From NCBI GenBank assembly GCA_963828255.1, contig CAWHDZ010000008.1, forward strand, positions 96,001 through 160,000: a DNA stretch of 64,000 nt, in the 5' to 3' direction. The DNA is from an uncultured delta proteobacterium. Lineage in GTDB: Bacteria > Myxococcota > Myxococcia > Myxococcales > Anaeromyxobacteraceae. The notes below the pieces were generated by a model. It saw nothing but the letters and a program-made list of their open reading frames with translations, was not told where the DNA came from and ran no database searches. Made by a program: the position numbers and the translations under genes. Below are positions 1 through 64,000 of this stretch, one piece after another; within the stretch, counting starts at the first letter, position 1; each line of letters starts with the position of its first letter.

Positions 1-204
1 AACGCCTGGAACGAGCCGCTCAGCTTCGAGCTGCCCCCCGTCGAGCAGGGATGGCGCCGCATGGTGGACACCTTCCTGCCCTCGCCCGACGACATCCGGA
101 CCTGGGAGGAGGCGGCGGTGCTCGAGACCGGCAGCTACCTGGTCAACGGCCACTCCTTCGTCTTCCTGGCCGCCCTGGCGCCGGAGCGCGTGGAGCCCGA
201 CTAG
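1..204 (+). CDS. glgX: C-terminal end of glycogen debranching enzyme/isoamylase (partial)
   Basis: Frame 1 reads NAWNEPLSFELP...WRRMVDT...SPDDI to TAG at 202-204, a typical GlgX C-terminus; only 67 aa are visible. Confidence 0.6.
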   Translation, partial: NAWNEPLSFELPPVEQGWRRMVDTFLPSPDDIRTWEEAAVLETGSYLVNGHSFVFLAALAPERVEPD

Positions 205-1160
205 CTCCTGGCCCCGGCCTGCGACGCCATCCAGACCTCGAGCCCCTGCGCGTTGAGGTCGAGGTCGGCGGCGAAGGCCTGGAGCGCCTCCTCCCGCGTC
301 CCCTTCCAGCCGCGCCGCGAGAGGAGCCCGACGAGCTGCCCGGCCAGGCCGGCCCGGATGGTGGCCTGCCGCCCCGGCCCCTCCGGCGCGGCGCGGGCGA
401 CGGCGACGTGGCCGTCCACGGCCTCGAGCATGGCCGCGGCCGCCTCGGGGATCTTCCCCTCGATCATGCCGTAGTGGGTGAGGTACATCCGCTCCGGCCT
501 CTCGGCGAGCATGCGCTCGACCGAGGAGCGCAGCGCGGGCGGGTCGAACTGCACCGGGGTCGTGGTGGGGTACATGAACGGACCGCTCGCGTCGTCGAAC
601 TCCCGGTAGGAGATGCCGAAGGTGTCTCCGGTGAAGAAGCCGCGGGTGGCCGGGTCGTGCACGACGAAGTGGTGCTTCGCGTGCCCCGGCGCGTCGAGCA
701 TGCGAAGCGTCCGGCCGCCCAGCTCGACCACCGCTCCCTCCGGCGCCTCGACGACCCGCCCGGCCGGCGCCGGCAGGACGTCCCCGTAGAGCCGGCGGAT
801 GGCCTCCATGCCGCCGTAGACCTCGGCCGCTCCGGCCAGCAGCTTCGAGGGATCGATCATGTGGCGGGCGCCGCGCGGGTGGACGACGAGCCTCGCCTGC
901 GGAAGCCGGGCCAGCAACGCCCCGGCCCCGGCCGCGTGGTCGAGGTGCACGTGGGTCACGATCACGTGGGTCACCGCCCCGGGCGCGATCCCGTGGGCGG
1001 AGAGCGCCGCCATCACGTGCGGAACGCTGTGGGCCGTGCCGGTCTCGACGACCGCAGCGCCCGACCCGCCCCTCACGATCCAGGCGGCGGCGACCCCGGG
1101 GCGCACGTAGCCGGTGTCCACCAGGATCACTCCTGGTGCGACCTCCCGCGGGGGCGCCAT
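201..1160 (-). CDS. MBL-fold metallo-hydrolase
   Basis: THVHLDHAA (HxHxDH), PGHAKHH, FTGD, THYG; ATG at 1160. Confidence 0.9.
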   Translation of the reverse strand: MAPPREVAPGVILVDTGYVRPGVAAAWIVRGGSGAAVVETGTAHSVPHVMAALSAHGIAPGAVTHVIVTHVHLDHAAGAGALLARLPQARLVVHPRGARHMIDPSKLLAGAAEVYGGMEAIRRLYGDVLPAPAGRVVEAPEGAVVELGGRTLRMLDAPGHAKHHFVVHDPATRGFFTGDTFGISYREFDDASGPFMYPTTTPVQFDPPALRSSVERMLAERPERMYLTHYGMIEGKIPEAAAAMLEAVDGHVAVARAAPEGPGRQATIRAGLAGQLVGLLSRRGWKGTREEALQAFAADLDLNAQGLEVWMASQAGARS

Positions 1161-1168
1161 GGCCGCGC

Positions 1169-3358
<2,190 letters not shown>

Positions 3359-3452
3359 GGTGTCCTCCGGATGGGGCGGTGCGTGCGAAATCCTAGCCGA
3401 AAGGTGGGGCGCGCGCTTGACTGCCCCCGTCGCCGGACCCAGCTTCGGGTGC

Positions 3453-3728
3453 GTGCTCCGCGACGACTACGTCATGCGCCTGGTGCGGCAGCTGGCCGAC
3501 GCCCTGGCCCGCATCTCCGGCCTCCGGAAGGCGGGGCTCCTCGAGCAGGCGGGGGCCGAGCTCGACGCCGCCTTCGCTGGCCTGGGCGGCATCGACCCGC
3601 TGCTCGCCCGGGACGGCGACGCGGCGTTCCTCCTCTCCCTGGTGCAGGATCCTTCCCGGCGCGAGGCGATGGCCCGGCTCCTCGAGGAGCGGGAGGCCCT
3701 GCGCGCCGCCCGCTCCGCCAACCGCTGA
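3453..3728 (+). CDS. Small helical hypothetical protein (DUF6483-like)
   Basis: GTG start, MLRDDYVMRLVRQLADALAR; fills the intergenic gap with coding-like codon usage. Confidence 0.6.
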   Translation: MLRDDYVMRLVRQLADALARISGLRKAGLLEQAGAELDAAFAGLGGIDPLLARDGDAAFLLSLVQDPSRREAMARLLEEREALRAARSANR

Positions 3729-3731
3729 TTG

Positions 3732-4568
3732 TCACCCCAGGTGAATGTCGCGATCGATTCCCCGGAGGGCCTCGAGGGCGCCTTCCGGGATGGAGAGGTG
3801 CGGGGCCCGGATGTCGGCCTCGCGCGGGTTCACCCGGATCACCGTCGCGCCGGGCCTGCGCCCCAGCCGCTCGGAGAGGTGGCGGATGGTGGCCACCGCG
3901 GTCCCGGCGCCCAGTTCCAGGACCACGAGCCCCTCCTCGCCGTGCTCGTCGAGGAAGGCCTCGAGACGGCGGGCCTGCGCGCTCGACCGGCCGGGCAGCC
4001 AGGCCCCGTCGCCGAACATGAGGATGTTGGGGCGGGCCACCCGCCGGCAGTTCCGGCAGCCGGGCAGGTGTCCGGCCCGCATGGTCGCGCCGTCCACCGG
4101 CACCTCCTCGCGGCACTCCCAGATCTCGTCGCTGCAGGGCGCCGTGCACTGGAGGTGGTGGATGGACCCGTGGACCTCGTGGACCGACGCGGGGTCGAAG
4201 CCTGCCTTCTGGAACTGTCCATCCACGTTGGAGGTCACGGCGAATCCGGGGATCCCCAGTCCGGCCATCCAGGCCCGGAGGATGCGGTACCCGTCGTGGG
4301 GAACCGTTTCCCGGTAGAGGTGGAGCCGGTGGCCGTAGAAGCCCCAGCCGAAGGCCGGGTCCTCGTCGAAGTGGTCGGGGTTGGCGGCGTCCACGAAGGA
4401 GAGCCCGAGCCGCTCGTAGGCCGGATAGGCCTTCCAGAACCCCGAGTCGCCCCGGAAGTCGGGGAGCCCGGAATCGACACCCATTCCGGCCCCGGTCGCC
4501 ACCACGAGCGCACGGGCTCCGCGGATCGCGGCCGCCGCCCGGGCATGGCTCTCCTCGTTGCCGACCAT
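3732..4568 (-). CDS. Sir2-family NAD-dependent deacylase
   Basis: GAGMGVDSGLPDFRG, TSNVDG, HGS, Zn-binding cysteines, RPNILMF. Confidence 0.9.
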   Translation of the reverse strand: MVGNEESHARAAAAIRGARALVVATGAGMGVDSGLPDFRGDSGFWKAYPAYERLGLSFVDAANPDHFDEDPAFGWGFYGHRLHLYRETVPHDGYRILRAWMAGLGIPGFAVTSNVDGQFQKAGFDPASVHEVHGSIHHLQCTAPCSDEIWECREEVPVDGATMRAGHLPGCRNCRRVARPNILMFGDGAWLPGRSSAQARRLEAFLDEHGEEGLVVLELGAGTAVATIRHLSERLGRRPGATVIRVNPREADIRAPHLSIPEGALEALRGIDRDIHLG

Positions 4569-4662
4569 CCTGGCGCCGAGGAGAGCACCTCCCAACTTCG
4601 CTGGCAAACCGCCCGGGGTCCGGGCAATATCCGCCCCTTCCCCTAGACGCCGGAGAAGAACC

Positions 4663-5148
4663 TTGAAGATCGCGAACGGAACGGTGGTGGCCCTCGAGTA
4701 CAAGCTCCACCTGGGCGACGGGGACGTCATCGACGCCTCCGAGCCGGGCAGCCCGCTCTATTACATCCAGGGCGAGGGAAACATCGTTCCGGGCCTCGAG
4801 CGGGCGCTCGAGGGGCTCGGGAAGGACGACACGCGGCAGGTGATCGTCTCCGCCGAGGACGGCTACGGCCCGCACGACCCCCAGGGCGTCCAGGACGTCC
4901 CCAACGATGCCTTCGGGGGGGAGCTTCCCGAGGTGGGGAACCAGTACACCGCCCGTGGGCCGGAGGGCGAGGTGGTCCCCTTCGTTGTGCGGGAGCTCAA
5001 GCCCGGCTTCGTGGTGGTGGACCTGAACCATCCGCTCGCCGGCAAGACCCTCCACTTCGACGTGGCCATCCGCGAGGTCCGCGAGGCCACCGACGAGGAG
5101 AAGGAGCACCGCCACGTGCACGGCCCGGGCGGGCAGCACCACCACTGA
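4663..5148 (+). CDS. slyD: FKBP-type peptidyl-prolyl isomerase SlyD
   Basis: TTG start; GLERAL, DLNHPLAGKTLHF, His-rich tail. Confidence 0.92.
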   Translation: MKIANGTVVALEYKLHLGDGDVIDASEPGSPLYYIQGEGNIVPGLERALEGLGKDDTRQVIVSAEDGYGPHDPQGVQDVPNDAFGGELPEVGNQYTARGPEGEVVPFVVRELKPGFVVVDLNHPLAGKTLHFDVAIREVREATDEEKEHRHVHGPGGQHHH

Positions 5149-5232
5149 CGGACCCGGTGCCGGAGCGAGGCTGGCCGTCACACCCCGATCGAGCCTCCCT
5201 CGACCGGCCGTCGCGGCGTTACAAGGATCTGC

Positions 5233-5787
5233 ATGAACTCCTTCCGCTTGGCCGTCGCCCTCCCGCTGCTGGCAGCTCTCTCCCTCCCGGCGCCGGCCCT
5301 GGCCGCCGACGACCCGGCCGCCGCCGTCAAGAAGGCCGAGGCAGCGGTCGCGCTCTTCAAGAAGACCGACCCGTCGATCGAGAAGTTCTTCGGGAAGTCG
5401 GCGGGCTGGGCGGTCTTTCCCTCCGTCGCCAAGGGCGCCATCGGCATCGGCGGGGCCGGTGGCAGCGGCGTGCTCTTCGAGAGGGGTGGCAAGGCCATCG
5501 GCAAGACCTCCCTCGCCCAGGTCACGATCGGCCTCGCGCTCGGCGGGCAGGAGTACGCCGAGATCATCTTCTTCGAGAACGACCTGGCGCTGACCAGCTT
5601 CAAGGGCGGCAACTTCGCGCTGGCGGCGCAGGTGAGCGCGGTCGCGGCGGCCTCCGGCGCGGCGGCCACCGCCAAGTACAGCCAGGGCGTGGCCGTCTTC
5701 ACCATCGCCATCGGCGGGCTCATGTACGAGGCCAGCGTGGGCGGCCAGAAGTTCGGCTTCGAGCCCTACGGCGCGAAGAAGAAGTAA
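5233..5787 (+). CDS. YSC84/SYLF lipid-binding domain protein
   Basis: Signal peptide; AVFPSVAKG...GGSG, GGLMYEASVGGQKF. Confidence 0.85.
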   Translation: MNSFRLAVALPLLAALSLPAPALAADDPAAAVKKAEAAVALFKKTDPSIEKFFGKSAGWAVFPSVAKGAIGIGGAGGSGVLFERGGKAIGKTSLAQVTIGLALGGQEYAEIIFFENDLALTSFKGGNFALAAQVSAVAAASGAAATAKYSQGVAVFTIAIGGLMYEASVGGQKFGFEPYGAKKK

Positions 5788-5789
5788 CG

Positions 5790-7151
5790 GTGCGTCCCGG
5801 CGTCCTGGTCATCGCGGCCCTCGTCGCCGCACCCCTCGTGGCCCGCCCCGAGGTGCCCCCCGAGGTCCCCGCCGGAGCGGCGCCGGCGGCGGTCGCGGTC
5901 CCCTGCGCGTGCAGCGAAGACTGCGTGCTCGCGGTCCGGTACGGCAGCGTCTGCGTGGAAGGCAGCTGCACGCCCTACGAGGACGGCTGGAGCCTCCTCG
6001 ACTGGCTCGGCCTGGCCCGGGAGGAGAAGGGCCCCCCCGCACCCTTCGTGCTCCTCCCCGCCATCCTCCCCGCCATCGGCTACAACCCGGCCATGGGGGC
6101 GCTCTTCGGCGTCACCGGAACGCTGGGGATGTATCTGGGGCCCCTCGCGTCCACGACCATCTCCAGCCTGCAGGGGGTGGCCCTCTACTCCACGATGAAC
6201 CAGCTCACCATCCAGGTCTCCACGCAGGTGCTCACCGCGCGCAACGAGTGGGAGCTCCAGGGGGACTGGCGCTTCCTCCTCTTCAACCAGAAGACCTACG
6301 GCCTCGGAACCGGACCCCAGGCCATGTCGGCCCCGGGCATGGTCCAGGACTTCAACCTGGTCCGGATCCACGAGACCGTGCTCCGCAAGGTCTGGGGCGA
6401 GCTCTACATGGGGCTCGGCTACCGGCTCGACAGCCATTACGGCGTGGAGGACAGGGGCATGGACCTGGCGGGGCCGGCGCCGCTCGTGAGCCCCGGGTAC
6501 GCCTACAGCATTGCCTACGGCTTCAACCCGGCGCAGGGCGTGGTCTCGGGCGGGACGCTCGCCGCCCTCTACGACAGCCGCGACTCCACCATCGACCCGT
6601 ACCGTGGATTCTACGGGTGGGCCAGCTTCACCGTGAACCCCACGTGGCTCGGCTCCTCGCAGCCGAGCACCAGCATGGAGGCGCAGTTCCGCACCTACCT
6701 CCCGCTTTCCGGCGACGTGCCGCGCAACGTCCTGGGGATCTGGCTCTACTACCGGGGCGTCACCTCCGGCGCGGCGCCGTACCTGACGCTCCCGTCCACC
6801 GGCTGGGACCAGAAGAACCGGACCGGGCGCGGCTACGTCCAGGGGCGCTGGCGCGGCACCCAGGAAATCTACGGCGAGGTGGAGTGGCGCTTCCGGATCA
6901 CCAGCAACGGCCTGCTCGGCGGGGTGGTCTTCGCGAACGCCCAGACCTTCGCGGCGCCGGCCTTCCAGGCCAGCGGCCCGGGGTGGAGCTACGCGAGCGA
7001 GAGGGTCGGGCTCCTCCAGTTCATCCGACCGGCCGGGGGCCTGGGCCTGCGCTTCATGATGAACCGCGACTCGCGGACCAACATCGCCCTCGACTTCGCC
7101 TTCGGGGAGAGCTCGTTCGGCGTCTGGTTCAACGCAGGGGAGTACTTCTAG
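5790..7151 (+). CDS. Omp85/BamA-TamA-like outer membrane beta-barrel protein
   Basis: YDSRDS, GRGYVQGRWRG, C-terminal GEYF; GTG start right after the upstream stop. Confidence 0.75.
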   Translation: MRPGVLVIAALVAAPLVARPEVPPEVPAGAAPAAVAVPCACSEDCVLAVRYGSVCVEGSCTPYEDGWSLLDWLGLAREEKGPPAPFVLLPAILPAIGYNPAMGALFGVTGTLGMYLGPLASTTISSLQGVALYSTMNQLTIQVSTQVLTARNEWELQGDWRFLLFNQKTYGLGTGPQAMSAPGMVQDFNLVRIHETVLRKVWGELYMGLGYRLDSHYGVEDRGMDLAGPAPLVSPGYAYSIAYGFNPAQGVVSGGTLAALYDSRDSTIDPYRGFYGWASFTVNPTWLGSSQPSTSMEAQFRTYLPLSGDVPRNVLGIWLYYRGVTSGAAPYLTLPSTGWDQKNRTGRGYVQGRWRGTQEIYGEVEWRFRITSNGLLGGVVFANAQTFAAPAFQASGPGWSYASERVGLLQFIRPAGGLGLRFMMNRDSRTNIALDFAFGESSFGVWFNAGEYF

Positions 7152-7843
7152 CCTCCCGCCGGCACCTTGCGCTTCCGGCCGCCGTAGCGCCCGTCCGCCG
7201 ACGCCTGCGCGACGTGGGAGGGAACCACGTAGGCCAGCACGAGCCGCAGGATCTGCTCCTCGAGGCGCCCCGAGGCGACCAGGTCCGGACGGTCCAGGGT
7301 GGCCCGGTTCACGAGCCCCTCCACCGCGGCGACCAGCACGAAGGCGGCCATCCGGGCGTCCTGCACCTCGATGCGCTCGGCGTTCTCGAGGAGCCAGGAC
7401 TCCACCAGCAGCTCGTAGTTCCCGAAGAGCTCGTGGAGCCGCCGCAGCGCGCCGATGCGCGGCACCTGCTCCACCAGCACCCGGTGCAGCCTGGGCTCGG
7501 CCTGCTGCGCCGCCAGCATGGCCCGGATCATCTCGGTGGCGACGTCCTCGGCGGTGGCCGCCGGCGGCGCGTTCTTCATGCGCTCGGCGATGTTCTCCTG
7601 CATCCGCGAGGCGTGCTGCTCCATCACCGCGGCGACCAGCGCCTCCTTGCCGGGGAAGTACTGGTAGAGCGAGCCCACGCTCACCCCGGCCTCCTTGGCC
7701 ACCCGGTTCGTGGAGAGCGCGTCGTACCCGTCGCGGACCAGGACGCTCGCGGTGGCGACGACGATCGCGTCCACGGTGGCGCGGGACCGTTGCTGGGTCG
7801 GGGACTTGCGGGGAGCCGTCCTGATACGAGCCAAGGCTCGCAT
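7148..7843 (-). CDS. TetR/AcrR family regulator (start may be TTG at 7834)
   Basis: PTQQRSRATVDAI, TNRVAKEAGVSVGSLYQYFPGK helix-turn-helix. Confidence 0.92.
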   Translation of the reverse strand: MRALARIRTAPRKSPTQQRSRATVDAIVVATASVLVRDGYDALSTNRVAKEAGVSVGSLYQYFPGKEALVAAVMEQHASRMQENIAERMKNAPPAATAEDVATEMIRAMLAAQQAEPRLHRVLVEQVPRIGALRRLHELFGNYELLVESWLLENAERIEVQDARMAAFVLVAAVEGLVNRATLDRPDLVASGRLEEQILRLVLAYVVPSHVAQASADGRYGGRKRKVPAGG

Positions 7844-7847
7844 TCTA

Positions 7848-9776
7848 CTAGAACTGGACCTGCCCGCCCATCTCCACCACCCGGTTGGGCGGCAGGCCGA
7901 AGAAGGCGCTGGCGGGCTGGGCATTCCGGGCCAGGATGATGAAGAGCCGCTTTCGCCAGCGCGGCATCCTGGACGGCCCGTCGGGGAGCAGGGTTTCCCG
8001 CCCCAGGTAGTAGGAGGTCTCCATCACCGCGTTCTCGAGCCGGGGCCCGGGGATGGCGAGAGGAGGCAGGGCGGCCAGCAGGGCCGGCACGTTGGGCGTC
8101 TCCATGAACCCGTACCGGCCCACGATCTGGTGGATGCCGTTGCCCAGGCTCCGGACCGTGATCCGGTCGGCCGGGCTCACCGTCGGGATCTCCTCCGTCC
8201 CGATCGACACGATGAGCACCCGCTCGTGCAGCACCTTGTTGTGCTTCAGGTGGTGGAGCAGGACGCCGGGCGTGCCGTTGGGATCGGAGGTCATGAAGAC
8301 CGCCGTGCCGGGAATGCGGTGGGGCGGGTGGCGCTCCAGGTCGGGGAGGAAGAGGTCGAGCGGCAGCGTCGTCCCCGCCACCGATCTCGCGAGCGCCTCG
8401 CGCCCACGCTTCCAGGTGGAGAGCAGCGCGAAGATGACGGCGCCCATCACCAGCGGGAACCAGCCACCCTCCGTCACCTTGACCAGGTTCGCCGAGAGGA
8501 AGGTGAGGTCCACTCCCAGGAAGAGCCCGGTGAGCGGCCAGACCGCCCATCGGGACCAACGCCAGCGATCGCGGGCCACCCTGTGAAGGAGGATGGTGGT
8601 GATGGTCATCGTCCCGGTGACGGCGATGCCGTAGGCGGCGGCCAGGTTGCTCGAGGAGCCGAAGCCGAGCACCAGCGAAACCGTGGCCGCGGCGAGGAGC
8701 CAGTTCACCTCGGGGATGTAGATCTGGCCGTACTCGGTGCTGGAGGTGTGGCGGACGGTGAGGCGTGGCGCATAGCCGAGCTGGATGGCCTGGTTGGTGA
8801 TGGAGAAGGCCCCGGAGATGAGGGCCTGCGAGGCCACGATCGCGGCGGCGGTGGCGATGGCCACCATGGGCCAGAGCCCCCAGGAGGGAACGGACTCGTA
8901 GAACGGGTTCGCCACGTCGCCCGGGTGCCGGAGCAGGAAGGCGCCCTGCCCCATGTAGTTGAGGAGGAGCGCCGGCATGGCCACCGTGTACCAGGCCATG
9001 CGGATGGGGCGCTTCCCGAAGTGGCCCATGTCGGCGTAGAGCGCCTCGGCGCCGGTGAGAACCAGCACCACGCTCCCCAGCACGAAGAATCCGGCCCCGC
9101 GGTTGCGCACGAAGAACTCGTAGGCGTGAACCGGGGAGATGCAGCGGAGCACGCCCGGCTCCTGCCAGATGTTCCAGGCGCCGATGGCGGCGATGCTCGT
9201 GAACCAGAGCAACATGATCGGCCCGAAGATGTTTCCCAGGCTGGCCGTTCCCCGCTTCTGGATGGCGAACAGCAGCACGAGAATGACCACGGTGACCGGA
9301 ACGACCGCGGGCTTCATGGCCGGCGTGACCACGATGAGCCCCTCCATGGCCCCGAGCACGCTGATGGCAGGCGTGATGACCCCGTCGCCGTAGAGCAGCG
9401 CCGTTCCGAAGAGGCCGAGCAGGAGCAGGGCCCTTCTCCCCCGCTTCGTGGTCTCGTGCTGCCCCACGAGCGCCATGAGCGCGAGCGTTCCACCCTCCCC
9501 ACGATTGTCGGCCCGCATGACGATGGAGAGGTACTTGAAGGCGACGACGAGGGTGATTGCCCAGAAGACGAGCGAGAGGATCCCGAGCACGTTCGCCGGC
9601 GTGAGCGGGATCCCGTGGGAGCCGTGAAAGCTCTCCTTGAGCGCGTAGAGCGGGCTCGTCCCGATGTCGCCGTAGGCCACCCCGAGCGCAGCCAGCGCGA
9701 GACCGGCCACGGCGCTGTTCGACTTCGCGCTGGCCTCGTGGCCATGCTGGGGGGGGGTTTGTGACGGGTCGGTCAG
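7848..9776 (-). CDS. kup: KUP/HAK/KT potassium transporter (start uncertain, 9776-9842)
   Basis: YGDIGTSPLY, ADNRGEGG, GAEALYADMGHFG, GQIYIP. Confidence 0.95.
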   Translation of the reverse strand: MTDPSQTPPQHGHEASAKSNSAVAGLALAALGVAYGDIGTSPLYALKESFHGSHGIPLTPANVLGILSLVFWAITLVVAFKYLSIVMRADNRGEGGTLALMALVGQHETTKRGRRALLLLGLFGTALLYGDGVITPAISVLGAMEGLIVVTPAMKPAVVPVTVVILVLLFAIQKRGTASLGNIFGPIMLLWFTSIAAIGAWNIWQEPGVLRCISPVHAYEFFVRNRGAGFFVLGSVVLVLTGAEALYADMGHFGKRPIRMAWYTVAMPALLLNYMGQGAFLLRHPGDVANPFYESVPSWGLWPMVAIATAAAIVASQALISGAFSITNQAIQLGYAPRLTVRHTSSTEYGQIYIPEVNWLLAAATVSLVLGFGSSSNLAAAYGIAVTGTMTITTILLHRVARDRWRWSRWAVWPLTGLFLGVDLTFLSANLVKVTEGGWFPLVMGAVIFALLSTWKRGREALARSVAGTTLPLDLFLPDLERHPPHRIPGTAVFMTSDPNGTPGVLLHHLKHNKVLHERVLIVSIGTEEIPTVSPADRITVRSLGNGIHQIVGRYGFMETPNVPALLAALPPLAIPGPRLENAVMETSYYLGRETLLPDGPSRMPRWRKRLFIILARNAQPASAFFGLPPNRVVEMGGQVQF

Positions 9777-9862
9777 TCTCGGGCTCCCGATCGGCGGGGA
9801 CAGGGTTATCCGATCCCGCGTCGGCGGTCGAGAGGAGGCCACGTGCTACCTTGCCCCCCGCC

Positions 9863-11179
9863 ATGGAAACCGCCGAATTCCGACCGGAACCCACCGCGGC
9901 AGACGACCTCCGGGAAGCCTGGCTGCTCCTCGACTCCGCCGAGCGCTCCGAGGGGTTCGCCCGGCTCGCCCGGGCCGACGCCGACGACTTCTTCCTCGAG
10001 ATCTCGGCCCGCGACCAGTGGGATCTCCTCCTGGCGATGCCGGGCGCCGACAGGCGATCCTGGCTCCGGCTCCTCCCCCCCGACGACGCCGCCGACACGA
10101 TCCAGGCCGCGCCGGAGGAGGAGCGCACCCCGCTCCTCGCGCTCCTCGACGACCGCACCCGCAGCGATGTGACGGCGCTCCTCGCCTACGCCGAGGACGA
10201 CGCCGGCGGCCTGATGAGCACCCGCTTCGCGCGGCTGCGCCCCGACATGACGGTGGACGAGGCCATCGCCTACCTGCGCCGCCAGACCCGGGACACGGCC
10301 GAGACCATCTACGCCGTCTACGTGCTCGACCCCGAGCAGCGGCTGCTCGGGGTGATCTCCTTCCGCGAGCTCTTCGAGGCGGCCGGAAACCCCCGGGTCG
10401 GCGACATCATGCGCCGGGAGGTGGTCTCGGCCTCGGAGGACCTCGACCAGGAGCAGCTCGCCCAGCTCTTCCGGGAGAGCAACCTGCTCGCCATCCCGGT
10501 CGTCGATCCGGCGGGGCGGGTGAAGGGCGTGGTGACCGTGGACGACATCGTCGACGTGGTCACCGAGGCCGACACCGAGGACATGCAGAAGATGGGCGGC
10601 AGCGAGTCGCTGGGCGCCCCGTACGGCGAGATCGGCTTCTGGTCCATGTTCCGCAAGCGGGGCGGGTGGCTTTCCGCCCTCTTCCTCGGCGAGATGCTCA
10701 CCGCGACCGCCATGGCCGCCTACGAGGACCGGATCGCCCACGCCGTGGTGCTGGCCCTCTTCATCCCGCTCATCATCTCGAGCGGCGGCAACTCCGGGTC
10801 GCAGGCCACCACCATCATCATCCGCGCCATGTCGCTCGGCGAGGTGCGGGGGCGGGACGTGTGGCGGGTGGGGCTGCGGGAGGGGGCCACCGGTCTCGCG
10901 CTGGGCGGGCTCCTCGGCCTCATCGGCTCCGCGCGAATCGTCGCCTGGCAGGTGGCCTTCGGGAGCTACGGCGACCACTTCCGGCTGGTGGCGCTCACGG
11001 TGGGGATCTCGCTCGTGGGCGTGGTGCTCTTCGGGACGCTCATCGGGGCCACCCTGCCCTTCCTCCTCCGGCGCGTCGGCTTCGATCCGGCCAGCGCCTC
11101 GGCGCCGCTCGTGGCCACGGTGGTGGACGTGGCCGGGCTGGTCATCTACTTCTCGGTGGCCGGAGCGGTCGGATTCTGA
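9863..11179 (+). CDS. mgtE: Magnesium transporter MgtE
   Basis: CBS pair, SSGGNSGSQ, DPASASAPLVATVVD. Confidence 0.95.
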   Translation: METAEFRPEPTAADDLREAWLLLDSAERSEGFARLARADADDFFLEISARDQWDLLLAMPGADRRSWLRLLPPDDAADTIQAAPEEERTPLLALLDDRTRSDVTALLAYAEDDAGGLMSTRFARLRPDMTVDEAIAYLRRQTRDTAETIYAVYVLDPEQRLLGVISFRELFEAAGNPRVGDIMRREVVSASEDLDQEQLAQLFRESNLLAIPVVDPAGRVKGVVTVDDIVDVVTEADTEDMQKMGGSESLGAPYGEIGFWSMFRKRGGWLSALFLGEMLTATAMAAYEDRIAHAVVLALFIPLIISSGGNSGSQATTIIIRAMSLGEVRGRDVWRVGLREGATGLALGGLLGLIGSARIVAWQVAFGSYGDHFRLVALTVGISLVGVVLFGTLIGATLPFLLRRVGFDPASASAPLVATVVDVAGLVIYFSVAGAVGF

Positions 11180-11201
11180 CGCGGTCCTTGGTTCGCGCCG
11201 G

Positions 11202-11873
11202 TCAGAGGGAGAAGCTGCCCTTCACTCCGAGTTGCAGCCAGCCGTGGATCGCCCGGTTGGGGATGGCGATCTCCTGGGTGGCGCCGCCCGTGGACCTGGT
11301 GGCCCGGCTGAACTCGCCCACCGAGCCGGAAGCCCAGGGCCCCACCATCCACCCGGGGGCGACCTCGACGTCCCAGCCGCCCTGGAAGACCACGTACTCC
11401 ACCCCGCCCACGTCGAGCTTGATGGTGAAGTCCTGGCTCGAGTACTTCGTGAACATCCACTCCCAGCCGGTGCCCAGCCCCACCCACGGGCCGCCCTGGT
11501 CGCGGAAGGCGTAGGTGGCCTGCAGCCCCAGCCGCAGGCCGGTCACCGAGCAGGACTCGCCCACCTTGCAATGCGCGATCTGGAGCACGTCCCAGGCGTA
11601 GGACACGTAGGCGCCCACGAACCAGCGGCGGTGCACGGTGAGACCCACGTCCATCTGGATGGGGATGGACACGGCCACCATCTCGTCGATGAGGAGCGGG
11701 CCGCTGCCCGGGTCGGAGAGGACGCTCCCCATGGGGAAGGCCAGCGAGACCCTGGCCCCGACGGTGAAGCCCAGCACCGGGCCTTCCGGTTGCTCCGCCG
11801 AGGCGGGCAGGGCCAGGCCGGCGAGGAGGAGCGCGGCGGCGGCGAGCGCGGACCTGTGGGGCGTCGCCTTCAC
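11202..11873 (-). CDS. Putative outer-membrane beta-barrel protein
   Basis: Signal peptide, alternating beta-strand pattern, HGWLQLGVKGSFSL end. Confidence 0.65.
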   Translation of the reverse strand: MKATPHRSALAAAALLLAGLALPASAEQPEGPVLGFTVGARVSLAFPMGSVLSDPGSGPLLIDEMVAVSIPIQMDVGLTVHRRWFVGAYVSYAWDVLQIAHCKVGESCSVTGLRLGLQATYAFRDQGGPWVGLGTGWEWMFTKYSSQDFTIKLDVGGVEYVVFQGGWDVEVAPGWMVGPWASGSVGEFSRATRSTGGATQEIAIPNRAIHGWLQLGVKGSFSL

Positions 11874-12337
11874 CCCCCGAGCGTACCGCACAATCGCCGG
11901 ACCGCCTCGACCAGTTCGGCTGCGTCCACGGGCTTCAGGAGGCTGACCTCGGGCGAGAGGCCGGGGGCCTCGTCGTTGCCCACCCGGGAGAGGACGACGA
12001 CGGGCGCGCCCGTGCAGGCGGGCTCCTGCCGGAGGGAGGCGAAGGCCCTGCGGTCGGCGGGCGAGGCTCCCTCCAGGTCGAGGAGCAGGAGCCGGGGCGC
12101 GCACCCCTGCCGCACCGCCTCGACCGCCTCGGCGGCCGACTCCGCCTCGACGACGGTGTGGGCGCTGCGGCGGAGCACCCCGGCCATCCTCCCGCGGACC
12201 ACGTCGTCGGCGCTCGCGAGCAGGACGTCCACCGGGGAGGCCAGCGCGGTCTCCTCGGGGGTCGCGCCCGGGGCCGGGTCCTGGGCCGAGCCGGAGATCC
12301 GCCCGAGGACTCCTCCGGCGCGCGGCTCGTCGGTCAC
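11870..12337 (-). CDS. Stand-alone response regulator receiver (atypical)
   Basis: LLLLDL, PVVVLS, LLKPVD. Confidence 0.75.
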   Translation of the reverse strand: MTDEPRAGGVLGRISGSAQDPAPGATPEETALASPVDVLLASADDVVRGRMAGVLRRSAHTVVEAESAAEAVEAVRQGCAPRLLLLDLEGASPADRRAFASLRQEPACTGAPVVVLSRVGNDEAPGLSPEVSLLKPVDAAELVEAVRRLCGTLGG

Positions 12338-13098
12338 GCGCCCTCGAGGAAGCCGGTCGCCGCGGCGGTCACGGCAGCGGGGGCCTCGGTGGCCACCATG
12401 TGCCCCGCGCCGGGAACGACCAGCATGCCCTTGCCGGGGAGCCGGTCGCGCAGGAAGGCCGCGAACTTCGGCGGCGTGAGCCGGTCCTCCTCACCAACCA
12501 CCACCAAGGTGGGCGCGCGGACCGAGCCGAGCCGCTCCATGGCGTCGAAGCCATCACAGGCGGTGAAGTCGCCGTGGAGGACGCCGGGCGCCATCCCGTC
12601 CACGTCGCGGGCCATGACCTGCCGGGCCTCGGCGGAGGCCGTTGGACCGAAGCAGGAGGCGGCCATCATCCCGGACACCTCGGCCCTGCGGGCCGGGTCG
12701 GCGGAGGCCTCGAGGCGGGCGGGCGCGATCCGCAGCCTGGCCCCGGTTCCGACGAGCAGCAGGCCCGCCACCCGCGCGGGCGCCTCCAGGGCCAGCGTGA
12801 GGGCGATGGCGCCTCCCATGGAGTGGCCCGCCAGGACGACCCGGGGGATCCCCAGTGCGTCGAGCATGCCCAGCAGGCAGGTCGCGTAGCCTGCGATGGT
12901 CGTCTCCCCGGGGGGCGGCGCCACACCGTGGCCGGGCAGGTCCACCGAGAGCACGCGGCGGCCGGGCAACTCGCGGAGCGAGGCGGGCCAGGTGCGGTGC
13001 GTGCCCCCGGCGCCGTGGACGAGGAGGAGCGGAACCCCGGCCGCCCCGTCGGGCGCGTGGTCCCAGAATGCGACGCCGCAGGCGATGCTCAGGCCCAT
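12334..13098 (-). CDS. Alpha/beta hydrolase
   Basis: HGAGG, DLPGHG, GHSMGG, D and GH triad positions. Confidence 0.9.
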   Translation of the reverse strand: MGLSIACGVAFWDHAPDGAAGVPLLLVHGAGGTHRTWPASLRELPGRRVLSVDLPGHGVAPPPGETTIAGYATCLLGMLDALGIPRVVLAGHSMGGAIALTLALEAPARVAGLLLVGTGARLRIAPARLEASADPARRAEVSGMMAASCFGPTASAEARQVMARDVDGMAPGVLHGDFTACDGFDAMERLGSVRAPTLVVVGEEDRLTPPKFAAFLRDRLPGKGMLVVPGAGHMVATEAPAAVTAAATGFLEGA

Positions 13099-14459
13099 GC
13101 GCACTCGCAGGTGAAGTGGCGAAGGTAAAGGGACTGCTTGACGATGCGCACACCGCGCACGTCCCGGGCGTTCCTCTTGACGTCGGCGATCACCTCGGCA
13201 GCGTAGTCGAAGTGACTTTGCGTGTACATCCTTCGAGGGAAGGCGAGCCGCACCAGCTCCATGGCGTGGAAGGTCTCCTCCCCGTCGTCGCACCGCCTGC
13301 CGAACATGACCGAGCCGATCTCCACGCCGCGGATCCCCCCTTCCAGATAGAGCGCGTTGGCGAGCGCCCAGGCCGGGTAGCGCTCCACCGCCATGTCGGG
13401 GAGCACCGTGCGGGCGTCGATGTAGACGGCGTGCCCCCCGGTGGGGCGAACGAAACCCACCCCCGCCTCGTCGAGCTTCTCGCCCAGGTACTCGGCGGTG
13501 CGCAGCCGGTAGCGCAGGTACTGCTCGTCGAGCACCTCCTCGAGCCCCACCGCCATGGCCTCGAGGTCCCGCCCGGCCAGGCCGCCGTAGGTGGGGAAGC
13601 CCTCGGTGAGGATGAGCATGTTGCGCACCCCCTCGAGCCACCCGTCGCTCTTCAGGGCCAGGAAGCCTCCGATGTTCACCATGCCGTCCTTCTTGGCGCT
13701 CATGGTGCAGCCGTCGGCCAGCTCGAACATCTCCCGGGCGATCCGCTTCACCGGGACGTCGGCGTAGCCCGGCTCGCGCATCTTCACGAACATGGCGTTC
13801 TCGGCGAAGCGGCAGGCGTCGAGGAGGAGCGGCTTGCCGTGGCGGTGCAGGAGGTCCGCGTAGCCGCGCAGGTTCTCCATCGACACCGGCTGCCCTCCGC
13901 CGGTGTTGTTGGTCACGGTGATCATCCCGAAGGGCACATTCTCCCCCTCGCGCTTCAGGAGATCCTCCACCCGGTCGAGGTCGATGTTCCCCTTGAACGG
14001 GTGGACCGTGGCCGGCTCGAGCCCCTCCCGGATCACCAGGTCGCGGGGCGAGGCGCCGTTCCACTCCAGCAGCGCCCGGGTGGTGTCGAAGTGGCAATTG
14101 CTCGGGACCACGTGGCCCGGCTTGCAGACCGTCCCGAAGAGGATGCGCTCGGCCGCCCTGCCCTGGTGGGTGGGCACGAAGTGGGCGTAGCCGGTGAGGT
14201 CCCGGACCACCGCCTCCAGCCGGTAGAAGCTGCGGGCCCCGGCGTAGCTCTCGTCGCCGAGCATGATGGCCGCCCACTGGCGGGTGCTCATGGCCCCGGT
14301 CCCGGAATCGGTGAGCCAGTCGAGCAGCACGTCCTCGGCCCGGAGCTGGAAGACGTTCAGCTTCGCCGCCGCGAGCAGTTCCTCCCGCTCGGCGCGGGTG
14401 GTCATGCGGATGGGCTCGACCGACTTGATCCGGAACGGCTCGATGAGCGTCTTCGGCAT
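13089..14459 (-). CDS. tnaA: Tryptophanase (beta-eliminating lyase)
   Basis: EPFRIKSVE, TDSGT, MSAKKD PLP lysine; C-terminal LRHFT (His) favours tryptophanase over tyrosine phenol-lyase (LRFFT). Confidence 0.85.
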   Translation of the reverse strand: MPKTLIEPFRIKSVEPIRMTTRAEREELLAAAKLNVFQLRAEDVLLDWLTDSGTGAMSTRQWAAIMLGDESYAGARSFYRLEAVVRDLTGYAHFVPTHQGRAAERILFGTVCKPGHVVPSNCHFDTTRALLEWNGASPRDLVIREGLEPATVHPFKGNIDLDRVEDLLKREGENVPFGMITVTNNTGGGQPVSMENLRGYADLLHRHGKPLLLDACRFAENAMFVKMREPGYADVPVKRIAREMFELADGCTMSAKKDGMVNIGGFLALKSDGWLEGVRNMLILTEGFPTYGGLAGRDLEAMAVGLEEVLDEQYLRYRLRTAEYLGEKLDEAGVGFVRPTGGHAVYIDARTVLPDMAVERYPAWALANALYLEGGIRGVEIGSVMFGRRCDDGEETFHAMELVRLAFPRRMYTQSHFDYAAEVIADVKRNARDVRGVRIVKQSLYLRHFTCECAWA

Positions 14460-14600
14460 GGGTGAGGTGTATCACCGGGGCACGCCCTGCCGGGCCCGGG
14501 GCGCGTGATTCCTCATTTAACGGGGAGGGGGCTTCCAAGTTCGCCTCCGGGCATGGCATTCCAGTGGATCCGATCGCCGCCCCGCCCGCCGGAGGATCCG

Positions 14601-17600
14601 ATGCCCGTTCGCCCGTTCCGCAAGGTCATGGCCGCCAACCGCGGCGAGATCGCCATCCGCATCTTCCGTGCCTGCACCGAGCTCGGCATCCCCACGGTCG
14701 CCATCTACTCGGAGGAGGACCGGCTCTCGCTGCACCGCTACAAGGCCGACGAGGCCTACCAGGTGGGCAAGGGCAAGAAGCCCATCGACGCCTACCTGGG
14801 CATCGACGAGATCGTCGAGCTGGCCCGCCGCGTCGGGGTGGACGCCATCCATCCCGGGTACGGCTTCCTGGCCGAGAACGCCGACTTCGCCGACGCCTGC
14901 GAGAAGGCCGGCATCGCCTTCATCGGCCCCACCGGCGAGATGATGCGCAGCCTGGGCGACAAGGTGGCCGGCCGGCGGGCCGCGGTGGCGGCCGGCGTCC
15001 CGGTGGTGCCGGGCACCCCCGAGCCCATCGTGCACGACGAGCAGGCGCTCATCTTCGCCCGCCAGCACGGCTACCCCATCATCGTGAAGGCTGCCGCCGG
15101 CGGCGGCGGGCGCGGCATGCGGGTGGCCCGCAGCCAGAAGGAGTTGCTCGAGGGGCTCGTCTCGGCGCGCAGCGAGGCCCAGGCCGCCTTCGGCAACCCG
15201 GCCGTCTTCCTGGAGCGCTACGTCGAGAACCCCAAGCACCTCGAGGTCCAGGTGATGGGCGACGCCCACGGCGGGCTCGTCCACTTCTTCGAGCGCGACT
15301 GCTCGGTGCAGCGGCGCCACCAGAAGGTGGTGGAGTTCGCCCCCTCGATGGCGCTCGACGCGGAGCAGCGGGCCGCGCTCTGCGAGGACGCCCTGCGCAT
15401 CTGCCGCCAGGTCTCCTACCGCAACGCCGGGACCATCGAGTTCCTCCTCGACGGGGAGGGGCGCCACTACTTCATCGAGGTGAACCCGCGCATCCAGGTG
15501 GAGCACACCATCACCGAGATGATCACCGGCCGGAACCTGGTCCAGACCCAGATCCGGGTGGCCCAGGGGTACCGGCTCTCCGATCCGGAGATCGGGCTCG
15601 CCACGCAGGCCGCCATCCAGATGCGCGGCTTCGCCATCCAGTGCCGCATCACCACCGAGGACCCCCAGAACGGCTTCGCCCCCGACTTCGGCACCATCAA
15701 GGCCTACCGCACCGCCGGCGGCGCCGGGGTCCGGCTCGACGCCGGCAACGGCTTCACCGGGGCCCAGATCACCCCCCACTACGATTCACTTCTGGTGAAG
15801 ATCTGCACCTGGGCGCTCACCTTCCAGGAGTCGGCGCGCATCATGCACCGCTCGCTCCAGGAGTTCCGCATCCGCGGCGTGAAGACCAACATCCCCTTCC
15901 TCGAGAAGGTGGTGACCCACCCGGTCTTCCTGACGGGGCGCGCCGACACCTCCTTCATCGACCGGCACCCCGAGCTGCTCGTCTCGGCCCGAAAGCAGGA
16001 CCGCGGCTCGAAGCTGCTCTCCTGGATCGGCGAGGTGGTGGTGAACGGCTCTCCCGGCGTCCAGAAGCCGCTCCGGCCGAGCGAGCTTCGCGACGCGCCC
16101 ATCCCGAAGGTGGACCTGGCCTCGCCCCCGCCCCCGGGCACCCGCGACATCCTGCTGGCCCGCGGGCCGGAGGGGCTGGCCGCCTGGGCCCGGGACCAGA
16201 AGGGGCTCCTCTTCACCGACACCACCATGCGCGACGCGCACCAGTCGCTGCTCGCCACCCGGGTGCGCAGCCACGACCTCCTGCGCATCGCCCCGGCCAC
16301 GGCGCGGCTCGGCGCCGGGCTCTTCAGCCTCGAGCTGTGGGGCGGCGCCACCTTCGACGTGGCCATGCGCTTCCTCCGGGAGGATCCCTGGACGCGCCTG
16401 CACCGGCTGCGCGAGGCCATCCCCAACGTCCTCTTCCAGATGCTGCTGCGCGGCTCGAACGCGGTGGGCTACACCAACTACCCCGACAACGTGGTGGAGC
16501 GCTTCGTCGAGGAGGCGGCGGACGGCGGCGTCGACGTCTTCCGGGTCTTCGACGCCCTCAACTGGACCAAGGGCATGACCGTGGCCATGGAGGCGGTGCG
16601 CCGGAGCGGCAAGGTCTGCGAGGCCGCCATGTGCTACACGGGCGACATCACCGACCCCAGGCGCGACAAGTACCCGCTCGACTACTACGTGTCGCTGGCC
16701 CGGGAGCTGGAGCGCATGGGCGCCCATTTCCTGGCGGTGAAGGACATGGCCGGGCTCATGAAGCCCATGGCGGCCCGCAAGCTCTTCACCGCGCTCAAGT
16801 CCGAGGTGGGGCTCCCGGTCCACTTCCACACCCACGACACCTCGGGCGTGGCCTCGGCCTCGGTGCTCGAGGCCGCCGCCGCCGGCGTGGACGTGGTGGA
16901 CGCCGCCCTCTCCTCCCTCTCCGGCCTGACCGCCCAGCCCAACCTGAACTCGCTCGCCGCGGCCCTCTCCGGCACGGGGCGCGACCCGGGCCTCGACCCC
17001 GCGGGCCTGCAGCGCCTGGCCGACTACTGGGAGGCGGTCCGCGAGTGGTACGCGCCCTTCGAGTCGGGGCTGCGCAGCGGGACCGCCGAGGTCTACTGGC
17101 ACGAGATTCCCGGCGGCCAGTACTCCAACTTCCGGCCGCAGGTGGCCGGGCTCGGGCTCCTCGACCGCTGGGAGGAGTGCAAGGACATGTACCGGAAGGT
17201 GAACATCCTCTTCGGGGACATCATCAAGGTGACGCCCACCTCCAAGGTGGTGGGCGACATGGCCATGTTCATGGTGAAGAACGACCTCCAGCCCGAGGAC
17301 GTTCTGGCCCGCGGCGAGGACCTGGCCTTCCCCGAGTCGGTGGTCGGGCTCATGAAGGGCATGCTGGGGCAGGCGCACGGCGGCTTCCCCAAGCGGCTCC
17401 AGGAGGTGGTGCTGAAGGGGCAGGAGCCCATCCACTGCCGGCCCGGCGAGCTGCTCGAGCCCGCCGACATGGAAGCCGAGCGGAAGAGGGCCGAGGAGAA
17501 GGTGGGGGGGCCGGTGGACGCGAAGGGGCTCGTCAGCTGGCTCCTCTACCCCAACGTCTACCCGGAGTTCCGCCGCCACCTCGACGACTACTCCGACACC

Positions 17601-18047
17601 TCGGTCATCCCCACGCCCATCTTCCTCTACGGCCTCGACCCCGGCCAGGAGACCTCGGTCGAGATCGAGCCGGGCAAGACCCTCATCATCAAGCTCAACG
17701 CGGTGGGCAGCCTGCAACCCGACGGAACCCGCAGCGTCTACTTCGAGCTGAACGGCGAGGCCCGCGCGGTGACCATCCGCGACCAGTCCGCCGTCACCAG
17801 CAAGGCGGTCCGTCCCAAGGCCGACCGGGCCAATCCCAAGCACGTGGGCGCACCCATGCCCGGCAAGGTGCTCAAGGTGAACATGATGCCGGGGTCCGCC
17901 ATCCGCGCCGGCGACGTGCTGCTCGTCACCGAGGCCATGAAGATGGAGACCAACGTGAAGCTGAAGGCCGACGCCACGGTGATCGAGGTCCGGGTCAAGG
18001 AGGGCGACAAGGTGGACAAGGACGACCTGGTGGCCGTGCTGGCCTGA
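14601..18047 (+). CDS. pyc: Pyruvate carboxylase
   Basis: ANRGEIA, HPGYGFL, RDAHQSL, HTHD, EAMKM biotin site; GGAGG ribosome-binding site. Confidence 0.97.
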   Translation: MPVRPFRKVMAANRGEIAIRIFRACTELGIPTVAIYSEEDRLSLHRYKADEAYQVGKGKKPIDAYLGIDEIVELARRVGVDAIHPGYGFLAENADFADACEKAGIAFIGPTGEMMRSLGDKVAGRRAAVAAGVPVVPGTPEPIVHDEQALIFARQHGYPIIVKAAAGGGGRGMRVARSQKELLEGLVSARSEAQAAFGNPAVFLERYVENPKHLEVQVMGDAHGGLVHFFERDCSVQRRHQKVVEFAPSMALDAEQRAALCEDALRICRQVSYRNAGTIEFLLDGEGRHYFIEVNPRIQVEHTITEMITGRNLVQTQIRVAQGYRLSDPEIGLATQAAIQMRGFAIQCRITTEDPQNGFAPDFGTIKAYRTAGGAGVRLDAGNGFTGAQITPHYDSLLVKICTWALTFQESARIMHRSLQEFRIRGVKTNIPFLEKVVTHPVFLTGRADTSFIDRHPELLVSARKQDRGSKLLSWIGEVVVNGSPGVQKPLRPSELRDAPIPKVDLASPPPPGTRDILLARGPEGLAAWARDQKGLLFTDTTMRDAHQSLLATRVRSHDLLRIAPATARLGAGLFSLELWGGATFDVAMRFLREDPWTRLHRLREAIPNVLFQMLLRGSNAVGYTNYPDNVVERFVEEAADGGVDVFRVFDALNWTKGMTVAMEAVRRSGKVCEAAMCYTGDITDPRRDKYPLDYYVSLARELERMGAHFLAVKDMAGLMKPMAARKLFTALKSEVGLPVHFHTHDTSGVASASVLEAAAAGVDVVDAALSSLSGLTAQPNLNSLAAALSGTGRDPGLDPAGLQRLADYWEAVREWYAPFESGLRSGTAEVYWHEIPGGQYSNFRPQVAGLGLLDRWEECKDMYRKVNILFGDIIKVTPTSKVVGDMAMFMVKNDLQPEDVLARGEDLAFPESVVGLMKGMLGQAHGGFPKRLQEVVLKGQEPIHCRPGELLEPADMEAERKRAEEKVGGPVDAKGLVSWLLYPNVYPEFRRHLDDYSDTSVIPTPIFLYGLDPGQETSVEIEPGKTLIIKLNAVGSLQPDGTRSVYFELNGEARAVTIRDQSAVTSKAVRPKADRANPKHVGAPMPGKVLKVNMMPGSAIRAGDVLLVTEAMKMETNVKLKADATVIEVRVKEGDKVDKDDLVAVLA

Positions 18048-18054
18048 GGACGGC

Positions 18055-19020
18055 CTACCTGGCCTTGCCGGTCACCGCCGCGAGCAGCCTCTCCAGATCC
18101 GAGGCCAGGTAGGGCTTGGGGAGCACCCCGGCGAAGCCGAACTGCCCCGGCGAGGACATCACCGCGGCGTCGAAGTGGCCGCTGCGCCTTCCGCAGCTCC
18201 TCCTCGATCCTCTCCCGCTCGGTGATGTCGAGGAGGAACACCAGCATGGCCGGGCGACCCAGGTGCTGGATGGGATGGGCCAGCTGCTCCACCTTCCGCA
18301 CCCCGCCCGGGATCACCACACGGTAGGTGATGGGCCGGACCGTCGGGCGAGGGCGGCTCGAGGGAGAGCGTCACCTCCGCCCAGAGGGTCTGGCCGTTCC
18401 TGCGGATCCCGCGCCGGACGAGGGACCCGGTCTCGGCTTCCCCGGTGCGGACCCTGCGGGCCGCCTCATCGTCCGCGGCCCGGTCCTCCGGGTGGACGAT
18501 GTCGGTCCGACGCATCCGGGCCAGTTCCCCCGCGTCGTGGCCCGTGATCTCGCAGCAGCGCAGGTCCACATGGAGGAAGCGGTCCTCGGCGTCCACCGTG
18601 AAGATGCCCGCCGGGGCGCGCTCGAAGGTCGTGCGGCAGCGCGTGAACTCGAGGGTCCAGGCCTGCTGATCCACCGGGAGGGGAATCGAGAAGGTGAGCT
18701 CGACCGGCGCGACGCCGCCCGGCCCCGGTCGCGCGCGCGCTCCGGCCTCACCCGGTAGTCCGTGAATCCCTCACCCCGGACCGACTGCTCGTGGGCGGCG
18801 AGTTCCCCAGGAGGGATCCGGATCGCGAATCCGATTCCCTGGATCTCGGCGTAGGAGTTCCCGAGGTGAAGGCCGTCGACGTAGCGGCGGAACTCCTCGC
18901 GGTTGACGCGGCTGGAAGCGGCGAAGAGCCCCACCGTGCCGCGCAGGATCTGGTCGTAGGCCTCGAACCGTTCCGCGACCTTGGTTTCGACGCGACCGGC
19001 AGCAGGCCGATCCAGCGTCG
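18055..19020 (-). pseudogene. Collapsed remnant of a CHASE-PAS hybrid histidine kinase
   Basis: Short out-of-frame pieces: CHASE (GLFAAS..IQGIGFA), PAS (TFERAPAGI..DIVHPED), DITERERIEEELRKAQ, receiver end (GFAGVLPKPY); HisKA/HATPase missing. Confidence 0.7.
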
Positions 19021-19189
19021 CTCACTTGGACGCAGGGTCAGTCCGGCCATCGCCCTCCCCCGGGCTACCGGACTCGAATCCCTGGATGATGTCACGCCCG
19101 GGCGGGCTTCCGGGGCGCCCTGGGTGGGTGCACCCTCGGCTTCCCCGACCGGTGTGGCCGGCGACACCGGAAGTCCCTATCGTGGACGG

Positions 19190-19765
19190 ATGAAGACGCC
19201 CCTTCTCGCCGCGCTCGCCGTGGCCATCGCCGGCTGCGCCACCCTCGACTCGGCCACGCAGCCCACCGTGCCGGTTCCCATGTCGCAGGTCCCTCCCGGA
19301 CGGCCGGGCCAGAACCCGGGCCTGGCGGGCGAGGTGAGCTGGGCCGACGTCTCCCGGGTCCAGGCCACGCGGGGCGCCGCCTTCGACGACTGGGCGGTGA
19401 ATGGGCCGGACTGGAAGGTCGTGCGCCGGGTGGACGGGACATGGGCGGGAACCTTCATGGGCCGGCCGGTGACGCTGGCCCCCGCGCTGGGCACCATCTC
19501 GGGCTCCGGCATCGACCTCGTCGTGGAGCGGCACGGCGCCGGGACCTGGATCACCGGGACGGTCTTCGACGCGCCGGTGAAGTTCGAGGTCTCGATCTCC
19601 AGGGTGAAGGGGTTCGCCGGTGGGAACGCCTTCGACCTCGCGCGGCAGGGGCCCGGGCAGTACGACGGCCCGTCCGGGATGCTCACGCTGCGCGGCGCCG
19701 CGGGCACCAACGCCGCCCCCATGCCGCAGGTGGCGCTGGCGCTCGTGGCCGCGCTCGTGCGCTGA
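19190..19765 (+). CDS. Hypothetical lipoprotein
   Basis: MKTPLLAALAVAIAGC lipobox. Confidence 0.75.
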   Translation: MKTPLLAALAVAIAGCATLDSATQPTVPVPMSQVPPGRPGQNPGLAGEVSWADVSRVQATRGAAFDDWAVNGPDWKVVRRVDGTWAGTFMGRPVTLAPALGTISGSGIDLVVERHGAGTWITGTVFDAPVKFEVSISRVKGFAGGNAFDLARQGPGQYDGPSGMLTLRGAAGTNAAPMPQVALALVAALVR

Positions 19766-19776
19766 CGCTGCCGCGC

Positions 19777-20460
19777 CTAGGGGGAGATGGCGAGTCCCAG
19801 GGTCAGGTCCCCCTGGACGATGGGGATGCCGGAGTTCACCGTCAGTGACGCACCGCCCGGGCCGGAGAGGAAGGTCCCGGAATTGAAGAACACCGGCATG
19901 AGGAAGCGGGCCTGGAAGCGCAGGCCGATGGCCTCGGAGATCCACCACTTCACGCCGCCGCCCAGGTTGAAGGCGAAGAGCCAGGTGTCCTGGGGCTGGA
20001 TGGTCGACGCGCCTTCCACCTGCACGTCGGACGGGCTGAACCAGGCCAGCCCCAGCCCGCCGGAGATGAAGGGCTCGAGCTTTCCCTGGGAGAAGGTCGT
20101 GAGCCCGCCCACCTGGAGGTACTGGGTGGTCACGCCGAAGGGCGGGCTGCTCGCGTAGAAGATGCTCCTGGAGTCGAAGTGCGCCCGGGGCCGGGCGAAG
20201 AGGTAGAGCACCTCCACCTGCGACTTCCCGTCCACCTGGATGCCCAGCGCCACCCCGGCGTCTGGGCCGGGGTCGAAGGACAGGGTGCCAGCCGAGGTGT
20301 TCACGCCGGAACTCCAGAAGAGGCCGCCCCATGGGGTGACCTCGATGGTCCGCGGCGAGGGCTCCTGGTACCCCTGGCGGGTGTAGGACTGGGCTCCCGC
20401 CGGGCCGGCGGCCCAGGCCAGCAGGAAGACCAGGAGCTTCGAGGCACTCCGTGGATTCAC
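19777..20460 (-). CDS. Outer-membrane beta-barrel protein
   Basis: Signal peptide, IEVTPWGG, FNLGGGVKWW..GLRFQAR; GGAGG upstream of GTG. Confidence 0.75.
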   Translation of the reverse strand: MNPRSASKLLVFLLAWAAGPAGAQSYTRQGYQEPSPRTIEVTPWGGLFWSSGVNTSAGTLSFDPGPDAGVALGIQVDGKSQVEVLYLFARPRAHFDSRSIFYASSPPFGVTTQYLQVGGLTTFSQGKLEPFISGGLGLAWFSPSDVQVEGASTIQPQDTWLFAFNLGGGVKWWISEAIGLRFQARFLMPVFFNSGTFLSGPGGASLTVNSGIPIVQGDLTLGLAISP

Positions 20461-20553
20461 GCGGTGTCGCCCTCCGGACGCCGAGTGTAGTGCCCCGGCG
20501 CCACCTGTCACGAACCATGACGGACCCCGCTCCCTGCGTGTAGGATCCCCCGG

Positions 20554-20793
20554 ATGTCCTGCCCCGCCTGCGGCTCCCCGAGGGTGCGTCCCTCCCGACC
20601 CAGGGGCGGGCGCGAGACCTTCCTCCGGCTCTGGACCATGACCCGGTACCACCAGTGCCGGGAGTGCGGATGGCGCGCGCGCCTTCCCAGGACCACGCGC
20701 GACGCAGGGAGCGATCCCCCCGACCTTCGCTTCTGGACCGTGGCGGTCCTCGTGGCGCTGGGATTCGTCTACGTGCTCTTCCGGGCCGGCTGA
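20554..20793 (+). CDS. Small Zn-ribbon protein with C-terminal membrane anchor
   Basis: CPACGS...CRECG followed by a hydrophobic helix. Confidence 0.6.
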   Translation: MSCPACGSPRVRPSRPRGGRETFLRLWTMTRYHQCRECGWRARLPRTTRDAGSDPPDLRFWTVAVLVALGFVYVLFRAG

Positions 20794-20815
20794 GGGCGCC
20801 GGCCGGTGTGCGACC

Positions 20816-21142
20816 TCAGCCGCGCTGCCGCAGGAGCCCCAGCAGTCCGGCCATGATCCCGCGCTCCTCCGGGCCCGCGACGGCGTCGATCTCCCCCCGG
20901 TCGAGGAAGACGCCACCGCAGGCGAAGCAGACGTCCGCCTGCACGCCCCGGTAGGCCACCTCCTGGAGTTCCAGTCCGCACTTGGGGCACCGCATGTGGT
21001 GGAGCACGCGCAGCCGCTCCCTCTCCGCGAGCTCGGTCGAGAGCCGCACCTGGAGGGCCAGCTTCCGCTTCTTCTCCGCGTCCTCGCGCGCGAAGAACTC
21101 CTCCTCCGCGAGATTCGTCTTCATCGACTTGGCATCTGCCAT
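20816..21142 (-). CDS. zf-TFIIB domain protein
   Basis: EEEFF, MRCPKCG, CFACGGVFLDRGE. Confidence 0.85.
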   Translation of the reverse strand: MADAKSMKTNLAEEEFFAREDAEKKRKLALQVRLSTELAERERLRVLHHMRCPKCGLELQEVAYRGVQADVCFACGGVFLDRGEIDAVAGPEERGIMAGLLGLLRQRG

Positions 21143-21191
21143 GGCGTGTTCTCCTCTGGTGAACGTGGGTTCGTGGACTTCGGTGTCGAGG

Positions 21192-22085
21192 TCAGCCGTG
21201 CTGCGGGCGGCGGGGGGCGGCGCCGCGGACGAGGTGGTTGCCCGGGGTCTCGAGCGCCAGCGCGCGCAGGCGGCGGACGCGTTCCTCGGCCGGCGGGTGC
21301 GTGGAGAAGAGCCGGGTGAGGCCGGAGAGCGCCCCGAAGGGGTTCACGATGTAGAGGCTGGCGGTGGCCGGCTCGGCCTGGGCGGGAACCTGCTCGGCCT
21401 CCCGGTGCAGCTTCTCGAGGGCGCTGGCCAGGGCCAGGGGGTCGCCGCTGAGCCGGGCGCCGGTCTCGTCGGCCAGGTACTCGCGGGACCGGGAGATGCC
21501 CAGCTGGACGAGGGTGGCCCCGATGGGGGCGACCAGCGCGAAGAGCAGTCCCGAGCCGCCGGACCCCTCCTCCTCGCCATCGCGGCCGCCGAGCAGGCCG
21601 GAGAAGGCGAAGACGCTGCCGAGGTGGCTCACCGCGGTGGCCAGCCCGGCCGCGACCGTGGCCACCAGCACGTCGCGGTTGGCGACGTGGGCGATCTCGT
21701 GGGCCAGCACGCCCCGCACCTCGCGGGGTCCGAGGACCTCGAGCAGGCCACGGGTCACGGCCACGGCCGCCTTCTCGGGGTTCCGGCCGGTCGCGAAGGC
21801 GTTGGCGTACGGGGCGTCGATGAGGAGGACGCGCGGCTTCGGCAGCCCTGCCCGTGTGGAGAGCTCCTCCACCATCCGGTGCAGCTCGGTCTCCTCCTCG
21901 CGCGAGACCTCCCGCGCGCCCGACATGCGCAGCACCAGCCGGTCGGAGAAGAACCAGGCGAACAGGTTCATGCCGAGCGCCAGCGCGAGCGCCCCCCACA
22001 TCCACTGCGGGCCCAGGGCGGCCCCGGCGGCGACGACCAGCGCCGAGAGCGCGCCGAGGAGAAGGATGGTCTTCAGCTGGTTCAT
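21192..22085 (-). CDS. htpX: Zn metalloprotease HtpX (M48)
   Basis: NAFATGR, HEIAH, SRSREYLAD, STHPP. Confidence 0.93.
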   Translation of the reverse strand: MNQLKTILLLGALSALVVAAGAALGPQWMWGALALALGMNLFAWFFSDRLVLRMSGAREVSREEETELHRMVEELSTRAGLPKPRVLLIDAPYANAFATGRNPEKAAVAVTRGLLEVLGPREVRGVLAHEIAHVANRDVLVATVAAGLATAVSHLGSVFAFSGLLGGRDGEEEGSGGSGLLFALVAPIGATLVQLGISRSREYLADETGARLSGDPLALASALEKLHREAEQVPAQAEPATASLYIVNPFGALSGLTRLFSTHPPAEERVRRLRALALETPGNHLVRGAAPRRPQHG

Positions 22086-22177
22086 CGTGCTTCCTCCGTG
22101 TGCGGCGATCCGTCGCCGGCAGGGAGAAAGGTAAGGGCCCGCAATCCTGCGGCCATCACGAAATGTCTACGTATGAT

Positions 22178-23095
22178 TTAGGTTTTGCCTAGGTGTGCAC
22201 GTCGCCCAGCGGCTCCCCGCGCGGCCTCGGCCATGGCCACCGCCGCGGGGTGGCGCAGCCGCCGCTCCACGGTGAGCACGTAGAAGCGCTCCCGCACCTC
22301 GTCGGCCCGCCCCACCGGGACCACCCCGTACTGGCCGCAGACCTCCTTCTCGATGGTGTCCGGCACGGCGAACACCCCCATCCCCTTCGCCCCGAAGGCC
22401 TTGAGGAGCGCGCCGTCGTCGAACTCGCCGGCCACCACCGGCTCCACCCCCCGGGCCTCGAACCAGCCCTCCAGCCCCTGGCGCAGCGCGGTGCCCGCCG
22501 CCGGGAGCAGCACCGGCGCCCCGGAGAGCGAGCCCGGGAAACCCTTGCGCAGGTGGGCGAGGCCCGGCGCGGCCAGGAAGACCACCCCGCACTCGACCAG
22601 CAGGTGGCCGAAGGCCTTGACCCGCACCGACTCGGGGGCCGGGCTGTCCGAGAGCACCGCGTCGAGCTCGTGCAGCGCCAGCGAGGCCAGCAGCGCCGGC
22701 AGCGGTCCCTCCCGGCAGACGAGGCGTAGATCTTTCACCCCGTCCACCGCCGACTGGAGCATCCGCTCGGCCACCAGCTTCGGGATCACGTCGGCCACCC
22801 CCACGGCGAAAGGGACACGCTCCCGGGACGGCGCGCCCTTCAGCACCTGCTGCAGCTCCCGGCCGGTGCGGAAGATCTCGTCGGCATAGCGCTGCACCGT
22901 GCGCCCCACATCGGTGAGCACGAGTCCGCGGCCGCGCCGCTCGACGAGCGGGTGGCCGAGCGCCCCCTCCAGCGTCTTCAGCTGGCTGGAGATGCTGGGC
23001 TGGGAGACGCGCAGCTCCAGGCTGGCGCGGGCGATGCTGCCGGTCCGGGCCACGACCCAGAAGTAGTGGAGGTGGTGGTAGTTGAGCCATTCCAT
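22178..23095 (-). CDS. nhaR: LysR-family activator, NhaR-like
   Basis: MEWLNYHHLHYFWVVA N-terminus, GEFDDGALLKAFG. Confidence 0.88.
   Translation of the reverse strand: MEWLNYHHLHYFWVVARTGSIARASLELRVSQPSISSQLKTLEGALGHPLVERRGRGLVLTDVGRTVQRYADEIFRTGRELQQVLKGAPSRERVPFAVGVADVIPKLVAERMLQSAVDGVKDLRLVCREGPLPALLASLALHELDAVLSDSPAPESVRVKAFGHLLVECGVVFLAAPGLAHLRKGFPGSLSGAPVLLPAAGTALRQGLEGWFEARGVEPVVAGEFDDGALLKAFGAKGMGVFAVPDTIEKEVCGQYGVVPVGRADEVRERFYVLTVERRLRHPAAVAMAEAARGAAGRRAHLGKT
22179..22191. promoter_or_regulatory. Candidate LysR T-N11-A box upstream of htpX
   Basis: TAGG-TTTTG-CCTA palindrome in an AT-rich patch about 95 bp before the htpX start. Confidence 0.4.
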
Positions 23096-23168
23096 TCATC
23101 CAGTATACCTAATTATTCATTCGATACTTCATATCGCATGGGGCGTGATCCGGGCCTAGAGAGCCGGG

Positions 23169-24152
23169 ATGGAGCACACGGTTCTCGAGTGGGCGGTCTT
23201 CCTGGCGTTGGTCCTGGCGATGCTGGCTCTCGACCTCGGGGTCTTCAACCGCAAGGACCACGTGGTCGGACCGCGCGAGGCGCTCGGCTGGTCGGCCGTC
23301 TGGGTCTCGCTGGCCCTGGCCTTCGGCGGGTGGGTGTGGTTCCGGCACGGCGGCGAGCTCGGGCTCCAGTACCTGACCGGCTACGTGATCGAGAAGTCGC
23401 TCTCGGTGGACAACATCTTCGTCTTCGTCGTCATCTTCGGCGCGCTGGGGATCCCGCCCATCTACCAGCACCGGGTGCTCTTCTGGGGCATCCTCTCGGC
23501 GCTGGTGATGCGCGGCGCCATGATCGCGGCCGGTGCGGCACTGATCACCCGCTTCCACTGGATCATCTACGTCTTCGGCGCCTTCCTGGTGCTCACCGGC
23601 GTGAAGCTCCTGCTGGCCCGCGGCGCCGCCGACCACCCAGAGAACAGCGCGGTCTTCAAGTTCCTCCGCCGCATCGTCCCGGCCAGCCCCCACCTCGACG
23701 GAAACCACTTCTTCACGAAGCAGAACGGCAAGTGGCTCGCCACCCCGCTCTTCTTCGCGCTGGCCCTCATCGAGGTGACCGACGTGATCTTCGCGGTGGA
23801 CTCGATCCCGGCCATCTTCGCGGTGACGAGCGATCCCTTCATCGTCTTCACCTCCAACATCTTCGCCATCCTCGGGCTCCGCTCCCTCTACTTCCTCCTG
23901 GCCGGATTCGTGGAGAAGTTCACGTACCTCAAGCCCTCGCTGGCCTTCGTCCTCATGTTCGTGGGCGCCAAGATGGCGCTCGTGGACGTGGTGAAGATCC
24001 ACGCCGCGGCCTCGCTCGCGGTGGTGCTGACGATCCTCGCCGTCGGGATCGTGGCCTCCGCGCTCAAGAACCGGCGCTACCAAGCTGCCCTGGCCGCTGC
24101 CGCTGCCGAGGCCTCCCGCGCCGCGCCGCTGGTGCGCAAGGAGGCGGCCTGA
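23169..24152 (+). CDS. terC: TerC/Alx family membrane protein
   Basis: EKSLSVDN, DVIFAVDSIPA, SNIFAILGLRSLY. Confidence 0.92.
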   Translation: MEHTVLEWAVFLALVLAMLALDLGVFNRKDHVVGPREALGWSAVWVSLALAFGGWVWFRHGGELGLQYLTGYVIEKSLSVDNIFVFVVIFGALGIPPIYQHRVLFWGILSALVMRGAMIAAGAALITRFHWIIYVFGAFLVLTGVKLLLARGAADHPENSAVFKFLRRIVPASPHLDGNHFFTKQNGKWLATPLFFALALIEVTDVIFAVDSIPAIFAVTSDPFIVFTSNIFAILGLRSLYFLLAGFVEKFTYLKPSLAFVLMFVGAKMALVDVVKIHAAASLAVVLTILAVGIVASALKNRRYQAALAAAAAEASRAAPLVRKEAA

Positions 24153-24171
24153 GAGCGGCGCCCGGTGCGGG

Positions 24172-26457
24172 TCACCGCCCTCGGGGTCGGCCCTTCATGG
24201 ACTCGACCTCTGCGAGGAGCGCACGGGACTCGGCGTGCTCGGGGTGGGCGGCCAGCAGCGCGCGCAGCGTCGCCTCCGCCCCGTCCAGGTCTCCGGCGCG
24301 GGACTGGTAGTAGCCGAGCGTCCAGGCGTAGCGGACGTCGTCGGGGCGCAACCGCGCAGCCGTCCGGGCAAGGGCGGCCGCCTCGGAAGGCTTCCGCTCC
24401 CCGACCAGCACCGCCAGGTTGAAGGCCGCGGGGGCGAGGCGCGGGTCGGCCACGAGCGCAGCGCGCAGCATCTCCTCGGCCCCGTCCCGGTCGTTCCGCT
24501 CGGCCAGCAGCAGCCCCAGGTTGAAGGCGATGCCGGCGTGGCCAGGCTGCTGGGCACGGGCCTCGCGCAGCAGCGTCTCGGCCTCGGCCCCCCTTCCGTT
24601 CACCGCGAGCAGCATGGCCAGGTTGGAACGGGCCAGGAAGAGCTGGTCGTCGATGGCGATGGCCCGCCGGTACTGCCTCTCGGCGTCGGCGCTGCGCCCC
24701 AGCGCGGCGTACAGGTTGCCCAGGTTGTAGGGGCCGGAGGGCAGGTCGGACATGTAGCGCTGCCCGGCCTCGTACCCGGAGAGCGCCTCGGCCCATGCCT
24801 TCTGCTGCGCCCCGGTGAGCCGCCGGGAGGGCGGGCCGGCCAGGCGCGCGGCCGCCTCGGCGCGCACCCAGCGCACCGGATCCTGGAGCAGCGGTCCGAG
24901 CAGCACGGCGAGCCGCCCCGGATCGGCCTCGCCCAACCGCCCCACCGCGGTGACCCGCAGGAGCGGCTCCGGGTCGGAGAGGGCCTTCTCGACGCCCGCG
25001 CGGGCCTCGCCTCCCGGGTAGCCGGAGAGCAGGTCCACGGCGGTGGCCCGGACCACCACCGGGAAGCGCGGATCCGCGGCGAGCCGGACGAGTTCCGTCT
25101 CGGCCCCGGGCTCCCTGGCCCGCCCTGCCGCGATGGTCGTCCCGTAGTGCGGCTTGCGCTTCTTCCCGTACCAGCCGTCGTGCTTCTCCTGCACCCAGGA
25201 GAGCTTCCGGTCGGCGTGGCACCCGGAGGCGTTGCAGGCGTTGGGCACGCCGATGGAGGCGGTCAGGTCGGGACGCGGGACGCGCATGGAGTGGTCGCGC
25301 CGGAAGTGCACCACCATGAAGTCCTGGCCGGGCATGTGGCAGGAGACGCAGAGCACGCCGGCGCTCGGCTTCCCCTTCCACTCCGGCCTGTGGAAGTGGT
25401 GGGACGGAGCGTCGTAGGTGTCGGCGCGGTGGCAGCGCGTGCAGAGCCGGTTTCCCTCCTCGTGCCGCTTGCCCGAGTGGACGTCGTGGCAGTCGGCGCA
25501 GCGCACCCCGTTCGCGTGCATCTTGCTCTGCGTGAAGGCGTGCCACTCGAAGTCCTCGTCGAGGATCTGCCCGTCGGCGTGGAAGACCCCGGGGGCGAGC
25601 AGCGAGGGCAGGTAGGCGTCGAGCAGCTCCCCGCCCGGTGCGACCGGGTCGGCGAACTGGGCGCGCCGGGAGTGGCAGGGGGCGCACAGCGCCGTCATTT
25701 CACCCGGGGTGAGACGGGCCGTCTTCGCCACCAGGCCGGCGTTCTCGACGGCCGTGCGCCCCATGGCCGGCTGCTCCGCCCAGGCGACGTGGCGTGACCC
25801 CGGGCCGTGGCAGGCCTCGCATCCCACCATGATCTCCGACCAGGTGGTCTCGTAGGCGTCCGTCTCCGGGTCGTAGCGCTTGCGGACCGCGGTGGAGTGG
25901 CAGTCGGAGCACATGGCGTTCCAGCCCTGGCCGGGGCGGGTCCAGTGGAGCCAGTCGCCGGGCGGCGCGGGCGGCCCCGGGTTCACGTGGAACCAGCGCT
26001 TCGCCCTCGTGTCCCAGGCCGCCGAGAGGGCCTGGAGCCGCCCGCCGGGGAAGGGCACCAGGTATTGCTGCAGCGGGGCCACGCCGAAGGTGTAGGCCAC
26101 CTCGAAGTCGCGCATCTCGCCGTCCGGCCCCTCGGCGTGGACGAGGAACCTCTCGCCCTGCCGGAAGAAGCGCCAGGTCTTGCCCCGGTGGACGAGCGTC
26201 GCCCCGGAGAAGTCGCCGAGCACCGTCCCGTCCCGGGCCGGCTGCATGGCGAGCGCGTGGTTCGACCCCTTCCACGCCGTGAAGGCCTTCTCGTGGCAGG
26301 CCTTGCACTTCTCGCTTCCCACGTGCTGCGGCGCGGCGCCCGGCGCGCTGCGCGGCGGGCGGAACGCGCGCACCGCGAGGTACAGCGGGACCGAGAGCAG
26401 GATGGCCGCCGTGGCGGCCACGGACGCGATCCGGTAGCGGCGCAGGGTCGGGTCCAT
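24172..26457 (-). CDS. Multiheme c-type cytochrome with HEAT/TPR C-terminus
   Basis: Seven CxxCH motifs (CKACH, CSDCH, CEACH, CAPCH, CADCH, CTRCH, CVSCH) plus CNASGCH; N-terminal TM helix; TPR repeats. Confidence 0.9.
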   Translation of the reverse strand: MDPTLRRYRIASVAATAAILLSVPLYLAVRAFRPPRSAPGAAPQHVGSEKCKACHEKAFTAWKGSNHALAMQPARDGTVLGDFSGATLVHRGKTWRFFRQGERFLVHAEGPDGEMRDFEVAYTFGVAPLQQYLVPFPGGRLQALSAAWDTRAKRWFHVNPGPPAPPGDWLHWTRPGQGWNAMCSDCHSTAVRKRYDPETDAYETTWSEIMVGCEACHGPGSRHVAWAEQPAMGRTAVENAGLVAKTARLTPGEMTALCAPCHSRRAQFADPVAPGGELLDAYLPSLLAPGVFHADGQILDEDFEWHAFTQSKMHANGVRCADCHDVHSGKRHEEGNRLCTRCHRADTYDAPSHHFHRPEWKGKPSAGVLCVSCHMPGQDFMVVHFRRDHSMRVPRPDLTASIGVPNACNASGCHADRKLSWVQEKHDGWYGKKRKPHYGTTIAAGRAREPGAETELVRLAADPRFPVVVRATAVDLLSGYPGGEARAGVEKALSDPEPLLRVTAVGRLGEADPGRLAVLLGPLLQDPVRWVRAEAAARLAGPPSRRLTGAQQKAWAEALSGYEAGQRYMSDLPSGPYNLGNLYAALGRSADAERQYRRAIAIDDQLFLARSNLAMLLAVNGRGAEAETLLREARAQQPGHAGIAFNLGLLLAERNDRDGAEEMLRAALVADPRLAPAAFNLAVLVGERKPSEAAALARTAARLRPDDVRYAWTLGYYQSRAGDLDGAEATLRALLAAHPEHAESRALLAEVESMKGRPRGR

Positions 26458-26955
26458 CTAGAGGTAGGTCACCTGGCCCGGCTCGAAGCGGGCTCGCGCG
26501 ATGCGGCGGGAGGTGTCCACCTTGACGATGCCCCCCTCGATCACCACCGGGAAGAGGTCGAGGGCGCGGGTGGCCGGCGGCGCGAGCACGTCCCCCCGGT
26601 CGTCGAAGCGCGAGGCGTGGCACGGGCAGGGGAACACCCGCTGCTTCCCGTCCCACGGAACCATGCACCCGAGGTGCGTGCATCGCGAGGAGAGGGCGAG
26701 GAACCCGCCGTCGGCGAGGCGCACCAGGTAGAACTTTCCGCCGGGGAAGGCGCGCACGGAGGAGGGCGTGAACTCGGCCACCGGGCCGGCGACGACGAGC
26801 GCGGCGCCGCGCCCCGCCCCTCCCCTGGCGGGGGCCAGGTAGGCCACCACCACCGCCAGGAGCTGGACTCCGGCCAGGATCCCCAGCCCCTTTCCGGCCT
26901 TCCCGAGGAAGTCGCGGCGGGCGGGCCCGGCCGGCTCGATGGACGGCGCCGTCAC
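26458..26955 (-). CDS. Rieske 2Fe-2S protein
   Basis: Tat motif RRDFL, CTHLGC, CPCHASRF. Confidence 0.92.
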   Translation of the reverse strand: MTAPSIEPAGPARRDFLGKAGKGLGILAGVQLLAVVVAYLAPARGGAGRGAALVVAGPVAEFTPSSVRAFPGGKFYLVRLADGGFLALSSRCTHLGCMVPWDGKQRVFPCPCHASRFDDRGDVLAPPATRALDLFPVVIEGGIVKVDTSRRIARARFEPGQVTYL

Positions 26956-28276
26956 GGGAGCACCAGCGCCATTCCCTGGCCCCGGAGGAACACGCCCACC
27001 AGCGTGAGCACCACGAAGGAGGCCAGCGCGAAGCTCACGGCGGTCTGGACCGACTCGATCCGGGTCGCGCCGCGGCGGCGCGACAGCCAGGCCGCGCCGA
27101 GGAGCAGGATGGCCATGGCGGTGAGCGGAAGCAGGCCGCTGCGCACCGCGGGCGGGATCCCGGGCAGCCACGGGGGGGCCCGCCGCAGGGGCTCGTTCGC
27201 CACCACCGCTCCCGCGGTCCCCACCGCGGCGACGGCCGCCGCCACGAGCGCGTGGCGGGCGCCCAGCGCGGAGCCGAACCAGCGGCCGGTGGGCGGCTCG
27301 CGTCCGCCCAGCGCCGGGAGCAGGAGGAGCAGGGCCACGCCGAGGACCGGGACCACGACGGCCCCGAAGGCCGGGTGGAGGTGGACCAGCAGCTCCTGCA
27401 GCCCCATGAAGTACCAGGGCGCCCTGGCCGGGTTCGGGCTCATGCCCGGGTTGGCCTGGGCGAGCAGGGGCGCGTCCCACAGGGCCGCGGCGACCAGTAC
27501 CGCGGCCAGCACGCCGAGCGCCATGGCTGCTTCACGCTGCGTGAGGTTCGGCGACGAGGGAACGAGCGCCCCGCGCGGGGAGGCCCGGTCGCCCGCGCCG
27601 GGGGGAAGGATCACCCCGCCCACCTTCCTCACCAGCCAGAAGTGGAAGGCCAGCAGGAGCAGCATGGCGATGGGCAGGATGGCCACGTGGAGCACGAAGA
27701 AGCGCGCCAGCGTCGCCGGCCCGACGTCGGCGCCGCCGCGGGCGGCGCGGAGCAGGACCCCGCCCACCACCGGCGCGTACTCGAGCATCCCGGTGCCGAT
27801 GGTCACCGCCCAGAAGGCCAGCTGGTCCCAGGGGAGCAGGTAGCCTGTGAAGGCGCAGGCGACCACGAGAAGCAGGAGCGCCACCCCGGCGAACCAGTTG
27901 CCCCGGCGCGGGGGCAAGTGCCCGCCCCGGTAGAAGACCCGCAGCAGGTGGAGCAGGGTGACCAGCACCATCCCGTTCGCCGCCCAGTGATGGACGTTGC
28001 GCACGAGCGCGCCGAAGGGGACCTCGTCCACGAGCCGGACCAGCGTTCCGTGGGCCCGCTCCGGCGAGGGCTCGTAGACCACCAGCAGGAGCGACCCGGT
28101 GACGGCGAGGATCAGGAAGAGGACCGCAGCAGTCCCCCCAGGCCGAAGGTCACCGGAAGGGGGAGTGCCGCCGCCGGAACGAGCCTGGGGTGCAGGTGGA
28201 GGACGAGGTTTGCGAAGCCCGAGGGCTTCCGCGCCGGGAGCGGGGCCTCGCGTGGATCTGTAGCCGGGCTTGCGAT
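26952..28276 (-). pseudogene. Cytochrome b subunit, frameshifted at 28134-28139 and lacking a canonical start
   Basis: RNVHHWAA, HLLR, TGYLLPWDQ, FFVLH, APWY; N-terminus NLVLHLHPR..TFGLGG lies in another frame. Confidence 0.75.
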
Positions 28277-28606
28277 CCGCGGATTCTAGCCCAAGGGTCA
28301 GAAGTAGGTGGCGAGGATGAGCCCGACCTGCGGCGCCCAGCTGCGGCTGGGCTGCAGGCTGGTGATGGCGCTCCAGCTGACCTCGACGGTCTGCCCCTGC
28401 GCCTGGAGGCGCAGCCCCTTGCCGACCTGACAAGCGGCGGCGGCGATGAGCAGGACACTGACTCCCATGGTGTACCCCCGTGGAGCCAAACACCGGAGCG
28501 CGCCAAGGGTTGCGGATCGCCAGTCCCCCATGGAGTGCTTGCGCGCCGCCCGGAGAAGGGGGAACCTGCGCCCGCCGTCCACGATCACGAAACAAGGAGG
28601 AGCACG

Positions 28607-28939
28607 ATGACCCGTATCCTTGCACTGGCACTCTTCGCGGTTCTCGCCGCGGGCTGCGCCACCACCTCGAGCGTGAAGGAGGAGATGGCTCCTCTTTCCG
28701 CCAGGGTGACGACGCTCGAGCAGCAGGACGCCGCGATGCAGGCCAAGCTCGCCGACCTGAGCAGGAAGTCAGACGCGCAGTCCGCCGATGTCCAGGCGCT
28801 CCGCAAGGAGATCGCCAACTCCAACGCGGCTGCCCAGAAGTCCGCGGCAGACGCCGAGGCCGCCGCCGTGCGCGCCGAGACCGCCGCCGCCAAGGCCGCC
28901 AAGGCCTTCGAGCTGCGCCAGATGAAGGGCGCGAAGTAG
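28607..28939 (+). CDS. Lpp/OprI-like alanine-zipper lipoprotein
   Basis: LAAGC lipobox, coiled coil, terminal Lys; AAGGAGG ribosome-binding site. Confidence 0.8.
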   Translation: MTRILALALFAVLAAGCATTSSVKEEMAPLSARVTTLEQQDAAMQAKLADLSRKSDAQSADVQALRKEIANSNAAAQKSAADAEAAAVRAETAAAKAAKAFELRQMKGAK

Positions 28940-29006
28940 CAGTTCCGGCGCCGGGGGGTGCGGCCTCGCGCCGCGCCCCCTGGCGCGCCACTCCCTCACG
29001 GCTCGA

Positions 29007-29996
29007 TCAGCTCCGGTCCGGAGACCGATCCTGTGTGACGTCCACCGGGAGGCCCCGCGGGTCCGAGAGCGCCTCGTCGAGCTTCCCCGCGTCCACCGAG
29101 CCGAGCAGTCCGCGCTTGCCCAGGAGCCGCCGCGCCTCGGAGGCCACGTCCACCTTGGCGTCCTCGTCGGGGTGGATCTCCACGAAGACCCGCCCGGCCC
29201 GCACGCCGACCTTCACCGGCTCGCGGACGATCCGGACCTCGGCCCCCACCGGCACCCGCTCGAAGAGGACCGGGATGTCCTCGGGGTAGAGCCGCAGGCA
29301 ACCGTGGCTGGCCCGGCGCCCCACGCCGAAGGGCGTATCGGTGCCGTGGATGAGGATCGACCCCCTGTCGAGCCGAAGCGCGTGGGTCCCGAGCGGATTG
29401 TCCGGCCCGGGCGGCACCACCGCCGGCAGGTCGGGCTCCTCCTTGCGAATCGACGCGGGCGGGTACCAGGGCGGGTTCACCTGCTTCTGGATCACCTTGA
29501 AGGTGCCGGTGGGCGTGGCCCAGCCCTCGGTGCCGATGCCCACCGGGAAGGTCATGGCCGGCCCGGGCTTGCTGGGGAAGTGGAAGAGGCGCATCTCGGA
29601 AAGGTTCACCACCACCCTCCCCGGCGCCGCGGCCCGGGGCACGATCCAGGAGGTGGGGAGGGTGACCATCGCGCCCACGGTGGGGATGAAGGCGTCCTGC
29701 CCCGGGTTGGCCGCCTCGATCTCGTTGAATCCCAGGTCGTACTGGCGCGCCATCTCGATGAGCGAGTCGCCGGGCAGCACCACCCGCTGGCAGGAGGTCC
29801 CGATGACCTCGACGGCCTTGCATTCACCCGGTGTGTTGCAGGCGGCGGCCTGGACGATGGGGCAGCGCGGCGCGACCGCGGCGACGGGCTCGGGCTCCTT
29901 CGGTGGCTCGGGCGGCGGGGGGACGTGCGCGCAGCCGGCCCAGAGGGCGGCGAGGAGGAGCCAGGCTCCCGGGAGGAGGTGGAGTCGTGCCGGCAT
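29007..29996 (-). CDS. LysM + L,D-transpeptidase (ErfK/YcfS-like) lipoprotein
   Basis: LysM-like segment, FPVGIG, PGPDNPLG, IHGT..ASHGCLRL. Confidence 0.92.
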   Translation of the reverse strand: MPARLHLLPGAWLLLAALWAGCAHVPPPPEPPKEPEPVAAVAPRCPIVQAAACNTPGECKAVEVIGTSCQRVVLPGDSLIEMARQYDLGFNEIEAANPGQDAFIPTVGAMVTLPTSWIVPRAAAPGRVVVNLSEMRLFHFPSKPGPAMTFPVGIGTEGWATPTGTFKVIQKQVNPPWYPPASIRKEEPDLPAVVPPGPDNPLGTHALRLDRGSILIHGTDTPFGVGRRASHGCLRLYPEDIPVLFERVPVGAEVRIVREPVKVGVRAGRVFVEIHPDEDAKVDVASEARRLLGKRGLLGSVDAGKLDEALSDPRGLPVDVTQDRSPDRS

Positions 29997-30063
29997 GGCG
30001 CAAGGGTTAGTGGAAGGCAGGGAGCGTGACAAGGGGCTCCGGCGCGGTTAGCGTTTCCGGGCG

Positions 30064-30561
30064 ATGCGTGCGGCCGCGATCCTCATGCTTTTCCTCGCCG
30101 GGAGCGGCGCCGGGGCCGACGAGGCCGACCGGACTCCGGCGGCTTGTCCCACGACGGGCGACTGGGTGGCCGTCTTCACCCTCAAGCGGGAGATCTGGCT
30201 CTGCCGCCACGGGTCGGTGGTGGGACGGATCCCGGTGGCGCTGGGGCGGGGCGGAACCGGGAAGAGGCGGACAGGCGACCACCGGACCCCGGTCGGCGCC
30301 TACGCCTTCGGGACCCCGAGGCAATCGAAGCTCTACGGGACCTTCATCCCCTTCGACTACCCAACCCGCGAGCAGGCGTCGCAGGGGCACTCGGGCAGCG
30401 CGCTGGGGATCCACGGCCCCCCGCGCGGACAGGCCGAGCCCGAGTACCCGACCACGGCCTTCGACTGGACCATGGGCTGCGTGGCCACCGGGACCGACTC
30501 CGACGTGGAGACCATCGCCGAGTTCGTGCGCAGGTACCAGCCGACCTTGCTGGTGCGGTGA
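30064..30561 (+). CDS. YkuD/L,D-transpeptidase family protein
   Basis: GDHRTPVG, DYP, GIHG...WTMGCVA. Confidence 0.85.
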   Translation: MRAAAILMLFLAGSGAGADEADRTPAACPTTGDWVAVFTLKREIWLCRHGSVVGRIPVALGRGGTGKRRTGDHRTPVGAYAFGTPRQSKLYGTFIPFDYPTREQASQGHSGSALGIHGPPRGQAEPEYPTTAFDWTMGCVATGTDSDVETIAEFVRRYQPTLLVR

Positions 30562-30570
30562 GTCACGGCG

Positions 30571-32050
30571 TCAGTCGGGGTCGCCCGCCACCGGCAACTC
30601 CACGCGGAACGTGGACCCCTGGCCCGGGCTGCTGGTGGCCGTGATGGTTCCGCCATGCGCGGTGACGATGGAATGGCAGATGGCAGGAAGCGCATGGCCT
30701 CGTCGAGCCGGCGAACGATGGTCTCCCTGTCGACCGGTCCGCCGGAACGGATCGCCTCCTTCACCGCCTCGACCTCCTCGATGGCGAACCCTTGTCCCGC
30801 CAGCTCCCCGGTGAGCGGGTTGTCGATCTCGTGGGCCACGCCTGCCACCAGCGTCCCCAGCGCGGCGAGCCGCGACGCCACCACGAGCCGTTCCTCGAGT
30901 GCCCGTTTCTCCGTGACGTCCTGGGTCATGATGAGACCGTGGGTGACAGCGCCCGACGCGTCGCGCACCGGCTCCAGGATGACGCCGACGGCGCAGTCGC
31001 GAACCTGGAATGGGCTCGCCGGGACTCCCTGGCAAGCACGGCCCGGGTCCCGTCCATCAGGACGTAGCGGAGGTCCCGGAAGAAGAGCCCCACCGCCCCG
31101 TTGGGGAAGTTCTCCATGACCGCACGCTGGAGGGCCTCGCTCCGGTGCAGGGCGTCCTCCGCCTCCTTCTGGGCCTGGATGCCGGAAATGGTCCCGGCGA
31201 TGCGGAGGGCCTTGCCGGCCGGATCGCGGGCCGATACTCCGCCGCGGCTGCGGACCCACCGACAGGTCCCGTCGGCGTGCCGGGTGCGAAACACCCGGTC
31301 GAAGTGCCCCTCCCCGCTCGCCATCACGGCCTCGTAGACCGGGCGAATCTCGCGGAGGTCGTCGGGGTGCATCCGGGCCCGCCACTCGTCGCTGCCCGCC
31401 ACCGTGTCCACGGCGGGCCGGCCGGTGATCTCGTTCATCCGGGCGCTGTGGAAAACCTTCCCGGTGACGAGGTCACGCTCCCAGTAGCCGTCGGTGCTGG
31501 CGTCGAGGACCGATTGCAGCCGCTCCCGGCTCTCGCGGAGCTCGGTGGCGATCCCCGCCTGCTCCATCTCCGCGAGGAACTGCAGGCGGCGGACGCGATG
31601 CTGCCGCCATGAGACGAAGCCGGCGGCGAGATTCGTCATCGGCAGCATGTCGCCGATCAGCAGGGCCGCGGCAGGGGGGGGTCGCGAAACGCCAGGATCC
31701 AGGCGGCCGCCCCGACTGTGATCGTTCCGGCCCCGATGGCCTGGAGGGAGAACCGGTTGGGGAGAAGCGCCCAGACGCAGACCACGAGGAACATGTCGAA
31801 CGTGACGGGAAGCAGGTAATCGGCCGGACGGGTGGACTGGATGACGACGTCGATGGTCGCGGCGGCGGCCACCCGCAGGGCGAAGAGCAGACCTCGCGTC
31901 GGCGGACCGACGAGGCGCAGGTCGTTCGAAACGGGTGCCAGGGAGGGCAGAGCCAGACCGCCAGTGATGATCGCCGCGGTGCGCCCGTCGTACCGCAGGA
32001 ACCGGGCGCGGTACTCCGCCTCCAGCGCCGGCGGCACGGGCCCCGTGCCC
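30571..32050 (-). pseudogene. Collapsed remnant of a membrane PAS histidine kinase
   Basis: Pieces in different frames: TM segments, PAS (DGYWERD..MHPDD), HisKA (GVAHEIDNPL), HATPase end (HGGTITATSSPGQGSTF). Confidence 0.7.
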
Positions 32051-32087
32051 GCCAGTCGTCCAGGACCTCTCCCTCCACCCATGGTGA

Positions 32088-32252
32088 CGACGCAAGGCCC
32101 CCTGCCCGACGTGGTCAAAAGGCCTTTGGGGGCGCCCCTGGCGATCAGAACGGGGATCGTCTCTTTTGCCGCCTTGCGCGCCTTCCTGGTCTACGTGAGG
32201 GATGAGGACTACTTCCACCTGCTGCCTCCGGCGGCGGGCGACGACGCCCCCG
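32088..32252 (+). repeat. Degenerate copy of the promoter and 5' end of the radical SAM gene (matches about 33649-33814)
   Basis: CTTCCTGGTCTACGTGAGGGATGAGGACTACTTCCACCTGCTGCCTCCGGCGGCGGG is identical in both copies; flanks are diverged. Confidence 0.9.
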
Positions 32253-32308
32253 GGCCAGCGACGGCCCGGGAGCGTGCGCAAGTCGCGCGGCGGGGACCTC
32301 GGTCGACC

Positions 32309-32731
32309 TCAGGCTTCCTGGATGATTCCGAGGACGTCCTTCTCCAGCAGGGGTGAGGGCGTCACGACGACCTGCCTCCCGGCCACGTTCCAGGCGAAGC
32401 GGGGTTCGCCCTTGTGTCGGATGTAGGCGTCCCGAAGGTGGTCCGAGACGATCTGCACCTTCGCCGCCGAGAGCCCCTTGTCCTTCATGAGGAGCTTCAG
32501 ATTTCCTTCCCGGCCGTCCTGGAACCAGACCAGGCCGAACGTGCTGGGGGGCTTTCCGACGAACACCCAGAGCCCCTGCTCCCCGGGGACCACCTCCAGC
32601 TTGTCCTTCGTCTTCTGCGCGAGCCCCTCGAGCGCTGTCTTGTTCTTCTCCAGCTGAATGGCCGCCTGGCCCGTGGGGTCGAGGGGCTGATGCTCCGGCT
32701 CCCCTCCGAACAGCTTTCCGAGCAAACCCAT
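32309..32731 (-). CDS. Conserved hypothetical protein
   Basis: MGLLGKLFGG..., strong purine-rich ribosome-binding site, coding-like codon usage. Confidence 0.75.
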   Translation of the reverse strand: MGLLGKLFGGEPEHQPLDPTGQAAIQLEKNKTALEGLAQKTKDKLEVVPGEQGLWVFVGKPPSTFGLVWFQDGREGNLKLLMKDKGLSAAKVQIVSDHLRDAYIRHKGEPRFAWNVAGRQVVVTPSPLLEKDVLGIIQEA

Positions 32732-33036
32732 GTTCATCCTTCCTTCCTCCCGGCCAGTGCCCTGGAAAAAGGAGCAGGCCCCGACCGGAGGAATCCTCCA
32801 GATAGCGGCCCGGCTATCTGCTTCGCCTCCTCAGGCTCACGGCGAGCCCTCGGACCCTTGCCAAGAAGACAACATCGCACCGCACCGATCAAGGGCCGCG
32901 CGCTGATTTCGGGCCACGAGGGCGGCGGCGGGCGAGTTCCTGCCGCGATGCGTCGCGACTTCGGGGGCGCTGGGCGGATAGCATCGTGCCTTGGCTCGCG
33001 GGATCCCCCGAAACGGACGCCGGTGAAGGAGGGGAC

Positions 33037-33630
33037 GTGATCTCTCGCCTCCTCGAGGGCAACAAGCAGTTCGTCGAGACCCTCTTCGTCACGGAGAAGG
33101 CCTACTACTCGGAGCTGGCCCGCGAGCAGAGGCCGACCGTGCTCTGGATCGGCTGCTCCGATTCGCGACTATCCGTGAACGTCATCACCGGGACCCGTCC
33201 CGGCGAGGTCTTCGTCCACCGGAACGTGGGCAATGTCGTGGCCGAGAACGACTGGAACCTGTCCGCGGTCCTCGAGTTCTCCATCAACCACCTCCACATC
33301 CCCGACGTCGTGATCTGCGGTCACTATGGTTGCGGAGGGATCGCGGCGCTCGAAACGGAGGACTCGGAGGATCGGTACATCCCGATCTGGCTCAACAACG
33401 CCTCCAAGGCGAGGGACCGCGTGGACGACCGGCTCCGCTCCCAGCGCGTGGAGGTGTCGCCCGAGCAGCGCCACCGGGCCATCGTGGAGGAGAACGTCCG
33501 CCTGCAGCTCGAGCATCTTCACCGGTACCCTTTCGTCCGGCGGGCCACGCGGGAGGGGAGGCTCCGGACCCACGGATGGGTTTACGACATGGGCGACGGA
33601 CGGATCCGGACGGTCGAACCGACCGGGTGA
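33037..33630 (+). CDS. Beta-class carbonic anhydrase
   Basis: CSDSR, FVHRNVGN, GHYGCGG; AGGAGG before GTG. Confidence 0.93.
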   Translation: MISRLLEGNKQFVETLFVTEKAYYSELAREQRPTVLWIGCSDSRLSVNVITGTRPGEVFVHRNVGNVVAENDWNLSAVLEFSINHLHIPDVVICGHYGCGGIAALETEDSEDRYIPIWLNNASKARDRVDDRLRSQRVEVSPEQRHRAIVEENVRLQLEHLHRYPFVRRATREGRLRTHGWVYDMGDGRIRTVEPTG

Positions 33631-33735
33631 GCACGCGGTACGACCGTCCGATGCCAGGCCCCCGGCCTCCGGGGGTCACCGGAGCCTTCGGGGGCGGCCC
33701 TGGCGATCAGGACCGGGATCGTCTATTTTGCCGCC

Positions 33736-35262
33736 GTGCGCGTCTTCCTGGTCTACGTGAGGGATGAGGACTACTTCCACCTGCTGCCTCCGGCGGCGGG
33801 TGACGACGCTCCCGATGCACGCTTGCGGGCGATGGCCTTCCCCCCGCTGGGCATCCAGACGCTCGCCCCCATCCTGCGCCGGGCCGGCCACACCGTCCGG
33901 ATGTTCGACACCTGCCACCCGCGCATGCGGGCCGACGGGGTCGCCGAGGCGGCCCGGCAGGACGCCCCCGACGTCATCGCCCTCTCCTTTCTCTCGGTGA
34001 CCGCCTACCCGGGTCTGAAGAACTTCGCCCGCAAGGTGAAGGTGGCGAACCCTGGCATCCCCATCATCGTGGGCGGCGCCTTCGCCTCCATCAACGCGAG
34101 CAAGATCCTGGCCGACTGTCCCTTCATCGACCACGTCGGCGTGGGCGAGGGCGAGGACCTGCTCGTCGACTACCTCGACAACCTCCACGGCGGCCTGGGC
34201 AACGTGGCGGGGCTGGTCTGGCGGGACGGCGGCGAGATCGTGAAGAACGTCCCGCGCCCGCTGCTCCGGGACCTGGACAAGTACCCGTACCCGGATCGCA
34301 CCTCGCTCCCCATCGACTACATCGAGTCGCTGCCGCTCGACGTCCCGGCGGTGCTCTCGCTCGACAAGTTCTGCACCATCCAGACCTCGCGGGGCTGCCC
34401 CTACACCTGCATCTACTGCGACATCCCCTCGCTCGGCGAGGGCAAGTGGCGCAGCCGCTCCGCCGAGCACGTGCTGGGCGAGATGCAGGAGCTCTCCGAC
34501 CAGGGCTACCGCTCCATCTACCTCACCGACGACCACTTCCTGCTCAAGCGCAAGCGCATCGCCGACATCTGCAACGGCATCATCGACCGCAAGCTCAAGT
34601 TCCACTGGGGGTGCGAGGGGCGGGTGGACTCGATGGGCATCGAGGCGCTCCCGCTCATGGGGAAGGCCCACTGCGACATGCTGGCCTACGGCATCGAGGC
34701 CGGCACGCAGAAGATGCTCGACCGGCTGGGCAAGAAGCAGCAGCTCGAGCAGATCGAGCTCGCGGTGGGCGAGGCCAAGAAGCACGGCATCGCCCGGGTG
34801 CACGGCTTCTTCGTCATCGGCGGGCCGGGCGAGACCGCCGAGGACATCCGCGAGACCTTCCGCTTCGCGGCCCGGCTGCCCATCGACACCTTCGGCTTCA
34901 ACCGGCTGGCCGTCTACCGGGGAACGCCGCTCTGGAACGAGTACGCCAGCCGAGGCATCGTCGACGACGACCGGGACTGGGACAAGACCTTCAAGTGCTG
35001 CGACATCGACCCGGACACGGTCCCCAACGACGAGGTCAACGCGCTGCGGATGAAGGGCTACGTGTCGCTGCTGCTGACCCGCATCGTGAAGAGTCCGGTG
35101 CGGACCTGGGGGCTCTTCCGCACCTTCAACCGGCACATGCCGGCCCGCGACCTCTTCCGGCTCATCAGCGGCCCGTTCCGCAAGAAGCCGGGTCCCGCGC
35201 CTGCCCTGCCGGCGCCGATGGTGGACGCCGGGATCAAGGTCCCCGTCCGGCTGGCGAGCTGA
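33736..35262 (+). CDS. B12-binding radical SAM protein
   Basis: PPLG, GGAFAS, GEGE, SRGCPYTCIYC. Confidence 0.92.
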   Translation: MRVFLVYVRDEDYFHLLPPAAGDDAPDARLRAMAFPPLGIQTLAPILRRAGHTVRMFDTCHPRMRADGVAEAARQDAPDVIALSFLSVTAYPGLKNFARKVKVANPGIPIIVGGAFASINASKILADCPFIDHVGVGEGEDLLVDYLDNLHGGLGNVAGLVWRDGGEIVKNVPRPLLRDLDKYPYPDRTSLPIDYIESLPLDVPAVLSLDKFCTIQTSRGCPYTCIYCDIPSLGEGKWRSRSAEHVLGEMQELSDQGYRSIYLTDDHFLLKRKRIADICNGIIDRKLKFHWGCEGRVDSMGIEALPLMGKAHCDMLAYGIEAGTQKMLDRLGKKQQLEQIELAVGEAKKHGIARVHGFFVIGGPGETAEDIRETFRFAARLPIDTFGFNRLAVYRGTPLWNEYASRGIVDDDRDWDKTFKCCDIDPDTVPNDEVNALRMKGYVSLLLTRIVKSPVRTWGLFRTFNRHMPARDLFRLISGPFRKKPGPAPALPAPMVDAGIKVPVRLAS

Positions 35263-35280
35263 ACCCGCCGGCCGCGCCGC

Positions 35281-36081
35281 CTACCCGACCAGGTCCTCGG
35301 TTCCGTCCACGCCGAGCACGTTGCCGGTGAGCCAGGTGGTGTCGGGCCGGGACAGCGCCACGATCACCGCCGCCACGTCGGCCGGGGTGGTGAGCCGCTT
35401 GGCCGGGTGGATGGCCAGGCAGTGCTCGATCATCAAGGCGTTGCCGGGAATCTTGCGGAGCGCCGGCGTGTCGGTGACCCCGGCCCGCACCGCGTTCACC
35501 CCGATCTTGCGCGGCACGAGCTCCACGGCGAGCTGCCGGCAGTGGCTCTCGAGCGCCGACTTGGCGGCGGACACGGCGCCGTAGGACGGCCAGATGCGGT
35601 GGCCGCCGGCGCTGGTCATGGCGTAGACGTGGGACCCCGGCCCCATGAGGCCGGCCTGGAGCACGTCCTGGGTCCAGTAGACGAGGCTGTGGGCCATCAC
35701 GTCGAGCGTCATGTCCATCTGCGTGCGGGTGATGGAGTCGGCCGCGGTGTCGGCGACGAAGGGCTTCAGCGTGCCGAAGGCGAGCGAGTGGACGAGGACG
35801 TCCACGCCGGCCGGGCTTCCCTCCCCGGCCAGGACGCGGTTCATCTCGGCGACCACCTCGGCGCGCTTCTCGGCGTCGGCGGCGTTGACGTTGAAGAAGA
35901 CCGCCTTGCCTCCCGCCGCGGCGATCTCCGACTGGATGCGGTCCACGTTGGCGAGGGTGGCACGGCGGTCGAGGTGCACGCCGAAGACGTTGCGGCCGGC
36001 ACGGGCGAGCGCCAGCGAGATGGCCTCGCCGAATCCGGACGACGCTCCGAGGACGAGGGCCCATTTCCGCGTGTTTGGCAT
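35281..36081 (-). CDS. SDR oxidoreductase, enoyl-ACP reductase (FabL/FabI-like)
   Basis: GASSGFG, YGAVSAAK, VNAVRAG. Confidence 0.85.
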   Translation of the reverse strand: MPNTRKWALVLGASSGFGEAISLALARAGRNVFGVHLDRRATLANVDRIQSEIAAAGGKAVFFNVNAADAEKRAEVVAEMNRVLAGEGSPAGVDVLVHSLAFGTLKPFVADTAADSITRTQMDMTLDVMAHSLVYWTQDVLQAGLMGPGSHVYAMTSAGGHRIWPSYGAVSAAKSALESHCRQLAVELVPRKIGVNAVRAGVTDTPALRKIPGNALMIEHCLAIHPAKRLTTPADVAAVIVALSRPDTTWLTGNVLGVDGTEDLVG

Positions 36082-36301
36082 CGGCAGAAGATGGTCGAGC
36101 GGGCCGCTCCGGTCAAGCCGGTACACGGGGTCCTGGTCCCCCGGGCGTCGAACCTCTGGATGACGTCCCTGCGCCAGACGGCGACGCGCATCAGCCACGG
36201 GAGCGGGGTTCGCTCGTGGCTTCGCTGGATCCACTTGCTGGGCATCGCTCTTCGTTCCCTCCGGACGGTCCGGCAGGCGGTGGTAATGTACGAACCCGCC
36301 C

Positions 36302-37645
36302 ATGACCGACGACCGCTCCCTCGCCGCCGCCACCGCCACCGCCATCCTGGGTGTGGACACGCTCTGGGGCGGCGACGTCCTCGATCCCTCGGGCGCAGGG
36401 CGCTTCATCGCCGACTCCTGGTTCTCCGACGAGCCGCTCCCGGTCGCCTACACCCACCCGGCGGCGGCGTGGCTGCGGAAGTCGGGCGGCGTGGCCACGA
36501 AGGAGGCCGACCCCGGCGCGGTGGACGCCTACCTCGCGGCGGTGGACGTGCCGGGCGCGGTGCGCGACCTGGCGGCCCGGAGCCGGGAGATGGGCGGGCT
36601 GCGCGGCGCCTACCTCGAGGGCGTGGCGGACAGCCTCTCGGTGATGTGGGACCTGGCCCAGGAGCTGCTCGGGCGGGGGCCGGCGGTGCCCTATGAACGC
36701 TGCGTGAAATCCTCCTGCGGCGCGCCCCCCACTCCGTCCCGTCCGGAGGAGAAGCGGCGGCGCGTCGCCGAGCTGCTGGCCCGGGCCGGCCACCCCTCCC
36801 GCACGCCGGGGGAGCTCCTCTCCGCCGTGGAGGCCTGGCGCGCCGGACGGCTCGTTCCGCGCCACTCCATCCGGCAGCTCTCCGACGCCTTCGTGGCCTG
36901 GCTCGAGGAGGGGACGCGAAGGCACGTGGTGCCGCACCTGCCCGCCTCCCTCCACGGCGTCCCGCGCGCCAACGTGCGCTTCCTGCCCCTGGCGGACGCC
37001 GTGTTCTCCGGATCCATGAACTACGTGGGGCGGGCCCGGGACGCGGACGGCGCGCCGCTCTACGAGGCCACCTACGAGCTCAACGCCTCGCTCCAGATCT
37101 CGGTGCCGGAGTTCGCCGACCTGGTGGCCCACGAGGTGGTGCCGGGGCACGCCACCACCTTCGCGCTGGCGCAGGGGCTCCACGTGCAGGGGAAGCTCGG
37201 CTTCGAGGGAACCGTGCTCACCATGAACACGCGGGGGGCCACGCTCTTCGAGGGGATCGCCAACAACGCCATCCTCATGGCCTTCGGCGTGAACGAGGTC
37301 GAGGATCTCCCCGACGAGGACCTCCAGCTGGGAACCCTCCTCTTCCTCCTGCAGGACGACGCCAAGAACCAGTCTTCCTGGCTCACCTGGGGCGAGGGGC
37401 GGCCGCAAGCGGAGGTCGCCGCCACGCTGCGGGCCGACTACCTGGTCTCGGCGGAGCGGGCCGACAAGCTCTCCGGCGCCTGGGGACGCCACCCGCTCCT
37501 GGGCCGCATGTACCTGCCCGCCTACCGCGCGGGGACCGAGAAGGTGGCGGCGCTCCGCCGCGCCCACCCGCCCGGGCGGATCATCCCGGCCCTCTTCGGC
37601 GTGAACGGGCTCGTGGACGTGGTCACCATCGACCAGGTGCTCTGA
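36302..37645 (+). CDS. Hypothetical protein with DUF885-like zinc-peptidase motif
   Basis: AHEVVPGH and FEGIA motifs. Confidence 0.65.
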   Translation: MTDDRSLAAATATAILGVDTLWGGDVLDPSGAGRFIADSWFSDEPLPVAYTHPAAAWLRKSGGVATKEADPGAVDAYLAAVDVPGAVRDLAARSREMGGLRGAYLEGVADSLSVMWDLAQELLGRGPAVPYERCVKSSCGAPPTPSRPEEKRRRVAELLARAGHPSRTPGELLSAVEAWRAGRLVPRHSIRQLSDAFVAWLEEGTRRHVVPHLPASLHGVPRANVRFLPLADAVFSGSMNYVGRARDADGAPLYEATYELNASLQISVPEFADLVAHEVVPGHATTFALAQGLHVQGKLGFEGTVLTMNTRGATLFEGIANNAILMAFGVNEVEDLPDEDLQLGTLLFLLQDDAKNQSSWLTWGEGRPQAEVAATLRADYLVSAERADKLSGAWGRHPLLGRMYLPAYRAGTEKVAALRRAHPPGRIIPALFGVNGLVDVVTIDQVL

Positions 37646-37723
37646 GGCCGCTTCGGGTGACACAAGCATTCGGGACTTTGCGACGTCGCTCCCCGGGCCA
37701 AGACTGTTGACCGGGGGGGAGCC

Positions 37724-38179
37724 ATGTCCGGGTATCGTCGGATCTGCTGTCCGGTCGATTTCTCCGACCCGTCGCGCCTCGCCCTGGAGGAAGCCGCCCG
37801 GCTGGCCCGCCGCGAGGGCGCCTCGCTGACCGTCCTCCACGTGCCCGAGGCCCCCAGGCCGGCTCTCGCGATCCCCTACGCGCCGCCCCCTGTGTGGCAG
37901 GACGAGGGCGCTCCCCCCGAACTCGAGGCGTGGCGGGCGGAGGCCGAGAGCCTCCGGGGCGGGACCGTGGACTCCGTCCTGCTCGGCCAGCCCGTGGCTC
38001 CGGCCATCGCCGGGTTTGCCCGGGCGACCGGCGTGGACCTGATCGTCGTCGGGAGCCACGGGAGGACCGGGCTGGCCCGGCTCGTGGTGGGCTCGGTGGC
38101 GGAGGCGGTCGTGCGGAGCGCGCCGTGTTCCGTGCTGGTGGTCCGGTCGCCGGAAGGCGTGCCCCCTGCGGCGGGTTAA
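37724..38179 (+). CDS. Universal stress protein
   Basis: PVDFS, GSHGRTG..GSVAE..APCSVLVV. Confidence 0.92.
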   Translation: MSGYRRICCPVDFSDPSRLALEEAARLARREGASLTVLHVPEAPRPALAIPYAPPPVWQDEGAPPELEAWRAEAESLRGGTVDSVLLGQPVAPAIAGFARATGVDLIVVGSHGRTGLARLVVGSVAEAVVRSAPCSVLVVRSPEGVPPAAG

Positions 38180-38189
38180 GATTCTCGCC

Positions 38190-39380
38190 ATGGCGACACC
38201 ATTCGCGGACCGAGGCTCCCTTCGGCTGGTCAAGGGCTCCCTGCTGGCGGCGTTCCTCGCATCCGCCTGCTCCTCCTCCACCGGAACCAGCTACCTGGCG
38301 CAGTCCATCGCGGTGGCCGACCTGGACGGCGACGGCCGGCCCGACATCCTCTCCGCCATGGCCGCGGCCCCACCGCCGGGGTTCCTGAGCGCCCGCATCC
38401 AGGCGCCGGGGACACCGGGCACCTTCGCGAATCCGGTGCGGAGCCCGACCGGTGGCGATCCCGTGGCCATCGCCGTGGGGGACCTGGATGGCGACGGACT
38501 CCCCGACGTCGCCGTCGCCGATGCCGCCCCGGCGGCGGACGGCAGTCACGCATTGGATGTCCAGTTCCGGGTCGCGGGGACGCCGGGGGCCTTCTCCGCG
38601 CCGGTCGCGCTCCCCCTCGGAACGCTCACGCCGCGCGACCTCGCGCTCGCCGACCTGGACGCCGACGGCAGGCTCGACATCGCGGTGGCCGCGGCCGGTT
38701 CGAACGACGTCCAGGTGCTCTTCCAGCAGGCGCCGGGGACCTTCGCCGCTCCCGTCGGGTTCCCCGTCGGAGGAGGGCCCACCGCCGTCGCGGGCGCAGC
38801 GCTCGCCGGCACGGGTGGCACGGACCTCGTCGTCGTCACCGCCAGCGGGAAGCTCTCGGTCCTCGTCCGCGGGCCGACCCCGGGGACGTTCCTCCCCGCC
38901 GTGAGCTATGCGGCCGGGACGAGCCCGGCGGCCGTCCAGGTCGCCGACATGAACGGGGACCTCTTGCCGGACGTGGTCGTCGCCGGCTACGACGGGACGC
39001 TGCTGCTCTTCCTGCAGGCCCCGGCCGGCGAGGGCACCCTCCTGCCGCCGGTGGTGCACGACACCCTCGACTACGGCTCCTGCTCGATCGCCATCGGCGA
39101 CATCGACGGCGACGGCCGGCCCGACGTGGTGGTGGCGAACGCGGGCCCTCCGGGCTACCCGGGATCGGTTTCCGTGTTCATGCAGGATCACGGCGTTCCG
39201 GGGCAACTCGGACCGCCGGTGCGGTACCCGGGCTACTGGGGGCCGCTCTCGGTGGCGCTCGGCGACCTCGACGGCGACGGACTGCTCGACATGGCCGTGG
39301 CCGACGGGACCCCATACGTCCGCTTCCAGAGCACGGTGACGCCGGGGCTGTTCCTGCCCCCCACCTGGCTCAAGTTCTGA
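38190..39380 (+). CDS. FG-GAP/VCBS repeat lipoprotein
   Basis: Repeated DLDGDGRPD motifs; LASAC lipobox. Confidence 0.88.
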   Translation: MATPFADRGSLRLVKGSLLAAFLASACSSSTGTSYLAQSIAVADLDGDGRPDILSAMAAAPPPGFLSARIQAPGTPGTFANPVRSPTGGDPVAIAVGDLDGDGLPDVAVADAAPAADGSHALDVQFRVAGTPGAFSAPVALPLGTLTPRDLALADLDADGRLDIAVAAAGSNDVQVLFQQAPGTFAAPVGFPVGGGPTAVAGAALAGTGGTDLVVVTASGKLSVLVRGPTPGTFLPAVSYAAGTSPAAVQVADMNGDLLPDVVVAGYDGTLLLFLQAPAGEGTLLPPVVHDTLDYGSCSIAIGDIDGDGRPDVVVANAGPPGYPGSVSVFMQDHGVPGQLGPPVRYPGYWGPLSVALGDLDGDGLLDMAVADGTPYVRFQSTVTPGLFLPPTWLKF

Positions 39381-39422
39381 GCCGAACTGGCCCGGGAAGG
39401 CCGGTCGTTGTAATCAGTCCTC

Positions 39423-39941
39423 GTGCGCCAGACCATTCCCCTCCGGGAGCGTCCCGTAGACTGGATCCTGCTCGGGTTCTTCGTGGTGAACCTCGGCTTC
39501 ATCACCTACATCGTCGATCTCGAGCAGCTGGTGATCGCCGACGTCACGCGGTTCGAGTACCCGTTCTGGCCGCCGCGCGCGCTCGTGGACCTCGTCCACT
39601 GGTGGGGAAACAACTTCGATCCGCTCCAGAACGCCAGGCCGGCCTGGTGGCGCGCCACCATCTGGCTCGACGTCCTGCTGTTCGGGCCGTTCTACGTCGC
39701 GGCCATCTGGGCCATCGTCAAGGGGCGGGAGTGGATCCGCGTCCCGGCCATCTTCTGGTCCGGCGTGATGTTCGCCAACGTCTCCATCATCATGTTCGAG
39801 GAGTACTTCGGGCCCCACGCCACGCCGGCCCGCGGAATCGTGACCGTGGCCAACCTCCCGTGGTGGCTCCTGCCGCTCTTCGTGACCTGGAGGTTCGGGC
39901 GCAGCGAGCACCCGTTCAGCCGGGATGTGCCGACGCCCTGA
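39423..39941 (+). CDS. EXPERA/EBP-like membrane protein
   Basis: Four TM helices, DPL..P.W, GPFY, NLPW. Confidence 0.65.
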   Translation: MRQTIPLRERPVDWILLGFFVVNLGFITYIVDLEQLVIADVTRFEYPFWPPRALVDLVHWWGNNFDPLQNARPAWWRATIWLDVLLFGPFYVAAIWAIVKGREWIRVPAIFWSGVMFANVSIIMFEEYFGPHATPARGIVTVANLPWWLLPLFVTWRFGRSEHPFSRDVPTP

Positions 39942-40170
39942 CGACGGGCGACTCCACCGTGAAGGTGGATCCCTTGCCGACCTCGCTCTCCACGGTCAGC
40001 GTCCCGCCGTGGGTCGTCACGATGGTGTGGCACGACCTCCAGGCGCGCCATCTCCGGTCCAGCCGGTCCGATCCGGATCGTGATCGCTTCGGTCGTCCCG
40101 GGCGTCGTCGCCTTCGCTGCGTTGGTGAAGAGGTTCACCACCACCTGCTCGATCTGGCCGAAGGTCGCCA
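39940..40170 (-). pseudogene. HATPase_c fragment of a histidine kinase
   Basis: QIEQVVVNLFTNA, then HGGTLTVESEVGKGSTF in another frame. Confidence 0.7.
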
Positions 40171-40254
40171 CGACGCCCGACCGACGAGCCCGCTTCCTCC
40201 GGCTAGCCATGCGTGCGCTGGGCTCCGGGGTGACAGTGAGGGTGAAGGCTCGCG

Positions 40255-40582
40255 GTGAAGGGAAGGCCGTCGAGAAGGTTCTGGCGCTCACGGGTGGGAA
40301 GGGGGTGGACGTTGCCATCGAGGCGGTCGGAATCCTGGCGACGTTCGACGTGTGCCTGGACATCGTCGCGGCGGGGGGACACGTCGCCAACGTGGGCGTG
40401 CATGGCAAGCCCGTTTCCCTCAAGCTGGAGAAGCTCTGGATCCACAACGTCACGATCACGACGGGGCTCGTCGACACCAGCACGACGCCGATGCTGCTCA
40501 AGACCGTGGTGGCGGGTCGTCTCCAGCCGACGCGGACGCAGCGAAGGAGAAGGCGCTCAAGGTCATCATCCGGCGGGGGTGA
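40255..40582 (+). pseudogene. C-terminal fragment of a Zn-dependent alcohol dehydrogenase
   Basis: GVDVAIEAVG, ANVGVHGKP, ITTGLVD; ALKVII after an internal deletion. Confidence 0.75.
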
Positions 40583-40599
40583 CGTGGCGCGTTCCAACC

Positions 40600-40795
40600 G
40601 GGGACGAGGACGTAGGCGACGAGGTCCGGGTGCTGCCGGAGCGCGACGATGGCCTTCCGGGTGTCCCCGGTCCAGGTGCTCCCAGGTGTGGAGGGCGTCG
40701 ACGAAGACCACGTCCACGCCGTCCGCGAAAACCCGGGGCGCATCCGTCTCGAAGAAGGCGTCGCTGGTACGATCGAAGTACAGGACGCCGGGCTT
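40600..40795 (-). pseudogene. Fragment of a class I SAM methyltransferase (Methyltransf_24-like)
   Basis: TSDAFF..DVVFVDALHTWE joined out of frame to WTGDTRKAIVALR. Confidence 0.55.
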
Positions 40796-40897
40796 TAGAT
40801 ACGCACTGCCGTTCCCCCAGTATAGGCGGCTCTGTCCGGGGTGGCCCGCGTTGCGACGTGGTACACAGCCTTCTCGATCTCCTCAAAGGATTCCGCC

Positions 40898-41485
40898 ATG
40901 AAGCGTCTCGTCGCCGCAGCCGCTGCCCTCGCCACGCTCGCCACCACCGGGTGCGCCGGGATCACCGTCACCCAGCTCTGGCGGGATCCGGACTTCGCCT
41001 CCCGGCCGGGTACGCGCGTCTTCATCCTCGCCGCCATGGACAACAGCGCCAACCCCGCCCAGTTCGAGAATGCGATGGCCCAGGCGCTCCGGGCCAGGGG
41101 GTTCCAGGCAACGACGAACCTGGGCAACTTCCCCCCTGGCCGGATCAATCGGATGGCGATCCGGCAATACGTCGCCGAGAACCAGGTCGACCTGATCCTC
41201 ATGACGCGGCTCACCACCGAGCCCGCCACCCCGGTGGTCGTGACCAAGACGGCGGTTGTTTCCTCGGGCTGGCCCGGCAACTTCTCGAGCGTGGCGGGTT
41301 CCCAGACCATGGTCATCCAGGGCACCAACGTGAACGCCCGGGTCGAGGCCTTCGACGCCCGCACCGAACCCAACGCGCTCGTCTGGAGCGGCCAGTCGAA
41401 CACCGTCGACGTGCAGACCGCGCCGCAGTCGCTGGCGACAACGGTGGCGGCGGATCTCGTCGCGGCCCGGATCCTGGTCCGGTAG
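40898..41485 (+). CDS. Hypothetical lipoprotein (DUF4136-like)
   Basis: TTGC lipobox, WRDP, LVWSG. Confidence 0.7.
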   Translation: MKRLVAAAAALATLATTGCAGITVTQLWRDPDFASRPGTRVFILAAMDNSANPAQFENAMAQALRARGFQATTNLGNFPPGRINRMAIRQYVAENQVDLILMTRLTTEPATPVVVTKTAVVSSGWPGNFSSVAGSQTMVIQGTNVNARVEAFDARTEPNALVWSGQSNTVDVQTAPQSLATTVAADLVAARILVR

Positions 41486-41489
41486 CCGC

Positions 41490-41665
41490 CGCCAACCTCG
41501 GCCGCATCTTCGAGCCCTTCTTCACGACACGCAGAGGGGGCGAGGGCACGGGAACAGGCCTTGGCCTCGCGGTCTGCCAAGCCATCGTGGCCGCCCACGG
41601 CGGTGCGCTCACGGTCCAGGGCCAACTCGGCAAGGGTTCCACGTTTCGCATGGAACTACCGTCGG
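41490..41665 (+). pseudogene. HATPase_c C-terminal fragment
   Basis: RIFEPFFTT..GTGLGL..HGG..GKGSTF with no upstream gene body. Confidence 0.75.
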
Positions 41666-41696
41666 CACCGTTTCGGGGCCCCGCCGAAAGACAAGA

Positions 41697-41726
41697 GGCC
41701 CACCAGGATTTGCGTCCTGATGGGCC
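41697..41726 (-). terminator. Hairpin downstream of the tRNA fragment (second copy at 50205-50234 with U-tract)
   Basis: GGCCCA-CCAGGA...TCCTGA-TGGGCC stem; AAAA at 50201-50204 gives a U-tract on the minus strand. Confidence 0.7.
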
Positions 41727-41749
41727 GGTGTCGGCGCGAGTTGAAGAAG

Positions 41750-41791
41750 TGCCTGGACCCGGAATCGAACCAGGGACACGGGGATTTTCAG
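41750..41791 (-). tRNA. 3' half of tRNA-Phe(GAA) (att remnant, not a complete gene)
   Basis: Minus strand CTGAAAATCCCCGTGTCCCTGGTTCGATTCCGGGTCCAGGCA: anticodon loop, T-arm and acceptor strand; no 5' half. Confidence 0.88.
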
Positions 41792-41855
41792 GCCTGGTAC
41801 GGGAGTGGCCAAGGCCCCGGGATCCGCTGGAGAAACGGAGGAGGCGGGAGGGGGC

Positions 41856-41875
41856 TGAAGCACATTTGTGTCAGC
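41856..41875 (+). repeat. Candidate integrase arm-type site (pairs with 50101-50120)
   Basis: TGAAGCACATTTGTGTCAGC vs TGTAGCACATTTGTATCAGC, 18/20, one inside each element end. Confidence 0.7.
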
Positions 41876-41975
41876 CGGACGCGGGGAGCGAGGGGCAGCT
41901 GGACTTCGGGTTCGAGGACGACCGATGAGCCTCCGGGGTGACGAGAACTTCCGGTGGCACTATGCTTCCCCTGTC

Positions 41976-42242
41976 ATGAGCAGCACGGCCCGAAAGGATC
42001 TCCACGCGCTGGTGGACGCGCTTCCCGCAAGCGAGGAGCAGGCGGCGCGGCGCTACCTGGAATACCTGCGGGATGCGAGCGATCCGTACGCCAGCCTCGA
42101 CAGGGTCGACCCGTTCGTGGACATGCCCGACGACGAGCGTGCCAGGCTCCACGCCTCGCTCCAGCGGGCTGAGGAGGAGATCGCCTCCGGCGATTCGACC
42201 TCGGCCGAGGATCTCGTTCGCGAGCTCCGAGCGGCGCGGTGA
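41976..42242 (+). CDS. Putative antitoxin (in-frame alternative ATG at 41925)
   Basis: Acidic small ORF overlapping the downstream RelE/ParE gene (GTGA). Confidence 0.7.
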   Translation: MSSTARKDLHALVDALPASEEQAARRYLEYLRDASDPYASLDRVDPFVDMPDDERARLHASLQRAEEEIASGDSTSAEDLVRELRAAR

Positions 42243-42535
42243 AGGTCCAGATCTCGCCGACGGCGCGGCGGCAGATCGTCGCGCTGTCTGCCTGGTGGAA
42301 CGAGAATCGCAGGTCGGCCCGTGTTCGCGTCGAGGATGCGGTCGACGCGGCGGTCGGCGCCATGCGGGAGCATCCGGGGCTTGGGCCTGCCTACCCGCCG
42401 AACCCGAGGTACCGGACATGGCGGCTCAAGGGCACGCCCTACGTCCTCTTCTACCGAATCGACGATGCCGCGGGGACCATCTGGATCATGGTCGCGTGGA
42501 GCGCCATGAGGGGTTCGGGGCCCGAGTTGCCCTGA
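42239..42535 (+). CDS. RelE/ParE family toxin
   Basis: MKVQISPTARRQI, HPGLG, PYVLFYRI; 98 aa. Confidence 0.8.
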   Translation: MKVQISPTARRQIVALSAWWNENRRSARVRVEDAVDAAVGAMREHPGLGPAYPPNPRYRTWRLKGTPYVLFYRIDDAAGTIWIMVAWSAMRGSGPELP

Positions 42536-42596
42536 GTTGACGCTGATGTGCCACGACACATATTGATGCCCGGGCGCCATCACCCTGGAGGTCGTC

Positions 42597-42971
42597 GTGA
42601 GCCGCAAGTTCAAGGACTTCATCCGCGAGCTCGAGGAGGAGGCCCAGCGCGAGGGTCCCCAGGCCGTCGCCGAGCTCAAGGCGTTCGACGCGCACTTCCA
42701 GCTGGCCACCGAGTTCATCCTCCTTCGAAAGCAGCGCGGGCTCACGCAGCGACAGCTGTCGACAAAGTCGGGGGTCCAGCAAGCGGAGATCAGCCGAATC
42801 GAGGGCGGGCGCGCCAATCCGACGGTGTTCACCCTGTCCGCCCTCGCTTCGGCTCTCGGCGGGGAACTGGGAATCCGGATCCGTGCAGGCAGCCGCCGAC
42901 CGCGGTCCGTTCATGTGGCGCGAGGTCGTCACGCAGCACGGCAGCGACCGGTCGCGACCGGGGGGCGCTGA
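42597..42971 (+). CDS. XRE helix-turn-helix protein (orphan HigA-like antitoxin)
   Basis: RGLTQRQLS..VQQAEISRIEGGRANPT. Confidence 0.85.
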   Translation: MSRKFKDFIRELEEEAQREGPQAVAELKAFDAHFQLATEFILLRKQRGLTQRQLSTKSGVQQAEISRIEGGRANPTVFTLSALASALGGELGIRIRAGSRRPRSVHVARGRHAARQRPVATGGR

Positions 42972-43090
42972 CGGGAATCCGGGAAGGTCCTGGAGGAGGC
43001 CGAAACCCTGTATCTCGCTGCATGACGACGCGGGGCAGTGAGCCGCCGGGGTGATGCAAACATCCGGAGTGACACTATCCTTTCGGAGGC

Positions 43091-43180
43091 ATGGTCTTCG
43101 ACTGGCGCGAGCACATCACCGTCGACCCCGCGGTCCTCGTGAGCAATCCCGTCGTCCGCGGCATGCGGCTCTCGTCGGTT
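43091..43180 (+). pseudogene. DUF433 antitoxin N-terminal fragment
   Basis: GGAGG then MVFDWREHITVDPAVLVSNPVVRGMRL; similarity is lost after that. Confidence 0.6.
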
Positions 43181-43203
43181 GCCCCGGCACCTCCTCGACC
43201 ATG

Positions 43204-45549
43204 TTAGGGCGACCAGAAGTCCACCTCCAGGCCGAGCCTCTTGAGCATCGCGGTGTAGCGAGGGTCTCCGTGCACACCGCGGAGAAGGGGATCGACCTGA
43301 ATCATATTGAGGCCATTGTCGCGCGTTGCGAACGCGTGCTCCAGCCACTCGAACGCACGGTCGGCCTCTCCTCTCCACGCGTAAACCTGGGCGATCTGGT
43401 AAGCCGCTGTGTCTGGACGTTCGGCGATCAGGGTGTCGAGCGCCTCCTGCGATTCCCGGGCGCGCCTCAGGCCGTGGAGGGCCTCGGCGGTGCACGTGAG
43501 CGGGAGCGCCCTTCCGCTTTGCCTGGCTGCAAACGCCAGCGCCTCTTCGTTCAGGCCGTCCGCGACCAGTGACATGCACATGTACATGCTGGCCTCCACG
43601 TGACCGGGGCTGAGTTCGAGCGCGCGACCCAACGCCTCCCTGGCGTGAACGAAATCAGCGGCTGCCATGTACAGACGCCCCAGTATGACCAACCGATATG
43701 GATCGAGGGGGTCGCGGTCCACCCGCACCTTCCCGGAAGCGATCGACGCCTGGATCCGCTCGGCCCTGTTCAACTTCCTGGGGTCAGTTCCTGTGGCGCT
43801 GGCATCCTTCGGCCGGAGTTCGGCCGCTCTCGCGAAGTCGGCTTCCGAACCGGGCCTGTCGAAGGCGAAGTTCCAGCGCGCCAGCCCACGAATGCGGTAG
43901 CTCTGGGGGAGATCGGGCGCAAGCGCGACGGCCTTCTCGGCGGCTGCAAGTCCCCGCTCGACCATCCCGGGCTGGCCACCGTCCGCACGGAGGTCCATGG
44001 CTGCCTGGACGATTCCTGCCCATGCCGCCGCGTACCCGGGGTCGAGCGCCACCGCCTTCTCGAAGGCCGCCATGGCTCGCCAGTGGTCCTCCATGGTTCC
44101 GCGCTTCGCGAAGTGTCGCCCAAGAAGGAGCTGCGCATACGCTTCGGGCTTGTCGGTCCGGAGCCACCTCGCATTCTGGTCCTTGTCGGGGAGCAGGTTC
44201 ACCTGGAGTGCTGTAGCTACGGCCTGGGCGATGTCCTTCTGGATGGCGAGCAAACCTTCCTGGCCCCGATCGAATGCCTGCGACCACAGGTGCGCACCGT
44301 CCGCGGCGCGGATGAGCTGGGCGGAGATCCTGAGGACGCCCCCCTCCTTCCGCACGCTTCCCTCGAGCAGGGTCTCGACGTTGAGCTTCTGGCCAATGGC
44401 GCGGAGGTCGTCGGGCTTCCCCTTGAAGGAGAACGAGGAGGTTCGCCCGATCACCTTGAGCCCCTTCACCTGCGCGAGCGTGTTCAGGATCTCCTCGGCG
44501 ATCCCGTCCCCGAAGTATTCCAGGTCCTTCCCCGGACTCATGTCCACGAACGGCAGAACGGCAACGGACGGCTTGGTCTCGGCCCGAGCCGCGTCTGCTG
44601 AACGCCCCGCGCGATGTACGACCACGCCGACGACCACGCCACCGAGGACGACGCCGAGCCCCGCGAGCACCGCGACCCGACCCATGCGAGCTGGCCGCTC
44701 GGTGGCATGGCGCGCCTCCTGGAGGACCTCCAGCCACGCCTGACCATCTCTTGGGCGGGCCGCCGGGTCGGCGGAAGTGGCCAGGGCTATGGCTCGCTCC
44801 AGGCGTCGTGGGCGTCGCCCTCCGAGCATGTCGCCCAGCACTCGGCCTGCCGCGTACACGTCGGCCCGCTGGTCCACCTCCTCGCCCCGCGCCTGCTCCG
44901 GAGCCATGTACTTAGGGGTTCCGGCTCCGCTGATTCCCTCGGTGCCAAGCAGGTGCGCGAGCCCGAAGTCGAGGAGCTTCACCCTCCCGTCCTCGCAGAC
45001 GAACACGTTCGCGGGCTTGAGGTCCCGGTGCAGGACGCCTCGCTGGTGGGCGTGGGCGAGCCCCTTCGCCATCTCCTCGGCGATGCGCAGGGCCTCGGCC
45101 TGTGGGATCGGGCCTTCCGCGATGCGCTGCGCAAGCGTGTTCCCGTGCAGCAGTTCCATCACGAGGTAGGGACCGGCTTGGCTCGTTCCTACATCGTGAA
45201 GCGTTACGATGCAGGGGTGGTCCAGGCGCGCCACCGCCTCGGCTTCCTTCTTGATCCAGTCCGACGAGAGGTCTCGCCGAGGCCGGGACAGGCGTAGCGT
45301 CTTCACTGCCACGACCCGGTTCAACTCGGTGTCGAACGCCTCGTAGACCGCGCCGAAGCCTCCCCGCCCGACTTCGCGACGGATCTCGAAGCGGCCGAGC
45401 CGGTCGCCCGGCTGAAGCTCGTTCTTCCAGGCGTCGAGGGCGTCCTCACTGGAAGCATCGGCCAGTTCCTGGAGAAGTCGGGAGAGCGGGCCGGGCTCGC
45501 CGGCGCTCGACACGACCGCGCTGTCGCGCTGCTCCTGGCTCTCCGGCAA
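43204..45549 (-). CDS. Ser/Thr protein kinase with TM, TolB-like and TPR domains
   Basis: GRGGFG, VAVK, HRDLKPAN, DFG, APE; PSVAVLPF; TPR repeats. Confidence 0.92.
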   Translation of the reverse strand: MPESQEQRDSAVVSSAGEPGPLSRLLQELADASSEDALDAWKNELQPGDRLGRFEIRREVGRGGFGAVYEAFDTELNRVVAVKTLRLSRPRRDLSSDWIKKEAEAVARLDHPCIVTLHDVGTSQAGPYLVMELLHGNTLAQRIAEGPIPQAEALRIAEEMAKGLAHAHQRGVLHRDLKPANVFVCEDGRVKLLDFGLAHLLGTEGISGAGTPKYMAPEQARGEEVDQRADVYAAGRVLGDMLGGRRPRRLERAIALATSADPAARPRDGQAWLEVLQEARHATERPARMGRVAVLAGLGVVLGGVVVGVVVHRAGRSADAARAETKPSVAVLPFVDMSPGKDLEYFGDGIAEEILNTLAQVKGLKVIGRTSSFSFKGKPDDLRAIGQKLNVETLLEGSVRKEGGVLRISAQLIRAADGAHLWSQAFDRGQEGLLAIQKDIAQAVATALQVNLLPDKDQNARWLRTDKPEAYAQLLLGRHFAKRGTMEDHWRAMAAFEKAVALDPGYAAAWAGIVQAAMDLRADGGQPGMVERGLAAAEKAVALAPDLPQSYRIRGLARWNFAFDRPGSEADFARAAELRPKDASATGTDPRKLNRAERIQASIASGKVRVDRDPLDPYRLVILGRLYMAAADFVHAREALGRALELSPGHVEASMYMCMSLVADGLNEEALAFAARQSGRALPLTCTAEALHGLRRARESQEALDTLIAERPDTAAYQIAQVYAWRGEADRAFEWLEHAFATRDNGLNMIQVDPLLRGVHGDPRYTAMLKRLGLEVDFWSP

Positions 45550-45580
45550 GGCGAGCCCCCCAGGGGTGGTCCAAGGAGGC

Positions 45581-45619
45581 TAGCAGGGGGCCACCGAGGG
45601 TGTCATCCGCTCCACTGCC
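45581..45619. repeat. 39-bp direct repeat (38/39 with 47735-47773) flanking the serine hydrolase gene
   Basis: TAGCAGGGGGCCACCG(A/C)GGGTGTCATCCGCTCCACTGCC in both places. Confidence 0.9.
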
Positions 45620-45671
45620 AGGAGTTACCTGGAAGACGGTCCCGTCGAGTCTAGAACTCCAAGTCTCCCCC

Positions 45672-47558
45672 TCAACGCGGGCAGCGGAGCGAGCCAGGCA
45701 CGGTGCTCGCCTTGAGCGCGGTGGCCCGGCCAGTGAGCGGGTTCAGCTTCACGTCGAGGACGGCCTCGCCCCGCTGGCAGGTCAGGAGGAAGGTCCCGCG
45801 GGTGGTCCCGTCGCCCTTCAGCGATGAGCCAACGCTGCACGCGCCGTGGTTGGCCGAGAGGCGGGCCAGGTTCTTGCGGAGCGCCCCGGCGTCCGCACCC
45901 GGCTCGAGCAGCTTGGCGGCAGCACCGTCGTCCCACTGCTCCATCAACTGTGCCCCCTCGGCGGCCGCCCTGGTCAACGGCTCGCCGGGAGGGAGCACGG
46001 AGGCGAGCTCGAGCGCCTGGATCCGCGGCGGTAGGTCCGAGGTGAGCTCGATCGACAGTTCAATGCCCCCTCTCTCGCAGGTGAGCAGCAGCCGGCCGCG
46101 CAGGGCGTTCTGGGCCTTCCCGCCCTCCGCGGGCTTGCAGGTGCCGTGCACCCTGGCGAAGCCCGCCAGGCGAGCCTCGAGCCTGTCCGGCGCCTCGTAG
46201 GCAGAGTAGTTGACGTCGAAGGCAGCCGTCGCACGCTCGGCGTTCCAAGACGTCAGGAGGTCCAGGACCGTCGCACGCGCCCGGACGAGCTGGTCCGAGA
46301 TCGGCCGCGGCCGCTCCGGCAAGAGACCCCGCTCCCGCAGGCCGCTGACCAGGGCGTCCACGACGGGCCGGCCGTTGGTGTAGGTAAGGTTGGTCATCAC
46401 GAAGACGCCCACGTCCTGCTCGGGCAGGAGCAGCACGAACGAGCCGTAGCCCGGGAGCCCGCCACTGTGCCGGACCACCTTCGGGAACTTGCAGTTGGTT
46501 CCGGATCCCCAGCCGAAGCCGTATCCGCCGGCGTACACTTGCAGCTCCCCGAGGTCGTTGCGCGTGGCGGCGAATGGGATAGGACGCTGGACCTCCTGAG
46601 TCTCGCGGATCGAGGCGCGCCGCACCGGGCCGGTGTCCGGCTCGTCGCGCGGGGGCCAGGCCGACAGCTGGAACGCCACCCATCGCGCGTAGTCGCGAGG
46701 CGAGGTCCACAGGCCGCCAGCGGCGGCCCATGCTCCGTCGGACAGCTCCGGCTCCTCGTGGAAGGCGTCGTCGGCATACTTCTCCAGGCCGGCAGAGGGC
46801 ATGTCCGAGCCCCTCCGCCCGTAGCCGTGTGCCTTTCGCGCCTCCGGGACCCGGGCCGCCTCCCACGTCGTGGCGCTCATGCCGAGCGGCACCAGCAGGC
46901 GCTGGGTCACGTAGTCCTGGGCACGCACGCCGCTGGTGCGCCCGATCACCCGGCCGGCCAGCGCGTAGCCCAGATTGGAGTACTCGAACTCGGTGCCCGG
47001 CGCGGTGGAGAAGGAGAAGCCCGTCGCCAGGAAGCGGTCGAAGTCGGCCTCGCTCATCGAAACGCGCAGGTCGGCAGTGGCGTTGTCCTCGGGTAGACCG
47101 CCCCCGTGCGAGAGCAACTGGCGGACCGTGATGCGGGGCGAGTCGGTGGTGAGAGAGGCGACCTTTCGCAACTCCGGGAGGTATCGCTCGGCCGGGTCAT
47201 CCAGGGAGAACTTGCCCTCGTCGCGCAGCCCGAGCGCCGCCGCCCCGACGAAGGCCTTCGACATGGAGGCGATGCGGAACACCGTGTCCTGGTCCACGGG
47301 CGCGCCGCTGGTCAAGTCGCTCACTCCCCACGCCTTGAACCACGCCAGCTGGCCGCCGGTTACCAGGCCCACCGCCATGCCGGGCGCCTTCATGCCCGCC
47401 ACGGCCTTTGTCAGTGCCGGCTCCAGCTCGGTTGCCCCAGCGATCAGCCGGGCAGTTCGATCGGCGTCGCTCCAGGCCAACGGCGGAGCGGGGGAGCGCC
47501 GGGAGGAGGCCTGGGGCGAGGCACAGCCCAGACCGAGCGCCAGGAGAGCGAGGAGCAT
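45672..47558 (-). CDS. Beta-lactamase-family serine hydrolase, lipoprotein (start uncertain)
   Basis: SMSK (SxxK), YSN, HSG; LGLGC lipobox. Confidence 0.88.
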   Translation of the reverse strand: MLLALLALGLGCASPQASSRRSPAPPLAWSDADRTARLIAGATELEPALTKAVAGMKAPGMAVGLVTGGQLAWFKAWGVSDLTSGAPVDQDTVFRIASMSKAFVGAAALGLRDEGKFSLDDPAERYLPELRKVASLTTDSPRITVRQLLSHGGGLPEDNATADLRVSMSEADFDRFLATGFSFSTAPGTEFEYSNLGYALAGRVIGRTSGVRAQDYVTQRLLVPLGMSATTWEAARVPEARKAHGYGRRGSDMPSAGLEKYADDAFHEEPELSDGAWAAAGGLWTSPRDYARWVAFQLSAWPPRDEPDTGPVRRASIRETQEVQRPIPFAATRNDLGELQVYAGGYGFGWGSGTNCKFPKVVRHSGGLPGYGSFVLLLPEQDVGVFVMTNLTYTNGRPVVDALVSGLRERGLLPERPRPISDQLVRARATVLDLLTSWNAERATAAFDVNYSAYEAPDRLEARLAGFARVHGTCKPAEGGKAQNALRGRLLLTCERGGIELSIELTSDLPPRIQALELASVLPPGEPLTRAAAEGAQLMEQWDDGAAAKLLEPGADAGALRKNLARLSANHGACSVGSSLKGDGTTRGTFLLTCQRGEAVLDVKLNPLTGRATALKASTVPGSLRCPR

Positions 47559-47703
47559 GCTCGGCCGGCCGGGGTCACCTCGGGGTCTGGATGGTGGCGA
47601 GGACCGGGTCTTGCATACCCAGCTCGACTGCTCGAGATCACGCATGGTGACGATCCTCCGGCCATCGGGTTCCGGTGGGCGAAGCCTACCTGATCTCGGC
47701 GCC

Positions 47704-47817
47704 TCAGCATGACGCGCGCCCCGCCGCCTCTCCATAGCAGGGGGCCACCGCGGGTGTCATCCGCTCCACTGCCGCCAGGATGTCGGTGATGCGAAGGCGC
47801 CAGTCCCTAGGCGGCAC
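47704..47817 (-). pseudogene. Truncated HEPN/DUF86 toxin
   Basis: VPPRDWRLRITDILAAVER overlaps the MNT stop; no RxxxxH motif follows. Confidence 0.7.
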
Positions 47818-48097
47818 GGACCGCCTCGGACAGGATCTGCTGGCGCAGCTCCGGTCGAAGGCCGCCTTGCGTGACCAGGTCGACCTTGCAGCCCAGGAAG
47901 GCCTCGAGGCGATCCTGGACCTCGAAGAGGTGGAAGTAGCCGACCGGCGGGTCGAAGTCGACGAGCAGGTCGACGTCGCTTCCAGGGGCCGCCTGGTCGC
48001 GCGCCACGGAGCCGAACAGCGACAGGCTCCGGACTCCGAGCTCGCGGAGTTCCCCTGCGTGCTGGGCGATGATCTGGAGGACGTCGGCACGCCGCAT
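47807..48097 (-). CDS. Minimal nucleotidyltransferase (MNT antitoxin)
   Basis: FGSVAR...SDVDLLV (GSX10DXD), KVDLV. Confidence 0.9.
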   Translation of the reverse strand: MRRADVLQIIAQHAGELRELGVRSLSLFGSVARDQAAPGSDVDLLVDFDPPVGYFHLFEVQDRLEAFLGCKVDLVTQGGLRPELRQQILSEAVRAA

Positions 48098-48143
48098 GCG
48101 GGTCATCATAGGCCTCAGCCGTGTGACGGGCCAGGGTACCCAA

Positions 48144-48404
48144 CCCTGCCCTCGACCCCTGCCCTGCGGGGTGCCCTGCGGAGAGGGCAGGATTGAGGAC
48201 GAGGCGGCTGGCAGGATTGAAAGCAGGGCTGCCCTCGTAACCCCCCGAAACTCGTGCCCCGGCCCCGCCACCCTTCACCTGGCGTGCACACCGACGAACG
48301 GGGTGCCATCCGCCCGACCCCTCCCCCACGACCACCATGTGGGGAAGGGGTCGGCCGGCTGTCACCCAATGAGATTCCAGAGGGTGGATGGCGGGGCCAG
48401 GGCA
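48144..48404. other. Structured non-coding region with short repeats and nested inverted repeats
   Basis: GGCAGGATTGA x2, CCCTGCCCT x2; inverted repeats 48255-48270/48389-48404 and 48314-48329/48339-48354 (15/16 each). Confidence 0.6.
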
Positions 48405-48431
48405 AAGGGGCCGGAGGCGGCAGGGTCTGTG

Positions 48432-48460
48432 TTGCAAAGCACAAGATGTGTCTATACACT
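48432..48460 (+). promoter_or_regulatory. Sigma70-type promoter of the regulator-xis-int operon
   Basis: TTGCAA-N17-TACACT with palindrome CACA-AGA-TGTG in the spacer; AT-rich. Confidence 0.7.
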
Positions 48461-48512
48461 AGGATAGTCATAAGAAATACTCTCAAACAAGAATGAAGGC
48501 GAGGGGAACGAG

Positions 48513-48851
48513 ATGGCTTCGAAGAAGGCGCGGGAGAAGTCGGAGGCGTTCGAGACGACGGAGAAGGTGATGCAGACGTTCCGGATACCTCGGGAGCTCG
48601 TGGGGAGGCTCCGGGCAGAGGCGGACCGGAGGGGGCTCGATCTCACCGCCTACGTCATCCGGGTCATGGGGGGCGTCATCGGGGATTTCGGGCTGCCGGA
48701 GGTCGCGAGGGTCATCCTGGACGACGACCGCGCGGCGCTCGGCATGGACCGGGAGGCTTACCTCCTGCACCTGCTCTTCCAGCGGAGCCTCGCCGTCCGC
48801 GAAGAGGGGCCCGGGTTCGACGGCCCGAGGTCCCGGAAGAAGGGACGCTGA
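48513..48851 (+). CDS. Ribbon-helix-helix-like DNA-binding protein
   Basis: QTFRIPRELVGRLRAEADRRGLDLTAYV pattern. Confidence 0.6.
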   Translation: MASKKAREKSEAFETTEKVMQTFRIPRELVGRLRAEADRRGLDLTAYVIRVMGGVIGDFGLPEVARVILDDDRAALGMDREAYLLHLLFQRSLAVREEGPGFDGPRSRKKGR

Positions 48852-49228
48852 TGCTGGGCGAGGTCACCGAGTCGCGCCGCTTCGGCCTGGTCACGATGTG
48901 GGTCTCGGCGACCGACGTCCGCCGGGCCCTGGGCTGCTCGCGGGCACTGGCCTACGAGCATCTTCGTCGGGCGGCGCGGCGGTCACCGGGGGAGCGGGGC
49001 CTGCTCCGGGTCCCCCTCGACGTCTGGGAGCGTTACGCCAGGGAGGTGCTGTCGTGCAGCGGATCTTCAAGCGAGGCCGGGTCTGGTACGGGTGGTTCTA
49101 CGAGGACGGCCGGCGGGTGGTCCGGACCACCCGCTGCCGGGACCGCGCGGCGGCCGATAGGGTCGCCCGCCAGTGGGAGCTCGACGCCGCCGATCCGGAT
49201 CACGCGGCCGCGCGAACCGCGACGCTGA
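48851..49228 (+). CDS. Excisionase-like helix-turn-helix protein
   Basis: SATDVRRALGCSRALAYE...LRVP; coupled to the upstream stop and overlapping int. Confidence 0.55.
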   Translation: MLGEVTESRRFGLVTMWVSATDVRRALGCSRALAYEHLRRAARRSPGERGLLRVPLDVWERYAREVLSCSGSSSEAGSGTGGSTRTAGGWSGPPAAGTARRPIGSPASGSSTPPIRITRPREPRR

Positions 49229-50367
49229 CCGACGCGCTACAGCTCCTGCTCGCCCGGGACGAGGAGGAGGTCCAGGCCGGCCGGCGCAGCCCCGACACGG
49301 TCGCCTTCCACCGCTCCAAGGCAGGCCACCTGGTCCGCCTGTTCGAGACCGCCGACGGCGGCGGCCACGTCCCCTTCCCTCTCGTGCGGCTCCGCGCCGC
49401 GAACGTGGACGGCTACGTCTCCCGACGGCGCGCCGAGAAGGTGACCGACGCCACCATCGCGAAGGAGCTCGTCGTCCTCCGAAAGTCGCTCCGCCTGGCC
49501 ATCCGCGCCGGCCTGTGGAAGGGACGGGTCGAGGAGGTCATCCCGGTGGCCTTCTCGGCGGGCTACGAGCCCCGGACCCGCGCGCTCACGGCCGGCGAGG
49601 TGGGGAAGCTCCTCCACGAGCTCCTCCCGGACCGCGCCGCGAGGGTGGCCTTCATCGTCGCCACCTCGGCCTGCTGGCGGGAGTCGGAGCTGGCCCGACG
49701 CGAGGACACCGGCGAGGGGCTCGCGACCGTGCTCCTCCGCGGGACGAAGCGGAAGACGCGCTTCCGGACCGTGCCCATCGTGAGCCCCGCGCAGCGCTCG
49801 CTCCTCGAGTACGCGGTCGAGCACGCGCAGGGAACGGGCGGCGCGGTCTTCCGCGTCTGGCGCAACGCGCGGCGCGACCTCCTCGAGGCCTGCGAGCGGG
49901 CCGGCATCGAGCGCTGCAGCCCGAACGATCTCAGGCGCACCTTCGCAAGCTGGCAGGTGGAGGCGGGCGTGCCGCTCTACCCCATCGCGCAGGCCATGGG
50001 GCACAAGGACACGAGGATGCTGGAGCGGGTCTACGGCCGGCAGACCCCGGAGCAGCTCGCGGCGGTCATGGCGCGCGCGATGGGTTTGACGCAGGGCGTA
50101 TGTAGCACATTTGTATCAGCGCCCCCGGAAACGGCGGATCCGGTGGACGCAGTGGACGACGACGCGGCGAACGCGTCTCCGGCGGCCGCGACCGAAAAGC
50201 AAAAGGCCCACCAGGATTTGCGTCCTGATGGGCCGGTGTCGGCGCGAGTTGTAGAAGTGCCTGGACCCGGAATCGAACCAGGGACACGGGGATTTTCAGT
50301 CCCCTTATCAAGGACCTCAAGGCCGCGACTTCATGTGGTTTCTCCTCGGGTCAAGCGTGCCGGGTAG
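49054..50367 (+). CDS. Tyrosine recombinase/integrase whose ORF spans the att site
   Basis: GGAGG-GTG start; R (WRESEL), K (GTK), NDLRR, MGH, Y (RVYG); tail encodes the att as VPGPGIEPGTRGFS. Confidence 0.9.
   Translation: MQRIFKRGRVWYGWFYEDGRRVVRTTRCRDRAAADRVARQWELDAADPDHAAARTATLTDALQLLLARDEEEVQAGRRSPDTVAFHRSKAGHLVRLFETADGGGHVPFPLVRLRAANVDGYVSRRRAEKVTDATIAKELVVLRKSLRLAIRAGLWKGRVEEVIPVAFSAGYEPRTRALTAGEVGKLLHELLPDRAARVAFIVATSACWRESELARREDTGEGLATVLLRGTKRKTRFRTVPIVSPAQRSLLEYAVEHAQGTGGAVFRVWRNARRDLLEACERAGIERCSPNDLRRTFASWQVEAGVPLYPIAQAMGHKDTRMLERVYGRQTPEQLAAVMARAMGLTQGVCSTFVSAPPETADPVDAVDDDAANASPAAATEKQKAHQDLRPDGPVSARVVEVPGPGIEPGTRGFSVPLSRTSRPRLHVVSPRVKRAG
50258..50305 (-). tRNA. 3' part of tRNA-Phe(GAA) with full anticodon stem (att junction between elements 1 and 2)
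   Basis: Minus strand AGGGGA-CTGAAAA-TCCCC...GGTCCAGGCA; D-arm and 5' end absent. Confidence 0.88.
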
Positions 50368-50414
50368 CAAATGGGTAGCAAGCCCCTGCTTTGGGTCGTC
50401 CCCTTCCATCTACG

Positions 50415-53318
50415 TCACGACGTTTCCGGCAGCGCGAACTTGTCGAGTATCTCCCCCAGCCGGTTCGGCTCCTTGCAGACCATGAAGGCCCAGGTCCCGA
50501 ACCCGCCGTGGTGGTTCACGGCACGCACCCACTTCTCGGCCGCGGTGTACTTGGCGCGGTCCTGCTCCTTTTCCTGGCCCTTGATCTCCACGATGAGCGT
50601 GCTGTCGGGACCGTCAGGCATCGACAGGCGTACGAGGAAGTCGGGGATGTACTTGTGGGTCGCCCCCTCCCACTCGTAGAGGACCTCGAAGTCGAGACGG
50701 TCATTCTTCACGTACGCTTGGACGCGGTCGTTGTTCTCCAGGTGCCATGCAGCCTGGCCCTCGCCGAACTCCTGACTGTCCAGGACGACGTGGGAGACGT
50801 GGCTCTTCCAGGCTTCCTTGCATGGTTTCACCGTTCGGAACTGGACGTCGCCGGTGGACCCGGTCGGCCGGAACCTCTCGATGCGGGGCAGGATGGGTGC
50901 CTCACCGGCGCTGACGTCGGGCTCGATGGCATCCAGCAACCGTGAAACCACGTGGTCGCGGTACTTCGACAACGCGACCTCCTCCTTGTGGGCTCCCGGA
51001 GCGGTCTCGACTCGACGCTCCAGGTACTCCTCCACGATGCGAAGCACTTGGGGGAAGAGGAGCCTAGCACCCTCCTGGAGCTTCTTGGGAGGCGGCTCCA
51101 CGCCCGTCGTGACGTGGCCACCGGCCAGTACCTCGGTGATGTCCCGGGCGATCTCGAACGCGGTCCGTTGGAGCCGGTGCTCCGCGTAGAACTGGTCTCG
51201 CGTGAGTGTCTCCGCCTCGCCGGTGGTCGTCTTCGCCGCCGTCCGGGCTGGGGTCCATCCCATCTTGCTTCGCGTCACGACCTGCGTCGGCTCTATCTGC
51301 GGCTCAACCTTCAGCTCGGGGACCTTGTCCACGTCGCACCTGACCCGAGCGCGCACGTCCACGACGTACCCTTCGACGCGAGGGAAGGTAATCTCGTACC
51401 CCTTCCTCGACGGCAGGGCCTGGACGAGCGTGGAGGGTGGAAGCGTCGTCGGGTCGGCCGGGCGCACTCCCTTCACCGGGATGACCTCGAACGGGACCCC
51501 GAAGATGTCGGCGTACTCCGGTTGCAGCAGGCCCGTCGCCGGGTCCACGTCGTAGTTCATGCGCCGCAGCGCCCGTCCAACGACCTGCTCGCAGAGGAGC
51601 TGTGACGAGAATGCTCGCAGCCCGAGTATCTGGGTCACGTTCTGGGCGTCCCATCCCTCGGTCAGCATGCCCACCGACACGACGGCCCGGACATCCTTGC
51701 CCGGAGGCTCCTGCCCCTCGTAACCCTCGGGCGACTTGTCCCCTGGCCAGTGCGCCTTGCCGACGGTGGCCGTCTTGACGCGGAGCTTCTGGGCGGCGTC
51801 CTCCTTCGTGCCCCCTTCCTCGGCCTCGGCCTGGGCTAGGGCCTTCGAGTCGATGCGGAAGGAGTTGTCACCTGCGAGTTCCTTGATGATGTCCCCTCGT
51901 TTGAGCGATTCCTCGATGAGCTGTGACAGCGTGGTGTTGGCCGCGACCACGATGAGCGCAGGCGGCACCGGGTACTCGCACTTCTCGAAGTAGTCGAGCG
52001 TCTCCTTCCACTTCGCTGCGAGCGTGGCCAGCGCCGGCTGTGCCTCACGCCACACGGACTCCGGCTTCGCCCTCCGCTTCGAGGTCTCGCGCTCGGAGTC
52101 GGGGAGCTTGTCCATGATGTCCCGCCACAGGCGGAAGTACTTGGGGTCGGGACGCCCCGAGTCGTCAAGGACTGGGATGCGCGGGACCTTGCAGATGCCG
52201 GCCTCGATGGCGTCCACGAGCCCGTAGTCCGACACCACCCACGGCAGCGGGTCCCCCTCCGGGTAGCCCGTGCCCTTCAGGTAGAAGGGGGTCGCCGACA
52301 GGTCAACGACCACCTTCACGCCTCGCACTGCGTTGATGCGGTCGAGCCCACCGACCCACACCGTGGCCTCCTCGGCGAACTCCTCGGCCTCTCCCTTCTC
52401 CTCCGGGGCCAGGCCTTCGAGCTCCAGCTGGCCGTCGTCGTCTTCACGCAGCGCGGGCCGGTAGGCGTGATGCGCCTCGTCGTTCAAGACGAGCAACTCA
52501 CCGGACTTCCCCAGGTCTCGGTCTAGTACTCGACGCACGAAAGCTGCGTCGCTCTCCCTGCCCTTCTTCACCACGCCCCTCGTGCCGGTGTCATCCTTCA
52601 CGCCGAACACGTGCCAGTTGGTGATGTGTACTCGGCCGCGGGCCAGCATGTCGCGGTAGCCCACCGGGACGATGTCGAAGCTCTCGTAGTAGTTGCCCGC
52701 GAGCTGCGGCCGGAGCACCTGGAGGCGCTCCTTGACCGTGAGATTGGGGCACACCACCAGCACTGCGTCGGTGAACCGGCCATCCTGCTTGTTGGCCAGC
52801 TTGTTGAGGATGGACCAGGCCGCCACCATCGCCATCACGGTCGTCTTGCCCGACCCGGTCGCCATCTTGGTGCAGTAACGATGCAGCGCCTTGTAACCCT
52901 TCTTCAGGGACTCCGAGTCCACAGGCGGGTCGCCGGGGACCTCTATGCCCTGCCGGTCCGCTGGCGTGGCCTCCACGAGCCAGATGAGGGTCTCGGCGGC
53001 CTCCCGCTGGGCGAAGAAGAGCGGGCGCCGGTCGGGCCGGTGCCAGTGCTCCAGAAGGTCCCTGGTGACCGGCGTGACCCCGGGCCAGCGCCGTGCTCGC
53101 CACTCGTCCACCCGGTGACGCAGGTCGTTGACCAGCGGGAGCGGGAAGAACTCGTGCGATGCGAGGGCACCTGACACCTTCTCGGTCCTTGGGACGCCGA
53201 AGTACCCAGCCGCCCTCCGGCCGGAGACGACACGGGGCTCGGGGCCGGAGAAGTCGTAGTGCTGCTTCGGCTCCGAGAAGGGCGGGTTTAGGATGGGGTT
53301 CTCGACGGCGTTCGCCAT
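50415..53318 (-). CDS. res: Type III restriction enzyme Res subunit (BPTD_3080-like)
   Basis: MATGSGKT, DEAHH, SATP, EGWD, EQVVGRALRR, PDF..VEIKG. Confidence 0.9.
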   Translation of the reverse strand: MANAVENPILNPPFSEPKQHYDFSGPEPRVVSGRRAAGYFGVPRTEKVSGALASHEFFPLPLVNDLRHRVDEWRARRWPGVTPVTRDLLEHWHRPDRRPLFFAQREAAETLIWLVEATPADRQGIEVPGDPPVDSESLKKGYKALHRYCTKMATGSGKTTVMAMVAAWSILNKLANKQDGRFTDAVLVVCPNLTVKERLQVLRPQLAGNYYESFDIVPVGYRDMLARGRVHITNWHVFGVKDDTGTRGVVKKGRESDAAFVRRVLDRDLGKSGELLVLNDEAHHAYRPALREDDDGQLELEGLAPEEKGEAEEFAEEATVWVGGLDRINAVRGVKVVVDLSATPFYLKGTGYPEGDPLPWVVSDYGLVDAIEAGICKVPRIPVLDDSGRPDPKYFRLWRDIMDKLPDSERETSKRRAKPESVWREAQPALATLAAKWKETLDYFEKCEYPVPPALIVVAANTTLSQLIEESLKRGDIIKELAGDNSFRIDSKALAQAEAEEGGTKEDAAQKLRVKTATVGKAHWPGDKSPEGYEGQEPPGKDVRAVVSVGMLTEGWDAQNVTQILGLRAFSSQLLCEQVVGRALRRMNYDVDPATGLLQPEYADIFGVPFEVIPVKGVRPADPTTLPPSTLVQALPSRKGYEITFPRVEGYVVDVRARVRCDVDKVPELKVEPQIEPTQVVTRSKMGWTPARTAAKTTTGEAETLTRDQFYAEHRLQRTAFEIARDITEVLAGGHVTTGVEPPPKKLQEGARLLFPQVLRIVEEYLERRVETAPGAHKEEVALSKYRDHVVSRLLDAIEPDVSAGEAPILPRIERFRPTGSTGDVQFRTVKPCKEAWKSHVSHVVLDSQEFGEGQAAWHLENNDRVQAYVKNDRLDFEVLYEWEGATHKYIPDFLVRLSMPDGPDSTLIVEIKGQEKEQDRAKYTAAEKWVRAVNHHGGFGTWAFMVCKEPNRLGEILDKFALPETS

Positions 53319-53327
53319 GGTGGCTCC

Positions 53328-56261
53328 CTATACCCCGACCACCTTCACCACCTCGTTGCCTCGGTCGTCGATGACCTTCACCGCCACCTTGCCGCCCGGC
53401 TTGAAGGGAATGGACGTCGTGCTGCGAAGCGACTCGAACTTGTCCTCGTCGATGGACCCCTTGAGTGCCTTCTGGAGCTTCTCCCATGGGTTCTTGATCT
53501 TCCCGCTGGGGAAGAAGGCCTGGCCGACGCAGAAGGTTCGCCCGTCGTAGTCCTGGTCCAGGAACCAGGCAGCGACGTTCTCGCCGTCGTCGTGGTTGGT
53601 CTCCCCGGTGACGGGGTCGTAGATGTCGACGCCGGTGAGCGTGACGACGACGTTCCCGTCCTTCTCCTTCTTCACTTTCACATCGGGCAAACCGAACACC
53701 GTGAAGAGCTTGGTGGTCTTGCTGGTCTTCACCAGGTCGCCCACCAGAATGTCTGGCGCGGCGTGGACGAACTGGAACGTGCGGTCGACGGTGCCCTTCT
53801 CAATCATCCCAAGGGCCTCGGGGTCGCAGGCGAACCCCACGAACAGCACGATGTCGTAGCCCCGAGTCTCGCGGATGGTGTCGAGCACCTGCTTGGGCGT
53901 CACCGGCGCGTGGCGTGGGCCGAACGACACCGCTACCCTGCGCGGGTCGTCTCCTGCGAAGCCCGTCGCGCTCTCGGCGTGCAACCACTCGAAGGAGGTC
54001 TTCACCGGGCGCAGGTCGGATAGCGGGAGAGACTTGCCGTTCTTGAAGTGGACCCCACCCGACTTCTTGAGCAGGTCAATCATGTAGGCAACGTAGTCGG
54101 CACCGGCGTCAATCCCGGGAGTGCCGCGTCCGGGTCGCGAGATGTCGTCCTGCCGGGCTGCCGAGTCGAGCTGCGGGATAGCTGACTCGCTTGGGTCCTC
54201 CATCGACGCCACCGGGATGGCCTCCACCGTGAACGGTCCGGACACACGGACCTTGCCCTTGTCCTCCTCGGGCTGGTCGTAAAGCACTTCCTGCTCGGCC
54301 GTCTCCCGGATGACCTGCTCGCGTTCCTCGTGCGATTGGCAGGAATCGAGCTTCGGGTTCTGTGCGATGGACTTGAGTGTGATGTGGGGGACGGTCTTGT
54401 AGGTGAAGCCGTCCTTCACCTTCTCGGAGCGCAGCCGGTAGTACGGGTACTTGGCGGTGAGAATGCGCTGGCGGGCGATGGCTAGCGCAACGCGCGATGT
54501 GTCGCAAGTGACCCAGCGGCGGCCCCACTGCTCGGCGACGTGAGCGGTCGTGCCTGAGCCGCACGTCGGGTCGAGGACCAGGTCGCCGGGGTCCGTGGTC
54601 ATCAGAATGCACCGGGCGATGACCTTGGCGCTTGTCTGAACGACGTAGACCTTCTGGTCACGGCCGGCAAACGTGCCGCCCATCTGGGTGTCGGTCCACA
54701 TGGCGTTCAGCGCGATGACCGGAAAGTCGTCGAAGTAACGCTTGTAGTAGAGACCTGCGCCGTTGGGCGTCGCGCGCCCTGCCCTCACGAGGCGAGCCAT
54801 CCCTCCAGGATTCGTCTTCCAGTAGTAGTTCTTGCCAGGAACGTAGGTCTTCCCGTCGACTTCGACTGGATAGTCACCCGGTGGGCGCTGCGAGCGCAGG
54901 TCGCTCAGAGCGAACAGCCGTGCTCCTTGGGGTAAGTCGGCCAAGTCGTCACCGTCGAACCGCTCCCGACGCTGGTCTGCGTACTCGACCCAGTTGTACA
55001 TTCCATCCGCGCCATACTCTTTTGCACGGTAGAGCCTACGAAACTTCACGGCCTCACGGCTGCGCGCGTACCAGAGCAGGTGGTCGCCCACGGCCGCTAG
55101 TAGCTCATCCGTCTGCGAGCTGGTGGTCTTGAAGTCGATCTGCCCGCAGTAGTTCTCAGCCCCTAGCACTTCATCCATCAACTCCCGCACATGGTGAAGG
55201 TTCACGTCCGAGATCTGCACGAAGATGCTTCCGCTTTCGTGCAGCAACTCGCGTGCGAGGAGGAGGCGGTCGCGCAGGTAGGTAAGGTAGCTGTGAACGC
55301 CCAGGGTCCAGGTGTCCCGGTACGCCTGAATCTGCTCCGGCTCGCGCGTGAGACTCCCGTCGTCGCCGTCCTTAACGTCTCGCTTTGAGATGAGGGGCTG
55401 GAAGTTGGAGTTGAACCTGACGCCGTAGGGCGGGTCCACGTAGATGCACTGGACCTTGCCCGCCATTTGCTCCCGCTCCAGGAGCGAGTTCATGACCAGC
55501 AGCGAGTCGCCGAGCACCAGGCGGTTCGCCCACCCTACATCGTGGGCGTAGAAGTCGATGGCCTTCGACTCCGGCAGGTCGTCACCACCGAACAGGCTGC
55601 GCTGTGCATCCTCGCGCTTCACGGCCCGCATGATGGCCTGTGTGGAGATGCGTTCGTGGATGTGGAGCGAGACCGTGTCCACCTGGAAGGACGTGTGCTC
55701 CGCCTTGCCGGCCCACTGGAGGTGCGGGTCGAGGTGTGGGTCGTAGCTGTACTTCTTCGTGGGCTGGGGCGGCGGCTTCTCCAAGTCGATGAGTCCGGCA
55801 GGGGGGTTGTTCTTGCGGGTGGCGTCGTGGCGGTAGTCCCCGGTGGGGTCCCCGCCCTTCGAGCGTGTCGCCGCGGGAACTCGGGTCTTCTTCTCCCTGG
55901 GTTCGGGCGCCCTCAACTCGAAGCCCTTGCTGCCCTTCTTCCCGTTGCCGTCAGCCACGTCGCCCCCGTCGCTAGCGTTGCCATCTCCAGTCGCGAGGAT
56001 GCGCTGGATGATGGACTCCTTCTCCCGCCCCGAGTCGTCCAGGCCCAACTCTCCACAGATGGCCTTCAACTCGTCCCGGGAGACCTGCCGGAGCACGTCC
56101 CCGAAGGCCACGGTCCTCGACCGCACGATGGCACCGATGTGGGCAACCTGGGTCCGGCCGTCGTCGACCGTGAGGTTCAGCTTCCTGGTGATCGCCGCCA
56201 GGGTGTCCCTCGACAACACTTCGAGCGCCATCCGGCGCCTCTTCGCAGGCAGTTCAGGCAT
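53328..56261 (-). CDS. mod: Type III Mod adenine DNA methyltransferase with extra N-terminal helical domain
   Basis: DPPY, DPTCGSGTT (beta order), KVAVKVIDDRGNE; directly upstream of res. Confidence 0.9.
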   Translation of the reverse strand: MPELPAKRRRMALEVLSRDTLAAITRKLNLTVDDGRTQVAHIGAIVRSRTVAFGDVLRQVSRDELKAICGELGLDDSGREKESIIQRILATGDGNASDGGDVADGNGKKGSKGFELRAPEPREKKTRVPAATRSKGGDPTGDYRHDATRKNNPPAGLIDLEKPPPQPTKKYSYDPHLDPHLQWAGKAEHTSFQVDTVSLHIHERISTQAIMRAVKREDAQRSLFGGDDLPESKAIDFYAHDVGWANRLVLGDSLLVMNSLLEREQMAGKVQCIYVDPPYGVRFNSNFQPLISKRDVKDGDDGSLTREPEQIQAYRDTWTLGVHSYLTYLRDRLLLARELLHESGSIFVQISDVNLHHVRELMDEVLGAENYCGQIDFKTTSSQTDELLAAVGDHLLWYARSREAVKFRRLYRAKEYGADGMYNWVEYADQRRERFDGDDLADLPQGARLFALSDLRSQRPPGDYPVEVDGKTYVPGKNYYWKTNPGGMARLVRAGRATPNGAGLYYKRYFDDFPVIALNAMWTDTQMGGTFAGRDQKVYVVQTSAKVIARCILMTTDPGDLVLDPTCGSGTTAHVAEQWGRRWVTCDTSRVALAIARQRILTAKYPYYRLRSEKVKDGFTYKTVPHITLKSIAQNPKLDSCQSHEEREQVIRETAEQEVLYDQPEEDKGKVRVSGPFTVEAIPVASMEDPSESAIPQLDSAARQDDISRPGRGTPGIDAGADYVAYMIDLLKKSGGVHFKNGKSLPLSDLRPVKTSFEWLHAESATGFAGDDPRRVAVSFGPRHAPVTPKQVLDTIRETRGYDIVLFVGFACDPEALGMIEKGTVDRTFQFVHAAPDILVGDLVKTSKTTKLFTVFGLPDVKVKKEKDGNVVVTLTGVDIYDPVTGETNHDDGENVAAWFLDQDYDGRTFCVGQAFFPSGKIKNPWEKLQKALKGSIDEDKFESLRSTTSIPFKPGGKVAVKVIDDRGNEVVKVVGV

Positions 56262-56402
56262 CGCACGGCATCCTACCCGGCCCAACGACAGGGAGTAGAC
56301 CGAAGGTACGGGTCGTCGGGGTGAATCTTGATCTGGCTCAGCCCCGATAGGGCCTGTCACCTTGGCGCGGATACATCGACCGGGGTCGGCGTTATTTGAC
56401 TC

Positions 56403-57134
56403 CTAGCATCGGTCCTGGGCCGGGCCGTCGGGAAACCACTCCGCAACCTGGACGCCGCCTTCCGTGAGCCGCGCCTTGGCGGCATCCACGGCCTCGGCGC
56501 AGATGTCGCTCCCCTCGAACCGGCGCCCGAGCCGCACAGCCGCGACCCCCACCGACCCCGACCCCATGAACGGATCGATCACCGTCTCGCCAATCTGGGT
56601 GCTCTGCCTGATGAGCACGTCGCTCACCTCCACCGGCTTTTCGGTGGGGTATCCCTTGTAGATCCGCGGGCACTCGATGATGTCCGCGATCCCGAGGTCG
56701 TTGAGCTTCCGCTTGCCCTTCTCGAAGAACAGGACGAACTCGTACCGGGAGCGGTAGTGGTAGCCCATGCCGATCCGTTTCTTGTCCCAGATGAGGGGCT
56801 TCCAGAACTTGAATCCAGCGGCCTCGGCCATCGACTTCGCCACGAAGGCCGTCTCGGGGTCGCAGAACAGGTAGAAGTGCCGGTTCTTACGTAGCACGCG
56901 GTAGATCTCGCGGAACAGCTCCGGGAAGCGGGCGTTGAGGAAGATCGCGAACCAGTCGTTGCTCGACGCCTTGCTGTGCTTGAGCCGTGTCGTGGTCCCG
57001 ATGGCGCGGTGCTTCTCCAGGGACTCGTACGGTGGATCCGTGACAACCAAGTCCACCGACACAGCCGGCATGCCGCGAAGCCACTCGACAGCGTCGAGCT
57101 GCGCGACGCGCGCTGCGGGAATCTGGTCGACCAT
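56403..57134 (-). CDS. Solitary N6/N4 DNA methyltransferase (beta class)
   Basis: DPPY, YPTEKP, DPFMGSGS. Confidence 0.9.
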   Translation of the reverse strand: MVDQIPAARVAQLDAVEWLRGMPAVSVDLVVTDPPYESLEKHRAIGTTTRLKHSKASSNDWFAIFLNARFPELFREIYRVLRKNRHFYLFCDPETAFVAKSMAEAAGFKFWKPLIWDKKRIGMGYHYRSRYEFVLFFEKGKRKLNDLGIADIIECPRIYKGYPTEKPVEVSDVLIRQSTQIGETVIDPFMGSGSVGVAAVRLGRRFEGSDICAEAVDAAKARLTEGGVQVAEWFPDGPAQDRC

Positions 57135-57422
57135 CTCCGCCCTTGTACCCTTTCGGACCGACACATACGCCCGTCAGAATCAGCGGCTTGTAGGCATCAC
57201 ATGGTGGCTACTGTCGGCGGGCTCCGAGAACCCCTGGCATGGGGGGCCGGCTGGTGCCTGGTTGAGGGTGTCGTTCGGCCATTTCCTCGTGAATAACGGC
57301 ATAAGGACTAGGTAGGAATCCCTGCCATCGCGCGCCATCTGGCACGCGGTTCATCCCCATCACCGCGGCGTACTCCATCTGGTTCATCGCCAGCGCGGGA
57401 GATATCCGCATCGAGGTTCTGC

Positions 57423-58400
57423 ATGGCTCACGACATCAACCGCATGATCTACGTCGGCGAGGTGCCCTGGCATGGGCTCGGCGTCCGACTCCCCGCTCGC
57501 GCCACCTACGACGAGATCGTCGAGGCGGCCGGGTTCTACGACGCCGTCGAGCGACCCGTCTTCATCCCGCCGTTCAACTCGCCGATCCCCGACAAGAAGG
57601 CGCTCGTCCGGGGCGACACCGGCGCGTACCTCTCCGTCGTCGGCAAGTCCTACGAGGTCGTCCAGTTCGCCGACGTTGCCCGCACGCTCGTCGAGGCGGC
57701 CGGGGCCGTGAAGGCGGTCTTCACCACCGCCGGCACGCTCGGGCCGGTCGGCATCCGTGGCTGGCTGCTCGGCGAGCTGCCCGATCCCATCAAGGTCCGG
57801 GGCGACGACAGCCCCATCAAGAAGTACGTTCTCGGCTGCGCCGGCCACGACGGCTACACCGCGGTCGTCATCAAGAACGTGGCGACTCGGGTGGTCTGCG
57901 CGAACACCTTGGGTGTGGCGCTCGGCGAGCGTGGTGGCGCCTCCTGGCGCATCCAGCACACCGCGAGCGCCAAGGAGCGGCTGGAGGAGGCCGGCAAGGC
58001 GTTCGCCCGCATCGTCCGGTCCTACGAAACCTTCGGCGACCTGGCCAACGTGATGGCGACGACCCGGTTCACCCCGCAGCAGATGGCGAGCACCGTCGAC
58101 AACATCCTTCCCGTCCCCCAGGACGACAAGGACCACCGCCGGCTGCTCGTGGAGCGCGAGAAGGTCCAGCGCCTCTACGAGACCGCCGTCGGCGTCGAGA
58201 AGCTCCGGGGCACGGCCTGGGGCGGGTTCCAGGCCTGGACCGAGTTCGCCGACCACCACCGGGCGCTCCGGGACACCGGCCGCCAGGACCCGAAGCGGGC
58301 CCGGCTGGAGTCCATCTGGATGGGGCGCTCCGCGGCCATGAAGCAGGCGGCGCTCACGGCCATCGCCCTCCACACGGGCATCCAGCTCGCGGCGGCCTAG
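57423..58400 (+). CDS. DUF932 family phage/plasmid-like protein
   Basis: PWHGLG, YEVVQ, HDG, RVVCANTL, GTAWGGFQAWTEFADH. Confidence 0.85.
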   Translation: MAHDINRMIYVGEVPWHGLGVRLPARATYDEIVEAAGFYDAVERPVFIPPFNSPIPDKKALVRGDTGAYLSVVGKSYEVVQFADVARTLVEAAGAVKAVFTTAGTLGPVGIRGWLLGELPDPIKVRGDDSPIKKYVLGCAGHDGYTAVVIKNVATRVVCANTLGVALGERGGASWRIQHTASAKERLEEAGKAFARIVRSYETFGDLANVMATTRFTPQQMASTVDNILPVPQDDKDHRRLLVEREKVQRLYETAVGVEKLRGTAWGGFQAWTEFADHHRALRDTGRQDPKRARLESIWMGRSAAMKQAALTAIALHTGIQLAAA

Positions 58401-59036
58401 ATGCGGCGCCCACCTCCGCTTCACCAGCTCGCCCGTGAGCGAGCAGAGGCCGGGCACCTGCATCACGTTGGGGACGATGACCTTGTTCGGGTGCTGGTGG
58501 GGGCCGACGTCGCCCTCACCACGCCTGTCACGGCCTTGGCCCGCTCGACGCCGTTCGAGCTGGCCGAACAGCTCGGGGTCTCCACGGACCAGGCGACGCG
58601 CCTCGCCTCAGCGTTCGAGCTGGGGCGACGAGGGGCCTGGTCGGCTCCCAGGCGAGGGGTCCGCTGCCTTGACCCGGCCACCGTGGCCGACCTCATGCGC
58701 GACGTGGCGCACGAGGAGCACGAGGATTTCCACGTCGTGCTCCTGGATGTCCGTGGGCGCCTGCTCGGGCGGCGTCTAGTCTCCCGGGGCAGCCTGACCC
58801 AATGCCCGGTCTCTCCCCGCGATGTGCTGCGGTGCGCGATACGGGAGGGGGCGCACAGCGTCGTGTACGTCCACAACCATCCGTCGGGCGACCCGTCGCC
58901 CAGCTTCGAGGACGCGGACCTCACCGAGCGACTCCGCTCAGCCGCGGAACTCGTGGGCGTCGTGGCCCGTGACCACGTCATCGTGGCAACGGGCGGCTAC
59001 TTCAGCTTCGTCGAGGCGGGAAGGTGGCGAAGGTGA
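58401..59036 (+). CDS. radC: RadC/JAB domain protein
   Basis: HNHPSGDPSPSFED, DHVIV. Confidence 0.9.
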   Translation: MRRPPPLHQLARERAEAGHLHHVGDDDLVRVLVGADVALTTPVTALARSTPFELAEQLGVSTDQATRLASAFELGRRGAWSAPRRGVRCLDPATVADLMRDVAHEEHEDFHVVLLDVRGRLLGRRLVSRGSLTQCPVSPRDVLRCAIREGAHSVVYVHNHPSGDPSPSFEDADLTERLRSAAELVGVVARDHVIVATGGYFSFVEAGRWRR

Positions 59037-59134
59037 CCGTGCTGGAATCGTGTGTCTGGCGATGTCTACGGTCCTACCCACACGGTGGGACCACCGGTAC
59101 GCTCCAAGTCACGACGTCGAGGAGGGAAAACCGC

Positions 59135-59704
59135 ATGGCCGTTCTCGTAGAAGCAATCACGGTAGTCATCCGGCGCGAGGCGCTCGATGCCAAGTACCCC
59201 GGTGGTTTCACGGCGTTCAAGCAGCAGGCGCCGTTCCTCGCGTTGAGAGACACCTTCGTTACCGACGGAGAGCTCGTCGGCCTCGGCTTCATGAACCCCG
59301 TTGACGTCCGATGCTTCTGCGACGATATGGCGCGAGTCGGCTTCAGCCCCCCCGGGGATCCCGTTGACCTTGTCGTCGTCGACCAGTACGCGGGGCCGAC
59401 GGTGCCCTGCGAATGGATCGAGGGCCGAGCCATCGTGTTCGAAGAGGGTGGCGAGGTAACGGCGGTGCGCCTTGTCGGCGGGAATGTCACGACCCTCTTC
59501 GTCCCGGAGGGATGGAGCTATCCAGACTCCCTGACTGCGCACCACGAGTACGTCCCGCTCGACCATGTGGACGAGCGGGCGGTATTCGTCCGAGTCGAAG
59601 GTGCCCTCGAAGTGTGGCGCGACAGGGCGACGGGCGAGGAGCGGTACATCGAGCGCCCGGTCCCGGCCGACGACGGGTACGCGATTCCCAAGGCGCTGGC
59701 CTAG
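59135..59704 (+). CDS. Hypothetical protein
   Basis: GGAGG ribosome-binding site, MAVLVEAITVVIRR...; atypical codon usage. Confidence 0.7.
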   Translation: MAVLVEAITVVIRREALDAKYPGGFTAFKQQAPFLALRDTFVTDGELVGLGFMNPVDVRCFCDDMARVGFSPPGDPVDLVVVDQYAGPTVPCEWIEGRAIVFEEGGEVTAVRLVGGNVTTLFVPEGWSYPDSLTAHHEYVPLDHVDERAVFVRVEGALEVWRDRATGEERYIERPVPADDGYAIPKALA

Positions 59705-60027
59705 CCCCAATCCGCATCGGCCGCCGCCGCTCCTCCGGACCCCTTCTCGGCGAGCTCGCCGGAACGGAGGAGCAACGTGCTGCCCGTCGGTCTCCTGAGT
59801 CGGGTCCTGCTGAAGAAGGTCATCATCGCCGCGCTTGTGGCGGCGGCGGAGGTCGTCATCTTGAGCGCGGGAAAGCGCAAGCGGTAGTCGAGGGGCGCGT
59901 CGTCATCACGGGGCGCGCCCCGTAGTTCTCCCAGCACAACCAGCAGTTCAACCAGGCAGGGCCCCAGCTCCACGCGAGCTTAGGGCCCTTGCCATTCATG
60001 GGCGCGTCCGCGCCCGAGGAGAGCAGC

Positions 60028-60783
60028 ATGACCCCCGAGGCGAAGAAGAAGCTGTACCAGCAGCTCGCGCAGCCATTCCCGGAGGAGGCCATCGAGCGCA
60101 CCGACGGCCGCCAGACCGGGCGGGGCTACTCGACCACCGGCATCAAGGCGCAGTTCATCATCAACAGGTTGAACGAGACGCTCGGCATCGGCGGCTGGCG
60201 CACCCACCGCACGATCACGGTGAAGGAGCTCACCACCAACTCCGGTCGCAAGGCCTACGAGGCGGTGTGCGACCTCGTGCTGGAGCTGGGTGAGTGGACC
60301 GACGGGGCGTTCGTCCCGTGCGCCGAGGCGCTAGCGGACGGCGGCCACATCTCGGTGTCCGAGGCCGACGCGAGGAAGGGCAGCTTCAGCAACGCGCTGA
60401 AGAAGGCTGCGGCGGCGTTCGGTGCCGGTTGGCAGGCTTACGCCGGGACCATCGACGACGACAACGTGCCGACCGACTCCCCGGTCCAGCCCGAGCATCA
60501 GCCGGTCTCCGCCGGGCCCACGCGGACGGTGACGACCACGCCGGTCACGCCGGCTCCGCCCAGGAACCGGCTCAGCTCGAAGCAGTTGGGCGCCATCCAG
60601 GCCATCGGTCGGAAGCTGGGGCTCGACCACACCGGGCTCCGCGCCGTGGCGAAGCAGCGGTACGGCGTGGTCCCCGAGCACCTGACGAAGGCGCAGGCGA
60701 GCGAGTTCATCGGCTCGCTGTCGGCGCAGGCGAACGGGAACGGGCACGACCACGACGACCAGGTCGACGAGATGGGGGCCTAG
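60028..60783 (+). CDS. Rad52/Sak-like single-strand annealing protein
   Basis: LAQPFP, IINRLNETLGIGGW, KGSFSNALKKAAAAFG. Confidence 0.75.
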   Translation: MTPEAKKKLYQQLAQPFPEEAIERTDGRQTGRGYSTTGIKAQFIINRLNETLGIGGWRTHRTITVKELTTNSGRKAYEAVCDLVLELGEWTDGAFVPCAEALADGGHISVSEADARKGSFSNALKKAAAAFGAGWQAYAGTIDDDNVPTDSPVQPEHQPVSAGPTRTVTTTPVTPAPPRNRLSSKQLGAIQAIGRKLGLDHTGLRAVAKQRYGVVPEHLTKAQASEFIGSLSAQANGNGHDHDDQVDEMGA

Positions 60784-60785
60784 CC

Positions 60786-61622
60786 ATGCCGCTCCCCGCC
60801 ATGCCCGATGGGCTGCACACGAGCATCTCGCAGATGAAGTGCTTCCTGCGGTGCCCGCGGCAGTACGAGCTCAAGTACAAGCTCGGCATCCAGCCGGCGT
60901 TCATGCCCGTGGCGTTCGCGTTCGGCCTGAGCTTCCACGGGGCAGCAGCGGCCCTGTACTCCGAGCTCAAGGCCACCGGCAAGCTCCCGCCCCGGGAGAT
61001 GCTCGTGGACACGTTCAGGGACGCCTGGAGCCGGGCATCCGAGGGCCCGCTCCCGCTCCGGGACGATGAGGACGAGCCCGTGGACTCCGGCGCGGTCACC
61101 GACAAGGGCATCTCGATGCTCGACGTCTTCCACGCCCACGTCGCGAAGACCATGAACGGTCACACCGTCGAGGGTGTGGAGGTCCCGTTCGTGGCTGCGC
61201 TCCATGACCCGGACACGGGAGAAGTCCTCGACGAGCAACTCGTCGGCACGATGGACCTCGTGCTCCGCCACGGGGACCACCGGGTCATCGTCGAGCACAA
61301 GACGTCGGCCAGGAAGTGGTCCGACGACCAACTCGCCTACGACTTGCAGCCGACCGGCTACAAGTTCGCGGCGCAGCAGACCGGGCTGGGTGACGTGGGG
61401 CTCCGGCTCCAGGTGGTCACGAAGACGAAGCTGCCGGTGGTGCAGGTGGCCGACGTGGAGCGTGGTCCCCGGGATGAGGACGACTTCTTGAGGACCGCCG
61501 TCGGGGTCCTGCGCGCCGTCGACGCCGGGGTCGCCTACCCGGTGCGCGGGTGGGCCTGCAAGGGCTGCCAGTTCGCCCACGCCTGCAAGCCTAAGCGGCC
61601 GAAGCTGGCGCTGGTGGCGTAG
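60786..61622 (+). CDS. PD-(D/E)XK RecB/Cas4-like exonuclease with Fe-S cysteines
   Basis: SISQ..RCP, G..FH, GTMDL, EHKT, QPTGY, CKGC...C. Confidence 0.85.
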   Translation: MPLPAMPDGLHTSISQMKCFLRCPRQYELKYKLGIQPAFMPVAFAFGLSFHGAAAALYSELKATGKLPPREMLVDTFRDAWSRASEGPLPLRDDEDEPVDSGAVTDKGISMLDVFHAHVAKTMNGHTVEGVEVPFVAALHDPDTGEVLDEQLVGTMDLVLRHGDHRVIVEHKTSARKWSDDQLAYDLQPTGYKFAAQQTGLGDVGLRLQVVTKTKLPVVQVADVERGPRDEDDFLRTAVGVLRAVDAGVAYPVRGWACKGCQFAHACKPKRPKLALVA

Positions 61623-61629
61623 TTGCAGT

Positions 61630-61658
61630 TGGGGACGGCCAGGTCGGCCGCTTCCCCA
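61630..61658 (+). terminator. Hairpin after the nuclease gene
   Basis: TGGGGA-CGGCC...GGCCG-CT-TCCCCA, weak U-tract. Confidence 0.4.
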
Positions 61659-61881
61659 TTAGCGTTTGGTCACGCCTCGGCCGACGCTAAAGGCAACGTC
61701 ACCGTGAAGGTCGACCTCGTTCTCGACGGTCATCGTTCACCCGGGCCAGCGGGTGCCAGTACCTGACCCTGCCTGAGGCGGCTGCCGGCGGACATGCTGG
61801 TGCGGATCGAGGCCGAGACGAACCCGGCCGTCCCCTCTCGGAGACGACCGGGATCGTCAAGGCGGGCTGTTCGACGGCGTG

Positions 61882-63168
61882 CTAGCCGATCCGCCGCGCC
61901 TCCGCCTGCAGCTCGGAGGCTTCGGGCAGCTTCTCCGAGGTCTTCTTCTTCCACTGCTCCTCGATCAACTCCTTGGCGGCTAGTTCGAGGAACTCCGGCG
62001 CGGCCCAAGCGCGCACGTCGAAATCGTTCTTGATGTAGCCGTGCTTCAGCATGAACTCCTTGCCGGTCTCTACGCACTCAAGGTTCTGAAGCGACAGGTT
62101 CGGCACCATGTCGACGTTCTTGATGCCCTGATAGGTGTCCTCGGGATCACGGTAGAACGTCTGCCGGTCGAGGAGGTGCGCCGCCGCCTCCGGGAACTTG
62201 TTGGCCCAGCGGCCCACCTTGATCATCGCCTTCATGTAGGTGACCACGAGCTCGGGGTGCTCCTTGGCCATCACGTCCGTGCAGGTGATGACCGCAGGGG
62301 TGTTGGCGACCTGCAGCCGGTAGTCCGGGTACCGCGTCAGATCCTCGATCATCCTGATCTTGCCCGTGTCCTCCTGCAGGTGCTGGAAGACCTTGCTCTG
62401 CGTGTAGATCGCGTCGACCTTGCCGCCGAGCAGCGCAGCCTCCATCGGCCGGAACGCGAGGTCGCGCTTGTGATCGCGCGTCGCCCAGAGGTCCGTCGGG
62501 TTGATCAGCGGTTCCAACATCTTCGGGCTGTCGTACCAGTCGTCGGCGTAGGGGAACTCGACGATCTGCACGTCCTTCATGGTCATGTTGTGCAGCATGA
62601 GCATGTTGGCGATTCCCATGTGCTCCTGGATGCGCCACCAGTCGTTCTTGATGGTGTTCAGGCTCTTGGAGAGGGCGATTCGCTTCCCCTTGAGATCGGA
62701 CATGCGATGGATCGGGTCGTCGACGCGCACGGCCATGCAGCCGCCTTCGTAGACCCAGGTGCAGCCGAGCAGCCGGGTCCTGCGGATGTCGGCCTGGACG
62801 TGGATCGGGGGGTACAGCCCGCCGAAGCGGATCAGGTTCTCCTGGTTGTGGATGTAGTGCGGATACCAATCGGTCTCGCGGCGGCTGCGGAAGTACGAGT
62901 AGTCGATGCCCTTGGCCTTGAAGTCGGTCTTGCACCAGCCGAGCTCCTGGTCGATGTTGTTCGCCGACACCATCGGGCAGTTGGTGAAGTAGACCTCTTT
63001 CCAGTTCAGGGCCACCGTGCCGCCCTTTCGGCCGCCTGACGGCGCCGCGGTGGCAGCCTGCGCCTGCGCCACCGGGACGACAGATGAAAGGGCAGCCCCG
63101 GCCGCCATGGTTCCGGCAGCCAGCAGCGCTTCGCGTCGGGTCATGCCGTTACCGTCGTGCTTGCTCAT
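61882..63168 (-). CDS. Tat-exported DszB-like (periplasmic-binding-protein fold) protein
   Basis: TRREAL Tat signal; TNCP, H, RFGG..PP, RTRLLG as in DszB. Confidence 0.8.
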   Translation of the reverse strand: MSKHDGNGMTRREALLAAGTMAAGAALSSVVPVAQAQAATAAPSGGRKGGTVALNWKEVYFTNCPMVSANNIDQELGWCKTDFKAKGIDYSYFRSRRETDWYPHYIHNQENLIRFGGLYPPIHVQADIRRTRLLGCTWVYEGGCMAVRVDDPIHRMSDLKGKRIALSKSLNTIKNDWWRIQEHMGIANMLMLHNMTMKDVQIVEFPYADDWYDSPKMLEPLINPTDLWATRDHKRDLAFRPMEAALLGGKVDAIYTQSKVFQHLQEDTGKIRMIEDLTRYPDYRLQVANTPAVITCTDVMAKEHPELVVTYMKAMIKVGRWANKFPEAAAHLLDRQTFYRDPEDTYQGIKNVDMVPNLSLQNLECVETGKEFMLKHGYIKNDFDVRAWAAPEFLELAAKELIEEQWKKKTSEKLPEASELQAEARRIG

Positions 63169-63222
63169 CGACTCCTCCATCCGTTGAGGTCCTCTCGGAC
63201 CGTTGCCGTCGGCGCCGTTGCA

Positions 63223-63714
63223 CTACTTCGCGGGCGCGAGGATGATCTCGTCGTCCGTGATCGAGGTCTTGACCGGGTAGCCGGCCCTGGCCCAGTCCTT
63301 CATGCCTTCCTTAACGCTCACGGCGTTCTTGTAGCCGAGTTCGTTGAGCACCTTGGTCGCGAGTGCCGCCCGGCCGCCCGTCCTGCAGTAGACGTAGATC
63401 TTCTTGGCCTTGTCCGGGACGGCGGACCAGATGTTGAACTCCAGCACGCCGCGGGCGACGTTGACGGCGCCCGGCACGTGGGCGGCGCTGAACTCGTCGG
63501 GGTTGCGCACGTCGATGATGACGAAGTCCCCCTTGGAGTCGAAGGCGGCCTTGAATTCCGCGAGCGGCACCTGAACCGTCGCAGCCCGCGCCTTCTCGAC
63601 CATCTCCTTGACGGGGGTCGACATCCACGCGGGCTGGGCGGGCGCCTGAGCACCGGCCACCGAGGTGACGGCGAGGCTCATGGCGACTGCGGATGACAAC
63701 AGGATCTTCTTCAT
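63223..63714 (-). CDS. Secreted rhodanese-domain protein
   Basis: Signal peptide, DVR..EF..HVPGA, YCRTGGR. Confidence 0.9.
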   Translation of the reverse strand: MKKILLSSAVAMSLAVTSVAGAQAPAQPAWMSTPVKEMVEKARAATVQVPLAEFKAAFDSKGDFVIIDVRNPDEFSAAHVPGAVNVARGVLEFNIWSAVPDKAKKIYVYCRTGGRAALATKVLNELGYKNAVSVKEGMKDWARAGYPVKTSITDDEIILAPAK

Positions 63715-64000
63715 GGCTCTTTGCTCCTCATCCAGTTCGGCCCGGGCGAAGTGTTCTGATCAGACGGCGTCGATGCGGCAGTATGACTCATGGTTCCCTT
63801 AGTTCACCTCGCGGCCGCTCAGCGCCAGGTCACCTCGACCGGCCTTCGCAATGGAACCCGGTCTGGTGGGGGGTGTCAAAACTCGGGATCCGGGAACGCT
63901 GGCTCTCGGCCCTCGGTGAAGGCGCGGATCCCCTCAATGCGGTCGGGGTGGACGACAGATCGCCAGTGCATGTCCATCATGATCGCGTTGGCCTGCTCCA

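Follow-up and report, generated by a model that had tools for sequence, protein, structure and literature searches.

What becomes of a site-specific integrase whose gene contains the attachment site at which it acts? The question is raised by an 8.5-kb element at tRNA-Phe, element 1, which lies in the 64,000-nucleotide stretch of DNA analysed here (the window) and whose integrase gene, int1, runs through its own att site. The features that define this arrangement are as follows.

49054 to 50367, + strand: int1, a tyrosine integrase of 437 aa in its present integrated form (ORF, Pfam and structure prediction)
41684 to 41794, no strand: left att copy, the distal junction of element 1 (repeat alignment)
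50192 to 50302, no strand: right att copy, the junction of elements 1 and 2, traversed by the int1 frame (repeat alignment)
50299 to 50367 (coding 50299-50364), + strand: present Int1 tail, 22 residues, VPLSRTSRPRLHVVSPRVKRAG and stop, from the P' arm of element 2

Since int1 reads through its own att, excision would exchange the C-terminus of Int1. On balance we lean towards a reading, drawn from sequence comparison, in which the last 22 residues are swapped for a 45-residue tail ending in a conserved Q-L-x-[L/F]-x-F motif, a predicted binder of the beta sliding clamp.

Int1 starts with a GTG at 49054, the position at which its homologues also start, and matches the tyrosine recombinase/phage integrase family (PF00589) with 41.3 bits, against 58.3 bits for Int2, the integrase of element 2, and a cut-off of 27.1. 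K232, R294/R295, H317 and Y327 are invariant columns of the family alignment and the Arg of ...CWRE... is conserved, so that, with roles assigned by family pattern, the catalytic Arg, Lys, Arg and His and the nucleophilic Tyr appear to be present. The fold extends to about residue 345, and disorder is predicted for the remainder, residues 346-437 (pLDDT below 50), whose codons come from the P arm, terminator, tRNA fragment and, last, foreign DNA; residues 1-415 run up to the last base common to both att copies. The preliminary description of this DNA had int1 in frame through the terminator and the tRNA-Phe fragment, with the tail of the 437-aa form supplied by element 2. Reading of the sequence bears this out: there is no stop before att, and the first in-frame stop (50365-50367) is a TAG that sits at the first GGGTAGCAA repeat.

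The att copies are 111 nt each, 95% identical, and, as had been claimed and the alignment confirms, 8508 bp (3 x 2836) apart. Divisibility by 3 is no signal in itself; it merely places the ORF to the left of the left copy, a histidine-kinase remnant, in the same tail frame. An intact histidine kinase ending naturally in the tail was rejected for this ORF, only the last half of HATPase_c being in frame, and a change of the GC3 frame near 41485 also speaks against it.

Each copy contains the 3' half of tRNA-Phe in antisense (41750-41791, the displaced half, on the left and 50258-50299 on the right; identical, tRNA on the - strand), and two such matches were reached in none of 100 shuffled sequences. 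Each also holds a spacer and a hairpin (41697-41726 and 50205-50234) that is terminator-like on the - strand only, being the tRNA terminator. No whole tRNA gene was found within the window; the intact tRNA-Phe(GAA) lies beyond it on the - strand, ~22.7 kb to the right (G000:C8, L003:1507-1580). We conclude that two integrative elements stand in tandem at tRNA-Phe, with the anticodon loop as crossover. In both, the sequence places attP over the 3' end of int, with one candidate arm-type site within the gene and the other past the crossover. For element 2 the following were identified.

50303 to 64000, no strand: the part of element 2 in the window, continuing ~9 kb past it to int2 and the intact tRNA-Phe
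50362 to 50381, + strand: candidate P' arm-type site of element 2, GGGTAGCAAATGGGTAGCAA, an identical 20-mer lying inside int2 (L003:1347-1366)

About zero occurrences of this 20-mer repeat are expected by chance, and int2, like int1, has no stop before the att repeat.

The DNA that would follow int1 in a circularised element 1 is the P' arm at its other end.

41791 to 41928, + strand: P' arm of element 1, the predicted circle-specific tail of 45 codons plus stop (GLVREW...GQLDFGFEDDR; frame through the left att copy)
41806 to 41825, + strand: conserved DNA box TGGCCAAGGCCCCGGGATCC, 15 nt from the crossover (invariant codons, rare ones included)
41859 to 41875, + strand: candidate P' arm-type site AGCACATTTGTGTCAGC, a repeat of the site inside int1 (17-mer repeat)
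50104 to 50120, + strand: candidate P arm-type site AGCACATTTGTATCAGC in coding DNA of int1, 179 nt short of the crossover (17-mer repeat)
41896 to 41913, + strand: codons for QLDFGF, a clamp-binding-like motif 4 residues before the stop (motif comparison)

The tail codons (41791-41925, stop at 41926-41928) are in frame with int1 only once the att copies are joined, and the 460-aa protein proposed earlier for the circle (415 + 45) is correct in both arithmetic and frame. Int tails thus take three forms: VPCSTS and stop where the tRNA is intact, the 22 aa of the tandem junction and, as predicted, 45 aa in the circle. Neither a 50299-to-41792 back-joint nor a clean 8508-nt skip was seen on 41000-51000 in short-unitig Logan contigs from sediment and wetland metagenomes; the one odd joint, from 41522 to 50192 in a single contig, is incompatible with att recombination.

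All three frames of the tRNA-Phe fragment are open, and in DNA of 71% G+C the read-through could be accidental and the tails functionless. This caveat, already raised in the preliminary description, is fair as far as codon bias is concerned, because GC3 along int1 drops near 50090, from ~0.97 to ~0.7; nor does GC3 carry any coding signal within the tail, and the tails of different subfamilies are unrelated. We nevertheless regard accident as highly improbable. The same tRNA frame is read at all 17 genome loci that retain the 3' end and in 84 of 100 database homologues with a recognisable catalytic Tyr, against about 6 of the 100 in another frame; homologues that stop before att, which had been named as a finding that would count against the proposal, were not seen. 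The frame is unchanged although the spacer from Tyr to tRNA takes nine different lengths (52-94 aa) at the 17 loci, and it is retained across three tRNA targets. Most family members terminate at the TGA of the antisense D-arm, giving ...VPCST[S/D/I/N] and stop in the simple integrated state. Judged across these homologues, family-wide conservation of the frame outweighs the caveat; the conserved motif further downstream also speaks against accident. Beyond the crossover, stops occur within the first 35 codons of the tail frame in 4 of 25 P' arm copies, against 13 and 15 of the 25 when the two alternative frames are read.

Database relatives number 637 at E <= 1e-20. The related-locus search of genome contigs was dominated by matches to the tRNA-encoded peptide, the only informative loci being L027 and L028. 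With Int1 as query, a phage collection yielded distant mycobacteriophage-type integrases alone, all of them short of 80% query coverage, and the P' arm pattern had no match in viral contigs.

A precedent for such a gene is Myxococcus phage Mx8, in which attP lies within the 3' end of int and integration supplies a new 3' end to the gene (parts of PMC6070905 and PMC4383910). The earlier statement that Mx8 has attP inside int is therefore correct, the literature and our reading of Mx8 int agreeing: that gene crosses, in antisense, a terminator hairpin and a tRNA-like 3' end, and its T-loop frame is the one used by int1 (GLEP in Mx8, GIEP here). Mx8 Int is a distant homologue of Int1, with an hhalign probability of 94%, an E value of 1e-7 and 318 columns, the pairwise BLAST comparison of the two not being significant. 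The targets differ, Mx8 using tRNA-Asp near the T arm and element 1 tRNA-Phe at the anticodon loop, and no clamp-like motif (pattern QL.[LF].?F, inspected by eye) was seen in the Mx8 tail. The prophage form of the Mx8 enzyme, IntX, was reportedly found by Magrini in 1999 to be less active. From the homologues compared above, the IntP/IntX design of Mx8 is family-wide here.

We then come to what the 45-residue tail contains. Most of it is evidently constrained at the DNA level. Because the codons of box TGGCCAAGGCCCCGGGATCC are invariant, even the rare ones, the box is conserved at the DNA level, and it is predicted to be a protein-binding site of attP. The 17-mer arm site gave 2 matches in the window against 0.01 expected. 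Beyond the arm site, the open frame of element-1-type P' arms extends further and terminates in the motif, and the sequence shared between elements with different cargo stops just past it.

The beta-clamp motif is given in parts of PMC3971601 as Q-L-S-L-F/L, usually on flexible C-termini, and as Q-L-[S/D]-L-F or the hexamer Q-L-x-L-x-[L/F], in which conservation is strongest at Q1 and position 4. The resemblance of QLDFGF to this motif, noted in the preliminary description, stands in part: relatives frequently carry the canonical QLSLF (others QLPLF, QLALPF or QLDLRF), but the variant in the window is itself off-consensus, with F at position 4 where a strongly conserved L is expected. Among 26 P' arm copies taken from 20 genomes, 17 have an in-frame Q-L-x-[L/F]-(x)-F ending, 3 have it out of frame and 6 lack it; it is also present in 29 of 42 metagenome loci (missing in 13), which were collected by a pattern that did not include the motif, and in 10 of 10 further database proteins. 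These counts are not independent, many copies being close relatives or from one sampling campaign. The tails are thus not unconserved, as they might have been, this ending recurring in related P' arms. In 35 of 38 distinct tails, 3-8 residues separate it from the stop. Of the 52,903 stop-to-stop segments in the source genome, 3 contain the motif within the final 16 residues; MutS and Pol IV of that genome, taken as positive controls, carry QLGLF. The relatives' tails match the clamp motif by sequence and also share its C-terminal placement, on a segment predicted to be flexible. Seven natural integrase ORFs are already fused to the tail (G010:C22, P0025, P0124, L125, P0130, P0133 and P0135), and residues 350-481 of the long form P0025 are predicted to be disordered, with pLDDT below 50. 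A separate, weak, word-index-based protein search found no long integrases with a QLSLF-type tail.

The peptide could be a by-product of conservation of the DNA, as an outer attP site or the control region of the first cargo gene. That most of the tail is clearly DNA-constrained, with its invariant box and arm site, is in keeping with this, as is the start of the next gene 9 nt past the tail stop in many relatives. The codons at the motif behave differently. Across the 38 distinct tails the Q is invariant but is encoded by CAG in 32 and CAA in 6; the L at position 2 is encoded by CTG (16), CTC (18), TTG (2) and CTT (1), with ATG in one tail; position 4, always L or F, uses six Leu or Phe codons, while the x positions are free to vary. 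The motif is found as a pentamer and as a hexamer, a 3-nt difference in length within it. In contrast, codons of the adjoining DNA sites are fixed (TGG 38, CCA 37, AGG 38, CGG 38). At the motif, then, third positions and entire Leu and Phe codon families change, in contrast to the constancy of the genuine DNA sites, which suggests selection on the peptide. The motif is also retained beside unrelated cargo, and a scan of 41600-42100 revealed no sigma-70-like promoter. A caveat here is the antisense frame with the same third codon positions, which on BLOSUM62 comes near the tail frame, scoring 2.85 to its 2.89 for hexamers and 3.83 to its 4.23 for pentamers. Weighing these points, we consider DNA-level conservation improbable as an account of the motif. 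An antisense ORF across the motif was rejected as a candidate, since in 30 of 38 sequences the arm site is where frame -1 ends, and such an ORF would need to run in from unrelated cargo.

A TTG within the arm site (MCQPDAGSEGQLDFGFEDDR) could open a separate ORF of 20 codons. An independent peptide of ~20 residues, made from this TTG in whatever state the element is in, would fit the presence of the TTG in nearly all copies, the purine-rich DNA upstream of it and 3 copies that keep the motif despite an upstream frameshift. Conservation of the TTG is uninformative about a start, however, because it lies in a DNA-constrained site, and in one copy it is replaced by TGG. The frame is moreover continuous with int in 17 of 20 motif-bearing genome copies, and the seven natural fusions also argue for a tail of the integrase, leaving the separate peptide very improbable indeed.

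A tail switch of the Mx8 type could also operate with no clamp involved, the motif being meant for a protease adaptor, a directionality factor or the integrase, or doing no more than set how long the tail is. Frame conservation and the Mx8 parallel are both independent of the clamp idea; the motif is confined to one P' arm lineage, other subfamilies, element 2 included, reading through att into motif-less tails; and the window variant has its F at position 4. On the other hand, the conserved positions are those of the clamp consensus, many relatives match QLSLF exactly, the known clamp clients of the source genome share a QLxLF-type word, and the motif lies near the end of a predicted disordered tail. 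We regard a switch that dispenses with the clamp as possible, if rather unlikely.

The earlier suggestion of state-specific Int isoforms with a possible link to the clamp is therefore supported by the comparisons made here. In the clamp-binding scheme, long Int would be made only from the excised circle or from a tandem junction at which the same P' arm comes to lie behind an int gene; its flexible tail may tether the integrase to clamps on replicating DNA and favour integration, and integration would strip off this hook to leave a shorter form, by analogy with Mx8. Whether a tyrosine integrase is hooked to the clamp solely as an excised circle, through a peptide encoded beyond attP that recombination attaches and detaches and that in tandem arrays passes to the upstream integrase, we judge to be about evenly balanced.

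Bias of one recombinase towards integration after entry, and its quiescence once inserted, are usually explained by separate directionality factors. In the present case the enzyme's own tail would be rewritten by the reaction, following the Mx8 pattern, and the comparisons put forward a concrete partner for the free-form tail. In mycobacteriophages with integration-dependent immunity, attP reportedly lies inside the repressor ORF and the exchanged piece is a degradation tag (Broussard et al. in 2013); integration likewise alters the C-terminus and behaviour of a protein, the gene there being a repressor and here an integrase. If the clamp partner is confirmed, this would to our knowledge be the first link between a tyrosine integrase and the sliding clamp. 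The 'suicidal' archaeal integrases of the SSV1 type also have the recombination site inside the integrase gene, and integration fragments that gene and blocks integrase-mediated excision (parts of PMC8371274); unlike these, Int1 keeps its catalytic part whole and exchanges only a predicted disordered C-terminal tail. Tn7 TnsE and transposases of nine IS families carry a short Q-L-S-L-F/L-type clamp motif, often at a flexible C-terminus, that links movement to replication (parts of PMC3971601). Int1 in its predicted long form resembles them as a mobile-element recombinase with a clamp-type motif, here by sequence match, but it is a tyrosine integrase, and a motif that is always present in those proteins would in this case be added and removed by recombination. 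Our literature searches turned up no tyrosine integrase reported to carry a clamp-type motif. If true, the proposal extends the replication coupling known for Tn7 and many insertion sequences to site-specific integration. For annotation, a practical consequence is that the C-terminus of such an integrase tells in which state its element is; these integrases occur throughout the family and abound in Myxococcota metagenomes.

The remaining genes assigned to element 1 are cargo.

41976 to 42535, + strand: first cargo, an 88-aa ORF without a Pfam match (41976-42242), which overlaps a ParE-family toxin gene (42239-42535) (ORFs and Pfam)
43204 to 45549, - strand: Ser/Thr protein kinase with TPR repeats (Pfam)
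45672 to 47735, - strand: beta-lactamase-fold protein (Pfam)

The cargo of element 2 includes a ResIII/TnsA-like protein, an N6/N4 DNA methylase, a DUF932 protein and a Rad52-like protein.

The locus is built around two 111-nt att copies, and the features below are needed to follow it.

41684-41794, left att copy, 111 nt, direct repeat with 50192-50302 (95% identical)
50192-50302, right att copy, 111 nt, 8508 nt from the left copy
41795-50302, element 1, 8508 bp
50303 to about window-equivalent 72995, element 2
49054-50367, int1, tyrosine integrase gene (PF00589 match), ends element 1 and converges on the tRNA
L003:70-1569 (a locus coordinate), int2, tyrosine integrase gene (PF00589 match), ends element 2 and converges on the tRNA

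Each att copy contains the 3' half of tRNA-Phe in reverse complement, anticodon loop through acceptor end (the two stretches, 41750-41791 and 50258-50299, are identical), followed by a 23-nt spacer and a 12-bp hairpin. Because its T-run is on the - strand only, the hairpin is taken as the tRNA's own terminator. ARAGORN found no whole tRNA in the window; a third, shorter att copy lies on the same contig 22.7 kb to the right, and forms part of an intact - strand tRNA-Phe(GAA). This makes the locus a tandem array: first the chromosome with the remnant of a histidine-kinase gene, then the displaced half of the native tRNA, then element 1, element 2 and the intact tRNA. Int1 and Int2 share 36% identity along their full length, including the tails.

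The ORF running into the left att copy (40255-41700) matched only the last half of HATPase_c (41488-41664). Upstream of this match the GC3 signal is in a different frame, whose ORF (40841-41485) contains no kinase domain; the histidine-kinase gene next to the tRNA seems to be broken or frameshifted near 41485.

The preliminary description held that the int ORF reads through an att site whose copies are 8508 apart, and that circularisation would exchange its C-terminus. The repeat was located as described, and the int1 and int2 ORFs both run into the tRNA fragment without meeting a stop. Residues 1-415 of Int1 are encoded up to the last base common to the att copies, and the 22-residue tail that now follows is supplied by the left arm of element 2, ending at a TAG stop at the first GGGTAGCAA repeat. 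Were the att copies joined, the int1 frame would run on into 41791-41925 for 45 codons (GLVREW...GQLDFGFEDDR), giving a total of 460 aa; the earlier arithmetic is thus reproduced. No circle junction was seen in the sequencing runs matching the window DNA (metagenome contigs).

Repeats flank the crossover in both elements. The element 1 repeat, AGCACATTTGT[A/G]TCAGC, occurs within int1 at 50104 and again at 41859, which is 68 nt past the crossover; the element 2 repeat, GGGTAGCAAATGGGTAGCAA, occurs at 50362 and within int2. By chance, about zero flanking matches of this kind would be expected, and the internal repeats of int1 and int2 coincide in the protein alignment. We read these repeats as candidate arm-type sites to which the integrase would bind, in which case the attP of element 1 would span roughly 50100-50302 plus 41795-41912. 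In addition, the box TGGCCAAGGCCCCGGGATCC (41806-41825), at a distance of 15 nt from the crossover, hardly varies among P' arms (the element DNA beyond the crossover) that are otherwise about 70% alike, and is probably a binding site within attP. Codon bias supports the layout of an int gene overlapping attP: in the int1 frame GC3 stays at ~0.97 as far as about 50090, then drops to ~0.7 and, in the tRNA part, to 0.4-0.5. The AlphaFold model of Int1 is folded to residue 345, with residues 346-437 at a pLDDT near 32 and devoid of secondary structure.

We next consider whether homologous integrases stop before att. They do not: a search of 61 related genomes with Int1 gave matches in 16, and all 17 loci with the 3' end present read through the tRNA in a single antisense frame (...VPGxGIEPxTRGFS...), although the catalytic Tyr lies anywhere from 52 to 94 residues from the tRNA peptide, with nine distinct spacings represented. 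Non-Phe targets, a tRNA-Asn at one locus and another tRNA at one locus, are read in the same frame. Beside an intact tRNA the int ORF always stops at a TGA in the antisense D-arm, ending VPCST[S/D/I], or VRCSAN for tRNA-Asn. Among the best 120 of 637 database relatives, 100 had a recognisable catalytic Tyr motif, and 84 of these use the same tRNA frame (D-arm stop in 65, longer tails in 19); the second frame is used in 3 and the third in 3 (one doubtful), and the tRNA peptide is absent in 10, some cut by contig ends.

The int gene of Myxococcus phage Mx8, like int1, crosses a terminator hairpin and a tRNA-like stretch (T arm and acceptor) in antisense and keeps the same T-loop frame, and Mx8 Int aligned with the family profile over 318 columns (probability 94%). 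The Islander paper and a myxophage review place attP of Mx8 in int, with integration supplying a new 3' end of the gene, and together with the T-loop frame they back the precedent for attP inside int that had been proposed. On these comparisons the design is of a known kind, that of Mx8, and it is the rule throughout a large family of Myxococcota integrases. The prophage form of the Mx8 integrase is said, in work by Magrini from 1999, to be less active.

The motif at the end of the circle-specific tail recurs across related P' arms. P' arm DNA was searched in 363 genomes of the order (32 with matches) and a tail profile in 368 genomes of the class (42 with matches), and 26 copies from 20 genomes were read in the frame set by the tRNA fragment. 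An in-frame Q-L-x-[L/F]-(x)-F ending is present in 17 of the 26, from 12 genomes, as QLDFGF, QLAFGF, QLSLF, QLTLRF, QLAFPF, QLALPF or QLGFRF; the motif is out of frame in three and absent in six. A further copy, in related genome G030, has an in-frame deletion of ~16 codons and retains QLSLF. Metagenome contigs were scanned with a pattern of the crossover and conserved box only, without the motif, and 29 of the 42 loci found have it in frame, adding QLPLF, QLGFGF, QLFFVF, QLELPL, QLDLRF and QMAFGF. The other 13 comprise four of one motif-less lineage, three with an early stop, two frameshifted, one with a weak QLSLDW, one otherwise different, and two that are contig-end-cut or recombinant. When 1.84 billion representative proteins were searched exhaustively with a profile, 11 matched, with the motif in 10/10 new ones, a count biased towards the motif because the search profile included its columns; these add QMDLPL, QLVFGF, QLALGF, QLDFRF and QLSLCL.

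On one contig of a related genome (G139:C107:41554 and 44902; L109, L081), two P' arms lie 3.3 kb apart with a decayed integrase 3' end between them, which looks like a tandem of very small elements.

The consensus for binding the beta sliding clamp is given in PMC3971601 as Q-L-S-L-F/L, with Q1 and L4 most conserved and the motif often on flexible C-termini; the same paper describes clamp binding through such a motif by Tn7 and by transposases of nine IS families. The motif pattern occurs 41 times in 8.6 million six-frame residues of the source genome, and in the last 16 residues of 3 of 52,903 stop-to-stop segments, one of which is the element 1 tail. The genome matches include MutS and a Pol IV-type polymerase, each with QLGLF and both textbook clamp clients. 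The motif is 3-8 residues away from the stop in 35 of 38 distinct tails, and a natural long form (P0025, 481 aa) is modelled as disordered throughout beyond residue 349. The variant in the window, QLDFGF, is off-consensus at position 4, yet it is the commonest (13/38 distinct tails). Among the papers listed by literature searches, none described a tyrosine integrase with a clamp-binding motif, which does not disprove that one exists. The circle-specific tail of the element 1 lineage bears a conserved, C-terminal, clamp-type motif; that the tail binds the clamp, and that binding affects recombination, are predictions.

Two further proteins of the source genome have related peptides, a radical-SAM protein ending ...RRQLALFPGG (G000:C15, L110) and a DUF72 protein with SQLDLF near its N-terminus (G000:C7, L112); both are possible further clamp clients.

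DNA-level and peptide-level conservation adjoin within the tail, which gives an internal control. Apart from the third base of codon 9, tail codons 6-10 (TGG CCA AGG CCC CGG) do not vary across 37-38 of the 38 distinct tails, and they include codons rare in a 71% G+C genome. Third positions of the arm site are likewise fixed, and for both stretches the pattern is that of constraint on DNA. In the motif, Q is CAG or CAA, L2 is CTG, CTC, CTT or TTG, six different Leu or Phe codons are found at position 4, and the last residue is TTC, TTT, CTC or CTT; variation at the x positions is free, and pentamer and hexamer forms both occur. A stop falls within the first 35 codons in 4/25 copies in the tail frame versus 13/25 and 15/25 in the other two, because out-of-frame TGA or TAG triplets occur in the arm site. 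Element 1 shares homology with an element carrying other cargo only as far as just past the motif, and no sigma-70-like promoter was found in the P' arm. Like the codon variation at the motif, the frame-specific stops, the end of homology and the absence of a promoter all point to conservation of the peptide. One caveat is that an antisense frame with shared third positions has a BLOSUM62 score almost equal to that of the tail frame; this antisense frame ends at the arm site in 30/38 sequences and would need to continue from unrelated cargo.

Seven natural ORFs fuse an integrase catalytic region in frame to an element-1-type tail, their source being a circle or a tandem array.

G010:C22, one natural long form, related genome contig
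P0025 and P0124, natural long forms, database proteins
L125, one natural long form, metagenome contig, ends ...GQLSLFMDDE before the stop
P0130, P0133 and P0135, natural long forms, database proteins

Since P0124 and P0130 are Int2-like enzymes with an element-1-type tail, the tail passes between integrases in arrays. The window shows the reverse case, with Int1 bearing the motif-less tail of element 2.

Many related elements (L052, L053, L085, L086, L091 and numerous metagenome loci) have a next gene, [M/V]LGS...YELEFYED...PVLRWL, that begins 9 nt past the tail stop, so that int, tail and this gene would be one unit across the circle attP. From its N-terminus, the gene presumably encodes a HigB/Gp49-like toxin. 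The first cargo in the window is an 88-aa ORF plus a ParE-family toxin.

A beta-lactamase-fold gene of element 1 is flanked by a 39-nt direct repeat (45581-45619 and 47735-47773, 97% identical), and one metagenome contig (run X3) skips 2154 nt, joining 45580 to 47735; the gene may be a cassette, in some genomes and not in others. Element 2 cargo (50415-60783) includes a ResIII helicase-like protein of 967 aa that has a TnsA-like endonuclease at one end; an N6/N4 DNA methylase, a Rad52-like protein and a DUF932 protein are also encoded there. The source genome has two similar dnaN-recF loci (C10:16506-17621 and C6:32614-33729), which fit its 6.6% contamination figure, and the assembly is therefore probably a bin of two close strains. 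Finally, a 42-nt repeat occurs six times at a spacing of 153-294 nt (38304-39290) within the ORF at 38190-39380, and encodes a D-x-D-G-D-G-type repeat.
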